Origin: Tepidisphaerales bacterium
Lineage (GTDB): Bacteria > Planctomycetota > Phycisphaerae > Tepidisphaerales > Tepidisphaeraceae
Direction of reading: 5' to 3'
Assembly (NCBI GenBank): GCA_038222915.1
Contig: JBBRHH010000001.1
Span: 1 to 36,092, forward strand
DNA length: 36,092 nt
In this document: piece by piece, positions 1 through 36,092 of the stretch
Layout of the letters: every line of letters begins with the position of its first letter
Position numbering within the stretch: the stretch's first letter is position 1
Program-made: the position numbers and the translations under genes
The notes under the pieces: generated by a model
What the model was told of the DNA's origin: nothing
What the model saw: only the letters and a program-made list of their open reading frames with translations
The model's database searches: none

Positions 1-58
1 GGAATGCGCAACGGCTGAAGACGATTGGTCATGGCGGAACGATACCCCATTGCACGAT

Positions 59-451
59 TCACCGCCGCAACAGCATCCGAATCCGAGGCGCGTACGCCTC
101 ATCAAAGAAAAACGCCAGCCGCCCCGACAAGCAACTCAGCACCGAAGCAAAGTAATCCGCGTCGGCCGCCTCAACCGCTTCATCCAATCGCATATCCCGG
201 CCATCCAACTCTCGATTAACCGAGATCACATGACAAGTCTCCGGCGCACCCGCGCTGCGCAAAAGCGCGAGCACATCAACCGAAGACGCGATCACTTCCG
301 CAAAACGCGGATCCCAACCATGATAGTGATTGAGAGCCTCTCTCGCTTGCTCGCGACGTTTCGCATTCCCCAACATCATCAGAAGCCGGTCCCGCCTGGC
401 ACGAACAACAAACGCGCGAATAGTTGCTTCCTCGTCAGGATGAATGGCCAT
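59..451 (-). CDS. hypothetical protein (130 aa), family not recognised
   Basis: Intact ORF with ATG at 451, preceded by GGGAGA. Uses the G/T-ending codons typical of minus-strand genes in this block. Last gene of a same-strand string 2022->59. Confidence 0.6.
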   Translation of the reverse strand: MAIHPDEEATIRAFVVRARRDRLLMMLGNAKRREQAREALNHYHGWDPRFAEVIASSVDVLALLRSAGAPETCHVISVNRELDGRDMRLDEAVEAADADYFASVLSCLSGRLAFFFDEAYAPRIRMLLRR

Positions 452-489
452 TTGTCTCCCAATGACGCGTCATTCCGCTGTGCGTGCCA

Positions 490-771
490 TCACTTCAAAC
501 AACTATCCCCAGCCGGTCCAATCACAAAAGACTCAGCCAGCCGCTCCATCGTGAATGTGCTCGGGCCGAATGCCGTGGCACACACCCGCAAGCGGCCGCG
601 TTTCTCGTCTTCCCAAATCACGACGGTATCCACACCCACGTCTTCACCATTGACGCGCACCAAGTGCGCCACGGCAGGCTGACCTACAAGTATTAAGAGT
701 GCCTCATATCCCCGACTGCGAGCCTGCTCCAGCAACGCAGCGAGAACCCTGTAAGCATCGCCTCGATTCAT
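490..771 (-). CDS. hypothetical protein (93 aa)
   Basis: ATG at 771 lies 5 nt after a GGGAGG Shine-Dalgarno and 12 nt after the stop of the upstream ORF. The translation is globular-looking. Confidence 0.6.
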   Translation of the reverse strand: MNRGDAYRVLAALLEQARSRGYEALLILVGQPAVAHLVRVNGEDVGVDTVVIWEDEKRGRLRVCATAFGPSTFTMERLAESFVIGPAGDSCLK

Positions 772-783
772 GGGAACCTCCCA

Positions 784-1035
784 CTACCCAGCCCGCCGCA
801 CCCGTCCAACCATTGGCCGATACCGATCCGAACCAAACATCATCATCAACAAAACCAGCATCCAAAAAGCCCCCAATCCCGGCCACCCAAGCCCCACCAA
901 CACCACGCCAGAAGACAGTAGCGCACCCCCAACCCGAATCGCAAACTGATCCGCATACATAAACGCCACACCAGCAGCGCCAACAAAAATCAACGCAACC
1001 AAAACCGCCGTCGGATCCAAATCGGTTACCCGCAT
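784..1035 (-). CDS. small hydrophobic membrane protein (about 83 aa, 2-3 predicted TM segments)
   Basis: ORF 784..1062; internal ATG at 1035 preferred. The sequence is very hydrophobic (VLVALIFVGAAGVAF, VVLVGLGWPGLGAFWMLVLLMMMF). No homolog recognised. Confidence 0.4.
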   Translation of the reverse strand: MRVTDLDPTAVLVALIFVGAAGVAFMYADQFAIRVGGALLSSGVVLVGLGWPGLGAFWMLVLLMMMFGSDRYRPMVGRVRRAG

Positions 1036-1170
1036 GAATTCCAATCCTACCAGACAACCCACAAATCAAAATCCGACCACAAGCATCGACTTCCTTCTCT
1101 TCCTTGGCGCTCTTGGCGAACTTGGCGGCAAGTCTTCAATTCCACTCGAATTCATCCGCAACATCCGCAG

Positions 1171-2022
1171 TCAAACCAACCCCCCACCAAAAATACACTC
1201 AACCTCATACCCCCGCCCCCGCAACTCCCCGGCCATCCCCGCCCCCACCGCCCCCGGCCTCTCCAACCCCACCTTCACCACCACCAACTCCTCCGCCTCC
1301 ACCCCATAAGACCCCTGCGCCAAAACCTCCCCATCCGCCCCCACCGCCAGCGAACATCCAATACACTTCCGCCCCTTCCAGGCTCCCGAAGTCAGCCACC
1401 CCACATTGCTCACCCCCACAATCGCCATCCGATACACCTTCGCCGCATGCTGATATCCCTTCAGCCAGAACGGCCCATACGGCTCGCGCGCATTGTCATG
1501 GTCCGCATCCACCGCCCACGCCGAAGGCGACAAAATCATCTGCGCCCCCATCCGCGCCTGCGCATGCGCCAGCACAATCGAATCCGCAAAATTGTCCGCG
1601 CAGATGTTCAACCCAATCGTTCCGATCGGCGTCCGCGCCACCCCCAGCGAATCCCCCACCGAATAAACCGCCAGCCCCACATCCAGCTCATTGATCTTCC
1701 GATGCTTCAGCAAAACCTCCCCGTCCGGCCCAATCAAAACGGCCGAGTTATAAATCCGATCCCCCGCCCGCTCAGTCAGCCCCGAAACAACATAAATCCC
1801 CACCGCCCGCGCCACCGCCCCAAGCGCCTTACTGATCGGCCCAGGCACCGGCCGCGCCAACTCCTCCGCCTCCGAAGCCGCCCACCCCGCATCCATACAT
1901 TCCGGCAACACCACAACGTCACACCCCTCCCGCCCCGCCCGCTCAATCATCGCAACCGCCCGCCCCATGTTGGCCTTGATACCCCCGGCCTCCACCAGCA
2001 TCTGCCCCATCCCAACTTTCAC
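1171..2022 (-). CDS. carbon-nitrogen hydrolase (nitrilase superfamily) amidohydrolase
   Basis: Glu-Lys-Cys triad contexts are present: VVVLPECM, HRKINEL, LNICADN. The ORF extends to 2043, but GTG at 2022 (MKVGMGQM...) sits 6 nt after GGAG and matches the usual N-terminus of the family. Confidence 0.85.
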   Translation of the reverse strand: MKVGMGQMLVEAGGIKANMGRAVAMIERAGREGCDVVVLPECMDAGWAASEAEELARPVPGPISKALGAVARAVGIYVVSGLTERAGDRIYNSAVLIGPDGEVLLKHRKINELDVGLAVYSVGDSLGVARTPIGTIGLNICADNFADSIVLAHAQARMGAQMILSPSAWAVDADHDNAREPYGPFWLKGYQHAAKVYRMAIVGVSNVGWLTSGAWKGRKCIGCSLAVGADGEVLAQGSYGVEAEELVVVKVGLERPGAVGAGMAGELRGRGYEVECIFGGGLV

Positions 2023-2087
2023 AGTGCGCTCCAGCAAATCCACATCCTTTCAACCACCATAAAGATGAAAAAATCATCGAAAAACAA

Positions 2088-2101
2088 CCAGATTAATCTG
2101 G
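2088..2101. promoter_or_regulatory. perfect 14-bp palindrome CCAGATTAATCTGG, candidate operator
   Basis: Read directly. It lies in an AT-rich patch 45-80 bp upstream of the CN-hydrolase start, within a 560-bp divergent intergenic region. Confidence 0.3.
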
Positions 2102-2282
2102 ACGCCGAAGATAACGCGTGATAGGGTATTGTTCGGTCACAAACATCCTCAGCAAAAGCATCCGGATGACGCTCAGGCCGCCAATGCAAACAATCATCCA
2201 CCATCCCGCAAAGCCATTCAACTCAAGGGCCGTCCTGGCTCATCAGGCCGCTCGAAAAAACAAATCGAGCGTCCGTCGGTTT

Positions 2283-2373
2283 GGGGTGATTCAGGGGTCA
2301 AAACGGGGTGATTTTATGTCGGTTCGGGGTCATTCGAGGGTCAAAACGGGGAGGGTTTGGGGTCGGAAAGGGG
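2283..2373 (+). repeat. cluster of nine G-tracts with repeated sub-motifs (GGGGTGATT x2, GGGTCAAAACGGGG x2, GGGGTCGG x2)
   Basis: G-tracts of 3-4 nt at 2283, 2294, 2305, 2326, 2338, 2348, 2353, 2359 and 2370. They sit on the strand that is otherwise strongly G-poor in this block. Confidence 0.6.
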
Positions 2374-2576
2374 TCGGTTTTTCAGGCGACGTCACACCGC
2401 TCGCCACATGCAACTCCAGTCCGCAGAACAACTTGATTCCCGGCCCACATTCCCAACCAGCCCAAACAGAAGTTTTTTTTGCGCGCATCCTCACCAAAAA
2501 GCTCGCCTGAACGCGACAATCGCGTCCCGCATTGCCAAACATTCCCCCTTCCGCTAACCATGCAGTTGAGAACAAA

Positions 2577-2599
2577 CCCGGGACAAATCCCGGGACAAA
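2577..2599 (+). repeat. tandem 12-nt duplication CCCGGGACAAA(T)CCCGGGACAAA, each copy containing a CCCGGG palindrome
   Basis: Read directly. It ends 5 nt before ATG 2604. Confidence 0.6.
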
Positions 2600-2603
2600 A
2601 CCA

Positions 2604-4046
2604 ATGAGCGCCAACATGAAAAACACCAACCTCCACGATCAACTCTCCGGCATCGGCCAATCCAACATCCTCCGCTTCGAAGAGGACCTCACCCCCGATC
2701 AGCGCACCCAGTTGGAAAACCAGATCCGCGCCCTGGATCTCAACCTCATCGCAACACTCGCCGAAACATACGTCCGCCACAAACCCCAGATCGAACTCCC
2801 GCGCACCATCCAACCCGTCCAGGCCTACCCCCACACCCCCGACCCGGCCAACCAGCAGCTCTACAAAGACGCCCAGCAATGCGGCCTCCAACTCCTCAAG
2901 CAAGGCAAAGTCGCCGCCTTCCTCGTCGCCGGCGGCCAAGGCACCCGCCTCGGCTACGACGGCCCCAAAGGCGAATACCCCGTCACCCCCATCAACCAGA
3001 AACCCCTCTTCCAGCTCTTCGCCGAACAACTCCTCGCCTGGTCGCGCGACTCCGGCAAAACCATCCCCTGGTACATCATGACCAGCGACGTCAACGACGC
3101 CCCCACCCGCGCCTTCTTCAAAAACAACAACTCCTTCGGCTACCCGCCGGCCGACATCTTCTTCTTCCAACAGGGCATGATGCCCGCCTTCTCCCGCGAC
3201 GGCACCGTCCTCCTCTCCGCCAAAGACTCCATCGCCCTCAGCCCCGACGGCCACGGTGGCAGCCTCCGCGCCCTCGCTCGTAGCGGCGCACTGGCCGACA
3301 TGAAAAAACGCGGCATCGAACACCTCTCCTACTTCCAGGTCGACAACCCCCTCGTGCACACCATCGACCCCCTATTCCTCGGCCTCCACGACATCACCGC
3401 CAGCGAGATGAGTTCCAAAACCATCGCCAAGGCCGGCGCTCTCGAAAAAGTCGGCAACTTCGTCATCGCCGACGGCACACTCCAGGTCATCGAATACAGC
3501 GATCTTGCCAACGAGCTCGCCCAGCAGACCAACCCCGACGGCTCCCTCCGTTTCAACGCCGGCTCCATCGCCATCCACGCCCTCCGCGTCTCCTTCATCG
3601 AGCGCCTCACTTCAGGCGGCCAGCTCAGCCTCCCCTGGCACCGCGCCGAAAAGAAGGTCCCCTATGTGGATGAAAAGGGCAATCTCATCAAACCCAGTGA
3701 AGTCAACGCGGTAAAACTCGAGCAGTTCGTCTTCGACGCCATCCCTCTCGCCAAAAACCCCATCGTCTACACCACCGATCGCGCCGAAGAATTTTCCCCA
3801 GTGAAGAACGCCGAAGGCCCAGACTCCCCCGCCACCAGCCGCCGCGACCAGGTCCGCCGCGCCGCCCGATGGCTCACCGCCGCCGGCGTCACCATCCCGA
3901 CAAAGGACAACGAGCCCGACGCCGCCCTCGAAATCTCCCCCCTCTACGCCGTCACCCAGGACCAGCTCAAATCCCGCAACGTCCCGCTCAGCAAAATCGA
4001 ACCGCAAGCCAGCATCTATTTCGACGAAGGCGGAATGGAGTTCTGA
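2604..4046 (+). CDS. UDP-sugar / UDP-N-acetylhexosamine pyrophosphorylase, UDPGP (UAP1/USP-like) family
   Basis: Motifs LVAGGQGTRLGYDGPKGEYPV, SPDGHGGS and YFQVDNPL. The ORF is open from TTG 2532, but conserved sequence begins near LHDQL, so ATG 2604 (or 2616) is preferred. Confidence 0.85.
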   Translation: MSANMKNTNLHDQLSGIGQSNILRFEEDLTPDQRTQLENQIRALDLNLIATLAETYVRHKPQIELPRTIQPVQAYPHTPDPANQQLYKDAQQCGLQLLKQGKVAAFLVAGGQGTRLGYDGPKGEYPVTPINQKPLFQLFAEQLLAWSRDSGKTIPWYIMTSDVNDAPTRAFFKNNNSFGYPPADIFFFQQGMMPAFSRDGTVLLSAKDSIALSPDGHGGSLRALARSGALADMKKRGIEHLSYFQVDNPLVHTIDPLFLGLHDITASEMSSKTIAKAGALEKVGNFVIADGTLQVIEYSDLANELAQQTNPDGSLRFNAGSIAIHALRVSFIERLTSGGQLSLPWHRAEKKVPYVDEKGNLIKPSEVNAVKLEQFVFDAIPLAKNPIVYTTDRAEEFSPVKNAEGPDSPATSRRDQVRRAARWLTAAGVTIPTKDNEPDAALEISPLYAVTQDQLKSRNVPLSKIEPQASIYFDEGGMEF

Positions 4047-4172
4047 TGCACGAGCGCACAGCCGATTCATCCGGTAAGCTTTGCCCAGTCCACTCCCTGA
4101 ACTTGCGGAAGCGCCGCAATCCCATAAATTCGACCGTCCCGGCCAAGCGTCGCACTCGCATACTCTGCAGCG

Positions 4173-4841
4173 ATGCAAAACAAAGCCACCACTCCCCTCA
4201 TCGAATCGATGGAAAACCGCCTCCTCCTCAGCGCCACCTCCCTCGCATCCCTGTTGCAGTCTCTGGCTCACTTACCGGCCGACGTCGTCGCCACCGTGCA
4301 GCCCCTCAAGCACCAGCCGACCGCAAAAGTGAAGGACCACGACAAAAAAAACGCGCCCCCGAAGAAGGAAAAAAAGCCCCACGTCAAGAAGGTGCATGTA
4401 GAAGACAAACCGAAACCGGATAAGGATCAAGCGGACAACGGGGATGAAAAAGACGGGAACAACTCGGGCGGTCACACCACAGGCGCCGGCCTCACCGTCA
4501 CCGGCAATGGCCAATCCATCGCCACCGGCGACACCACCCCCTCAGCCACCGATGGCACGAACTTCGGCTCCATCCCCCTCGCCCAGGACGGCCCGGTCCG
4601 GCAGTTCATCCTTACCAACACCACCGGCAGTGCCATCGACATTAACGTCATCGATCTCCCCGCAGGATTCGCCGTCGTCGGCTCCCCACAAACCCCCATC
4701 GCCGCCCACAGCCGGACAACCCTCACCATCCAGCTCGACAACAGCACCGTCGCCACCCGCACCGGCCAGGTCTCCATCAGCACCAGCGCCAGCACAACCC
4801 CAATCACCTTCACCATCACCGGCACAGTCACCGCAGCTTGA
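4173..4841 (+). CDS. secreted/surface protein: N-terminal IESMENRLLLSA motif, Lys-rich linker, C-terminal Ig-like (choice-of-anchor-D/ASH-like) domain
   Basis: Intact 222-aa ORF with the C/A-ending codon usage of plus-strand genes here. The C-terminal pattern FG..P....VRQFILTNTG...I.I..I.LPAGF....S...I....T.L.I.. resembles choice-of-anchor-D domains. Confidence 0.65.
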   Translation: MQNKATTPLIESMENRLLLSATSLASLLQSLAHLPADVVATVQPLKHQPTAKVKDHDKKNAPPKKEKKPHVKKVHVEDKPKPDKDQADNGDEKDGNNSGGHTTGAGLTVTGNGQSIATGDTTPSATDGTNFGSIPLAQDGPVRQFILTNTTGSAIDINVIDLPAGFAVVGSPQTPIAAHSRTTLTIQLDNSTVATRTGQVSISTSASTTPITFTITGTVTAA

Positions 4842-6051
4842 TCGTCGCCAGCGCCATAGCCGCAAGCAGCGCCTGCACCAGCCAGAACCGCACCACCACC
4901 TGCGTCTCCGTCCACCCCTTGCGCTGAAAGTGATGGTGCAGCGGAGCCATCAAAAAGATCCGCCGGCCTGCTCCATACCGGATGCGCGTAAACTTAAACC
5001 ATCCCACCTGCATCAGCACCGACAAAGCCTCCACCACAAAAATCCCACCAATGATCAGCAGCGTCATCTCCTGCCGGATCACAATGGCGATGTAAGCAAT
5101 CAAAGCCCCCAGCGCCAGCGATCCGGTATCCCCCATGAACACCGCCGCCGGGTTGCAGTTAAACCACAGAAATCCAAGGCAAGCCCCGGTAATCGCCCCA
5201 GCCAAAACCGCCATCTCCCCCGCCGGCGGCACATGCGCCAGATTCAAATACTCCGCCAGCTTCTTCCACCCCACGATCACCGCCAGCAGAAAAAACGTAA
5301 ATCCCACAATCGCCATACACCCCGCCGCCAGCCCATCCAGTCCATCCGTCAGGTTCACCGCATTGCTCGTCCCGGTCAGCACAATCGTGCCGACAAGTAT
5401 GAACAGCACCGATCCAAAATCGATATGCAGCCACCGCAGAAAAGCCATGTGCGCATAGATCCAACTATTCAACCGCGGCAGGGCCAGATCAATCTTCAGG
5501 TCCTTAAAGAACGGAAAATACAGCGTGTGCGTCTCTTCGATCTTGATCCCATGGCGATACGTGAAATACGAAAGCACGACCGCCAGCCCGATCTGAAACG
5601 CCAACTTCTCCTTGCTCGCCAATCCCTGCCGCGTCCCAGCGCGCTGCCCGGCCGTAAGCTTCAACCAGTCGTCCGCCGCCCCCACCACCGCCATCCAAAG
5701 CACGCAGATCAACGCCATCGTCACATAAAAGTTTCCAAGGTCCCCCAGCAGAATCGTCGAAGCAGTGATCGCGCCCACGATCAGCAATCCCCCCATCGTC
5801 GGCGTCCCCTTCTTCCCGGCCATCAGCTTATCGATATCCACCTGATCGAATCCCGCCAGGTCCCCAATCTTTCGCAGCCGCAGCCAGCGAATCACGCTCG
5901 GCCCCAAAATCACGCATGTCAGAAAACTGACCACCACCGCCATCGCCGCCCGAAACGACACATACTGAAAGACGCGAAGCGATCCCAGCCCATGGCCCTC
6001 GAGCCATCGCATGTGTTCACGCACAAGATAACGAGACAACAAATACAGCAT
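4828..6051 (-). CDS. mraY: phospho-N-acetylmuramoyl-pentapeptide transferase
   Basis: Signature NAVNLTDGLDGLA, a polytopic membrane profile, and position directly downstream of murF. ATG 6051 (MLYLLSRYL) preferred; TTG 6063 is possible. Confidence 0.93.
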   Translation of the reverse strand: MLYLLSRYLVREHMRWLEGHGLGSLRVFQYVSFRAAMAVVVSFLTCVILGPSVIRWLRLRKIGDLAGFDQVDIDKLMAGKKGTPTMGGLLIVGAITASTILLGDLGNFYVTMALICVLWMAVVGAADDWLKLTAGQRAGTRQGLASKEKLAFQIGLAVVLSYFTYRHGIKIEETHTLYFPFFKDLKIDLALPRLNSWIYAHMAFLRWLHIDFGSVLFILVGTIVLTGTSNAVNLTDGLDGLAAGCMAIVGFTFFLLAVIVGWKKLAEYLNLAHVPPAGEMAVLAGAITGACLGFLWFNCNPAAVFMGDTGSLALGALIAYIAIVIRQEMTLLIIGGIFVVEALSVLMQVGWFKFTRIRYGAGRRIFLMAPLHHHFQRKGWTETQVVVRFWLVQALLAAMALATIKLR

Positions 6052-6069
6052 CGATACCAGCAAACGCCG

Positions 6070-7455
6070 TCACAACGGCGTCACCTCTCGCTCCTCCAAC
6101 GCCTTTGCCACAGCTTCCAGCCGCATCGCTCGCGACCCTTTCAAGAGCACGATATCCCGTTGGCCAATCCATCGCGCCAGATCAGTCGCGGCGTCGCCCG
6201 CCCCCGTAAAACATTTGATTTCACAAGTCGCCCCCGAACCCCGCGCCGCCTCCCCAAACAGCGCCCCGTTCTCCCCCACGCAGATCATGACATCGATTCC
6301 GGATTTGCCCGCAAACTCGCCCAATTCCCGATGATAGCGTTCCGTAGTCACCCCAAGCTCGCGCATATCCCCAAGCACGGCAATGCGTCGCCCCTTGGTC
6401 TCAATGCCCGCCAGCGTTTCCAAAGCCGCCTTCATCGAGGCTGGATTCGCGTTGTACGCATCATTCAAGACGGTCACGCCCCCCACGCGCTTCAGCTCAA
6501 GCCGCATCTCGGGCGCATCCGCGGTCGCAAGCCCTTCAATCGCCGTCGCCTCCGATACACCAAGCTGCCGCGCCACCACCAGTGCCGCCAGTGCATTGAT
6601 CGCATTGTGTCGGCCAAGCAGCGGCACGAAAACCTCTGTACGCCCGTTCAACAGAAACCGCGTGCCGGTCCCATCGGTTCGGATATCAAATGCAAACAGG
6701 TTGTTCGAAGGTTGAAAACCAAACGTCAGCGTTCGTTCGCGCGGATGCGCCGAGATCGCGTTCAGCAACTGCGGATCGTCCCCGTTGACCAGCAACCACC
6801 CGTCCGGCCGCAGCCCGGCAATGATGCTCGCGTTCTCAGCCCGAACGCCCTCCAGGTCCCCGAGGAATTCCAGATGTTCCGCCGAGCAGTTCGTGATCAC
6901 CGCCACATCCGGCTGCGCAATTTTGGTCAGGTTCAGCACTTCCCCCGGATGGTTCGTCCCGATTTCCAGCACCAGATAATCCTGGGCCGGCGATGCCGGA
7001 AAAATCGCCAGCGGCACCCCAATGTCATTGTTAAAACTCTTGGGCGAGAACGAACCGCGCTGAGCCCCGCGCAGCGCGGAATTGATCAGGTATTTTGTTC
7101 CCGTTTTTCCGTTGCTCCCCGCCACCCCAATGACTTTTCCCCGCAACTGCCGTCGAACGTGCGCCGCAAGCTTCCCCATCGCAATCCGCGTATTCGCCAC
7201 CCCAATCATCGGCCAATCCCGCGGCGCATCCGCCTTCCGCTCCTCAACCAGTGCCGCCATCGCCCCGGCATGATACGCCGCCACCAGATGTTCATGCCCA
7301 TCATGCTTCTCCCCGCGAATCGCAATGAACAAAGTCCCCGGCGCCATCGCCCGAGAGTCAGTGCACACGCCATTGATGCATGCATTCAACGGCCACGGCC
7401 ACAGCAGTTCCCCATCCACGATCTTGCACAGTTCATCCAGCAATATGGGATTCAT
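6070..7455 (-). CDS. murF: UDP-N-acetylmuramoyl-tripeptide--D-alanyl-D-alanine ligase
   Basis: Mur ligase P-loop GVAGSNGKTGTK and typical MurF length and order. Its start overlaps the murE stop (ATGA at 7452-7455). Confidence 0.93.
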   Translation of the reverse strand: MNPILLDELCKIVDGELLWPWPLNACINGVCTDSRAMAPGTLFIAIRGEKHDGHEHLVAAYHAGAMAALVEERKADAPRDWPMIGVANTRIAMGKLAAHVRRQLRGKVIGVAGSNGKTGTKYLINSALRGAQRGSFSPKSFNNDIGVPLAIFPASPAQDYLVLEIGTNHPGEVLNLTKIAQPDVAVITNCSAEHLEFLGDLEGVRAENASIIAGLRPDGWLLVNGDDPQLLNAISAHPRERTLTFGFQPSNNLFAFDIRTDGTGTRFLLNGRTEVFVPLLGRHNAINALAALVVARQLGVSEATAIEGLATADAPEMRLELKRVGGVTVLNDAYNANPASMKAALETLAGIETKGRRIAVLGDMRELGVTTERYHRELGEFAGKSGIDVMICVGENGALFGEAARGSGATCEIKCFTGAGDAATDLARWIGQRDIVLLKGSRAMRLEAVAKALEEREVTPL

Positions 7456-8933
7456 ACGGCAATCCCCCCGCTCAAAGCCCGCGTCACTTCTTCCACATCA
7501 TCAAAATGATGTTTTTCCACCCCCACAATCTGATAGTTCTCATGCCCTTTACCCGCCAGCAGCACCACATCGCCCGCCCCCGCATCGCCCACAATCCGCC
7601 GGATCGCCGCCCCCCGATCGATCTCCACCACCAGCCGATTCCCCGGCTCCTTCCGCAACCCCGCCGGCAGCCCGGCCACAATCTGCTCGATAATCGCCTC
7701 CGGCCGCTCCGTCCGCGGATTGTCGCTCGTCACATAAATCGCATCCGCAAATTTCGCCACCACCTGCGCCATCCGCGGCCGTTTCGTCGCATCCCGGTCC
7801 CCGCCACAACCAAAAAGCACCCGCAATTTCCCCTTGTTCAACGGCCTAAGCGCCGACAACACATTCTCAAGCGCATCATCCGTATGTGCATAATCCACCA
7901 GCACAGTAAACGGCTGCCCGCACCGCACCGGCTGCAACCGCCCAGGCGCGCCGCCCGCATCACGCAGACCCGCCGCGATCTGATGCACGTTCAATCCAAA
8001 AACCTCGCCCACCAGCGTCGCCGCCGTCAGCGCATTGGCGATGTTGTGACGTCCCACCAGCGCCATCTTCACCTCCGCCTCCCTGTCCGGGGTGACCAGC
8101 ACAAACTGCGATCCCTCCGCCGAGATGCCAATATCCTTCGCCCGATAGTCCGCGTCCTTCGCAAATCCAAACCCGATGATCCGCCCGCGACACCTTTTCA
8201 CCATTCGATCCGACCACGGATCGTCCACATTCACGGCCGCAACCGCCGACGCATCCAGCCCCTCAAACAGCGCCGACTTGGCGGCCGCATAGTTCTCCAT
8301 CGTCTTGTGATAATCCAGGTGGTCGCCCGTCAGGTTCGTAAACGCCGCTCCCGCAAACCCAACCCCCGCCACGCGCCCCTGGTCCAGCGCATGACTCGAA
8401 ACTTCCATCGCACAAGCGCTGCATCCCGAATCGCGCATGCTCCCCAGCAGATACGCCATCTCCACCGCGCCCGGCGTCGTCATCGTCGCCTCGCGCACGC
8501 ACCGTCCATCGTCAATCTCAACCGTCCCAATCATCCCGCATCGCCGCTTGACGCTCGCCAGCAAATGCCGGATCAGATAAGCGGTTGTCGTCTTGCCGTT
8601 GGTCCCCGTTACCCCCACAACCTGCACCGCCCGCGAAGGCTCGCCAACCAGCAGATTCGCCAGCCGCGACGTCGCCGGTCCAATGTTCCTGACGATCACA
8701 AGCGGCAAAGGCCGAACGACAGCGGAATCCTCGAAAACAATCGCGACCGCCCCGCGCGCTGTTGCATCGAGGATGAACTGCCGCCCATCACTTTTCGCCC
8801 CCGACCGCGCAACAAAAAGATCGCCAGCCTTCACCTGCCGCGAATCATCCGCAATACCCAAAATGTCGACGTTTTTGATCCCCGCAACCGATAACGAAGG
8901 GTCGAACTGCTGCAAAAGATCGTGCAGAAGCAT
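7452..8933 (-). CDS. murE: UDP-N-acetylmuramoyl-L-alanyl-D-glutamate--2,6-diaminopimelate ligase
   Basis: P-loop GVTGTNGKTTT and a MurE-type DNPR motif (TSDNPRTE). ATG 8933 (MLLHDLLQQF) preferred over the ORF maximum at 9035. Confidence 0.93.
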   Translation of the reverse strand: MLLHDLLQQFDPSLSVAGIKNVDILGIADDSRQVKAGDLFVARSGAKSDGRQFILDATARGAVAIVFEDSAVVRPLPLVIVRNIGPATSRLANLLVGEPSRAVQVVGVTGTNGKTTTAYLIRHLLASVKRRCGMIGTVEIDDGRCVREATMTTPGAVEMAYLLGSMRDSGCSACAMEVSSHALDQGRVAGVGFAGAAFTNLTGDHLDYHKTMENYAAAKSALFEGLDASAVAAVNVDDPWSDRMVKRCRGRIIGFGFAKDADYRAKDIGISAEGSQFVLVTPDREAEVKMALVGRHNIANALTAATLVGEVFGLNVHQIAAGLRDAGGAPGRLQPVRCGQPFTVLVDYAHTDDALENVLSALRPLNKGKLRVLFGCGGDRDATKRPRMAQVVAKFADAIYVTSDNPRTERPEAIIEQIVAGLPAGLRKEPGNRLVVEIDRGAAIRRIVGDAGAGDVVLLAGKGHENYQIVGVEKHHFDDVEEVTRALSGGIAV

Positions 8934-9101
8934 GGGACTTCCCTTTCCCAACGGCGGCGCCGAGCGCCGCTTCAGCCACAAAAAAGTACCAACATCAGCC
9001 CGGTACACGCCGGCCACCATGCCGACGCTCCGCAAATCAACCTATCACACGGCCAAACCGGAATCAACAAATTCCACATCTGCCGTTCGCTAAGAATTAT
9101 G

Positions 9102-9131
9102 TTGCAGCACGGCAAGATGATGTGCTACGAT
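9102..9131 (+). promoter_or_regulatory. candidate sigma-70 promoter, TTGCAG-N18-TACGAT
   Basis: Hexamers read by eye about 55 nt upstream of ATG 9186. A second TTGCAGCA copy lies at 9135-9142. Confidence 0.25.
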
Positions 9132-9185
9132 CACTTGCAGCAACAGAAGACTTCGCACCCAAAGTTCCCACCCAATGGAGGCCGC

Positions 9186-9941
9186 ATGCTCCGCAAGCTT
9201 CTCCTGATCTGCATCGTATCCGTGCTTCTTTTGTCCGCAGATCGCTCACGCGGCGACGTCACCCGAGCGGCCCTCGACCGCGTCCTGCCTGAAATCAAAT
9301 TCACCAATGTTGCCCTGAAAGACTGCTTCGACTTCCTCCGAGACATCAGCGGCGCAAACCTGCACATCAACTGGAAAGCCATCGAGTCCGTCGGCATCAC
9401 CGAAGACACCCAGGTCAACGTCCGCCTGCGCGGCGTGACGCTTCGCAAAGTGCTCAACGTCCTGATGTCCAAAAGCGGAGCGACCGGCCAACTCACCTTC
9501 TACTCCGATGAAGGCGTCATCGAAGTCACCACACGCGAGCTCGCCGACAAACAGTTGATCACCAAGGTCTACAACGTCGAAGACCTCATGCTCGAAATCC
9601 CCGACTTCGAATCCTCCACCAACTTCAACCTCCTCGCCCAGCAAAACGGCGCCAACGGCGGCGCAGGTGGTAGTGGCGGCGGCATCCAAAACACCCTCCA
9701 GCCCGGCGGTGGTGGCGGAGCAGGCGCAGGCCTGAATGGCTCCGGCTCAGGTGCGAGCACCGACAAGCAGACCAGCAAGGCCGATCGCGGCAAGAACCTC
9801 GTCGACCTGATCATGGAAACGATCCAGCCAGACGTCTGGCGTCCAAACGGCGGCCCAGCCGCAATCCGTTTCTGGAATGGCTCCCTGATCGTCACCGCCC
9901 CGCGTTCCGTCCACGAACAAATCGGCGGCCCAGTCGATTAA
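9186..9941 (+). CDS. secreted protein with a secretin-N0/STN-like domain, a Gly-rich spacer and a conserved C-terminal module
   Basis: ATG 9186 lies 5 nt after GGAGG. Signal peptide MLRKLLLICIVSVLLLSA. The pattern LPEIKFTNVALKDCFDFLRDISGANLHINWKAIESVGI...VTLRKVLNVL...VIEVTT...ITKVYNVEDL resembles secretin N-terminal/STN domains. Confidence 0.7.
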   Translation: MLRKLLLICIVSVLLLSADRSRGDVTRAALDRVLPEIKFTNVALKDCFDFLRDISGANLHINWKAIESVGITEDTQVNVRLRGVTLRKVLNVLMSKSGATGQLTFYSDEGVIEVTTRELADKQLITKVYNVEDLMLEIPDFESSTNFNLLAQQNGANGGAGGSGGGIQNTLQPGGGGGAGAGLNGSGSGASTDKQTSKADRGKNLVDLIMETIQPDVWRPNGGPAAIRFWNGSLIVTAPRSVHEQIGGPVD

Positions 9942-9953
9942 GAAGCCCGTTGT

Positions 9954-10793
9954 TTAAGTGAACCGTCGTCCGCGCGGTGCAAACCCAAGCACCAGTCCTG
10001 CGGCAACCAGAATCAGTCCGCCACCCATGAGATAGAGTTTCGTCCGAGGATGCCTGCACAAAAACGCCAGCTTCCCCCCCACCGGCTGATATTCCGGCAA
10101 CACGCCCGCCGGCGGCACCGTCACCAATGAAAACGGCGACATCTCCCCCTTCTTGTCTCCCTTAAGCGCCAGCACCGCGGTCCCCTCCCGCACATATCCC
10201 ATCTGCCGCTGCGCCAATCGCTCCGCCAGCGCCGGATCGTCCTGAATCCGCAGCACAAATTCATCGTTCACTTTCACCTGCGTATTGATCTGATCCAGAT
10301 CCAGCCGCAACCGCGCCGCCTCATAGGCGATCTTCCGATTTTCATCCGCCTGCGGAATGAGTACACAGCACGCGACGAGTGCAAGCCCGGCACATAAGAA
10401 AGGAATCGTCCACCCGCTTCCCTTCGACGCCTCAATCGCACAGACCGCCTCAAGCTCCGGTTCCATCGGAGGCACCGGCTCATTGTCGGCCTCGTCCAAA
10501 AGGGCCGACACGTCAGGCTCTTTCCACTCCGGCGCAACCTGGCTTGGCCGAAGCACTGGTTTCGGCTTAACAGGCTCCGCGATCTCTGGTAAAGGCGATT
10601 CTTCCACCGGCGCAGCGGCCGCGGCCTCAATTCGACGCTCGCGCATCGAAGGCGGGTCGGGTGTCAACAAGACGTCCCCTCCCGCATCCACCGACGGCCC
10701 CGCTTCGTCCTCAGGCGCAACCAGCGGCGGAATCATCTCCGTCGGCATCATGATGGCATCGGCCAGCGTATCCCGGCCGTTATCGTTGGTCAT
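9954..10793 (-). CDS. FtsB/DivIC-like septum-formation-initiator domain protein with a long acidic/Pro-rich N-terminal extension and an extra C-terminal TM
   Basis: A TM segment (WTIPFLCAGLALVACCVLIP) is followed by a coiled coil and then IQDDPALAERLAQRQMGYVREGTAVL. Compare E. coli FtsB EIDDL..[22 protein letters not shown]. The gene starts 27 nt downstream of eno, the position ftsB occupies in many Proteobacteria. The CDS itself is solid; the functional call is moderate. Confidence 0.6.
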   Translation of the reverse strand: MTNDNGRDTLADAIMMPTEMIPPLVAPEDEAGPSVDAGGDVLLTPDPPSMRERRIEAAAAAPVEESPLPEIAEPVKPKPVLRPSQVAPEWKEPDVSALLDEADNEPVPPMEPELEAVCAIEASKGSGWTIPFLCAGLALVACCVLIPQADENRKIAYEAARLRLDLDQINTQVKVNDEFVLRIQDDPALAERLAQRQMGYVREGTAVLALKGDKKGEMSPFSLVTVPPAGVLPEYQPVGGKLAFLCRHPRTKLYLMGGGLILVAAGLVLGFAPRGRRFT

Positions 10794-10820
10794 CCATGAC
10801 CCTCTCTCAAGTCTCGAGTT

Positions 10821-12234
<1,414 letters not shown>

Positions 12235-12331
12235 TTTGCGAACAATAAATGTACATAGGCCCGCATACGACAGTGCCCTCGACCTCGCTCCAGAGGTCCG
12301 CCTTGAGGCGTTTCGGCCAGGTGGGATTGAA

Positions 12332-13519
12332 ATGAAACCGTCAAAGCAACTCCGGAAGAATTCGGCCGGTGGGCAGCCTGACTATGACATCGTATTGAAG
12401 GACGTGAGCGGCTTTCTTGAACAAGCCCGCAAAGGGTCCGCGCGGGTCATCAATGCCTTCATGACGGCCGCCTACTGGTGGGTCGGTGAACGAATCGTAA
12501 AGTGGGAACAGGCTGGACGGGCCCAAGCCGTCTACGGCGACGAGTTGGTGAGCAGACTCGCAGATGATCTCAGTACTCGCTTCGGCAGAGGATTCAGTAA
12601 GAGCAATTTGTATCTAATGAGGTCATTTCACTTGGCCTACAGGCAGATTTTCCAGACAGTGTCTGGAAAATCTCGCCAAACGCTCAAGAAAGCTGCGGGT
12701 GCGACGGCAGACGCGGCTAGCCCGCCAAACATCCAAACGATTCCGTCGCAATTGACCACTCTGACGATCCATTTCCCGCTTCCATGGTCCCACTACGTCC
12801 GTCTCCTTTCGGTCAAAGAGCGGGACGCACGAGACTTCTACGAGGCGGAAGCTATTCGTGGCGGTTGGACAGTCCGACAGCTTAATCGGCAGATCGACAG
12901 TCTCTTTTATCAGCGAACGCTCCTTTCGCGAAACAAGAGCGCAATGCTACTTAAGGGTGAGAAGCCGATCTCCACAGACATTGTCTCGGTCGAGGAGCAG
13001 GTAAAAGATCCTTTCGTTCTGGAGTTCCTAGGCCTGGAGGATGAATATTCCGAAAATCAGCTTGAGGAATCGCTCATCCGCCATCTCGAATCGTTTCTGC
13101 TGGAGTTGGGAGGCGACTTCACATTTGTTGGCCGTCAAAAGCGATTGCGCATTGGCCACCAGTGGTTTCGCATCGACCTGCTATTCTTTCACCGCAAGTT
13201 ACGATGTCTTGTCATCATCGACCTCAAAACTGGGGAGTTCACCCACGCTGACGCAGGGCAGATGCATTTGTATTGCAACTATGCCGCGGAGCATTGGTCC
13301 AACACTGATGAAAATCCGCCCGTTGGACTCATCTTGTGTGCGGAAAAAGACAGCGCAGTGGCGCACTACGCACTAGACAATTTGCCGAATAAGATACTCG
13401 CCGCCGAATATCGAACTAAATTGCCGGCTGAAAAGATGCTTATTGCCGAAGTGGTGAATACACGAAGGATGCTCGAGGGCCGCCGCACGATAGCACGGCA
13501 GCGGCACAAAAAGCAGTGA
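12332..13519 (+). CDS. DUF1016 / YhcG-family PD-(D/E)xK nuclease domain protein
   Basis: Family-typical blocks: GFSKSNLYLMRSFHLAY, LPWSHYVRLLSV, FYEAEAIRGGWTVRQLNRQI, VKDPFVLEFLGL, and the nuclease core RIDLLFFHRKLRCLVIIDLKTGEFTHADAGQMHLY. ATG 12332 follows GGTGGGA. Confidence 0.85.
   Translation: MKPSKQLRKNSAGGQPDYDIVLKDVSGFLEQARKGSARVINAFMTAAYWWVGERIVKWEQAGRAQAVYGDELVSRLADDLSTRFGRGFSKSNLYLMRSFHLAYRQIFQTVSGKSRQTLKKAAGATADAASPPNIQTIPSQLTTLTIHFPLPWSHYVRLLSVKERDARDFYEAEAIRGGWTVRQLNRQIDSLFYQRTLLSRNKSAMLLKGEKPISTDIVSVEEQVKDPFVLEFLGLEDEYSENQLEESLIRHLESFLLELGGDFTFVGRQKRLRIGHQWFRIDLLFFHRKLRCLVIIDLKTGEFTHADAGQMHLYCNYAAEHWSNTDENPPVGLILCAEKDSAVAHYALDNLPNKILAAEYRTKLPAEKMLIAEVVNTRRMLEGRRTIARQRHKKQ
12647..12671. 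repeat. perfect 25-bp palindrome ATTTTCCAGACA-G-TGTCTGGAAAAT inside the DUF1016 CDS
   Basis: Read directly. It encodes QIFQTVSGKS. Confidence 0.7.
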
Positions 13520-13526
13520 ATCACGC

Positions 13527-14027
13527 CTACTCCTCAACCTGCCCCCGAATCGTCACCGTCACCCGCAATATCGTCTTTCCGTCCCCCGAACAAAGCACAT
13601 AAATCTTTAACCAGCGCTTCACCAGTGCATTGTGGACCGGCAGATTGTCCACTGTCGCCTCGTACACCACCATCCCCGTTCGCTGCTCCAGCGCCATCGG
13701 CGTAAATTTCAACTTATCCAGCGCCGGAACGGCCGCATACTTCTCCATCTGCGGCTTCGCCCATCGCGACAATGCCCGCACCACATCCGCTGTCACATGT
13801 CCCGCCACCCAGCCGCTCTCCTTCACCCACGCGGCCTGAAATGCCTCCGCCTCCTTCGCAAACGCACCGTCCCCACAAGCCGTCCAGGTATCCGCCTCTG
13901 GAATGGATCCCATCTCCGCCACCAGACACAATGTCGGCCGCGACCCCAACTCCTCCGCTCCTATTTGCACAATTGCAGAAGGCGCAGTCGTCGCGGCGGC
14001 CATCATCACAATCAATGCTGCAATCAT
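13527..14027 (-). CDS. hypothetical secreted protein (166 aa)
   Basis: ATG 14027 is preceded by GAGGA and lies 7 nt after the pyrD stop. Hydrophobic N-terminus MIAALIVMMAAATTAPSA. No family recognised. Confidence 0.6.
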   Translation of the reverse strand: MIAALIVMMAAATTAPSAIVQIGAEELGSRPTLCLVAEMGSIPEADTWTACGDGAFAKEAEAFQAAWVKESGWVAGHVTADVVRALSRWAKPQMEKYAAVPALDKLKFTPMALEQRTGMVVYEATVDNLPVHNALVKRWLKIYVLCSGDGKTILRVTVTIRGQVEE

Positions 14028-14034
14028 GTCTTCC

Positions 14035-14991
14035 TCAAGGATACGGCGCTGTTCGCGGCTCATCCCCCGGCATCTGAAGCGTCCCCACAAGATCCGAAAG
14101 CTTCTCGATCTTCATCTTCTCAAGATACCCCTTCAACCCCTCGCAAATCTTGTTCGGCGTGGCCGGATCCACAAACAACGCCGTCCCAATCGCCACCGCA
14201 CTCGACCCGGCCAAAATAAACTCCACCGCATCCTGCCAGTATTGCACGCCCCCCATCCCAATAATTGGCACCCCCGCCGCCTTCGCCACGGTGCGATACA
14301 CCCGGCTCACCAGATGCAGAGCAATCGGCTTGATCGCCGGCCCCGACAACCCGCCCGTCGTATTTGCCAGCCTTGGCCTTCGCTTGTAAATATCCACCGC
14401 CATCGCCGTAAAAGTATTCACCAGCGAAAGGACATCCGCCCCGCCCTCAATCGTCGCCCGCGCCGTCTGCGTAATGTCCTCCACGTTGGGCGACAGCTTC
14501 ACAATCAGCGGCTTGTGCGGCAACACCTTCTTCACCGCCGCCGTCAGTTCCTTCAACCGCCCCGGATGCGTCCCAAACGTCAGCCCGTCCTTCACATTCG
14601 GACAAGACACATTCAGCTCGACGGCCGCCACACAATCCAGCGAATCCATGGCCGCGCAAGTCTCGGTGTAATCATCAAAACTATGCCCCGCCACATTCAC
14701 AATCACCGGACAAGGCATCGTCTTCAACTGCGGCACCTTCTCCGCCAGAAACCGGTCCAGCCCGACATTCGCAAGCCCAATCGCATTCAGCATCCCCGCC
14801 CGCGTCTCAACGATCCGCGTCGGCTCATTCCCCTTCCGCTCCTCGCGCGTAATCGACTTGGTGACAAAAGCCCCAAGCTGAGAAAGATCCATAAAATCCG
14901 CATATTCAAACGCATACCCACACGTCCCCGAACAGGTCATGGTCGGGTTGGCAAGCGGAATTCCGGCGAGGTTGAGAGAGAGGTCTGGCAT
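14035..14991 (-). CDS. pyrD: dihydroorotate dehydrogenase, class 1 catalytic subunit
   Basis: The N-terminus LSLNLAGIPLANPTMTCSGTCGY, then RAGMLNAIGLANVG, VKLSPNV and the C-terminal GGV...DA.EF..AG pattern are typical of PyrD type 1. Confidence 0.9.
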   Translation of the reverse strand: MPDLSLNLAGIPLANPTMTCSGTCGYAFEYADFMDLSQLGAFVTKSITREERKGNEPTRIVETRAGMLNAIGLANVGLDRFLAEKVPQLKTMPCPVIVNVAGHSFDDYTETCAAMDSLDCVAAVELNVSCPNVKDGLTFGTHPGRLKELTAAVKKVLPHKPLIVKLSPNVEDITQTARATIEGGADVLSLVNTFTAMAVDIYKRRPRLANTTGGLSGPAIKPIALHLVSRVYRTVAKAAGVPIIGMGGVQYWQDAVEFILAGSSAVAIGTALFVDPATPNKICEGLKGYLEKMKIEKLSDLVGTLQMPGDEPRTAPYP

Positions 14992-15047
14992 CTACATCGA
15001 GTTGTACAAGAACCTCACCCGACTTTCATCCAGAGCTTGAGCTCTAG

Positions 15048-15755
15048 CTATCGAGGCCGAACCACAATCTCATCCACCAGCGCCCGCCCGGGCAAATTAA
15101 TCGCCAGCAGCACGCACTCCGCCACATCCTCCCCCTGCAACATATTCACCCGCGCCTCCTGCGGCGGCGGGCTGGGCCGCTTGTCCAGCAAGGGCGTATT
15201 GATATCCCCCGGAAATACCGAGCACGCCCGAATTCCATGTTTCCCCTCCTCCGCATTGATCGACTGCACCAATCCCGCGGCCCCAAACTTCGACGCCACA
15301 TACGCCACCCCCGACAGCGAACTCGCCTGCTTCCCGGCAATCGAATTCACATTCACAATCGTCCCCTCGCGCTGCTGCCGCATCCCCGGCACAAACGCGC
15401 GCGTCAGGTAAAACAAACCGTTCATGTTGATCTCAATGATCTGGAGATAAGTCTCCATCGATACCTTCTCGATGCTCCGCTCCGGCGTATTCGTCCCGGC
15501 CGCATTCACAACCGCGTGCACCGCCCCAAACTTCACCAGCACCATCTTCGCCATCGCCTCCACTTCCCCATTGTTCGCAATATCGCACGGACACTTCAGC
15601 ATCCGCCCCCCGGCCTCCCCCGCCAGCTTAATCGTCTCATCCAGCGTCGCCGCCCGCCGAGCCACCAGCGCCACATTCCACCCCGCCGCCGCCATCTTCA
15701 ACGCCGTCGCCCGACCCACGCCGCTTCCCGCTCCAGTCACTACCGCTGTTTTCAT
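15048..15755 (-). CDS. short-chain dehydrogenase/reductase (SDR) family oxidoreductase
   Basis: Cofactor motif TGAGSGVGRA, NAAG, and the catalytic YVASKFG (YxxxK). AAGGTG lies upstream of ATG 15755. Confidence 0.9.
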   Translation of the reverse strand: MKTAVVTGAGSGVGRATALKMAAAGWNVALVARRAATLDETIKLAGEAGGRMLKCPCDIANNGEVEAMAKMVLVKFGAVHAVVNAAGTNTPERSIEKVSMETYLQIIEINMNGLFYLTRAFVPGMRQQREGTIVNVNSIAGKQASSLSGVAYVASKFGAAGLVQSINAEEGKHGIRACSVFPGDINTPLLDKRPSPPPQEARVNMLQGEDVAECVLLAINLPGRALVDEIVVRPR

Positions 15756-15823
15756 AGTTCACCTTTACACGATCTTCACAATGAATATTTCAGGATCGAC
15801 AAGCCCATCTTACACTCTCCCGC

Positions 15824-16327
15824 ATGCAGTTGTTGATCATCCGCCACGGCCGCGCCGAAGACCACGCCGATTTCGCCAAACTCTGTTCCGACGACGCCTT
15901 GCGCCCACTGACCTCCGACGGCAGAAAGGACATGAAGAAAGCCGCCAAAGGTCTGCGCAGACTCTGCCCGAAAATCGACGTCCTCGCCTCCAGCCCGTTC
16001 ACCCGCGCCATCGAAACCGCCGAGGTCGTCGCCGAAATCTTCGGCGATCTCAAGATCATCCAGCGTCCCGAGCTCGTCCCCAACAAACGCCGCGACCTCC
16101 TCCTCCGCTGGCTCCAATCCCAGAAATCCAAGGCCACCGTCGCCATCGTCGGCCACGAACCCCATCTCAGTGCCGCCGCCAGTTGGCTCATGACCGGCCT
16201 CGGCGACGCCGTCATCGAACTTAAAAAGGGCGCAGCTTGTCTCCTCGAATTCGACGGCGAAATCGCCGCCGGCCGCGCACGCATGAAATGGCTCATGCCT
16301 CCACGCGTACTGAAACATCAGCGATAA
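15824..16327 (+). CDS. sixA: histidine phosphatase family protein, SixA-like phosphohistidine phosphatase
   Basis: RHG motif at the N-terminus (LLIIRHGRAE), a second His motif VGHEPHLS, and a size of about 165 aa. Confidence 0.75.
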   Translation: MQLLIIRHGRAEDHADFAKLCSDDALRPLTSDGRKDMKKAAKGLRRLCPKIDVLASSPFTRAIETAEVVAEIFGDLKIIQRPELVPNKRRDLLLRWLQSQKSKATVAIVGHEPHLSAAASWLMTGLGDAVIELKKGAACLLEFDGEIAAGRARMKWLMPPRVLKHQR

Positions 16328-16403
16328 GACGAAAGACTTTTTCACGGCCATCGGTTCCCCTATCATCGCCGCTTAATATCAAGATCTCGCACGGAGAAAC
16401 CGC

Positions 16404-18071
16404 ATGAGCGTCTACACCATCCCCGCCATCACCAAAGCGCCCAGGGCCGGCAAGAAACAAGTCCTGCTCGTCGCCAACGGCGATCTCCGCCAAAGCGCAA
16501 ACGAAAAGTGCTGGCCCGAACAGGCGAAGATGGAAGAAACACTTCGCCTGGCACTGCTGGCCGAGGGTTACGAGCTCGTCCGTGCCCATCCCTACAAGGA
16601 AGACCAGCGCCACGGCTTCATCAGCTCACAAAAAGAAGGCATGGAAGTCTTCCATGGCGTCGATCCCAAGGCACCGCTCATCGTCGCCGAATCCGTCTGG
16701 CAATATTCCCACCACATCCTCCACGGCCTAATCTCCCACCGTGGCCCCATCCTCACCGTCGCCAACTGGTCCGGCACCTGGCCCGGCCTCGTCGGAATGC
16801 TCAACCTCAACGGCTCCCTCACCAAGGCCGGCGTCAAATACTCCACCATCTGGAGCGAAGATTTCACCGACCCGCTCTTCATCAACTATCTACAAACCTG
16901 GCTGAAAAAAGGCCACGCCAAGCACAAAGCCACCCACGTCACCAAATGGAAGGACGTCAAAGTCCCGTCCAAGGAGCGCAAGCTCGGCGAATCACTCGCC
17001 AGCCAATTGCAGCACGAGAAAGCCATCATGGGCGTTTTCGACGAAGGTTGCATGGGCATGTTCAACGCCATAATCCCCGACGAGCTTCTCCATCCCACCG
17101 GCGTCTACAAAGAACGCCTCAGCCAATCCGCCCTCTACTACGAAACGACGCAGGTCACCGATCAGGAGGCCATCGACGCCCGCCGCTGGATGCAGGACCG
17201 CGGCATGCAGTTCAACATCGGCGAAAACGAAGAGACCGATCTGACCAACCATCAGGTCCAGCAGCAGTGCAAGCTCTACGTCGCCGCCGTCCGTCTCGCC
17301 GAAGATTTCGGGTGCGACACCATCGGCATCCAATATCAGCAGGGCCTCAAGGATCTTCTTCCCGCTTCCGACCTCGTCGAAGGCACGCTCAACAACGCCG
17401 ACCGCCCCCCGGTGAAAGCGCGCCACAGCGACACAATCATCCGCGACGGCCAGCCGATCCCACACTTCAACGAAGTCGACGAATGCGCCGGCCTCGACGG
17501 CCTCATGACCTACCGCGTCCACAATGCAATGTCCCAACCCGTCGAAAACACCCTCCACGACCTCCGCTGGGGCGACATCGACAGAAGCGGCACCACCAGC
17601 GAATACGTCTGGGTCTTCCTCATCTCCGGCAGCGCCCCGCCCGCCCACTTCGCCGACGGCTGGGCCAGCGCCTCCAGCGAGCGCCAGCCCTTCATGTACT
17701 TCCGCCTCGGCGGCGGCACCTTAAAAGGCATCTCCAAACCCGGCGAAATCGTCTGGTCACGCATCTACATGGAAAACGGAAAGATGAACATGGACCTCGG
17801 CCGCGCCGGCGTCATCGAACTCCCCCCAGAAGAAACCCAGCGCCGCTGGGACGCCACAACCCCCCAGTGGCCAATCATGCACGCCGTCACCTACGGCGTC
17901 AGCCGCGATCAAATGATGGGCCGCCACAAAGCCAACCACATCCAGGTCGCCTACGCCAACAGTCCCGAAGAAGCCGACAAAGCCTTGTTGGTAAAAGCAG
18001 CCATGGCTGACACCCTCGGAATGCAGGTCGCCATCTGCGGCACAAAACGAGACGGAAAAACCTGGACCTGA
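16404..18071 (+). CDS. L-fucose isomerase family protein
   Basis: The C-terminal half parallels E. coli FucI: LISGSAP / [15 protein letters not shown] / YFRGGGYS, WSRIY...ELPPEE....[17 protein letters not shown] / WGANHGVLTIGH. GGAG lies 7 nt before ATG 16404. Confidence 0.75.
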
Positions 18072-18079
18072 AGGACGGA

Positions 18080-19012
18080 TTAGGGAGGCGGCGCAGGCAG
18101 CGGCACCGTCCCGGTCTGTCCCTGATAGGGCGCGGGCGGCGTCGGCATCGACATCCGCGGATCAAACCCCGACCCCGGTCTCGAGCCGCGCTCCAGCCCA
18201 ACGGCCACGCCGTAAAACACATACCCAAGATTGATCAGCCCGATGATTGTCTTACACCACGGGATCTCCAGCCAGTACACCCAGATAAACACATTCAGAA
18301 TCAACCCCGTCGTCATGGCCACCGCACCGATGCGCAGCCCCTGCCCATACGAGATGCGGGCATGAAACATCGATGCAAAGACCATCGCAAACGCGCCGAG
18401 AATCAACAGCACGATGATGTGCCACACCCACGACAACAGCACGCCGATCGGATACGTGAAATACCCAGAACTGCCTGCCATTGAGTTGGCCAGCTTCTGC
18501 AGCATCGGCGAGTCATACGTTCCCGGCGGGATTTGACTGAGAGAATGGATCTGCACCTGCCCATTGGCGTCCTTCGTGTACAACGCTGTCTTAGTCACCA
18601 GTGCCGGCGCGGCCACGTCATCCAGCGAATTCCACGTCCCCGTCGTATCCAGCGCCATCAGCGTCACGTTGTTGTCCGGATTTTTCCACAGATAAGGTTG
18701 CTCCACCGTGCTGCTCGCAACGCCGTTGCTGATCGTGATCGAGGGAAATCCCGCGATATAGCGTGGCAACTGGTTGGTAGACCAGTTCTGAATCCAATAG
18801 TGCGACCGGATCGTGAACGCAATCTGCGGAAGAATCAGCAGGAGGATGTACAGAACTCCAATACCCCGCCAGTTCTGCGCCACGTCGCGAAAAGTCTTCG
18901 CCGAGAAAAACGGCGCAGTCACCATCGCCCGAAAAATCGATACCTCGCGCGGCCGGCGCGTCGGCGGCGCGAACTGCGGCCCCGGTTGTACTGGAGGCGG
19001 ATAGTAAGTCAT
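18080..19012 (-). CDS. polytopic membrane protein with Pro-rich N- and C-termini (possibly DUF1189-like)
   Basis: Intact 310-aa ORF starting 12 nt after the serS stop, with several hydrophobic helices. Family assignment is tentative. Confidence 0.7.
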   Translation of the reverse strand: MTYYPPPVQPGPQFAPPTRRPREVSIFRAMVTAPFFSAKTFRDVAQNWRGIGVLYILLLILPQIAFTIRSHYWIQNWSTNQLPRYIAGFPSITISNGVASSTVEQPYLWKNPDNNVTLMALDTTGTWNSLDDVAAPALVTKTALYTKDANGQVQIHSLSQIPPGTYDSPMLQKLANSMAGSSGYFTYPIGVLLSWVWHIIVLLILGAFAMVFASMFHARISYGQGLRIGAVAMTTGLILNVFIWVYWLEIPWCKTIIGLINLGYVFYGVAVGLERGSRPGSGFDPRMSMPTPPAPYQGQTGTVPLPAPPP

Positions 19013-19024
19013 GAGATCACAATC

Positions 19025-20341
19025 CTAACCGATACGTTCCAACCCGCCCATATAAACCCGCAACACTTCTGGAACCGTCACGCTTCCATCCGCATTCTGA
19101 TAATTCTCGAGGATCGCAATCAAAACCCGCGGGCACGCTAGGGCCGTGTTGTTCAGCGTATAGCAGAACTGCGTCTGCGGCTTCGCGCCAGCAACCGCCG
19201 CCGCGCGATACCGAAGGTTCAACCGCCGCGCCTGAAAATCGCGCAGGGCGCTTCCGCTGTGCGTCTCCCCGTACGCCTTCCGACTCGGCATCCACGTCTC
19301 AATGTCGTACATCCGCCACTTCCCCTGCCCCATATCGCCCGTGCAATTCTTCACGACGCGATACGGCAGCTTCAACGCTTGCAGGATGCGCTCGGCGTTG
19401 GCAATGATCTCCTCGTGCAACTTGATGTGCTCGGCGTCGTCCGCCTTATGCACCACCACCTGCTCCACCTTGTCGAACTGGTGCACCCGATACAGACCGG
19501 CCGTATCCTTCCCCGCCGCGCCCGCCTCCCGCCTGAAACATGTGCTGCTCGCGCACATCCGCTTGGGCAACTCGCTTTCATCCAGAATTTCATTGGAGTA
19601 AAAGCTCGCCAGCGGCACCTCGCTCGTGCCCACAAGCACATTCCCATCCTGCGTCACATACGCCTGGTCCCGGCCGGCCGGGAAATATCCCGTTCCAACC
19701 ATGCACGCTTCTGTCACCAGGATCGGGACCACAAATGGTTCATACCCGCGCGCCACCAGCACATCCTGTGAAAACCGCAGCACCGCGTTGTACAGCAGCG
19801 CCCCGGCCTTCCGCATCAAATAGCTGCGCGATCCCGCCAGCTTCACGCCCCGGTCGAAATCCAAAATCCCCAGCCCCGTCCCAAGGCTGATATGGTCCTT
19901 GCGCCCGTCTGTAAGCGGAACAGGCGGAATCGCAGGATCCGCCCACATCCGCACCACAACATTCTCTTCCGCATCCACGCCCACCGGCCACGCCGGATCA
20001 GGAATCGCCGGCAGTTGCAGCATGATCTCCTGACTCTTTGCCTCGGCCTCCGTCTGGTCCACCGCAATCGCCTGCACCCGCGTCTTCAATTGATTAGTCT
20101 GCTCCAGCACCGCCTCCAGCGCCGGGCTCGTCCCGCCCTTCAACTCGCGCTTCAGTTTCGCCACCTGCTCGCCCAGCTTTTTCTGCTCACCCTTCAGCCC
20201 ATCCGACTCCGTCTGCGCCGCCCGCCGCTTCTCGTCGGCCGCAATCCATGCATCCACCAGCTCCGGACTGCCCACGCGCTTCACGCGCGTTGCTTCCTTG
20301 AACGCTTCGGGGTTCTCCCTCAACAACTTTGGATCGACCAT
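19025..20341 (-). CDS. serS: seryl-tRNA synthetase
   Basis: N-terminal coiled-coil arm (MVDPKLLRENPE...) and the class II core CFRREAGAAGKDTAGLYRVHQFDKVE. GGAAGGAA lies upstream of ATG 20341. Confidence 0.95.
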   Translation of the reverse strand: MVDPKLLRENPEAFKEATRVKRVGSPELVDAWIAADEKRRAAQTESDGLKGEQKKLGEQVAKLKRELKGGTSPALEAVLEQTNQLKTRVQAIAVDQTEAEAKSQEIMLQLPAIPDPAWPVGVDAEENVVVRMWADPAIPPVPLTDGRKDHISLGTGLGILDFDRGVKLAGSRSYLMRKAGALLYNAVLRFSQDVLVARGYEPFVVPILVTEACMVGTGYFPAGRDQAYVTQDGNVLVGTSEVPLASFYSNEILDESELPKRMCASSTCFRREAGAAGKDTAGLYRVHQFDKVEQVVVHKADDAEHIKLHEEIIANAERILQALKLPYRVVKNCTGDMGQGKWRMYDIETWMPSRKAYGETHSGSALRDFQARRLNLRYRAAAVAGAKPQTQFCYTLNNTALACPRVLIAILENYQNADGSVTVPEVLRVYMGGLERIG

Positions 20342-20575
20342 GCGGTTCCTTCCTTCGAACTATTTGGCGCGACGTTGTAACAGATGACACCATGCGCGCG
20401 TAGTGAACTCTCTCCTTATCGGATCATCCCGTGACACCGTTGACCTTCCAGGCGCGGCCGCACTCAACTTTATCGGACGCAGCGAAAACCGATTTTTTAT
20501 TAGGCCGCCGTCGCTCCGTCGGTGTATCTTCCTCGCCGTTGCAGGGACAACAAATGGTCCAGCAAAGGAGCAATC

Positions 20576-20728
20576 GTGAACCGTATGCGTGTTCGATCAA
20601 ATCGCAGCGCCCGCAAGACATCCCGCCCCGAGGCCGCCGCGGCAACTGGTTTTCTGAGCCTCCTCGTAAAACTCACCAACGGCAGCGAGCGCCTCAATCA
20701 GGCTCGTGCACGTCGACGCCGCACCTAG
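20576..20728 (+). CDS. candidate small basic protein (50 aa)
   Basis: GTG 20576 lies 6 nt after AAAGGAG. About half of the codons end in C, as in plus-strand genes of this block. The translation is Arg-rich at both ends (VNRMRVRSNRSARK...ARARRRRT). No homolog recognised. Confidence 0.4.
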   Translation: MNRMRVRSNRSARKTSRPEAAAATGFLSLLVKLTNGSERLNQARARRRRT

Positions 20729-21384
20729 CTTTTTGCAGGCAGATGCGCCGCCAGTTGATCCACAATCCCAATCATCCGCTGCACCTCGATCGTATCAAAC
20801 GGCCGGGTCGAAAAATCCAATATCAAATAACCCCCATGCAACAGCAGCCCCACGACGGCCGGCGTTAACCCCACCAGCGACGATCCCCCCACCGCACGCG
20901 CCGCCACCGCGTCGGCCCCAAACACCACAAAACGGTCCGGAGATGCCAGCGACGGATAGCTGCTAATCACAAAAGCATCCAGAAAACTCGACTTGTGCGA
21001 AACCGGCCGCAACCCCGTAAGCGGCCAAGCCGTCCCAATCTTCCGCACCAGCAAGTTCCAACACGCCGGCTTGTCCGAAGCCTCCCCCGGCGTAGTCCCC
21101 GCCTCAAGCTGCACCAGCGAAGTCGAATCATCGCGCAAAGAAAACAACAGCTTCCCCCGAGTCTTGGCATCGGCCACCGGCTCAGGCAATCGCTCCGCAC
21201 CCGGCGGATCCAGCTTAAACCGGTTAGACGCAGCCCAATCCGCAAGTTGAAGCCGCAGCCGATGCGTAGTCCACCGCCGCACCAAAACCCAGAACACCGC
21301 CACCGATGCAATCAAAACAACAACCAGCGCCACCAGCGCAGGCCAAGGACGCGTCAACGGCAATTCCCCAAGAAACTGATCCAT
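20725..21384 (-). CDS. hypothetical N-terminally membrane-anchored protein (219 aa)
   Basis: Intact ORF with one TM (WPALVALVVVLIASVAVFWVLV) and strong G/T-ending codon usage like its neighbours. Confidence 0.65.
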   Translation of the reverse strand: MDQFLGELPLTRPWPALVALVVVLIASVAVFWVLVRRWTTHRLRLQLADWAASNRFKLDPPGAERLPEPVADAKTRGKLLFSLRDDSTSLVQLEAGTTPGEASDKPACWNLLVRKIGTAWPLTGLRPVSHKSSFLDAFVISSYPSLASPDRFVVFGADAVAARAVGGSSLVGLTPAVVGLLLHGGYLILDFSTRPFDTIEVQRMIGIVDQLAAHLPAKS

Positions 21385-21673
21385 GACTCCATTCTAGCGA
21401 ATCAAAACCGCACGTCATGAACGCCAGCCACTGATTCGCAAGTGTCCCAAGCGCCGAGCGCACATCGTTTGGGCCACGGACAGGAACTGTCATCGCGGGA
21501 ACTTTGGCACTCGCTGGGTTACCATGTCGTGCTGATGCAGGTCAACGCGGGCTGTTCGTGCTCGTACGGAGATCGCGGCACCTGCCGCTGGCAGAATGGA
21601 AGCCGCGCGCGTGCAGTGGCGCGGAGCAAGATAGTCGAGAATCATTTCGTTTCAGAAATTCGGAGGTTCATGC
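21385..21673. other. strand-composition (GC and AT skew) sign switch in a divergent intergenic region; candidate origin or rearrangement junction
   Basis: Left of it the plus strand is C/A-rich and right of it G/T-rich, from hand counts and codon reading. The flanking genes diverge. No DnaA box or AT-rich unwinding element was recognised. Confidence 0.4.
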
Positions 21674-22822
21674 ATGCGATCCCGCAATGAACGACGGCGG
21701 CGTAATTGGGCATGTGTTGTTGTGCTTGCGCTATTCGCGTCGATGGGCGCAAACACGTTTGGAGCCGAACACACCGAATTGACATCCAAAAACTGGGAAA
21801 AAATCGCCATGTATTTTTCACCGCCGAAAGAATATGCTGGGAAAATGGGCGACTTTCGTTCGCCGCTCTTATTTGAGGATGGGTCGGCCGTGAAGACGGC
21901 GGAAGATTGGAAACGGCGGCGTACGGAAATTCTATCGGCCTGGAACAAGTTGATGGGCGAATGGCCTGCACTTCTGGACAAGCCGGCCATTGAATATCTG
22001 GAGACGAAGAAACGCGAGGGGTTTACACAGCACAAGATAAACGTGCAGGTGGCGGAGAAGCAGACGGTCGCGGGTTATCTATTGGTTCCGCCGGGCGATG
22101 GGCCTTTTCCTGCCGTCGTCGTGCCGTTTTACGATGCGGAGACGAGCATAGGGTTGGCCGGCAAACCGCTGCGGGACTTTGCATATCAGTTGACCAAGCG
22201 CGGGTTTGTTACGTTGTCGATTGGATCGCCCGGCGGCGATGCGCGCAAGCCGGACACGGCCGGGCATGTGCTGCAGCCGCTTTCGTATCTGGGCTATGTC
22301 GGGGCCAATTGCTACAACGCGCTGGTGGCGCTGCCTTATGTCGACGCGAAGCGCATCGGCATCGTCGGGCACTCGTATGGCGGGAAATGGGCGATGTTTT
22401 CGAGCTGCCTCTACGACAAGTTCGCAGCCGCGGCGTGGTCTGATCCGGGCGTGGTGTGGGATGAGGCGCGGGGGAACGTGAATTACTGGGAAGCCTGGTA
22501 TCTGGGACTGGAGGGAGAGGCGAAGCGAACACCAGGATTGGTGACGGCAGACAACCCGAGAACAGGGGCCTACAAGGAACTGGTAAAGGCCGGCCGCGAC
22601 TTAACAGAACTGCATGCGCTGATGGCGCCGCGGCCGTTCCTCGTTTCAGGCGGGGCGGAGGATGGGGCGGGGCGCTGGGTGGCGCTGAACCACGCGGTAG
22701 CCGTGTACAAGCTGCTGGGGTTTGAGGGCAGGGTGGGGATGACCAGTCGGGAAACGCACGATCCGACGGTGGAATCGAACGAGGTGTTGTATACGTTTTT
22801 TGAGAAGTTTCTGGGGAAGTGA
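21674..22822 (+). CDS. secreted alpha/beta hydrolase (dienelactone hydrolase / esterase-like)
   Basis: GGAGG lies 7 nt before ATG 21674. N-terminus has an Arg-rich signal (RRRRNWACVVVLALFASMGANTFGA). Nucleophile elbow IVGHSYGGKWA. Confidence 0.8.
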   Translation: MRSRNERRRRNWACVVVLALFASMGANTFGAEHTELTSKNWEKIAMYFSPPKEYAGKMGDFRSPLLFEDGSAVKTAEDWKRRRTEILSAWNKLMGEWPALLDKPAIEYLETKKREGFTQHKINVQVAEKQTVAGYLLVPPGDGPFPAVVVPFYDAETSIGLAGKPLRDFAYQLTKRGFVTLSIGSPGGDARKPDTAGHVLQPLSYLGYVGANCYNALVALPYVDAKRIGIVGHSYGGKWAMFSSCLYDKFAAAAWSDPGVVWDEARGNVNYWEAWYLGLEGEAKRTPGLVTADNPRTGAYKELVKAGRDLTELHALMAPRPFLVSGGAEDGAGRWVALNHAVAVYKLLGFEGRVGMTSRETHDPTVESNEVLYTFFEKFLGK

Positions 22823-22879
22823 GGGAGCTCCGCGGAGTCTCGTCCACCAAGGGCCGCAAACAGACGCTACGAATTCAAA

Positions 22880-23143
22880 TTATGCGGCTGTCGATTCAGC
22901 CGAGTCGGAAAAGATCTGGCTTACGCCTTCGTGATCGAAGATGGCCGGGGCTCCCTGGGCGCTGACGAAGACCGCAACGCCGCCGCGCAGAACGAGGGCC
23001 TCTGGATGGTCAACCTGGACGCGGTCGCCACTGACGAGTTCGACCACATACGACTTAAATGGAGTCCGACGTTGAAAACCTCGGATCGCGGTTTGGAAGT
23101 GATCGGTGGTCATGGCCGGCATTATACCGGCCGAATAGTGCAT
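22880..23143 (-). CDS. small hypothetical protein (77-87 aa)
   Basis: This is the only part of ORF 22880..23413 that does not overlap dedA. Possible starts are 23143, 23122 and 23113. The translation looks globular (FKSYVVELVSGDRVQVDHPEALVLRGGVAVFV). Confidence 0.5.
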   Translation of the reverse strand: MHYSAGIMPAMTTDHFQTAIRGFQRRTPFKSYVVELVSGDRVQVDHPEALVLRGGVAVFVSAQGAPAIFDHEGVSQIFSDSAESTAA

Positions 23144-23168
23144 CAGGCAATAATTTGCCGCCTCACGC

Positions 23169-23879
23169 TCAGCCCACTTTTGAGGCAGAAATTTCTGTGC
23201 CTTGTGGCGTCGAGATAGCTTCAAAGCCTTTACGTTTCGACTCGGCCCGGCCTCGCATGATTTCCACGATCGCCGGCAGGATCGAAATAAACACGATGGC
23301 GAGGCTGACGAGTTCGATATGCTTTTTGACGAAGTCGACGTTGCCGAACATTCGGCCGGCGAAGAGGAATCCGAACACCCAGACGATAGCGCCGATGACG
23401 TTGAACGCGGCAAAGTGGCTATAGGTCATCTTGCCGATGCCTGCCACGAACGGCGCGAAGGTGCGGACGATGGGCACGAAACGGGCGAGGATAATCGTCT
23501 TGCCGCCGTAGGTCTCGTAGAACTCGTGGGCCCGCAACAGGTGCTTCTTGTTGAGAAGGCGGGAGCTTTCGCTTTTGAAGATTTTCGGGCCGATCTTGCA
23601 GCCGATCCAGTAATTGACGCTGTCGCCGAGGATAGCGGCGATGCTCAGGAGAACGCCGACGGTAACGAGGTTGACATGGGAGTCGGCGGCCACGGTCATG
23701 ATGCCCAGCAGGAAAAGGAGGGAGTCGCCGGGAAGAAAAGGGGTGACGACGAGGCCGGTCTCGCAGAAGATGACGGCGAAAAGGACGACGAAAAACCAGA
23801 CGCCCATGCTGGCAGCGCCTTTATCGAGGTAGACGTCGAGGTGGTGAAGGATGTCGAGGGTCTGGTGAATCAGATGCAT
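23169..23879 (-). CDS. dedA: DedA family membrane protein
   Basis: DedA/SNARE-associated signature FCETGLVVTPFLPGDSLLF and RFVPIVRTFAPFVAG. ATG 23879 (MHLIHQ) preferred over the ORF maximum at 23921. Confidence 0.88.
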   Translation of the reverse strand: MHLIHQTLDILHHLDVYLDKGAASMGVWFFVVLFAVIFCETGLVVTPFLPGDSLLFLLGIMTVAADSHVNLVTVGVLLSIAAILGDSVNYWIGCKIGPKIFKSESSRLLNKKHLLRAHEFYETYGGKTIILARFVPIVRTFAPFVAGIGKMTYSHFAAFNVIGAIVWVFGFLFAGRMFGNVDFVKKHIELVSLAIVFISILPAIVEIMRGRAESKRKGFEAISTPQGTEISASKVG

Positions 23880-24125
23880 CTTCTCTCCGGTACTGCGAAA
23901 GCGCGAATGGGTTGTGTCCAAACCCCGGTACAGGATGTCTTATCGGAAAAATCCGTGTGCTACAACCGCGCGACGTTTGGGCTCGACGGCGGCGGACGGG
24001 GTCAGCCATGTTGCTTCCCCATCTTTCCAGGCTGCGTCCGATAAGGCTGGCCGGTTGGCGTCGCCAAGATCTATGGCTGAGTTCGCCATCGAGCGGGTTC
24101 ATCCATTAGCTCATCTATAATGGGT

Positions 24126-24183
24126 ATTGCAGAGTCCGTCTGATAATAACACAAATTTTGATCTGCAATCGTCTTATCAGACG
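24126..24183. repeat. two interleaved perfect inverted repeats (A-B-A'-B' order) in the most AT-rich intergenic region
   Basis: A: ATTGCAGA (24126-24133) pairs with TCTGCAAT (24162-24169). B: CGTCTGATAA (24137-24146) pairs with TTATCAGACG (24174-24183). Confidence 0.7.
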
Positions 24184-24361
24184 TGATGGGCCTGACAACT
24201 GTAATTCAGTGTATGGATGAGTCCGGTTAATTGTGGATTCTAGGTAATTGTATTAACTTCTATAATTTTACTTTACCTCAGTGCATTCATGGTTTAGTAC
24301 TTGATAGAATCGGAACGATAGTGTCAGTAAAGGGCCAGTTTGGTGGGCGATTGGAGAGGGT

Positions 24362-25384
24362 ATGCGCGAGGCAGCGACATCAAGTCGAGGCTGGTTTAAC
24401 CGCAGGGCTGTGGCGGCCGCCGCGAGTTCATTATTGTTGAGCTCGAGTGGCTGGGGTTCGCTTATCAATTTTGATCCAGACGGGGCCGGTGGAAATACCA
24501 CCAAACAGATTGGTACCTTCGCGTTTCTGCCGGGCAGCAGCCTGATGCAGAACGTCGCCCATTTCCACGAGGATACCGCTACCTTTCCACTTGGTTCGAC
24601 GTTTAATTTCGACGTCTATCTGCAGGCGCGGGTGGGCAATCTGCTGGACGTCACGAACACACCCGTCGCCGTCTCAGGGTTTAATACGGGCGGATTTGAA
24701 TTGACCGCGGTCACTCATTTTACCGCGACCGCAACGCGCACTTCTGCAACCAAGTTCACAATCAGTCTGCCGCCGGTCGGGCAGCAGACAAGCAACTTCT
24801 TTGAGATCTACTACGATCCCAATGCCGGCACGAAGGCGAATGATCTGGCCGGGACGGGATTTAATGATGTTAGCACTACTGCGAAACAGATTTTCAGCGG
24901 CAAGCTCATCAGTATAACGCCCACGAGCAATATCAGCGTCGATACCAGTTCGATCGATCTCTTCGACCAGTACGATGCCGACGGCGACAACTATGGCGGG
25001 ATGCAGTCGATCTTTTCGGGTGGCAATCTGAAGTTCAATACTTCGGTTGATTCGGTCGACTCCAGCTTCTTCACGGACAGTATGTCAACCTTCACGTTCA
25101 ACACATCGCTGCAATCGCCGTTTTCGTCGGTTGATCCCGGAGCGCAATTTTCGGGAGCGGCCGGGGGACGCACCGCTTCAGACACCACGTATGTTCTCCC
25201 CGATGCCGGAAGCGGGGCGCAGTCCAGCAAGACCAATGGGCTGACCGGTACCGGACTGGAGGACCAGTCATTCGCCAATGGAACGTTTACCGCCGTCCCT
25301 GAGCCGGCGTCGCTGCTCGGTTTGGCGGCCTTTGCGGGTGGGCTGATGCCGCGCCGGCGAAGCCGAACGCGATCATCTAAGTGA
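24362..25384 (+). CDS. PEP-CTERM sorting-domain secreted protein
   Basis: The C-terminus is VPEPASLLGLAAFAGGLMPRRRSR: a PEP motif, a hydrophobic helix and a basic tail. An N-terminal signal-like region is present, and GGAG lies 5 nt before the ATG. Confidence 0.85.
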   Translation: MREAATSSRGWFNRRAVAAAASSLLLSSSGWGSLINFDPDGAGGNTTKQIGTFAFLPGSSLMQNVAHFHEDTATFPLGSTFNFDVYLQARVGNLLDVTNTPVAVSGFNTGGFELTAVTHFTATATRTSATKFTISLPPVGQQTSNFFEIYYDPNAGTKANDLAGTGFNDVSTTAKQIFSGKLISITPTSNISVDTSSIDLFDQYDADGDNYGGMQSIFSGGNLKFNTSVDSVDSSFFTDSMSTFTFNTSLQSPFSSVDPGAQFSGAAGGRTASDTTYVLPDAGSGAQSSKTNGLTGTGLEDQSFANGTFTAVPEPASLLGLAAFAGGLMPRRRSRTRSSK

Positions 25385-25396
25385 CGACACGGCTAA

Positions 25397-25719
25397 TTAG
25401 CCTTGGCGGCCGACTCGATCAAATTCCTTAAACAATTCTGACATGGCGCTCAACACCTGCGGCTGGTCCGCGATGCTGTGGCGTTCGGCGAGGTAACTTG
25501 GATCATCTGATTGCTCTACATCAGCGGTGTGCCGGCGGCGGGGTTTCCAAAGATCAGCAATTCAGTCGGCCGAAGGGAAAGGTTGTTGGCCCTTGCGCCG
25601 GCGGCATGATCGATACGTGCGAAGATGTGAACACTGCGCTGCGTCAGTAGCGCGGCGAGGCGGTCGAGCGTCTGCGTGACCGTACGGACACTTTGAATCG
25701 TGATCAGGCCGGCGTTCAT
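25397..25719 (-). pseudogene. DUF302 domain gene disrupted by an internal out-of-frame deletion
   Basis: The N-terminal 67 codons read as a DUF302 N-half (FARIDHAAGARANNLSLRPTELLIFGNPAAGTPLM) and then hit TAG. In another frame, about 10 codons later, comes a DUF302 C-end (DDPSYLAERHSIADQPQVLSAMSELFKEFDRVGRQG, stop at 25397). The central LDLPLK...V.Y segment is missing. Confidence 0.7.
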
Positions 25720-27542
25720 TTTTGCGATGCGGGTTCGTCGGCGTTAACCGGCTTGGTCGTCGCATCGGTGTGCGGAATGTTCAGCGCTGGTGCGGTTGCC
25801 GGACCGGCCGCTGCGAGCGGCGTATTTTGCAGGACAATCACGAAGTCATACAACTCAGCGGCGGACTCTTCCGCGACGCCGTTCGCCTTTCGCAGGCCGA
25901 CCGTGACATCCGAAGGCCGCGTGGTGGCGGCCGACGGTAGCGTCGCGCTGGGACGCGTCGCCGCGCCAAAGGCGGTCGCCGCGTTCTGGGCCCCGGCGAT
26001 CTTTGCCTGCCCCGGATCACTGGCCAGCTTGTCGGATTTCTCAACAACCTTGCCGTCCGTATTCACACTGCCTATAGCCCCGCCGCCAAACTGTTGGCCC
26101 GACGCAAGGGATCGAAGCGTTGTAGCTCCTGGCATGGTGGACGGTTTGCCCGGCATGATGCCCGCGCCGCCACCCCCACCGGGCTTCATCCCGAGCTGCC
26201 GACTCATCACTTCCGCGCGAGCCGATTTCCGAACCTCCATCGACCATTGCGCATCGTGCTCAGCATTCAGCGATTTGGTCAGTTCCTCGACCTGTGCGCC
26301 GTTCAAGGCGCGGGCCACGATGACCGTGCGGTGCGAGCCGCTTTCACTGCCCTCCGCAAGCTCGGGCTGCGTCGCGGCACCTTTCATCTTGGCGGAGTTG
26401 GCCAGCACCAGGTCATGGCTGCCGTCAGGCGATGTTGTTGGCGAAGGCGAAAGCGTTACTCCGGGAGCGACCTGCAGTTCTGCAGGATGGGTGGCCGGAG
26501 TTGCCCCACTTCCCCGGCTCGCTCCCTGGCCGGCCGGCGCGGCGGGCGCTGTGTCACCCGCCCGGCGTGGAAGCTGTGCTGTGGCAATCGCCGATCGCTC
26601 TCGCGCTTTCGCATCCTCCGCCGCGGCATCCGAGAGCGTACTGTCGGCCACGGGATTTGGACCTGCCGGAATGGCGGCTGGTGCGCCCGCCCCATCCAAC
26701 TCCTTCGCATCCTTCCGGCGGGCCGCGACGGACTCATCGCCGACAGGATTGGTATCCCATCGAATGTTGTTTGTATTGAAGTAGCTGACGAGCCTGTTAC
26801 TGACGGCGTCCACATCCCGTGTAACTCCCACCATCACAATCGGCCCGATGTTCCGCGCGCTCTCAAGGCTTCGATCAGCCATCGCGCTCCGTAGCGTCTT
26901 CATCTCTTCCCGCTTCAACATCAGAGCGCCCTTGCCAACCTGTTCGGCAAGAATTCCGTCAGGAAAATCCTTGTCGTCCTTGGATGCAAGGGTTGGCGTG
27001 GTTCCGCCGGACGTCTCACTCTTTTTCAAGGCGTCATGTTCGCCCTTGGCCAGCGTATCTGATGGCTGGGCTGCGTCGGAATGAGCCACCACTGCCTGCG
27101 TTTCAGAACTCTGGGTTGATGGCGCTGTAACGATGGGGTTGGAAGGTCCGCCGGTCGGCGCGATGACTACCTGCTGGCCGGACCGCGGGAGCATGTTGTA
27201 GATGACAACGCCAAGGCCGCTGGCGAGAAGCAACACAGCCGCCGCCGCCATGATCTGCGGCCAGCGGTTGATGCGCATATCCGAAACCTGTTCATCCGCC
27301 TGATCGTCAAGCAGCACGGCCCGCTCCAGATGCCCCTGGATGGATTCGGCGATGTCCGCCGGCGCCTTGGCGCGTGGCAGCTCGCGCACCATCACCCGCT
27401 GACGCTTAAGCTCTTCAATAACAGCGCGATGATTGGGATTGGCGGCCAGGTGCTTTTCGATGTCGGCGATCTCGTTGGCATCGAGATCCCCGTCGATGTA
27501 GGCACACAGCTTGGCTTCGATATGTTCGGCGTTCTGGGACAT
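25716..27542 (-). CDS. anti-sigma factor (zf-HC2-like N-domain, single TM) with a roughly 480-aa low-complexity extracytoplasmic region
   Basis: The N-terminus AKLCAYIDGDLDANEIADIEKHLAANPNHRAVIEEL is typical of anti-sigma N-domains. TM: WPQIMAAAAVLLLASGLGVVIY. It sits directly downstream of the ECF sigma gene. ATG 27542 preferred over GTG 27569. Confidence 0.75.
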   Translation of the reverse strand: MSQNAEHIEAKLCAYIDGDLDANEIADIEKHLAANPNHRAVIEELKRQRVMVRELPRAKAPADIAESIQGHLERAVLLDDQADEQVSDMRINRWPQIMAAAAVLLLASGLGVVIYNMLPRSGQQVVIAPTGGPSNPIVTAPSTQSSETQAVVAHSDAAQPSDTLAKGEHDALKKSETSGGTTPTLASKDDKDFPDGILAEQVGKGALMLKREEMKTLRSAMADRSLESARNIGPIVMVGVTRDVDAVSNRLVSYFNTNNIRWDTNPVGDESVAARRKDAKELDGAGAPAAIPAGPNPVADSTLSDAAAEDAKARERSAIATAQLPRRAGDTAPAAPAGQGASRGSGATPATHPAELQVAPGVTLSPSPTTSPDGSHDLVLANSAKMKGAATQPELAEGSESGSHRTVIVARALNGAQVEELTKSLNAEHDAQWSMEVRKSARAEVMSRQLGMKPGGGGGAGIMPGKPSTMPGATTLRSLASGQQFGGGAIGSVNTDGKVVEKSDKLASDPGQAKIAGAQNAATAFGAATRPSATLPSAATTRPSDVTVGLRKANGVAEESAAELYDFVIVLQNTPLAAAGPATAPALNIPHTDATTKPVNADEPASQK

Positions 27543-27649
27543 TGTAAGCACCGTTACCTGGGTAACCACTCTTTGCGCCGCAAGGCACTGGAGTAATCGC
27601 CCGGAGCGATTGATCCTTTACTGGGTTTTTCGGGTCATGGACAACGCGG

Positions 27650-28381
27650 TTACCGTCGGCGATCCGAAAAGTAAGCCTTCAACTCGTCCCGAAGGGCGAG
27701 CCGGGCGCGAAACAGGCGGCTCTTCAGGGTTCCCAGCGGCAGGTCGAGCACGTCGGCCATCTGCTGGTAATCGAACCCTTCGACATCCCGCATCACAAGG
27801 ACAGCCCGATATTCGGCATCAAGGCGTCCCAGTGCTGCAAGCACCTGTTCACTGCGCTCGCGACGTTCGAGGTCCTGAGGGGGAAGCTCGGCCTGGTCCT
27901 GGGCCAAGCGATCCATCAGGTTGGAGGCCTGATCGTCGCCGGTGTCGTGGCGGCCTTTGCCGTTGGACGAAGAGAGCGAGAAGACCCGATGGCGTTGCAC
28001 CTTCCGCAACTGGCTGATCGCCAGATTGACGGCGATGCGAAAGAGCCAGGTATACGGGGAGGCATCGCCGCGGAAGCTGTCAAGCTTCATGAGGCCGCGG
28101 GTAAACGCCTCCTGGGTCAGCTCGCGGGCCTCTTCGTGGTCGCCCACGATACGGAGCACCGCGTTGTACAGCCGATCCTGATAAGCCACCACAAGTTCGC
28201 CGTAGGATGCACGGTCGCCTTTTTGCGCCCGTCGCAGCCAATCCGCTTCGCGTGCCGCCTCGAGATCGAGGGTTTGCGGGAAGCGGTCGGCCTCTTGCTG
28301 TGTCCTGCTCAGGCTCGACATGGGGTTTGACGATGGTTGATTGAAAAGGTTCCGCGGAATTTTCTGTACTTCCTGTGCCAA
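27650..28381 (-). CDS. ECF-type RNA polymerase sigma-70 family factor
   Basis: Region 2 (YGELVVAYQDRLYNAVLRIVGDHEEARELTQEAF) and region 4 (YRAVLVMRDVEGFDYQQMADVLDLPLGTLKSRLFRARLAL). TTG start at 28381 lies 8 nt after GGAGG. Confidence 0.92.
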   Translation of the reverse strand: MAQEVQKIPRNLFNQPSSNPMSSLSRTQQEADRFPQTLDLEAAREADWLRRAQKGDRASYGELVVAYQDRLYNAVLRIVGDHEEARELTQEAFTRGLMKLDSFRGDASPYTWLFRIAVNLAISQLRKVQRHRVFSLSSSNGKGRHDTGDDQASNLMDRLAQDQAELPPQDLERRERSEQVLAALGRLDAEYRAVLVMRDVEGFDYQQMADVLDLPLGTLKSRLFRARLALRDELKAYFSDRRR

Positions 28382-28420
28382 ACGGTGGTCCTCCTGACCG
28401 TGCTGCCGCGAAAGAATTCC

Positions 28421-28449
28421 ACTATGCCACTGTAATACAAGAACGTCAA
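28421..28449 (-). promoter_or_regulatory. candidate sigma-70 promoter for the ECF sigma operon, TTGACG-N17-CATAGT
   Basis: Hexamers read on the minus strand. The -10 element lies about 40 nt upstream of the TTG start, with GGAGG in between. Confidence 0.35.
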
Positions 28450-28830
28450 CGAATCGCCGGCCGCAAAGAAAAATTTAACAATCGCCATTTTTGCCGGACG
28501 TATCCACTGCGCGGCGTCACTGCACGGTCCGTTAACTCCACGCGCAAGGTCGCAAAACGTCGCAGCGCGGCCATATCGGGCTCGATGTTCAAGAATCTGA
28601 CCCATCCGTCATAGATGTCACCGGCTGCCCTCAATCCTGCTCAGATTCTCACACCATCATTCCAGAACCGTTCCGCACCGTGATTTTTTCTTGACGCCTC
28701 TCTCGACCCCTGAGCATCGCCGCTCGCAACGGGACCATCAACAGCAAACTAACGACAACGGTAGTCTCTTCGTCTCCAAGACTGCTGCGATCAACTCCAA
28801 AACCCGTCTAAAACTCCCCTCAGAAGGACA

Positions 28831-31800
28831 ATGAGAATGTTGCTGAGAACGCTGTTGATGTTCTCGATCTTCAGTTCAGTGTGCACCGCCGCCGCTGACC
28901 TGACCGCCCCACCACCGGCCATCGCAGACTGGCCTCAATATCGCGGACCGACACGCGACGGCATCGCCCCCGTCGGCCCAAAACTGCTCGACCACTGGCC
29001 CAAAGAAGGGCCGAAGCTGATCTGGAAAAGCGCCTCCCTCTGGAACAAACTCGGCGGCGGAACCGAGAAAGACCTCCTGCCCCACTCCGGCTGCGGCAGC
29101 ATCACCATCGCCGGCGGCCGTGCCTTCATATTCGCCAATTTCAAACGCAACACGGGCGAGGCCGGAAAGGTTGTCCTCACCACCAAAGACCTCACCAGCC
29201 TGGGATGGATCGAAGGAGTGCCCGACGATCTGGCCAAAAAAGTGGAAGTAGAAAGAACCAAAGGCAAGGGAGCGAAACTCAAACGCGGTCCCGAACTGGA
29301 CGCATACGCAAAAAAATACATCGCCGACGTCGATCCTGAGCTGACAAAACAGTTCGGCCCATGGATTCAACGCCGCCTGACCAAAGAACCCCCGCCCAAA
29401 AACCTGAACCGGCTGATCGAAGCCGAAGCTTCCGCCCTGAACGGTGACCCTATATTCGAGTGGAGCTTTCTGGAGAAGCTCGCGACGGTCCGCGATAAAG
29501 AATTCCCCACCGTCGAAGCCATGGATGCACAGTTGGATGGAGTGCTCAACCCGTGGAAGAGCAATTCAGGCAACGCCGTTCGCGTGTTGTTGATCAACCG
29601 CGCTATCAGTTACTTCGACGCCATCATCTGCCTCGACGCCGCCACCGGCGCGCAAATCTGGCGGAAGGAGTTTCCCGGCAGCGTCAGCCCCTATGCAGGC
29701 GCGGCCAACGTCGGCGCTTCAAGCACGCCGGCGATCTGGGAGGACAAGTGCTACGTCGCGGGCAGCACCGCGATGTATTGCCTCTCGGTAAACGACGGCT
29801 CAGTGGTCTGGCAGGACGAGACCGAGTTCAGCAACTCCTCGCCGCTGCTGAAAAACGGCATCGCCTATGTCCTTGTTCCGGAGCCGACAGCGTACGACGC
29901 AAAGACCGGCCGAATACTCTGGCGTCAGCCTTCACTCAACAATCCAAATTCCTCATTCATATCGTGGTCCTCGGGCGGCAAGGACTACCTCATCATCAGC
30001 TTCCAGGGAGGCGTCTACTCCACCCCCTCCGGCGGCATCTACTGCCTCGACCCGGCCAACGGCGCAGTCCTCTGGAAAACTTTTTGCCCCGGCAGCTCCG
30101 TTCCGGTCTTGGCCGGAGTCGACACGCTGGTGATGGAGAGCAGCCACAACATGACGATGGCGTTCAAAATCTCGCCGGAGAAGATCGAGAAAATCTGGGA
30201 AACCAAAAAGACCGGCGACACGCGCGGCGAAAGCCCGGTGATTTTCCAGGATCACGTCTACATTTCCGGCGGCTGCCACAGCAACAATCCCCTGCGCTGC
30301 CTTGATCTGAAGACAGGCGAAATCCTCTGGAACCCGCGTCAAATGAGCGCGGCCGAGGCAAGCTCGCCCGTTCTGGTCGACGGCAAAATCATCGCGATGC
30401 TCGAGAACAGTGAGAACAGCCTGTATGCGGTGATGTACAGGGCGACGCCGGAACAATACGAGGAACTGGGTCGATTCAACCCGGACGCAGGTCCGGGCGC
30501 GTCTCCAGTGGTCGTCAGCGGAAAACTGTATCTGAGACTTCAGGATTGCATCGCCTGCTACGACCTCACCGGCCCCGATCAGGGCGCACCGGCGTTCGCG
30601 ACGACGCGCACTTCAACGCCGCCACTGACAATCACTCCGGCATCAACCACCCGGCCGGCTGCAACGAACAACACCAAACCTGTTCTGACCGACAGTACCA
30701 ACATCCGAGGCTGGCGCGGCGACGGGACAGGCCACTTCGCGCTGGCCGAGCCTCCCACCCAATGGAGCGAAACCAAAAACGTGAAATGGCGCACCGCGGT
30801 CGGCGCAGGCAGTTCGACGCCGGTCGCCTCCGGAAACAGGGTCTTCGTCACCTCCGAGAAATGCACGCTCAACTGCATCGACCGCAAAAGCGGCCAACTT
30901 CTCTGGAAAAAGACCACCCGCGTCCAGGACGCGCCAGCGGACTTCCGGGAAACCGTGCAGGACAGTTTCGAGCGCCCGCGCCCGTCCGGCCTCGCGGCCG
31001 CCACACCCGTCTGCGACGGCGAACACGTCTTCGTCCTCTTCGGCACCGGCGAAGTAAGCTGCTACGACTTCGAAGGCAATCGCACCTGGTCACGATTCAT
31101 CAAACCTGCGGCCATGCAATACGGCCACAGCGCATCCCCATTGCTGGCCGATGGAACACTAGTCGTCAGTCTCGATGGGCTCACCGCGCTGGATTCCAAA
31201 ACCGGCAAGACAATCTGGGAAAACAAAGCCGTCAAACCCGCCTACGGTTGTCCGGTGTTGATGACGCTGGGCGCCACACGGCTGGTCATCACACCAACGG
31301 GTTTCGTGGTCAGGCTCGCCGATGGAAGCATTCTCGCAAAAGAGATCGCCGAAAACCTGGAGGGCGATGAATATTCCATCAGCCCGCTCGTGCACGACAA
31401 CGTCGTCTACTACATGGACAGCAACTGCAGCGCCGTAAAGCTTTCGCTGAACGGCGAGTCGGTCGTGAAGAAAACGCTCTGGACGACCGAGCTCCCCGAA
31501 GCGGCCATCGGCTCCCCGACCTACCACAATGGCCTGATTTTCGTCTGCACCACCACAGGCCACTACAGCGTCTGTGACGCCACGACGGGCAAGCCTGTGC
31601 TGATCGATCCCAAGTCCGGCAAATCAATGGACGATTGCGTCCTGGGCCAGGACGCGCCCGACGATTCAACCGTGGCCAACTTCTACCCAAGCGTGACGAT
31701 CGCGGACAAATGCGTGTACGTGAGCAACGACAAAGGCCGGACGTTCGTACTGGACGCGGCGAAATCGTTCAAAGAGGTGCAGCGAAATACATTGCCGGCC

Positions 31801-31884
31801 GGATCCGGGGCAAGCCTGTTTTTTGACGGGTCAGATCTGTTCATCCGAGGCGGCAACGATCTGTATCGCGTCACCGGGAAATAG
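28831..31884 (+). CDS. secreted tandem PQQ-like (BamB-like) beta-propeller repeat protein, 1017 aa
   Basis: Signal peptide, then two propeller units. Each opens with the family signature: DWPQYRGPTRDG, and GWRGDGTGHF...W. Repeated ...G.V.ALD..TGK..W-type blades are joined by a Thr/Pro-rich linker (about 30570-30700). ATG 28837 is an alternative start. Confidence 0.85.
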   Translation: MRMLLRTLLMFSIFSSVCTAAADLTAPPPAIADWPQYRGPTRDGIAPVGPKLLDHWPKEGPKLIWKSASLWNKLGGGTEKDLLPHSGCGSITIAGGRAFIFANFKRNTGEAGKVVLTTKDLTSLGWIEGVPDDLAKKVEVERTKGKGAKLKRGPELDAYAKKYIADVDPELTKQFGPWIQRRLTKEPPPKNLNRLIEAEASALNGDPIFEWSFLEKLATVRDKEFPTVEAMDAQLDGVLNPWKSNSGNAVRVLLINRAISYFDAIICLDAATGAQIWRKEFPGSVSPYAGAANVGASSTPAIWEDKCYVAGSTAMYCLSVNDGSVVWQDETEFSNSSPLLKNGIAYVLVPEPTAYDAKTGRILWRQPSLNNPNSSFISWSSGGKDYLIISFQGGVYSTPSGGIYCLDPANGAVLWKTFCPGSSVPVLAGVDTLVMESSHNMTMAFKISPEKIEKIWETKKTGDTRGESPVIFQDHVYISGGCHSNNPLRCLDLKTGEILWNPRQMSAAEASSPVLVDGKIIAMLENSENSLYAVMYRATPEQYEELGRFNPDAGPGASPVVVSGKLYLRLQDCIACYDLTGPDQGAPAFATTRTSTPPLTITPASTTRPAATNNTKPVLTDSTNIRGWRGDGTGHFALAEPPTQWSETKNVKWRTAVGAGSSTPVASGNRVFVTSEKCTLNCIDRKSGQLLWKKTTRVQDAPADFRETVQDSFERPRPSGLAAATPVCDGEHVFVLFGTGEVSCYDFEGNRTWSRFIKPAAMQYGHSASPLLADGTLVVSLDGLTALDSKTGKTIWENKAVKPAYGCPVLMTLGATRLVITPTGFVVRLADGSILAKEIAENLEGDEYSISPLVHDNVVYYMDSNCSAVKLSLNGESVVKKTLWTTELPEAAIGSPTYHNGLIFVCTTTGHYSVCDATTGKPVLIDPKSGKSMDDCVLGQDAPDDSTVANFYPSVTIADKCVYVSNDKGRTFVLDAAKSFKEVQRNTLPAGSGASLFFDGSDLFIRGGNDLYRVTGK

Positions 31885-32353
31885 ACGACGCCCTACGCGC
31901 AAGCTCGGCGTTCACCGCCTCCATAAAAGCATTCCGCTGGCTGGCCGAACAATCGGTCAGCGCCTTGAGCGAAACCTTCCTGCCACTCGTGAGGATCAGT
32001 TTGACCGGATCCACCGCATTCACCAGCTTGCACGTCCGAATCGCGTCGTAGGGAATGTGCTGCGCTTTTCCCAGACCGCGAAAGGTAACGCCTTCCCCCG
32101 TGCATCCAACGAAAGATCGGCCGGCCCTGTAAAACTCCAGTACCGCGGCACCCATGGGGATCAGGCCCAGGCAAATGACCGCCACAGAAAATAAACTGCT
32201 CGGGCGGGCCATAATTCCGAAGTTGATCACCACCAACCCAAAGAAGAAGCCCATCACCGCCCGGACAATCACAAAGCGCCAACGCGGACGATAAAAGGCC
32301 GTCATCGGCGTTGCATAAGGGAGAGGCTGGGAATCACCGCCGAGCATTCTCAC
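31871..32353 (-). CDS. small membrane protein: two N-terminal TM helices plus a bacterial-PH-like (bPH_2/DUF304-like) soluble domain
   Basis: The GTG start overlaps the stop of the upstream gene (GTGA at 32350-32353); ATG 32347 is an alternative. TM helices: FVIVRAVMGFFFGLVVINFGI and LFSVAVICLGLIPMGAAVLEF. G/T-ending codons. The domain call is tentative. Confidence 0.6.
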   Translation of the reverse strand: MRMLGGDSQPLPYATPMTAFYRPRWRFVIVRAVMGFFFGLVVINFGIMARPSSLFSVAVICLGLIPMGAAVLEFYRAGRSFVGCTGEGVTFRGLGKAQHIPYDAIRTCKLVNAVDPVKLILTSGRKVSLKALTDCSASQRNAFMEAVNAELARRASSISR

Positions 32354-32919
32354 TTCCCATCAAGCCGCCGCTGCACATCCATGACCAGTCGCTCGAATCT
32401 GGGAAATGACTCCGAGTCATCCTTGAGTTCCAGCAGCGCCGGAAGCTCGCGACGAACATGCGCCAGATCCAATCGACCGTGTTGCCGCGCCAGGATGCTC
32501 TCCACATCACCCCAATCCCGGTCACGCGAAGCGAATATTTTGTGAATCAGAAGATCTTCCGCGGAACAGGTCGTGAGCGAGGCCATGTCACTCAGCTTCC
32601 ATGCTGTCGCCCGTTCGATGGAGCTTTCCTCAAATGGAAATGCTCCCAGCGAAAAATCGAGATCAACGCCCCCTGCCGTGCGAGCGAGCAAGACACGCTG
32701 TTCGATGGCAAATTGCCGCGCATTCCGCACCCGGCCTTCAAACGCCTTCAACAACGTGTCGATGAAGCGCTCCTCCACGCCGAGCCCGGTCAACAGCGTG
32801 ACATCCACATCCTGCGTGAAACGTGGCATTCCCCAGCGCTGCACCGCGACGCCGCCAATGAAGCAAAACCGCCACCTCTGGCTCAGGCAGAATTGTTCCA
32901 CCTCGGCCGCCGCCCTCAT
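32350..32919 (-). CDS. minimal Pol-beta-fold nucleotidyltransferase (MNT-like)
   Basis: hG[GS]-x11-DxD motif FIGGVAVQRWGMPRFTQDVDV, a candidate third carboxylate in GGVDLDFS, and the helical tail EDLLIHKIFASRDRDWGDVESIL. ATG 32919 lies 12 nt after AAGGAG. An alternative TTG at 32940 overlaps the upstream stop. Confidence 0.7.
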   Translation of the reverse strand: MRAAAEVEQFCLSQRWRFCFIGGVAVQRWGMPRFTQDVDVTLLTGLGVEERFIDTLLKAFEGRVRNARQFAIEQRVLLARTAGGVDLDFSLGAFPFEESSIERATAWKLSDMASLTTCSAEDLLIHKIFASRDRDWGDVESILARQHGRLDLAHVRRELPALLELKDDSESFPRFERLVMDVQRRLDGK

Positions 32920-32936
32920 GATGCCGGCCAGCTCCT

Positions 32937-33200
32937 TCAAGCTTTTCTCCGGCCGTGGAAAATCGCCTGCTGCTCCACAAGCCCCGACCAATCCGGACGC
33001 TCCCGCCACGGTTCCTCCGCAACGCACAACGTCGCGATGATGCGCAACGCCTCTTCATCAGTCATGGCGGCCAATGCGCGTAGCCGGATGGTCTCCAGTA
33101 GCTCCGTCCTGATCCGATATTCCTTTCGCCACTGCTCCTTGTCCTGAATCGGCGTCATTTGAATATTGTATCGCGTAACCAACGCTGTAACAGGCGACAT
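32937..33200 (-). CDS. small helical hypothetical protein (73-88 aa), putative partner of the nucleotidyltransferase
   Basis: ORF with possible starts at 33203 (GTG), 33200 (ATG) and 33158 (ATG). It ends 17 nt before, or overlapping, the next gene. The translation is predicted helical and charged (WRKEYRIRTELLETIRLRALAAMTDEEALRII). Confidence 0.5.
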   Translation of the reverse strand: MSPVTALVTRYNIQMTPIQDKEQWRKEYRIRTELLETIRLRALAAMTDEEALRIIATLCVAEEPWRERPDWSGLVEQQAIFHGRRKA

Positions 33201-33221
33201 CACGTTGTCGCGGTACTTTCA

Positions 33222-33647
33222 TCACAGCGAACTCGCCACATCAAATTGGAGTGTCCGAACCTGCCCCCACTCCGTGATCAAAAGCGCTCGCGACGAGGCC
33301 CGTTCCACAACAAGCAGTTCGTGGGAGCTGGGCCGCCAGTAAAGACCGATGAGATTCCGACGGACTTCCTCGAAAGAAGCACCATGGCTCTCATTGCCGG
33401 CAAGATTAATGGTCTCCAGCGTCCTCTCGTTGAACTTTCCGAGTCCAGGCAAAGCATTGGCCAAATCGAAATTGTCTCCGTCGCAGTCCAAATTCGGGAT
33501 CGGCAGCGGCGTGGATCGCTTGCAGATGCACAAGTGAACCTCACGCCAACCGGCAGTCGCACGCAAGTCAAGCCGGGAGCAAAGCCAAGTGAGTACGGAT
33601 TGTTCTTCCTCCACCGAAAGCGGCCTGGAAAATAAGCGGCTATCCAC
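33222..33647 (-). CDS. hypothetical protein (141 aa), first gene of the four-gene cassette
   Basis: GTG start at 33647, with consistent G/T-ending codon usage across the whole ORF. The competing ORF 33278..33691 translates to Arg/Cys/Trp-rich sequence after its first 25 codons. Confidence 0.55.
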   Translation of the reverse strand: MDSRLFSRPLSVEEEQSVLTWLCSRLDLRATAGWREVHLCICKRSTPLPIPNLDCDGDNFDLANALPGLGKFNERTLETINLAGNESHGASFEEVRRNLIGLYWRPSSHELLVVERASSRALLITEWGQVRTLQFDVASSL

Positions 33648-33700
33648 GCGCGTATCCCTTCGATAGATTTCTCGTCGACGGCATTATTCAAATGTTATAT

Positions 33701-33725
33701 CCCGCGACATCGCAGACGCCGCGGG
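33701..33725 (-). terminator. GC-rich hairpin (CCCGCG...CGCGGG, extendable to about 10 bp) followed by an A/T-rich tail; candidate terminator after the peroxidase gene
   Basis: Read on the minus strand about 90 nt after the peroxidase stop. The tail ATATAACATTT is not a clean U-run. Confidence 0.3.
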
Positions 33726-33811
33726 CCCGGAACCAAACGGCGGATTTTCCGAACCCAGTTTATCAAGCCCCCGGCGCGTCCAGCCCATGGATCGAAAGGA
33801 GATCCGCTCGA

Positions 33812-35923
33812 TCATTCCCAGACGTCAAGGATGTGCGTGGTGAGATAGTTCACGTTGAAATTGACGTTCTGAACGTAGGTGTCGCCGGTGCTGATGACGA
33901 CAGGTTTGGGGGCGGGCGGAAGTTGTGTCATGTCGCTGGGCAGCACCAGCACCACCCGATACGTGCCAGCGCCGCTGACGCCGGATGAAACCTCACGGTT
34001 GGCGGAAGGCCCGCTGAGCTGGTTGAAGGTGTAGTGGCCGTCGCGGTCGGTGTATGTTGTCGCAATGACGGTCCCGTCGTCGTTCTTGAGTAGAACTTTG
34101 AGATCCGCGACGCCGCAGGGCACGCGATAGTAGCCACCGATGCCGAAGCCGACGTGGCGCATCGCCAGGCCGCTGACCGTGCCGCTGATCAATGCCTTGT
34201 AGACAAACGCATTGCGCTGCAGGTTGGTGATATTAGTGTTGGCCTTGATCACCTCGCTCAGCGTGTTTCCCGCTTGCAGGATGCGCTGCTCGTCAGGCGT
34301 GAATGTCTGGTTGCCGTAGAAGAAACGATCTCCGTTGCGCAGGCGTTTGAACTGATCGACCATGATGGCCTGGAACAGAGGCCCAACGTCCGAGCCGGCG
34401 ACGTCCGCTTCGGCCAGGCCGCCTTCGAAGGCGTCGATGGTCTTGACGCCGCCAGGATACGCCTTGGCGAGTTCCTTCTGGACAGTGGGATCGCTCGAAA
34501 TTTGCGAGAAGGAAGTGACGGCCGGCAAGCCCAACGCCACACGCAGTGTGTTGTAGTTCGGAATGCCGTTGTCGCGATCGCGCTGGACATCGCGCGCGAT
34601 GAGGTCCTCGCCGCCAAAACCGCCGTTGCCGAAGAGAAGATTGCGCACTTCGCTGACCGCAAGAAGATCGGTGGCCTGCGAGACGCCGCTGGCCTGCGCC
34701 TTGAGAACTGGTCCGATGTCGGACGAGGTATGTCCCGTGAGCGGGTCAACCGCGCCAGTCGGATTGAGGAGGTTGGGGTCGAAGAAATCCTGCGCCAGGG
34801 AGATGTCCGCACCTTTGGGATTGACGTCGTGGATGTCCGCGCCCGAGTTGGTCAAGCGCTCAATGATGGCCGACAGAAGACTGTGCCCAAACCGGAAAGC
34901 GACCGTCGAAAATTCAGTGGAGATTGAAGCGTTGACGTTTGGTTTGTAGCCCTTATAGGCCGGCAGGGCGGTGCCGCCGAGAACTGCGGGGATCCATCCG
35001 GTGTAAATGATCTGCTGGTATTCCGCGATGTTCAGCTTGCGCGCTTCCTGGAAAATCTGCTCGTCGCTCCAGCCTGGGTGGGATTTCTGCACCAGGCCCG
35101 CGATGCGATTGTGATTGCGAAGGAACAGGGTCTGCATCGCGGTCAACTCGAGATTTTCGTTGCCGCGACGGTCGCCGGTGGCGAACAGGGCGCTGGTCGC
35201 CACGGCCTGCGCGTCGTTTGCCATGTTCAGTGCCGCGATTTGCCCTGATGTGAAATAAGTCGAGTTGTCGTACGGCAGCATATTGCCGGGACTGGTTTTC
35301 AGCAGACCGTTCTGGAAGGTGCGCAAGGCGTCGGAGACGGTTTGATTCGAACCATACACCTGCGAGAGATCGAGGTACGCGGTGATGACGGTCACTTGCT
35401 GGAGCGGGTTGGACTTGCTCGTTCCCGTGGCGGGATCGGTCAGCGAGCGCGTGAACGGCAGGCCATTGGGGCCGATCGGATCGTCCGCGGCGACCGGGAT
35501 GTCGAACCGAGCACCGCCGTCGGGGGTCAGGTCCAGGTCGTGGTCCATGAACTGCCCGAACGCGTAGCCGAAATCGGAAAGGCTCTTGCCGTCAACGGTG
35601 GCGAGATCGGTGGACGGATGTTTGGGATTCGCCTGGCTGTTGAGGATGTTGCTGATGGCGCGGGCGCTTCTGTCGCCTGGCAGCGCCGGCTCGCTGACGC
35701 CGTCGACATACGCCGCCTTGGCCAGGCGGAGAAGATCGGTGCCGGCGCTGCCCCAGTTGGAGTGGCTGAGATTGTTCCCCGTGCCGTCGATCGACTCGAC
35801 GCTCGCGCTGAGATGAACGCGCGTCTCCAGCGTTTCGATCGCGGCGGCTCGAAGCGCCTGCGCCCTGCTGTTCAAAGAAAGCAGCGACGCTGGAGCGCCA
35901 GGGCGTGAATTAAACGAAGTCAT
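33812..35923 (-). CDS. animal-haem-peroxidase (peroxidase-cyclooxygenase superfamily) protein fused to a C-terminal Cna-B/SdrD-B-like beta-sandwich domain
   Basis: Distal-His motif FGQFMDHDLDLT, proximal-His motif VAFRFGHSLL, and ARDVQRDRDNGIPNYNTLR. The C-terminus GTVSG......V.L.NDDGTVIATTYTDRDGHYTFNQL is SdrD-B/carboxypeptidase-regulatory-like. ATG 35923 preferred over the ORF maximum at 36082. Confidence 0.9.
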   Translation of the reverse strand: MTSFNSRPGAPASLLSLNSRAQALRAAAIETLETRVHLSASVESIDGTGNNLSHSNWGSAGTDLLRLAKAAYVDGVSEPALPGDRSARAISNILNSQANPKHPSTDLATVDGKSLSDFGYAFGQFMDHDLDLTPDGGARFDIPVAADDPIGPNGLPFTRSLTDPATGTSKSNPLQQVTVITAYLDLSQVYGSNQTVSDALRTFQNGLLKTSPGNMLPYDNSTYFTSGQIAALNMANDAQAVATSALFATGDRRGNENLELTAMQTLFLRNHNRIAGLVQKSHPGWSDEQIFQEARKLNIAEYQQIIYTGWIPAVLGGTALPAYKGYKPNVNASISTEFSTVAFRFGHSLLSAIIERLTNSGADIHDVNPKGADISLAQDFFDPNLLNPTGAVDPLTGHTSSDIGPVLKAQASGVSQATDLLAVSEVRNLLFGNGGFGGEDLIARDVQRDRDNGIPNYNTLRVALGLPAVTSFSQISSDPTVQKELAKAYPGGVKTIDAFEGGLAEADVAGSDVGPLFQAIMVDQFKRLRNGDRFFYGNQTFTPDEQRILQAGNTLSEVIKANTNITNLQRNAFVYKALISGTVSGLAMRHVGFGIGGYYRVPCGVADLKVLLKNDDGTVIATTYTDRDGHYTFNQLSGPSANREVSSGVSGAGTYRVVLVLPSDMTQLPPAPKPVVISTGDTYVQNVNFNVNYLTTHILDVWE

Positions 35924-36035
35924 GTTGATTTCCAACGGGTTGCCAAAATTCCTTGGCAGCAAAGGCCAGCCAGTGAAGCCCCGCCCGGTGCAAACCACAG
36001 TATACCTCAAGAATATCATGCGTGCAGAAGCAGTC

Positions 36036-36045
36036 GGGGGGGGGG
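36036..36045. repeat. homopolymeric G10 (C10 on the coding strand of the peroxidase gene)
   Basis: Counted directly. It is about 115 nt upstream of ATG 35923 and about 30-45 nt upstream of a TATACT -10-like hexamer (35999-36004, minus strand). Confidence 0.9.
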
Positions 36046-36092
36046 TGTCTGAACTTGCTGGCGACCAACCCCTCCGCGTCAAGGTCGCCTCG

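Follow-up and report, generated by a model that had tools for sequence, protein, structure and literature searches.

A Tepidisphaerales contig contains a 289-bp spacer from which two genes diverge and inside which the strand composition of the DNA changes sign, and this locus raises the question of what such a site is: an origin of chromosome replication or a place where pieces of DNA with different histories were joined. An initial annotation, made from the letters alone, had regarded a candidate origin and a rearrangement junction as equally live explanations. The stretch of DNA analysed here (the window) is the entire contig, 36,092 bp long with a GC content of 59%. We found that the spacer is probably a rearrangement or insertion junction, lying in a Tepidisphaerales lineage whose strand asymmetry is mitochondrion-like.

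Gene content of the contig

Pfam scans took in 30 open reading frames (ORFs) and 10 small ORFs. Housekeeping genes (mraY-murF-murE, enolase, dihydroorotate dehydrogenase, and serS) marked the contig as chromosomal, and planctomycete-typical families (DUF1573, ECF sigma/anti-sigma, and PQQ propellers) were also found aboard. The encoded SerRS pointed to Phycisphaerae/Tepidisphaerales, its best species-representative match being 77% identical. The identities proposed earlier for murE, eno, the hydrolase, and dedA agreed with the Pfam assignments. The tRNA and Rfam scans of the whole 36,092-bp window gave zero matches, and Pfam detected no integrase among the ORFs and small ORFs of the window. 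Four short tandem repeats were present, all within 1,211 to 15,711 and distant from the junction. The features of the window are as follows.

1 to 21,466, both strands: core block of 17 native genes, with C far in excess of G and A in excess of T on the plus strand; by Pfam, CN-hydrolase, UDPGP, DUF1573, mraY, murF, murE, eno, pyrD-like dihydroorotate dehydrogenase, SDR, His-phosphatase, FucI-like, DUF1189, serS, hyp20725, and others
12,125 to 13,519, plus strand: YhcG/DUF1016 PDDEXK nuclease gene, an unskewed insert within the core block (Pfam and composition at fourfold sites)
20,725 to 21,384, minus strand: hyp20725, membrane-anchored protein, function not assigned; last gene of the core block
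21,385 to 21,673: spacer of 289 bp between hyp20725 and the hydrolase gene
21,391 to 21,418, minus strand: promoter-like site of hyp20725, ATGACG-16-TAGAAT, as read from sequence
21,467 to 24,100: G-rich patch, hydrolase and DedA
21,674 to 22,822, plus strand: alpha/beta hydrolase, dienelactone-hydrolase family (Pfam)
23,169 to 23,921, minus strand: DedA/VTT membrane protein (Pfam)
24,101 to 24,340: highest AT content in the contig (GC 0.365), separating the G-rich patch from the unskewed block
24,362 to 28,381: unskewed block, hyp24362 (plus), zf-HC2 anti-sigma factor (minus), and ECF sigma factor (minus) (Pfam)
28,831 to 33,027: weakly C-rich block, PQQ beta-propeller protein (plus) and AbiEii-type nucleotidyltransferase toxin (minus) (Pfam)
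33,812 to 36,082, minus strand: animal-haem-peroxidase family gene, mildly G-rich on the plus strand (Pfam)

The deposited call of the YhcG/DUF1016 gene is 395 aa long, and its true start probably lies near 12,332. The hypothetical protein hyp24362 has a weak PEP-CTERM-like end, and a protein search with hyp20725 returned 72 homologues.

Strand asymmetry of the left block

Positions 1 to 21,384 had an overall GC skew of −0.26 and an AT skew of +0.14, with the GC skew of 1-kb windows falling to −0.49. At third codon positions, the GC skew read on the plus strand lay between −0.34 and −0.79 in every left gene supported by Pfam or by composition, on either coding strand, while that at codon position 2 was near 0, showing that the bias is strongest at synonymous sites. 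The fourfold degenerate sites of the block, read on the plus strand, were composed of A 0.11, C 0.71, G 0.12, and T 0.06, corresponding to a pooled GC skew (GC4) of −0.72 and a pooled AT skew (AT4) of +0.27, and at two-fold sites C/(C+T) was 0.84 and G/(G+A) was 0.41. GC4 amounted to −0.80 for plus-strand genes and −0.69 for minus-strand genes; every native gene (17/17) had a value of −0.50 or lower, with bootstrap upper limits of at most −0.36, and hyp20725, the gene beside the spacer, had −0.86.

The strand-dependent codon usage described earlier, with a plus strand that is C-rich throughout the left part whatever the coding direction, is thus a property of all 17 native genes. The seven hand counts of C and G per 60 nt on which that description drew were exact on recount (7/7), and the magnitude, then called unusually large at roughly 2:1 or more, had if anything been understated. 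Because genes of both strands share a plus-strand bias of equal sign, transcription was ruled out as the cause of the skew.

The leading-type composition (G>C and T>A) of the left block is found on the minus strand, which carries 12 of its 17 native genes. The sole exception to the skew of the block was the YhcG/DUF1016 gene (GC4 of −0.05, local GC of 0.53 to 0.55), whose nearest homologues are 60 to 69% identical, the few with source names coming from Deltaproteobacteria, Nitrospirota, and Ignavibacteria. Intergenic skew (−0.12 to −0.47) was far below that at fourfold sites, which suggests that a GC-favouring bias at third codon positions may amplify a transition asymmetry.

We then compared this magnitude with that of other loci. 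Mean-absolute skew had a median of 0.047 over 134 related loci, and the 0.26 of the left block was matched only by one of them, L017 (0.27). The loci with 77% identical SerRS (L001, L003, and L004) were unskewed, GC4 being −0.01 in L001. Skewed lineages were scattered on a quick SerRS tree, in which the window fell with L161 (its closest relative, described below), L012 fell with L005, and L017 was also skewed; as a single-gene tree, this is weak evidence. Well-studied bacteria mostly have an overall skew below about 0.2, and Borrelia is also weaker at synonymous sites, so that the values found here exceed those of well-studied bacteria and resemble those of vertebrate mitochondrial DNA. Our literature search for extreme GC skew, in Planctomycetes and in bacteria generally, turned up no account of such strand asymmetry.

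The sign change inside the spacer

Cumulative G-C reached a local minimum at 21,466, where the sign changed sharply: the skew was −0.26 over 21,385 to 21,466 and +0.16 over 21,467 to 21,673. This confirmed that the flip lies inside the divergent 289-bp spacer. RNA folding of the spacer revealed nothing unusual (z = +0.57), and a search for inverted or direct repeats able to flank an inversion yielded short chance-level matches only. A 19-nt pair at 20,465 and 24,031 was considered as an inversion flank and rejected, since it would enclose hyp20725 and conflicts with the skew pattern. When the spacer was aligned to the spacers of relatives, the only aligned part was the TAGAAT box by the hyp20725 start codon, which lies 7 to 8 nt upstream of that codon and is also present in L161. 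Judged by its sequence, this promoter-like site marks the native portion of the spacer.

If the spacer, or a point a few hundred base pairs away, were the chromosomal oriC, the contrary blocks on the right would be later insertions or inversions. The minus-to-plus polarity of the skew in the 5′ to 3′ direction and the divergence of genes from the spacer agree with this explanation, the location of 12/17 left native genes on the G-rich strand would put an origin at some point rightward of 21 kb, and on the right the plus strand is G-rich in three of eight genes. The features of the site itself argue against it. No TTATCCACA-like box with two or fewer mismatches occurs in the spacer or anywhere in 21,300 to 21,750, and such boxes are nowhere clustered in the contig, the whole window containing five matches to TTATCCACA at one mismatch versus 3.6 expected by chance, none of them in the spacer. 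With a GC content of 0.58, the spacer has no AT-rich element, and Pfam found no dnaA, dnaN, or other origin-linked gene among the 30 ORFs and 10 small ORFs. The initial annotation had already listed the lack of dnaA, dnaN, a DnaA box within two mismatches, and an AT-rich element as evidence against an origin, and their absence was verified.

The sole AT-rich stretch of the contig (24,101 to 24,340) is located 2.7 kb to the right of the spacer. It was rejected as an alternative origin, as it shows the wrong polarity (plus to 0) and only two weak DnaA-like boxes with two mismatches each; it is probably a divergent promoter region or the border of the G-rich patch.

Mosaic composition of the right part

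The sign of the skew had been described as reversed from 21,674 onward. This proved correct for the hydrolase gene, with a plus-strand GC4 of +0.40 (95% interval, +0.25 to +0.53), and for the DedA gene, with +0.50 (+0.31 to +0.64), and it did not hold as a general mirror image of the left block, since the right part is a mosaic whose overall GC skew, from 21,674 to the contig end, was 0.00. Plus-strand GC4 was +0.06 for hyp24362, −0.04 for the anti-sigma factor gene, and +0.13 for the ECF sigma factor gene. The values for the PQQ protein gene (−0.24), the AbiEii gene (−0.28), and the peroxidase gene (+0.20, with AT4 of +0.28) are not individually significant, given a per-gene GC4 scatter of about ±0.3 in unskewed relatives. 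None of the eight right-hand genes (0/8) reached the magnitude of any native gene on the left.

By block, the plus strand of the hydrolase-DedA patch had GC4 of +0.44, AT4 of +0.22, C/(C+T) of 0.47, and G/(G+A) of 0.69; that of the unskewed block had GC4 and AT4 of +0.03 each, with 0.60/0.59 at two-fold sites; and that of the PQQ-AbiEii block had GC4 of −0.25, AT4 of +0.25, C/(C+T) of 0.78, and G/(G+A) of 0.45, so that its two-fold (transition-type) values already match the regime of the left block. The signs of the skew therefore run +, 0, −, + from block to block. A second minus-to-plus flip occurs at 33,819, at the 3′ end of the peroxidase gene, in line with the earlier remark that the window contains other sign changes. 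This point is the contig-wide minimum of cumulative G-C, which was computed within the 36,092-bp contig, and within the contig 21,466 is thus only a local reversal, an outcome that the initial annotation had listed as refuting an origin. For an origin in the spacer, both the position of this lowest value and the failure of all right-hand genes to attain the equilibrium magnitude are contrary evidence.

Discordance of AT and GC skew in the G-rich patches

In this clade, the equilibrium G-rich strand is also T-rich. This was seen in L017, in which the G-rich strand, read over 11 genes on both coding strands, had GC4 of +0.63, AT4 of −0.44, C/(C+T) of 0.43, and G/(G+A) of 0.84, an exact mirror of the left block of the window. 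The G-rich genes of the window have A>T instead of T>A: at the fourfold sites of the hydrolase, DedA, and peroxidase genes, 99 A versus 59 T were counted on the plus strand, and the resulting A fraction of 0.627 is close to that of the left block (0.633) and differs from the mirror value of 0.367 (binomial p = 4 × 10−11). This discordance again speaks against an origin. G/(G+A), C/(C+T), and GC4 of the hydrolase and DedA genes sat between the mirror values (0.84 for G/(G+A) and +0.72 for GC4) and the local ones. Since A/T states are rare (the sites are 83% GC) and must turn over faster than G/C, these patterns fit a relaxation to lagging-type composition from differing starts.

A toy model with six rates, fitted to the left block, combined G>C and A>T in one case only, that of a native block which had been inverted and was relaxing under a lagging-type regime; with the plus strand leading, this combination never arose. 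The model also yielded the observed order of decay (AT4, then two-fold sites, then GC4), with fitted rates that were implausibly uneven and a predicted C/(C+T) of 0.61 versus the observed 0.78 for the PQQ block. The G-richness of the hydrolase gene is not a family trait, as sense-strand GC4 was −0.04 ± 0.29 over 80 homologues and at least +0.40 in 7.5% of them.

Gene order in relatives

Relatives were read over about 21 kb per locus. Neither serS nor the hydrolase gene had a conserved gene neighbourhood in 160 genome and metagenome loci: 80 genome loci of serS had no neighbours in common, except for a FucI-like gene beside a divergent serS in L070 and L071, and conserved neighbours of the hydrolase gene were found in 0 of 80 metagenome loci. 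The closest relative, L161 (ENA ERZ25039475 contig_6832; 974,954 bp), was recovered by the search with hyp20725; its serS is 80% identical at the nucleotide level and 83 to 88% at the protein level, and its hyp20725 homologue is 66% identical. The hyp-serS pair is the only gene content common to the two loci, and therefore rearrangement is fast in this lineage. A protein search of the 975-kb contig of L161 returned no orthologue of the hydrolase (the best match anywhere was 74% identical), and neither in the 80 hydrolase loci nor on this contig was the hydrolase-DedA patch seen inverted or at an ancestral site.

L161 is itself strongly skewed (GC4 of +0.71 in its hyp gene). Its skew extends about 1.3 kb beyond the hyp start, with no switch at the point homologous to the spacer, and ends at a tRNA-Leu/integrase/Prim-Pol element that is unskewed; on the other side, it weakens or reverses 5 kb away. 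The composition of L161 and the small amount of shared gene order thus show that a mosaic skew and fast rearrangement characterise the lineage. The lack of a switch at the homologous position is a further point against an origin. The YhcG gene and the integrative element of L161 serve as internal controls, and by both of them unskewed DNA is recently arrived DNA.

A gene of 133 to 161 aa with an HExxH motif was found directly upstream of, and divergent from, the hyp20725 homologue in 9/9 loci (L161 to L169), which represent at least six genomes (at least five in L162 to L169 besides L161). The encoded proteins share the motif HEVGHH and are 60 to 68% identical among themselves, and no trace of the gene was detected in the window. 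Since the pair is present in nine loci and the HExxH gene is missing here, the spacer is a derived synteny breakpoint, and it is so relative to all relatives examined. The earlier reading of the site as a rearrangement junction was thereby upheld, a nine-locus gene pair being broken exactly in the spacer. A derived breakpoint also argues against the spacer being an origin. Together with the missing DnaA boxes, AT-rich element, dnaA, and dnaN, the right side that forms no mirror, and the A>T kept in G-rich patches, this leaves the origin reading unsupported, and we consider it very unlikely.

Proposed history of the spacer

We therefore return to the explanation that we regard as probable, a rearrangement or insertion junction. 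The lineage would be under an exceptionally strong, replication-associated and strand-asymmetric substitution pressure that makes the leading strand G- and T-rich. The plus strand would then be the lagging-type strand along the whole contig, and positions 1 to 21,466 would be old core DNA at compositional equilibrium, which the spacer, through rearrangement or insertion, joins to about 15 kb with shorter or different residence histories. The patch from 21,467 to about 24,100 would have gained its G-richness while its present plus strand was leading-type; it would subsequently have been turned round with respect to replication, through an intragenomic inversion or translocation or else by arrival from a similarly skewed relative, and may now be decaying to the local composition. 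The blocks beyond it would be unskewed or partly adapted newcomers. The sequences directly show the skew and its independence of coding strand, the mosaic, the break in synteny, and the discordance of AT and GC skew; that replication causes the asymmetry, which way the decay runs, and what type of rearrangement took place are inferred. Reversed skew over a local stretch is accepted as a sign of inverted DNA (PMC6220195). A simple in situ inversion would leave the HExxH neighbour unrestored; the arrangement would take at least two events or a translocation.

The same junction would be expected if the DNA on the right had been acquired horizontally, as one or several islands, with the G-richness of the patch brought from a skewed donor and no inversion within the genome; this differs from the rearrangement explanation only in the provenance of the patch. 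The content of the right part is of an accessory type (the AbiEii toxin, the ECF sigma/anti-sigma pair, and the animal-type peroxidase), its unskewed blocks are similar to the YhcG insert, which is clearly foreign, and in L161 an integrative element adjoins the hyp-serS pair. The hydrolase family is shared at 65 to 74% identity across Tepidisphaeraceae and Verrucomicrobia and includes further loci of extreme skew (L112, +0.85; L149, −0.72; L142, −0.70; L082, −0.66), among which L112, L149, and L082 are possible skewed donors. Given that the window has no integrase, tRNA, or flanking direct repeats, we consider acquisition as islands rather unlikely.

A third alternative is that the flip is an artefact of assembly, in which pieces of a metagenome contig were joined chimerically or in the wrong orientation. 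The 36,092-bp contig is a single one, seen once, and disruption of skew is a known symptom of misassembly (PMC7717575). A mis-flipped native segment should be a perfect mirror of the left block (GC4 of +0.72 and AT4 of −0.27), whereas the patch has +0.44 and +0.22, and the PQQ-AbiEii block lies in the two-fold-site regime of the left block. In addition, the join falls in unique spacer sequence with no repeat to mislead an assembler, and the independently assembled L161 is equally mosaic. An artefact is thus quite improbable.

The spacer itself is ordinary, a rearrangement breakpoint exposed by skew. The background is extraordinary: a free-living, high-GC bacterium with about 6:1 C:G at synonymous sites of one strand, which has unskewed relatives whose SerRS is 77% identical. 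It is conceivable, although we hold it doubtful, that scattered Tepidisphaerales-like lineages independently gained a mitochondrion-like asymmetry (about 70 to 80% G on the leading strand at fourfold sites) through changes in the copying or repair of the chromosome. Candidate causes would be a lagging-strand template that stays single-stranded for unusually long or a lost repair of deaminated C and A. If this is true, the composition of each gene would be a clock of its residence time in the present orientation, and a single sequence would suffice to put rearrangements and gene transfers into temporal order. Should closed genomes confirm the bias, the clade would offer a natural experiment for finding out why the two replication strands mutate differently, and differences in the replication and repair gene sets of skewed lineages and their unskewed sisters could reveal what determines how strong the bias is. 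It would also be a setting where composition by itself suffices to recognise inversions, translocations, and gene transfers and to put them in a rough temporal order. The locus also carries a warning that local skew minima in such genomes are not to be read as origins.

Comparison with known systems

The spacer is like a bacterial oriC in its minus-to-plus polarity and divergent flanking genes and unlike one in having neither DnaA boxes, an unwinding element, nor dnaA/dnaN, in the lack of mirror composition, and in not being the contig-lowest point of cumulative skew. Strand compositional asymmetry associated with replication (GC/AT skew, chirochores) was reportedly described by Lobry in 1996. 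The window resembles that asymmetry in that the bias has one sign in either gene orientation and peaks at synonymous sites, and in that the strand with G>C also has T>A and carries the majority of genes. It differs in size, with 71% C versus 12% G at fourfold sites and an overall skew of −0.26 to −0.49; in addition, the trait here is scattered among close relatives, and intergenic skew is weaker than that at fourfold sites.

Local skew reversals are said to have been traced to inverted genes or segments by Rocha and Danchin in 2001 and by Tillier and Collins in 2000. As in inversion-type reversals (Merrikh and Merrikh 2018, PMC6220195), the window shows a bounded, reversed patch within a replichore, an edge that coincides with a synteny break, and what appears to be partial decay to the composition of the new strand. 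It departs from them in that no allele of opposite orientation was found in relatives and the ancestral neighbour is missing, and the very strong bias makes the stages of decay readable per gene.

In vertebrate mitochondrial DNA, G and T are likewise enriched on one strand, with a comparable magnitude at fourfold sites (PMC4182315), and this G/T pattern is what deamination of C and A would be expected to produce on a strand that is single-stranded for long. The window differs in coming from the chromosome of a free-living bacterium, with a GC content of 59% and mur, eno, and serS genes. Finally, core genes of Alphaproteobacteria concentrate in peaks of GC skew (PMC9836097), and in the window, too, long-resident core genes are the most skewed and accessory or plastic regions less so; the contrast here is far larger and serves to date blocks within one contig.

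Noncoding elements of the window

The spacer between the CN-hydrolase and UDPGP genes, where the flanking plus strand is strongly C-rich, houses three direct copies of a 41- to 43-nt unit rich in G-tracts (GTCGGTTTGGGGTGATTCAGGGGTCAAAACGGGGTGATTTT) on the plus strand (2275 to 2380). This repeat array is possibly a G-quadruplex-forming or regulatory element.

A second noncoding stretch lies next to serS. The blastn match between the window and L161, the locus of the closest relative, reaches 20,425, past the serS start codon at 20,341, and the approximately 80 nt upstream of the gene (20342 to 20425) are thus conserved between the two at the nucleotide level. No Rfam match was found for this upstream stretch, which may represent a leader or regulatory element. 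In L161 itself, serS is broken into three ORFs (11088 to 12406), reflecting either frameshift errors of long-read assembly or a pseudogene.

The highest AT content of the contig was found at 24101 to 24340, a stretch of 200 to 240 bp (GC 0.365 versus 0.59) that sits between the DedA gene and hyp24362, a hypothetical protein gene, where the G-rich patch (21,467 to 24,100) borders the unskewed block (24,362 to 28,381). It contains TATAAT-like boxes, and its DnaA-like boxes are limited to two weak ones.

Individual genes and probable inserts

The YhcG/DUF1016 PDDEXK nuclease gene (12125 to 13519), which separates eno from the core gene that follows, has a lowered GC content and shows no strand skew. 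Since its homologues are scattered across unrelated phyla, the gene looks like a recent horizontal insert. An integrative element without skew, carrying a tyrosine integrase, Prim-Pol and DUF5131, occupies positions 400 to 8750 of L161, where it sits at a tRNA-Leu(GAG) gene, with the homologue of hyp20725 some 1.3 kb away.

The hyp20725 gene (20725 to 21384, minus strand) belongs to a Tepidisphaerales-restricted family of membrane-anchored proteins of about 220 amino acids, in which no Pfam domain was detected. In the relatives (L161 to L169), the homologue is always paired, divergently, with the gene for a conserved small HEVGHH (zinc-protease-like) protein, and the pair looks like a putative two-gene module.

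At 32350 to 33203, the gene for an AbiEii-type nucleotidyltransferase toxin is overlapped by an upstream ORF of 88 amino acids (32,937 to 33,203, minus strand), which returned no Pfam match and could encode an antitoxin to AbiEii. The product of the gene at 33812 to 36082 is a member of the animal-haem-peroxidase family (Pfam E = 5e-132) and also contains an SdrD B-like repeat; the frame is open up to the contig end, and therefore the true start of the gene may lie outside the contig.

Strand skew in intergenic DNA and in other planctomycetes

Intergenic DNA and 4-fold degenerate sites are both expected to be near-neutral. Within 1 to 21384, the intergenic GC skew ranged from -0.12 to -0.47, far weaker than that at 4-fold sites (-0.72). 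Comparably extreme strand skew was observed in the planctomycete contigs L017, L012, L005, L112, L149, L142, and L082, with per-gene skew at 4-fold sites of up to +/-0.85. As these contigs are intermixed with unskewed relatives on a single-gene tree of SerRS, the serS product, the data suggest that extreme strand skew has been gained or lost repeatedly.

Follow-up and report, generated by a model that had tools for sequence, protein, structure and literature searches.

A putative MenAT1-type toxin-antitoxin operon followed by an orphan membrane protein gene in a Tepidisphaerales bacterium

The window analysed here, a stretch of 36,092 nucleotides from a Tepidisphaerales bacterium (GCA_038222915.1, JBBRHH010000001.1:1-36092), contains four closely packed minus-strand open reading frames (ORFs), designated A, B, C and D in 5' to 3' order (Table 1). 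A preliminary description made from the sequence alone regarded them as one tightly coupled four-gene cassette, with resemblances to toxin-antitoxin (TA), abortive-infection and signalling-type defence systems. All four ORFs are present where they had been placed, and the two overlaps reported between them were found again: the stop codon of B overlaps a TTG start codon of C (cTTGA, 32937-32940), which is followed by AAGGAG and an ATG at 32919, and the stop codon of C overlaps a GTG start codon of D (GTGA, 32350-32353). The gap between A and B had been given as 18-21 nt; with B starting at ATG 33158, it is therefore 63 nt and contains the predicted promoter of B and C.

Table 1. Features of the B-C locus and its immediate surroundings in the window.
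Feature	Position	Strand	Basis
ORF A (141 codons), a probable non-gene	33222..33647	-	No homologue, low codon score
-10-like hexamer TACAAT (predicted function)	33165..33170	-	Sequence and TANNNT enrichment across family loci
Gene B, 73-aa putative antitoxin without family assignment	32937..33158	-	Family alignment, conserved pairing with C
Gene C, 196-aa AbiEii/DUF1814 (MenT1-like) nucleotidyltransferase, putative toxin	32350..32940	-	PF08843, AF2 model, Foldseek
Gene D, orphan 2-TM membrane protein, ~158-160 aa, small C-terminal domain	31871..32353	-	One relative, codon score

The product of gene C is a member of the AbiEii/DUF1814 family PF08843 and has the MenT1 fold. It scores 32.0 bits against the PF08843 profile (E 1.6e-7; gathering cut-off 22.5), and the same family is found in the precomputed annotation of most of its homologues. 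MenT1 was the sole PDB match in a profile search with C. The AF2 model of the protein (pLDDT 92, pTM 0.86) was compared with known structures using Foldseek, and the top five matches were all MenT1 (entries 8an4, 8an5 and 8rr5), aligned over the full length at TM 0.72-0.78 and with E-values down to 2e-10, while the next fold reached TM 0.51 and CD-NTase structures only 0.23-0.34. The sequence identity between C and MenT1 is only 18-19%. The Pol-beta nucleotidyltransferase (NTase) motif FIGGVAVQRWGMPRFTQDVDV attributed to C is present, and the NTase motifs GGVAVQRWGMPRFTQDVDV, DLDF, HK(127) and RDRD(135)WGD(138) together comprise every element of the pattern used for recognition, namely GG-x(9-13)-D-x-D, a third acidic residue, a catalytic Lys and a C-terminal D-x-x-D. 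None of the residues G22, G23, T35, D37, D88, K127, D135 and D138 varies among 19 diverse members of the family. T35, D37, K127 and D138 align with T39, D41, K137 and D152 of MenT1, which matter for activity and phosphorylation of that toxin (PMC11375011). The threonine lies in PRFTQDVD in C and in PRFTRDVD in MenT1; it is T35 in the 189-aa numbering of C, T42 in the 196-aa protein and T39 in MenT1. Gene callers place the start of C at the ATG at 32919 (189 aa). The TTG that overlaps the B stop (196 aa) is most likely the actual start, because it adds the residues LKELAGI, in agreement with MxELxGV, the conserved N-terminus of the family. The family comprises more than 1,853 protein clusters, with 585 stretches confirmed as relatives in a species-representative genome set; in the literature, DUF6036 was found in no paper and this subfamily is treated in none.

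Gene B encodes a protein of 73 aa, with relatives of about 75 aa, and is probably helical. The family is characterized by a central motif, R-E-L-x-x-h-T-(D/E)-E, and a C-terminal one, SGLVEQQxxF, the C-terminus being its best-conserved part. In the B of the window, Ala replaces a Glu that is nearly invariant in the family. B has no relative in Pfam or the PDB, and profile searches of both detected no sequence similarity to MenA1 or any known antitoxin; a profile of 31 B-family sequences searched against the PDB retrieved no chain of the MenAT1 entry 8AN5 at E <= 10. The start codon of B is most likely ATG 33158 and not GTG 33203, an alternative start further upstream, because homologues start at the former and because the hexamer TACAAT lies 6 nt upstream of it, as it does across the family. 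Of 75 family loci, 54 have a TANNNT hexamer that precedes the B start by 5-8 nt (mode 6); position-randomised controls gave 2.2 +/- 1.4. Because this -10-like box abuts the ATG of B, it suggests that the B-C operon is leaderless and self-contained, with its transcript starting at or beside the A of ATG 33158. A consensus scan of 31.5-34 kb returned no sigma-70 consensus site; the scan threshold missed the TACAAT box, which is not accompanied by a good -35 element.

The pairing of B with C is maintained across a wide range of genomes. Of 80 genome loci with C, labelled as at least 10 phyla, 76 have a B-family ORF immediately upstream of it, and in 58 of these the two genes overlap by 4 nt; the labels of the metagenome-assembled genomes (MAGs) that carry the C family include Planctomycetota, Verrucomicrobiota, Acidobacteriota, Methylomirabilota and other phyla. 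All-against-all clustering of the flanking ORFs in the 80 loci yielded B and no other recurrent neighbour family, and tblastn searches with A, B and D against the same loci found B alone. Homologues of A and D are absent from all 80 loci. The lack of co-occurrence of A-B-C-D orthologues is an outcome that the preliminary description had itself set against its proposal. In a search for small transmembrane (TM) genes analogous to D, the genes downstream of C proved to be diverse in other loci. Among them, unrelated genes have the same 4-nt overlap with the end of C (e.g. glycosyltransferase-like ORFs in loci L046, L070 and L080), and tight packing with C is therefore not specific to D. The C family is patchily distributed across phyla at 50-74% identity, a pattern that fits a horizontally spread TA module. 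No member was found in plasmids, phages or IMG/VR viral contigs; absence from such elements is unusual for mobile TA modules.

ORF A is probably not a gene, and its region is most likely non-coding spacer. Real genes in the window number about 30, but ORFs of 120 aa or more number 88, and A is for this reason no more than would be expected by chance. No 140-codon window of the host genes scores as low in codon usage as A does (-0.047). A homologue search with A came back empty, without so much as A itself from a gene call, Pfam, PADLOC and NCBIfam gave no match, and the alternative ORFs of the region have no Pfam match. A lies within a spacer of ~650 nt between a peroxidase gene and the predicted B-C promoter. 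The spacer resembles none of the loci compared and has no Rfam match, and an Rfam scan of 31.5-34 kb detected no RNA family.

Gene D is a real and lineage-restricted orphan outside the conserved module. The two hydrophobic helices described for it were recovered at residues 23-49 and 54-86 of its model, and these N-terminal TM helices are followed by a domain of ~75 aa; the AF2 single-sequence model has an overall pLDDT of 59, and its soluble domain, at <50, is unreliable. A word-indexed search with D found only D itself, and an exhaustive HMMER search over 1.84 billion cluster representatives, which stand for 15 billion proteins, found one relative, P0122 (31% identity, E 1e-9). The gene of P0122 adjoins a PAP2 phosphatase gene, and there is no NTase on its contig. 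Because the P0122 alignment reaches upstream of M17, the start of D is placed at GTG 32353 or ATG 32347. A profile of D and P0122 found nothing in the PDB. The label 'bPH-like' given to D is weakly plausible: P0122 matches bPH_6 with E 0.007 (16.8 bits, below the Pfam cut-off of 22), and a Pfam search with D itself gave no bPH match. The codon score of D is 0.14. Terminator-like sites between C and D were sought, and none was found beyond weak intragenic matches. D may share a transcript with C, which it abuts.

The surroundings of the locus are housekeeping genes and not a defence island. The preliminary description had also pointed to a strand composition discordant with the flanks. The plus-strand GC skew of B, C and D (-0.13 to -0.23, compared with about +/-0.1 in the flanks) is weak evidence of this because it is within the range of a G-rich coding strand. 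The codon scores of the three genes are alike (0.11-0.15) and indeed low: the host genes average 0.35, and the three rank near the 5th percentile, still in the host range. A 14-nt direct repeat (13/14 identical; 31862-31875 and 33167-33180) brackets B-C-D. The chance expectation for such a repeat in 2.5 kb is estimated at ~0.5 pairs, and three such two-copy families were found. An inverted repeat of 13 nt surrounds ORF A. Both repeats were considered as insertion scars and rejected, being near chance expectation. A relative lacking the module was sought in metagenomes via the flanking peroxidase; the 80 loci, with identities of up to 65%, had no synteny. Exact-protein look-ups with D (144 aa) and SerRS found no match, and C also lies on an identical Logan contig of 1,023 nt. 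PADLOC models, proposed earlier as a check on the locus, gave no significant match for the four proteins: A, B and D had none at E <= 1, and the sole match of C at that threshold was to JetA (E 0.02, 11.6 bits).

On this evidence, the conserved functional unit at the locus is probably the two-gene operon B-C, a chromosomal TA module of the MenAT1 type. We infer the toxicity of C, its neutralisation by B, its tRNA target and its phospho-regulation along the following lines. C, the putative toxin, would, by analogy with MenT1, extend tRNAs with nucleotides at their 3' acceptor ends, and this modification would block aminoacylation and lead to arrest of translation and growth. B, the putative antitoxin, would be translated immediately ahead of C, with which it shares a probably leaderless mRNA and a stop/start codon overlap. 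Binding of B would hold C in an inactive state through sequestration and possibly also by triggering auto-phosphorylation of the conserved loop threonine T35. D would be unrelated to this function; its position just after C would be coincidental, and transcription from the B-C promoter may continue into it.

The broadest alternative takes A-B-C-D as one system, possibly anti-phage, in which the NTase would signal to or act with D as membrane effector and A and B would be accessory or regulatory. The location of all four ORFs on one strand, the overlapping stop and start codons at B/C and C/D, the lack of a terminator-like site between C and D other than the weak intragenic matches and the atypical codon usage common to B, C and D are in its favour. 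However, A and D occur in 0 of the 80 C loci, in which B is the sole recurrent neighbour, A has neither a coding signal nor a gene call, and a conserved predicted promoter separates A from B. Neither does the role of D as membrane effector of a signalling-type defence find a counterpart in the data, as C lacks the CD-NTase fold (TM ~0.3), the only relative of D is not beside an NTase, no significant PADLOC match was obtained for A-D (C to JetA, E 0.02) and the neighbours are housekeeping genes. We regard this reading as extremely improbable, and a four-gene defence cassette is not supported. A narrower version, in which B-C-D is a local operon of this lineage and D was acquired with or recruited to the TA pair, with which it would be linked in function, perhaps serving as a membrane sensor or second target, is very unlikely. 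It would account for the start of D (GTG 32353 or ATG 32347) overlapping or abutting the C stop, with the region upstream of M17 conserved in P0122, for the similarly low codon scores of B, C and D and for the direct repeat around them. Against it, no D-like protein was found beside any other family member despite a search over representatives of 15 billion proteins, unrelated downstream genes show the same 4-nt overlap elsewhere, a repeat of such length is about what chance provides in 2.5 kb and 5th-percentile codon scores are still inside the host range.

It is also unlikely that C is no toxin but a benign small-molecule or RNA-maturation nucleotidyltransferase, such as a resistance-type ANT(2'')/Lnu enzyme, with B as its regulatory subunit or chaperone. 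The secondary structural matches of the C model are ANT(2'')-Ia, LnuA and TM1012 (TM 0.45-0.54), none of the family is on plasmids or phages, and no PADLOC defence model recognises C beyond the JetA match at E 0.02; all of this would suit such an enzyme. Nevertheless, MenT1 fits the model far more closely (TM 0.72-0.78, E 1e-10) and does so along the entire chain, and the Pfam match of C is to a toxin family. The strict coupling to a small, overlapping upstream partner and the patchy cross-phylum spread are typical of TA modules, and the Thr that serves as phospho-acceptor for antitoxin control of MenT1 is invariant in the C family. The earlier comparison of a small helical protein and a minimal NTase with AbiEii/MenAT-type TA systems holds for B-C with respect to PF08843, the PDB profile match, the fold and the pairing.

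In annotation, the B-C pair alone merits the status of a unit (putative MenAT1-like TA), A should be left uncalled and D entered as an independent hypothetical membrane protein. The value of the finding is modest: minimal, putative AbiEii/MenT1-like toxins make up a large subfamily that spans phyla, and they come with a conserved small partner without family assignment. No new kind of biology follows from this, and a new defence system is not supported. The family offers a ready sequence set with which groups working on MenT toxins could address the generality of antitoxin-induced auto-phosphorylation. Quite possibly, and we propose this tentatively, B founds a previously unrecognised and very widespread antitoxin family that would neutralise MenT1-like toxins via its invariant C-terminal SGLVEQQxxF, the pair being encoded on a conserved leaderless mRNA. 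If true, neutralisation based on SGLVEQQxxF would be a binding mode different from that of the MenA1 N-terminal helix, and antitoxin-controlled tRNA-nucleotidyltransferase toxins would extend to Planctomycetota, Verrucomicrobiota, Acidobacteriota and other largely uncultured phyla.

Among known systems, CBASS-like signalling defence does not fit the locus: C resembles CD-NTases only at TM 0.23-0.34 and is accompanied by no co-occurring membrane effector (D in 0/80). D itself is similar to bPH membrane proteins (e.g. Pfam bPH_6) in having two TM helices followed by a small domain. MNT-HEPN (type VII) modules share with B-C a tight two-gene operon of a minimal Pol-beta-fold NTase and a small helical protein. 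In these modules, it is the HEPN RNase that is toxic, with the NTase as its antitoxin. The analogy, which had been drawn for the proposed cassette, does not extend to the families involved: no HEPN match was found in A, B or D, and C matches PF08843 and not an MNT-type family. AbiE (AbiEi/AbiEii; type IV TA and abortive infection in Lactococcus and Streptococcus agalactiae) has a toxin that belongs to PF08843 like C, and its antitoxin gene likewise precedes the toxin gene. AbiEii toxins are ~100 aa longer than C. The AbiEi-type antitoxin (COG5340, winged-helix) has no counterpart in A or B by Pfam at E <= 1, and B has only 73 aa. JetA (E 0.02) is the only PADLOC match of C at E <= 1, and therefore no AbiE model matches it. 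Unlike AbiE, the B-C family showed no link to phage in the phage and IMG/VR searches.

The closest known system is MenAT1 of Mycobacterium tuberculosis (Rv0078B-Rv0078A; PDB 8AN4, 8AN5 and 8RR5), which is bicistronic like B-C. MenA1 has 68 aa, lacks a DNA-binding domain and is encoded upstream of MenT1 (PMC10435456). Both pairs thus place a small antitoxin (68 aa in MenA1, ~73 aa in B, where the role is putative) upstream of a minimal DUF1814 NTase of ~196 aa, and the equivalents of MenT1 T39, D41, K137, D149 and D152 are conserved in C. The two differ in that the toxins are only 18-19% identical and B does not resemble MenA1 in sequence. It is the N-terminal helix through which MenA1 acts (PMC11375011), whereas the conserved SGLVEQQxxF motif of B is C-terminal. 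Unlike MenAT1, the B-C family has a -10-like box abutting the start codon and occurs in MAGs labelled Planctomycetota, Verrucomicrobiota, Acidobacteriota, Methylomirabilota and others. B-C is a putative new member of the known MenAT1 type of TA module, equipped with an uncharacterised antitoxin family.

Gene C encodes a nucleotidyltransferase that scores 32 bits against Pfam AbiEii PF08843, above the gathering score of 22.5, and just short of the Pfam score for DUF6036; PADLOC models gave no significant match (the sole match was JetA, E 0.02), and none of the NCBIfam models matched. Its family comprises at least 1,853 protein clusters at E <= 0.001, nearly all of 188-201 aa, and identity to C is 59-75% among the best 120 of these clusters. 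The toxin family of C is already named in NCBI annotation: among the matches listed, the few named relatives are called 'nucleotidyl transferase AbiEii/AbiGii toxin family protein' or 'hypothetical protein' and originate from Planctomycetota, Verrucomicrobiota, Vicinamibacterales and Methylomirabilota. A profile search of the PDB with C matched just one sequence, that of the M. tuberculosis toxin MenT1 (196 aa; 8AN4, 8AN5, 8RR5; E 1.8e-5). An AlphaFold model built from the family alignment (pLDDT 92, pTM 0.86) likewise returned MenT1 chains as the top five Foldseek hits in the PDB (TM 0.72-0.78, E down to 2.4e-10), followed by the next fold at TM 0.51 and by CD-NTases at only ~0.3. Across 19 diverse family members 54 positions are invariant, including GG...PRFTxD, the D of DLDF, the TCSAEDL block, K127, and D135 and D138 of RDRDWGD. 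The MenT1 residues with experimentally shown importance, namely T39 (the auto-phosphorylation site), D41, K137 and D152 (PMC11375011), correspond to T35, D37, K127 and D138 of C (189-aa numbering), and all four are invariant in the family. Because the seven residues added by the TTG start match the family N-termini (MxELxGV...), the start of C is taken as 32940.

The companion of C is gene B. A scan of a species-representative genome set confirmed at least 585 relatives of C among 600 pattern-matched stretches, and 80 loci, all from MAGs labelled as many phyla, were kept for comparison. Searches of these loci by tblastn with the window proteins found B in 48, in each case immediately 5' of C. 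The B family was then collected by taking, in each locus, the ORF whose end coincides with the start of C, and its profile recognises the ORF upstream of C in 76 of the 80 loci, with the stop of B overlapping the start of C by 4 nt in 58 of those 76. Its members are ~75 aa long, with a central R-E-L-x-x-h-T-(D/E)-E motif and a near-invariant C-terminal SGLVEQQxxF. Searches of Pfam gave no match to the family, for which neither Pfam nor NCBIfam has a model, and the PDB offered no relative, the MenA1 chain of 8AN5 included. Clustering of all flanking ORFs of the 80 loci yielded no other recurrent neighbour of C, only generic families (e.g. ABC ATPases, kinases) within subsets of related genomes.

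Residue 28 of the window's own B (33075-33077) is Ala, against Glu in at least 90% of the family, and the R-E-L motif reads RALAAM, not RELAAM; the change could be neutral or could weaken the antitoxin. Phylum counts for the C family need care because near-identical contigs carry different phylum labels: two contigs are 99.96-100% identical (L041/L042), yet their MAGs are labelled Elusimicrobia and Rokubacteria, and two others 98% identical (L072/L073), yet labelled betaproteobacterium and Acidobacteriota, suggesting misbinning or a very recent transfer.

Coordinates of the four ORFs and of the promoter-like box
Feature	Position	Strand	Remarks
ORF A	33222-33647	minus	141 aa, GTG start
Gene B	32937-33158 from ATG; alternative 32937-33203	minus	73 aa from ATG
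Gene C	32350-32940 from TTG; alternative 32350-32919 from ATG	minus	
Gene D	31871-32353	minus	
-10-like box TACAAT	33170-33165	minus	followed by ATTCAA, then ATG at 33158

The ORF coordinates bear out the four minus-strand ORFs of the preliminary description, and the sequence reads as it gave for both overlaps: cTTGA holds the B stop and the TTG start of C, with AAGGAG and then an ATG behind it, and GTGA holds the C stop and the GTG start of D, with another ATG 3 nt past the stop. Though the ORFs and overlaps exist, the status of A is in doubt, and the gap of 18-21 nt proposed between A and B was misjudged, the start of B being set at ATG 33158 by a -10-like hexamer (TATAAT, TATACT, TACAAT or similar) that lies ~6 nt 5' of the ATG. 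In 54 of 75 family loci a TANNNT hexamer stands 5-8 nt (mode 6) ahead of a codon that could plausibly start B, compared with 2.2 +/- 1.4 (maximum 7) for random start codons in the same loci. The placement of the box therefore gives a B of 73 aa. From these hexamers we infer a promoter belonging to the B-C operon itself and translation from a leaderless or nearly leaderless mRNA; they also suggest leaderless mRNAs as the usual mode of expression across the B-C family.

Since the putative promoter lies downstream of the A stop (33222) and marks the 5' boundary of the module, A falls outside the unit. No homologues of A were found among 5.8 billion proteins and no match among Pfam, PADLOC or NCBIfam models, and A has no self-entry in the protein collection, whereas the gene-called C and D each have one. 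Under a codon-usage log-odds model trained on 17 confident window genes, A scores -0.047, under the minimum (-0.005) of host 140-codon windows (0.355 +/- 0.114, 1st percentile 0.073). Chance alone often produces ORFs as long as A in this 59% GC window (88 of at least 120 aa), and other ORFs in the region of A have no family match. In all likelihood A does not represent a gene. The spacer from the peroxidase stop to the B-C promoter (33159-33811, ~650 nt) is unusually long and apparently non-coding; Rfam gave no match to it, none of its frames matched a family, and it resembles neither the compared loci nor the rest of the window.

Several lines of evidence mark D as a real gene: two gene callers predict it, its codon score (0.14) exceeds the 95th percentile of non-coding frames, and it has two confidently predicted TM helices. 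A word-indexed homologue search found D alone. When 1.84 billion cluster representatives were scanned exhaustively with HMMER, a single relative emerged, P0122 (31% identity, E 1e-9), which adjoins a divergent PAP2 phosphatase gene on a 2.6-kb contig from which B and C are absent. Because their alignment reaches upstream of D's ATG at M17, the start of D is either the GTG that overlaps the stop codon of C or the ATG lying 3 nt beyond that stop. The label 'bPH-like' is weakly plausible for D, judging from a sub-threshold match of P0122 to bPH_6 (E 0.007); D itself has no match to bPH_6. D may be co-transcribed with B-C in the window; it is not a conserved partner of the pair. ORFs starting near the C stop in other loci are diverse and mutually unrelated, and some of them overlap that stop by 4 nt, like D.

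The proposal of a defence cassette of four genes, one of them encoding a membrane effector, does not survive the comparison, as tblastn recovered A and D in none of the 80 C-relative loci and the neighbours are ordinary chromosomal genes. The flanks are two convergent or tandem host genes, a PQQ-type beta-propeller gene (1,017 aa; convergent with D, the 3' ends sharing 14 nt, 31871-31884) and an animal-haem-peroxidase homologue (756 aa), and farther out lie an ECF sigma/anti-sigma pair, SerRS, MraY, MurF and MurE. This is an ordinary chromosomal context, not a defence island. The codon usage of B, C and D, at about the 5th percentile of the host, is compatible with foreign origin, and the discordant strand composition noted earlier for the block is present as a skew difference from its flanks, but a small one. 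No synteny defining insertion boundaries was found among relatives of the neighbouring peroxidase, and the C family was not found in plasmid, phage and viral collections.

Two short repeats lie in the region. A 14-nt direct repeat, TGTATCGCGT[C/A]ACC (13/14 identical), brackets B-C-D at 31862-31875 and 33167-33180, with one copy at the D stop and PQQ gene end and the other just upstream of the B start; its length is near that expected by chance, and the similarity ends with the repeat itself. A 13-nt inverted pair, CATTTGAATA[T/A]TG at 33156-33168 (+) and 33682-33694 (-), occurs nowhere else in the 36-kb window and brackets the ORF A region with arms 513 nt apart, one arm covering part of the -10 box together with the start codon of B. 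The pair may serve as an operator, may be terminal repeats left by a small element now decayed, or may have arisen by chance. Both repeats are about what chance allows, and no conclusion is drawn from them. On a larger scale, the window's strands are very strongly asymmetric: throughout the first 21.4 kb, plus-strand GC skew lies between -0.2 and -0.5 independent of gene orientation (MraY, MurF and MurE on the minus strand, UDP-sugar pyrophosphorylase on the plus strand), flips abruptly near 21,400 to +0.05 to +0.24 and later drops to about 0. No DnaA-box cluster was found. The switch could be replication-related, an assembly join or an island boundary.

The toxin-antitoxin-like reading holds for B-C, given a MenT1-like C and the conserved ORF upstream of it, and the best-supported interpretation is a pair of the MenAT1 type. 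MenT toxins are described as adding nucleotides at tRNA acceptor ends, with aminoacylation blocked. MenA1 is a 68-aa antitoxin without a DNA-binding domain, encoded upstream of MenT1 (PMC10435456), and it acts doubly, sequestering MenT1 and inducing its auto-phosphorylation at T39 (PMC11375011). By analogy, C would be the toxin, with tRNA as its putative target by likeness to MenT, and B would neutralise it. On a tentative reading, which we judge to fall a little short of probable, B stands for an antitoxin family that is new and widespread and has a binding mode of its own. C retains the MenT1 fold and every key residue, and B resembles MenA1 in size, position and coupling; in contrast, B has no detectable homology to MenA1, and its conservation is concentrated at the C-terminus rather than in an N-terminal helix, so its neutralising contact may differ from that of MenA1.
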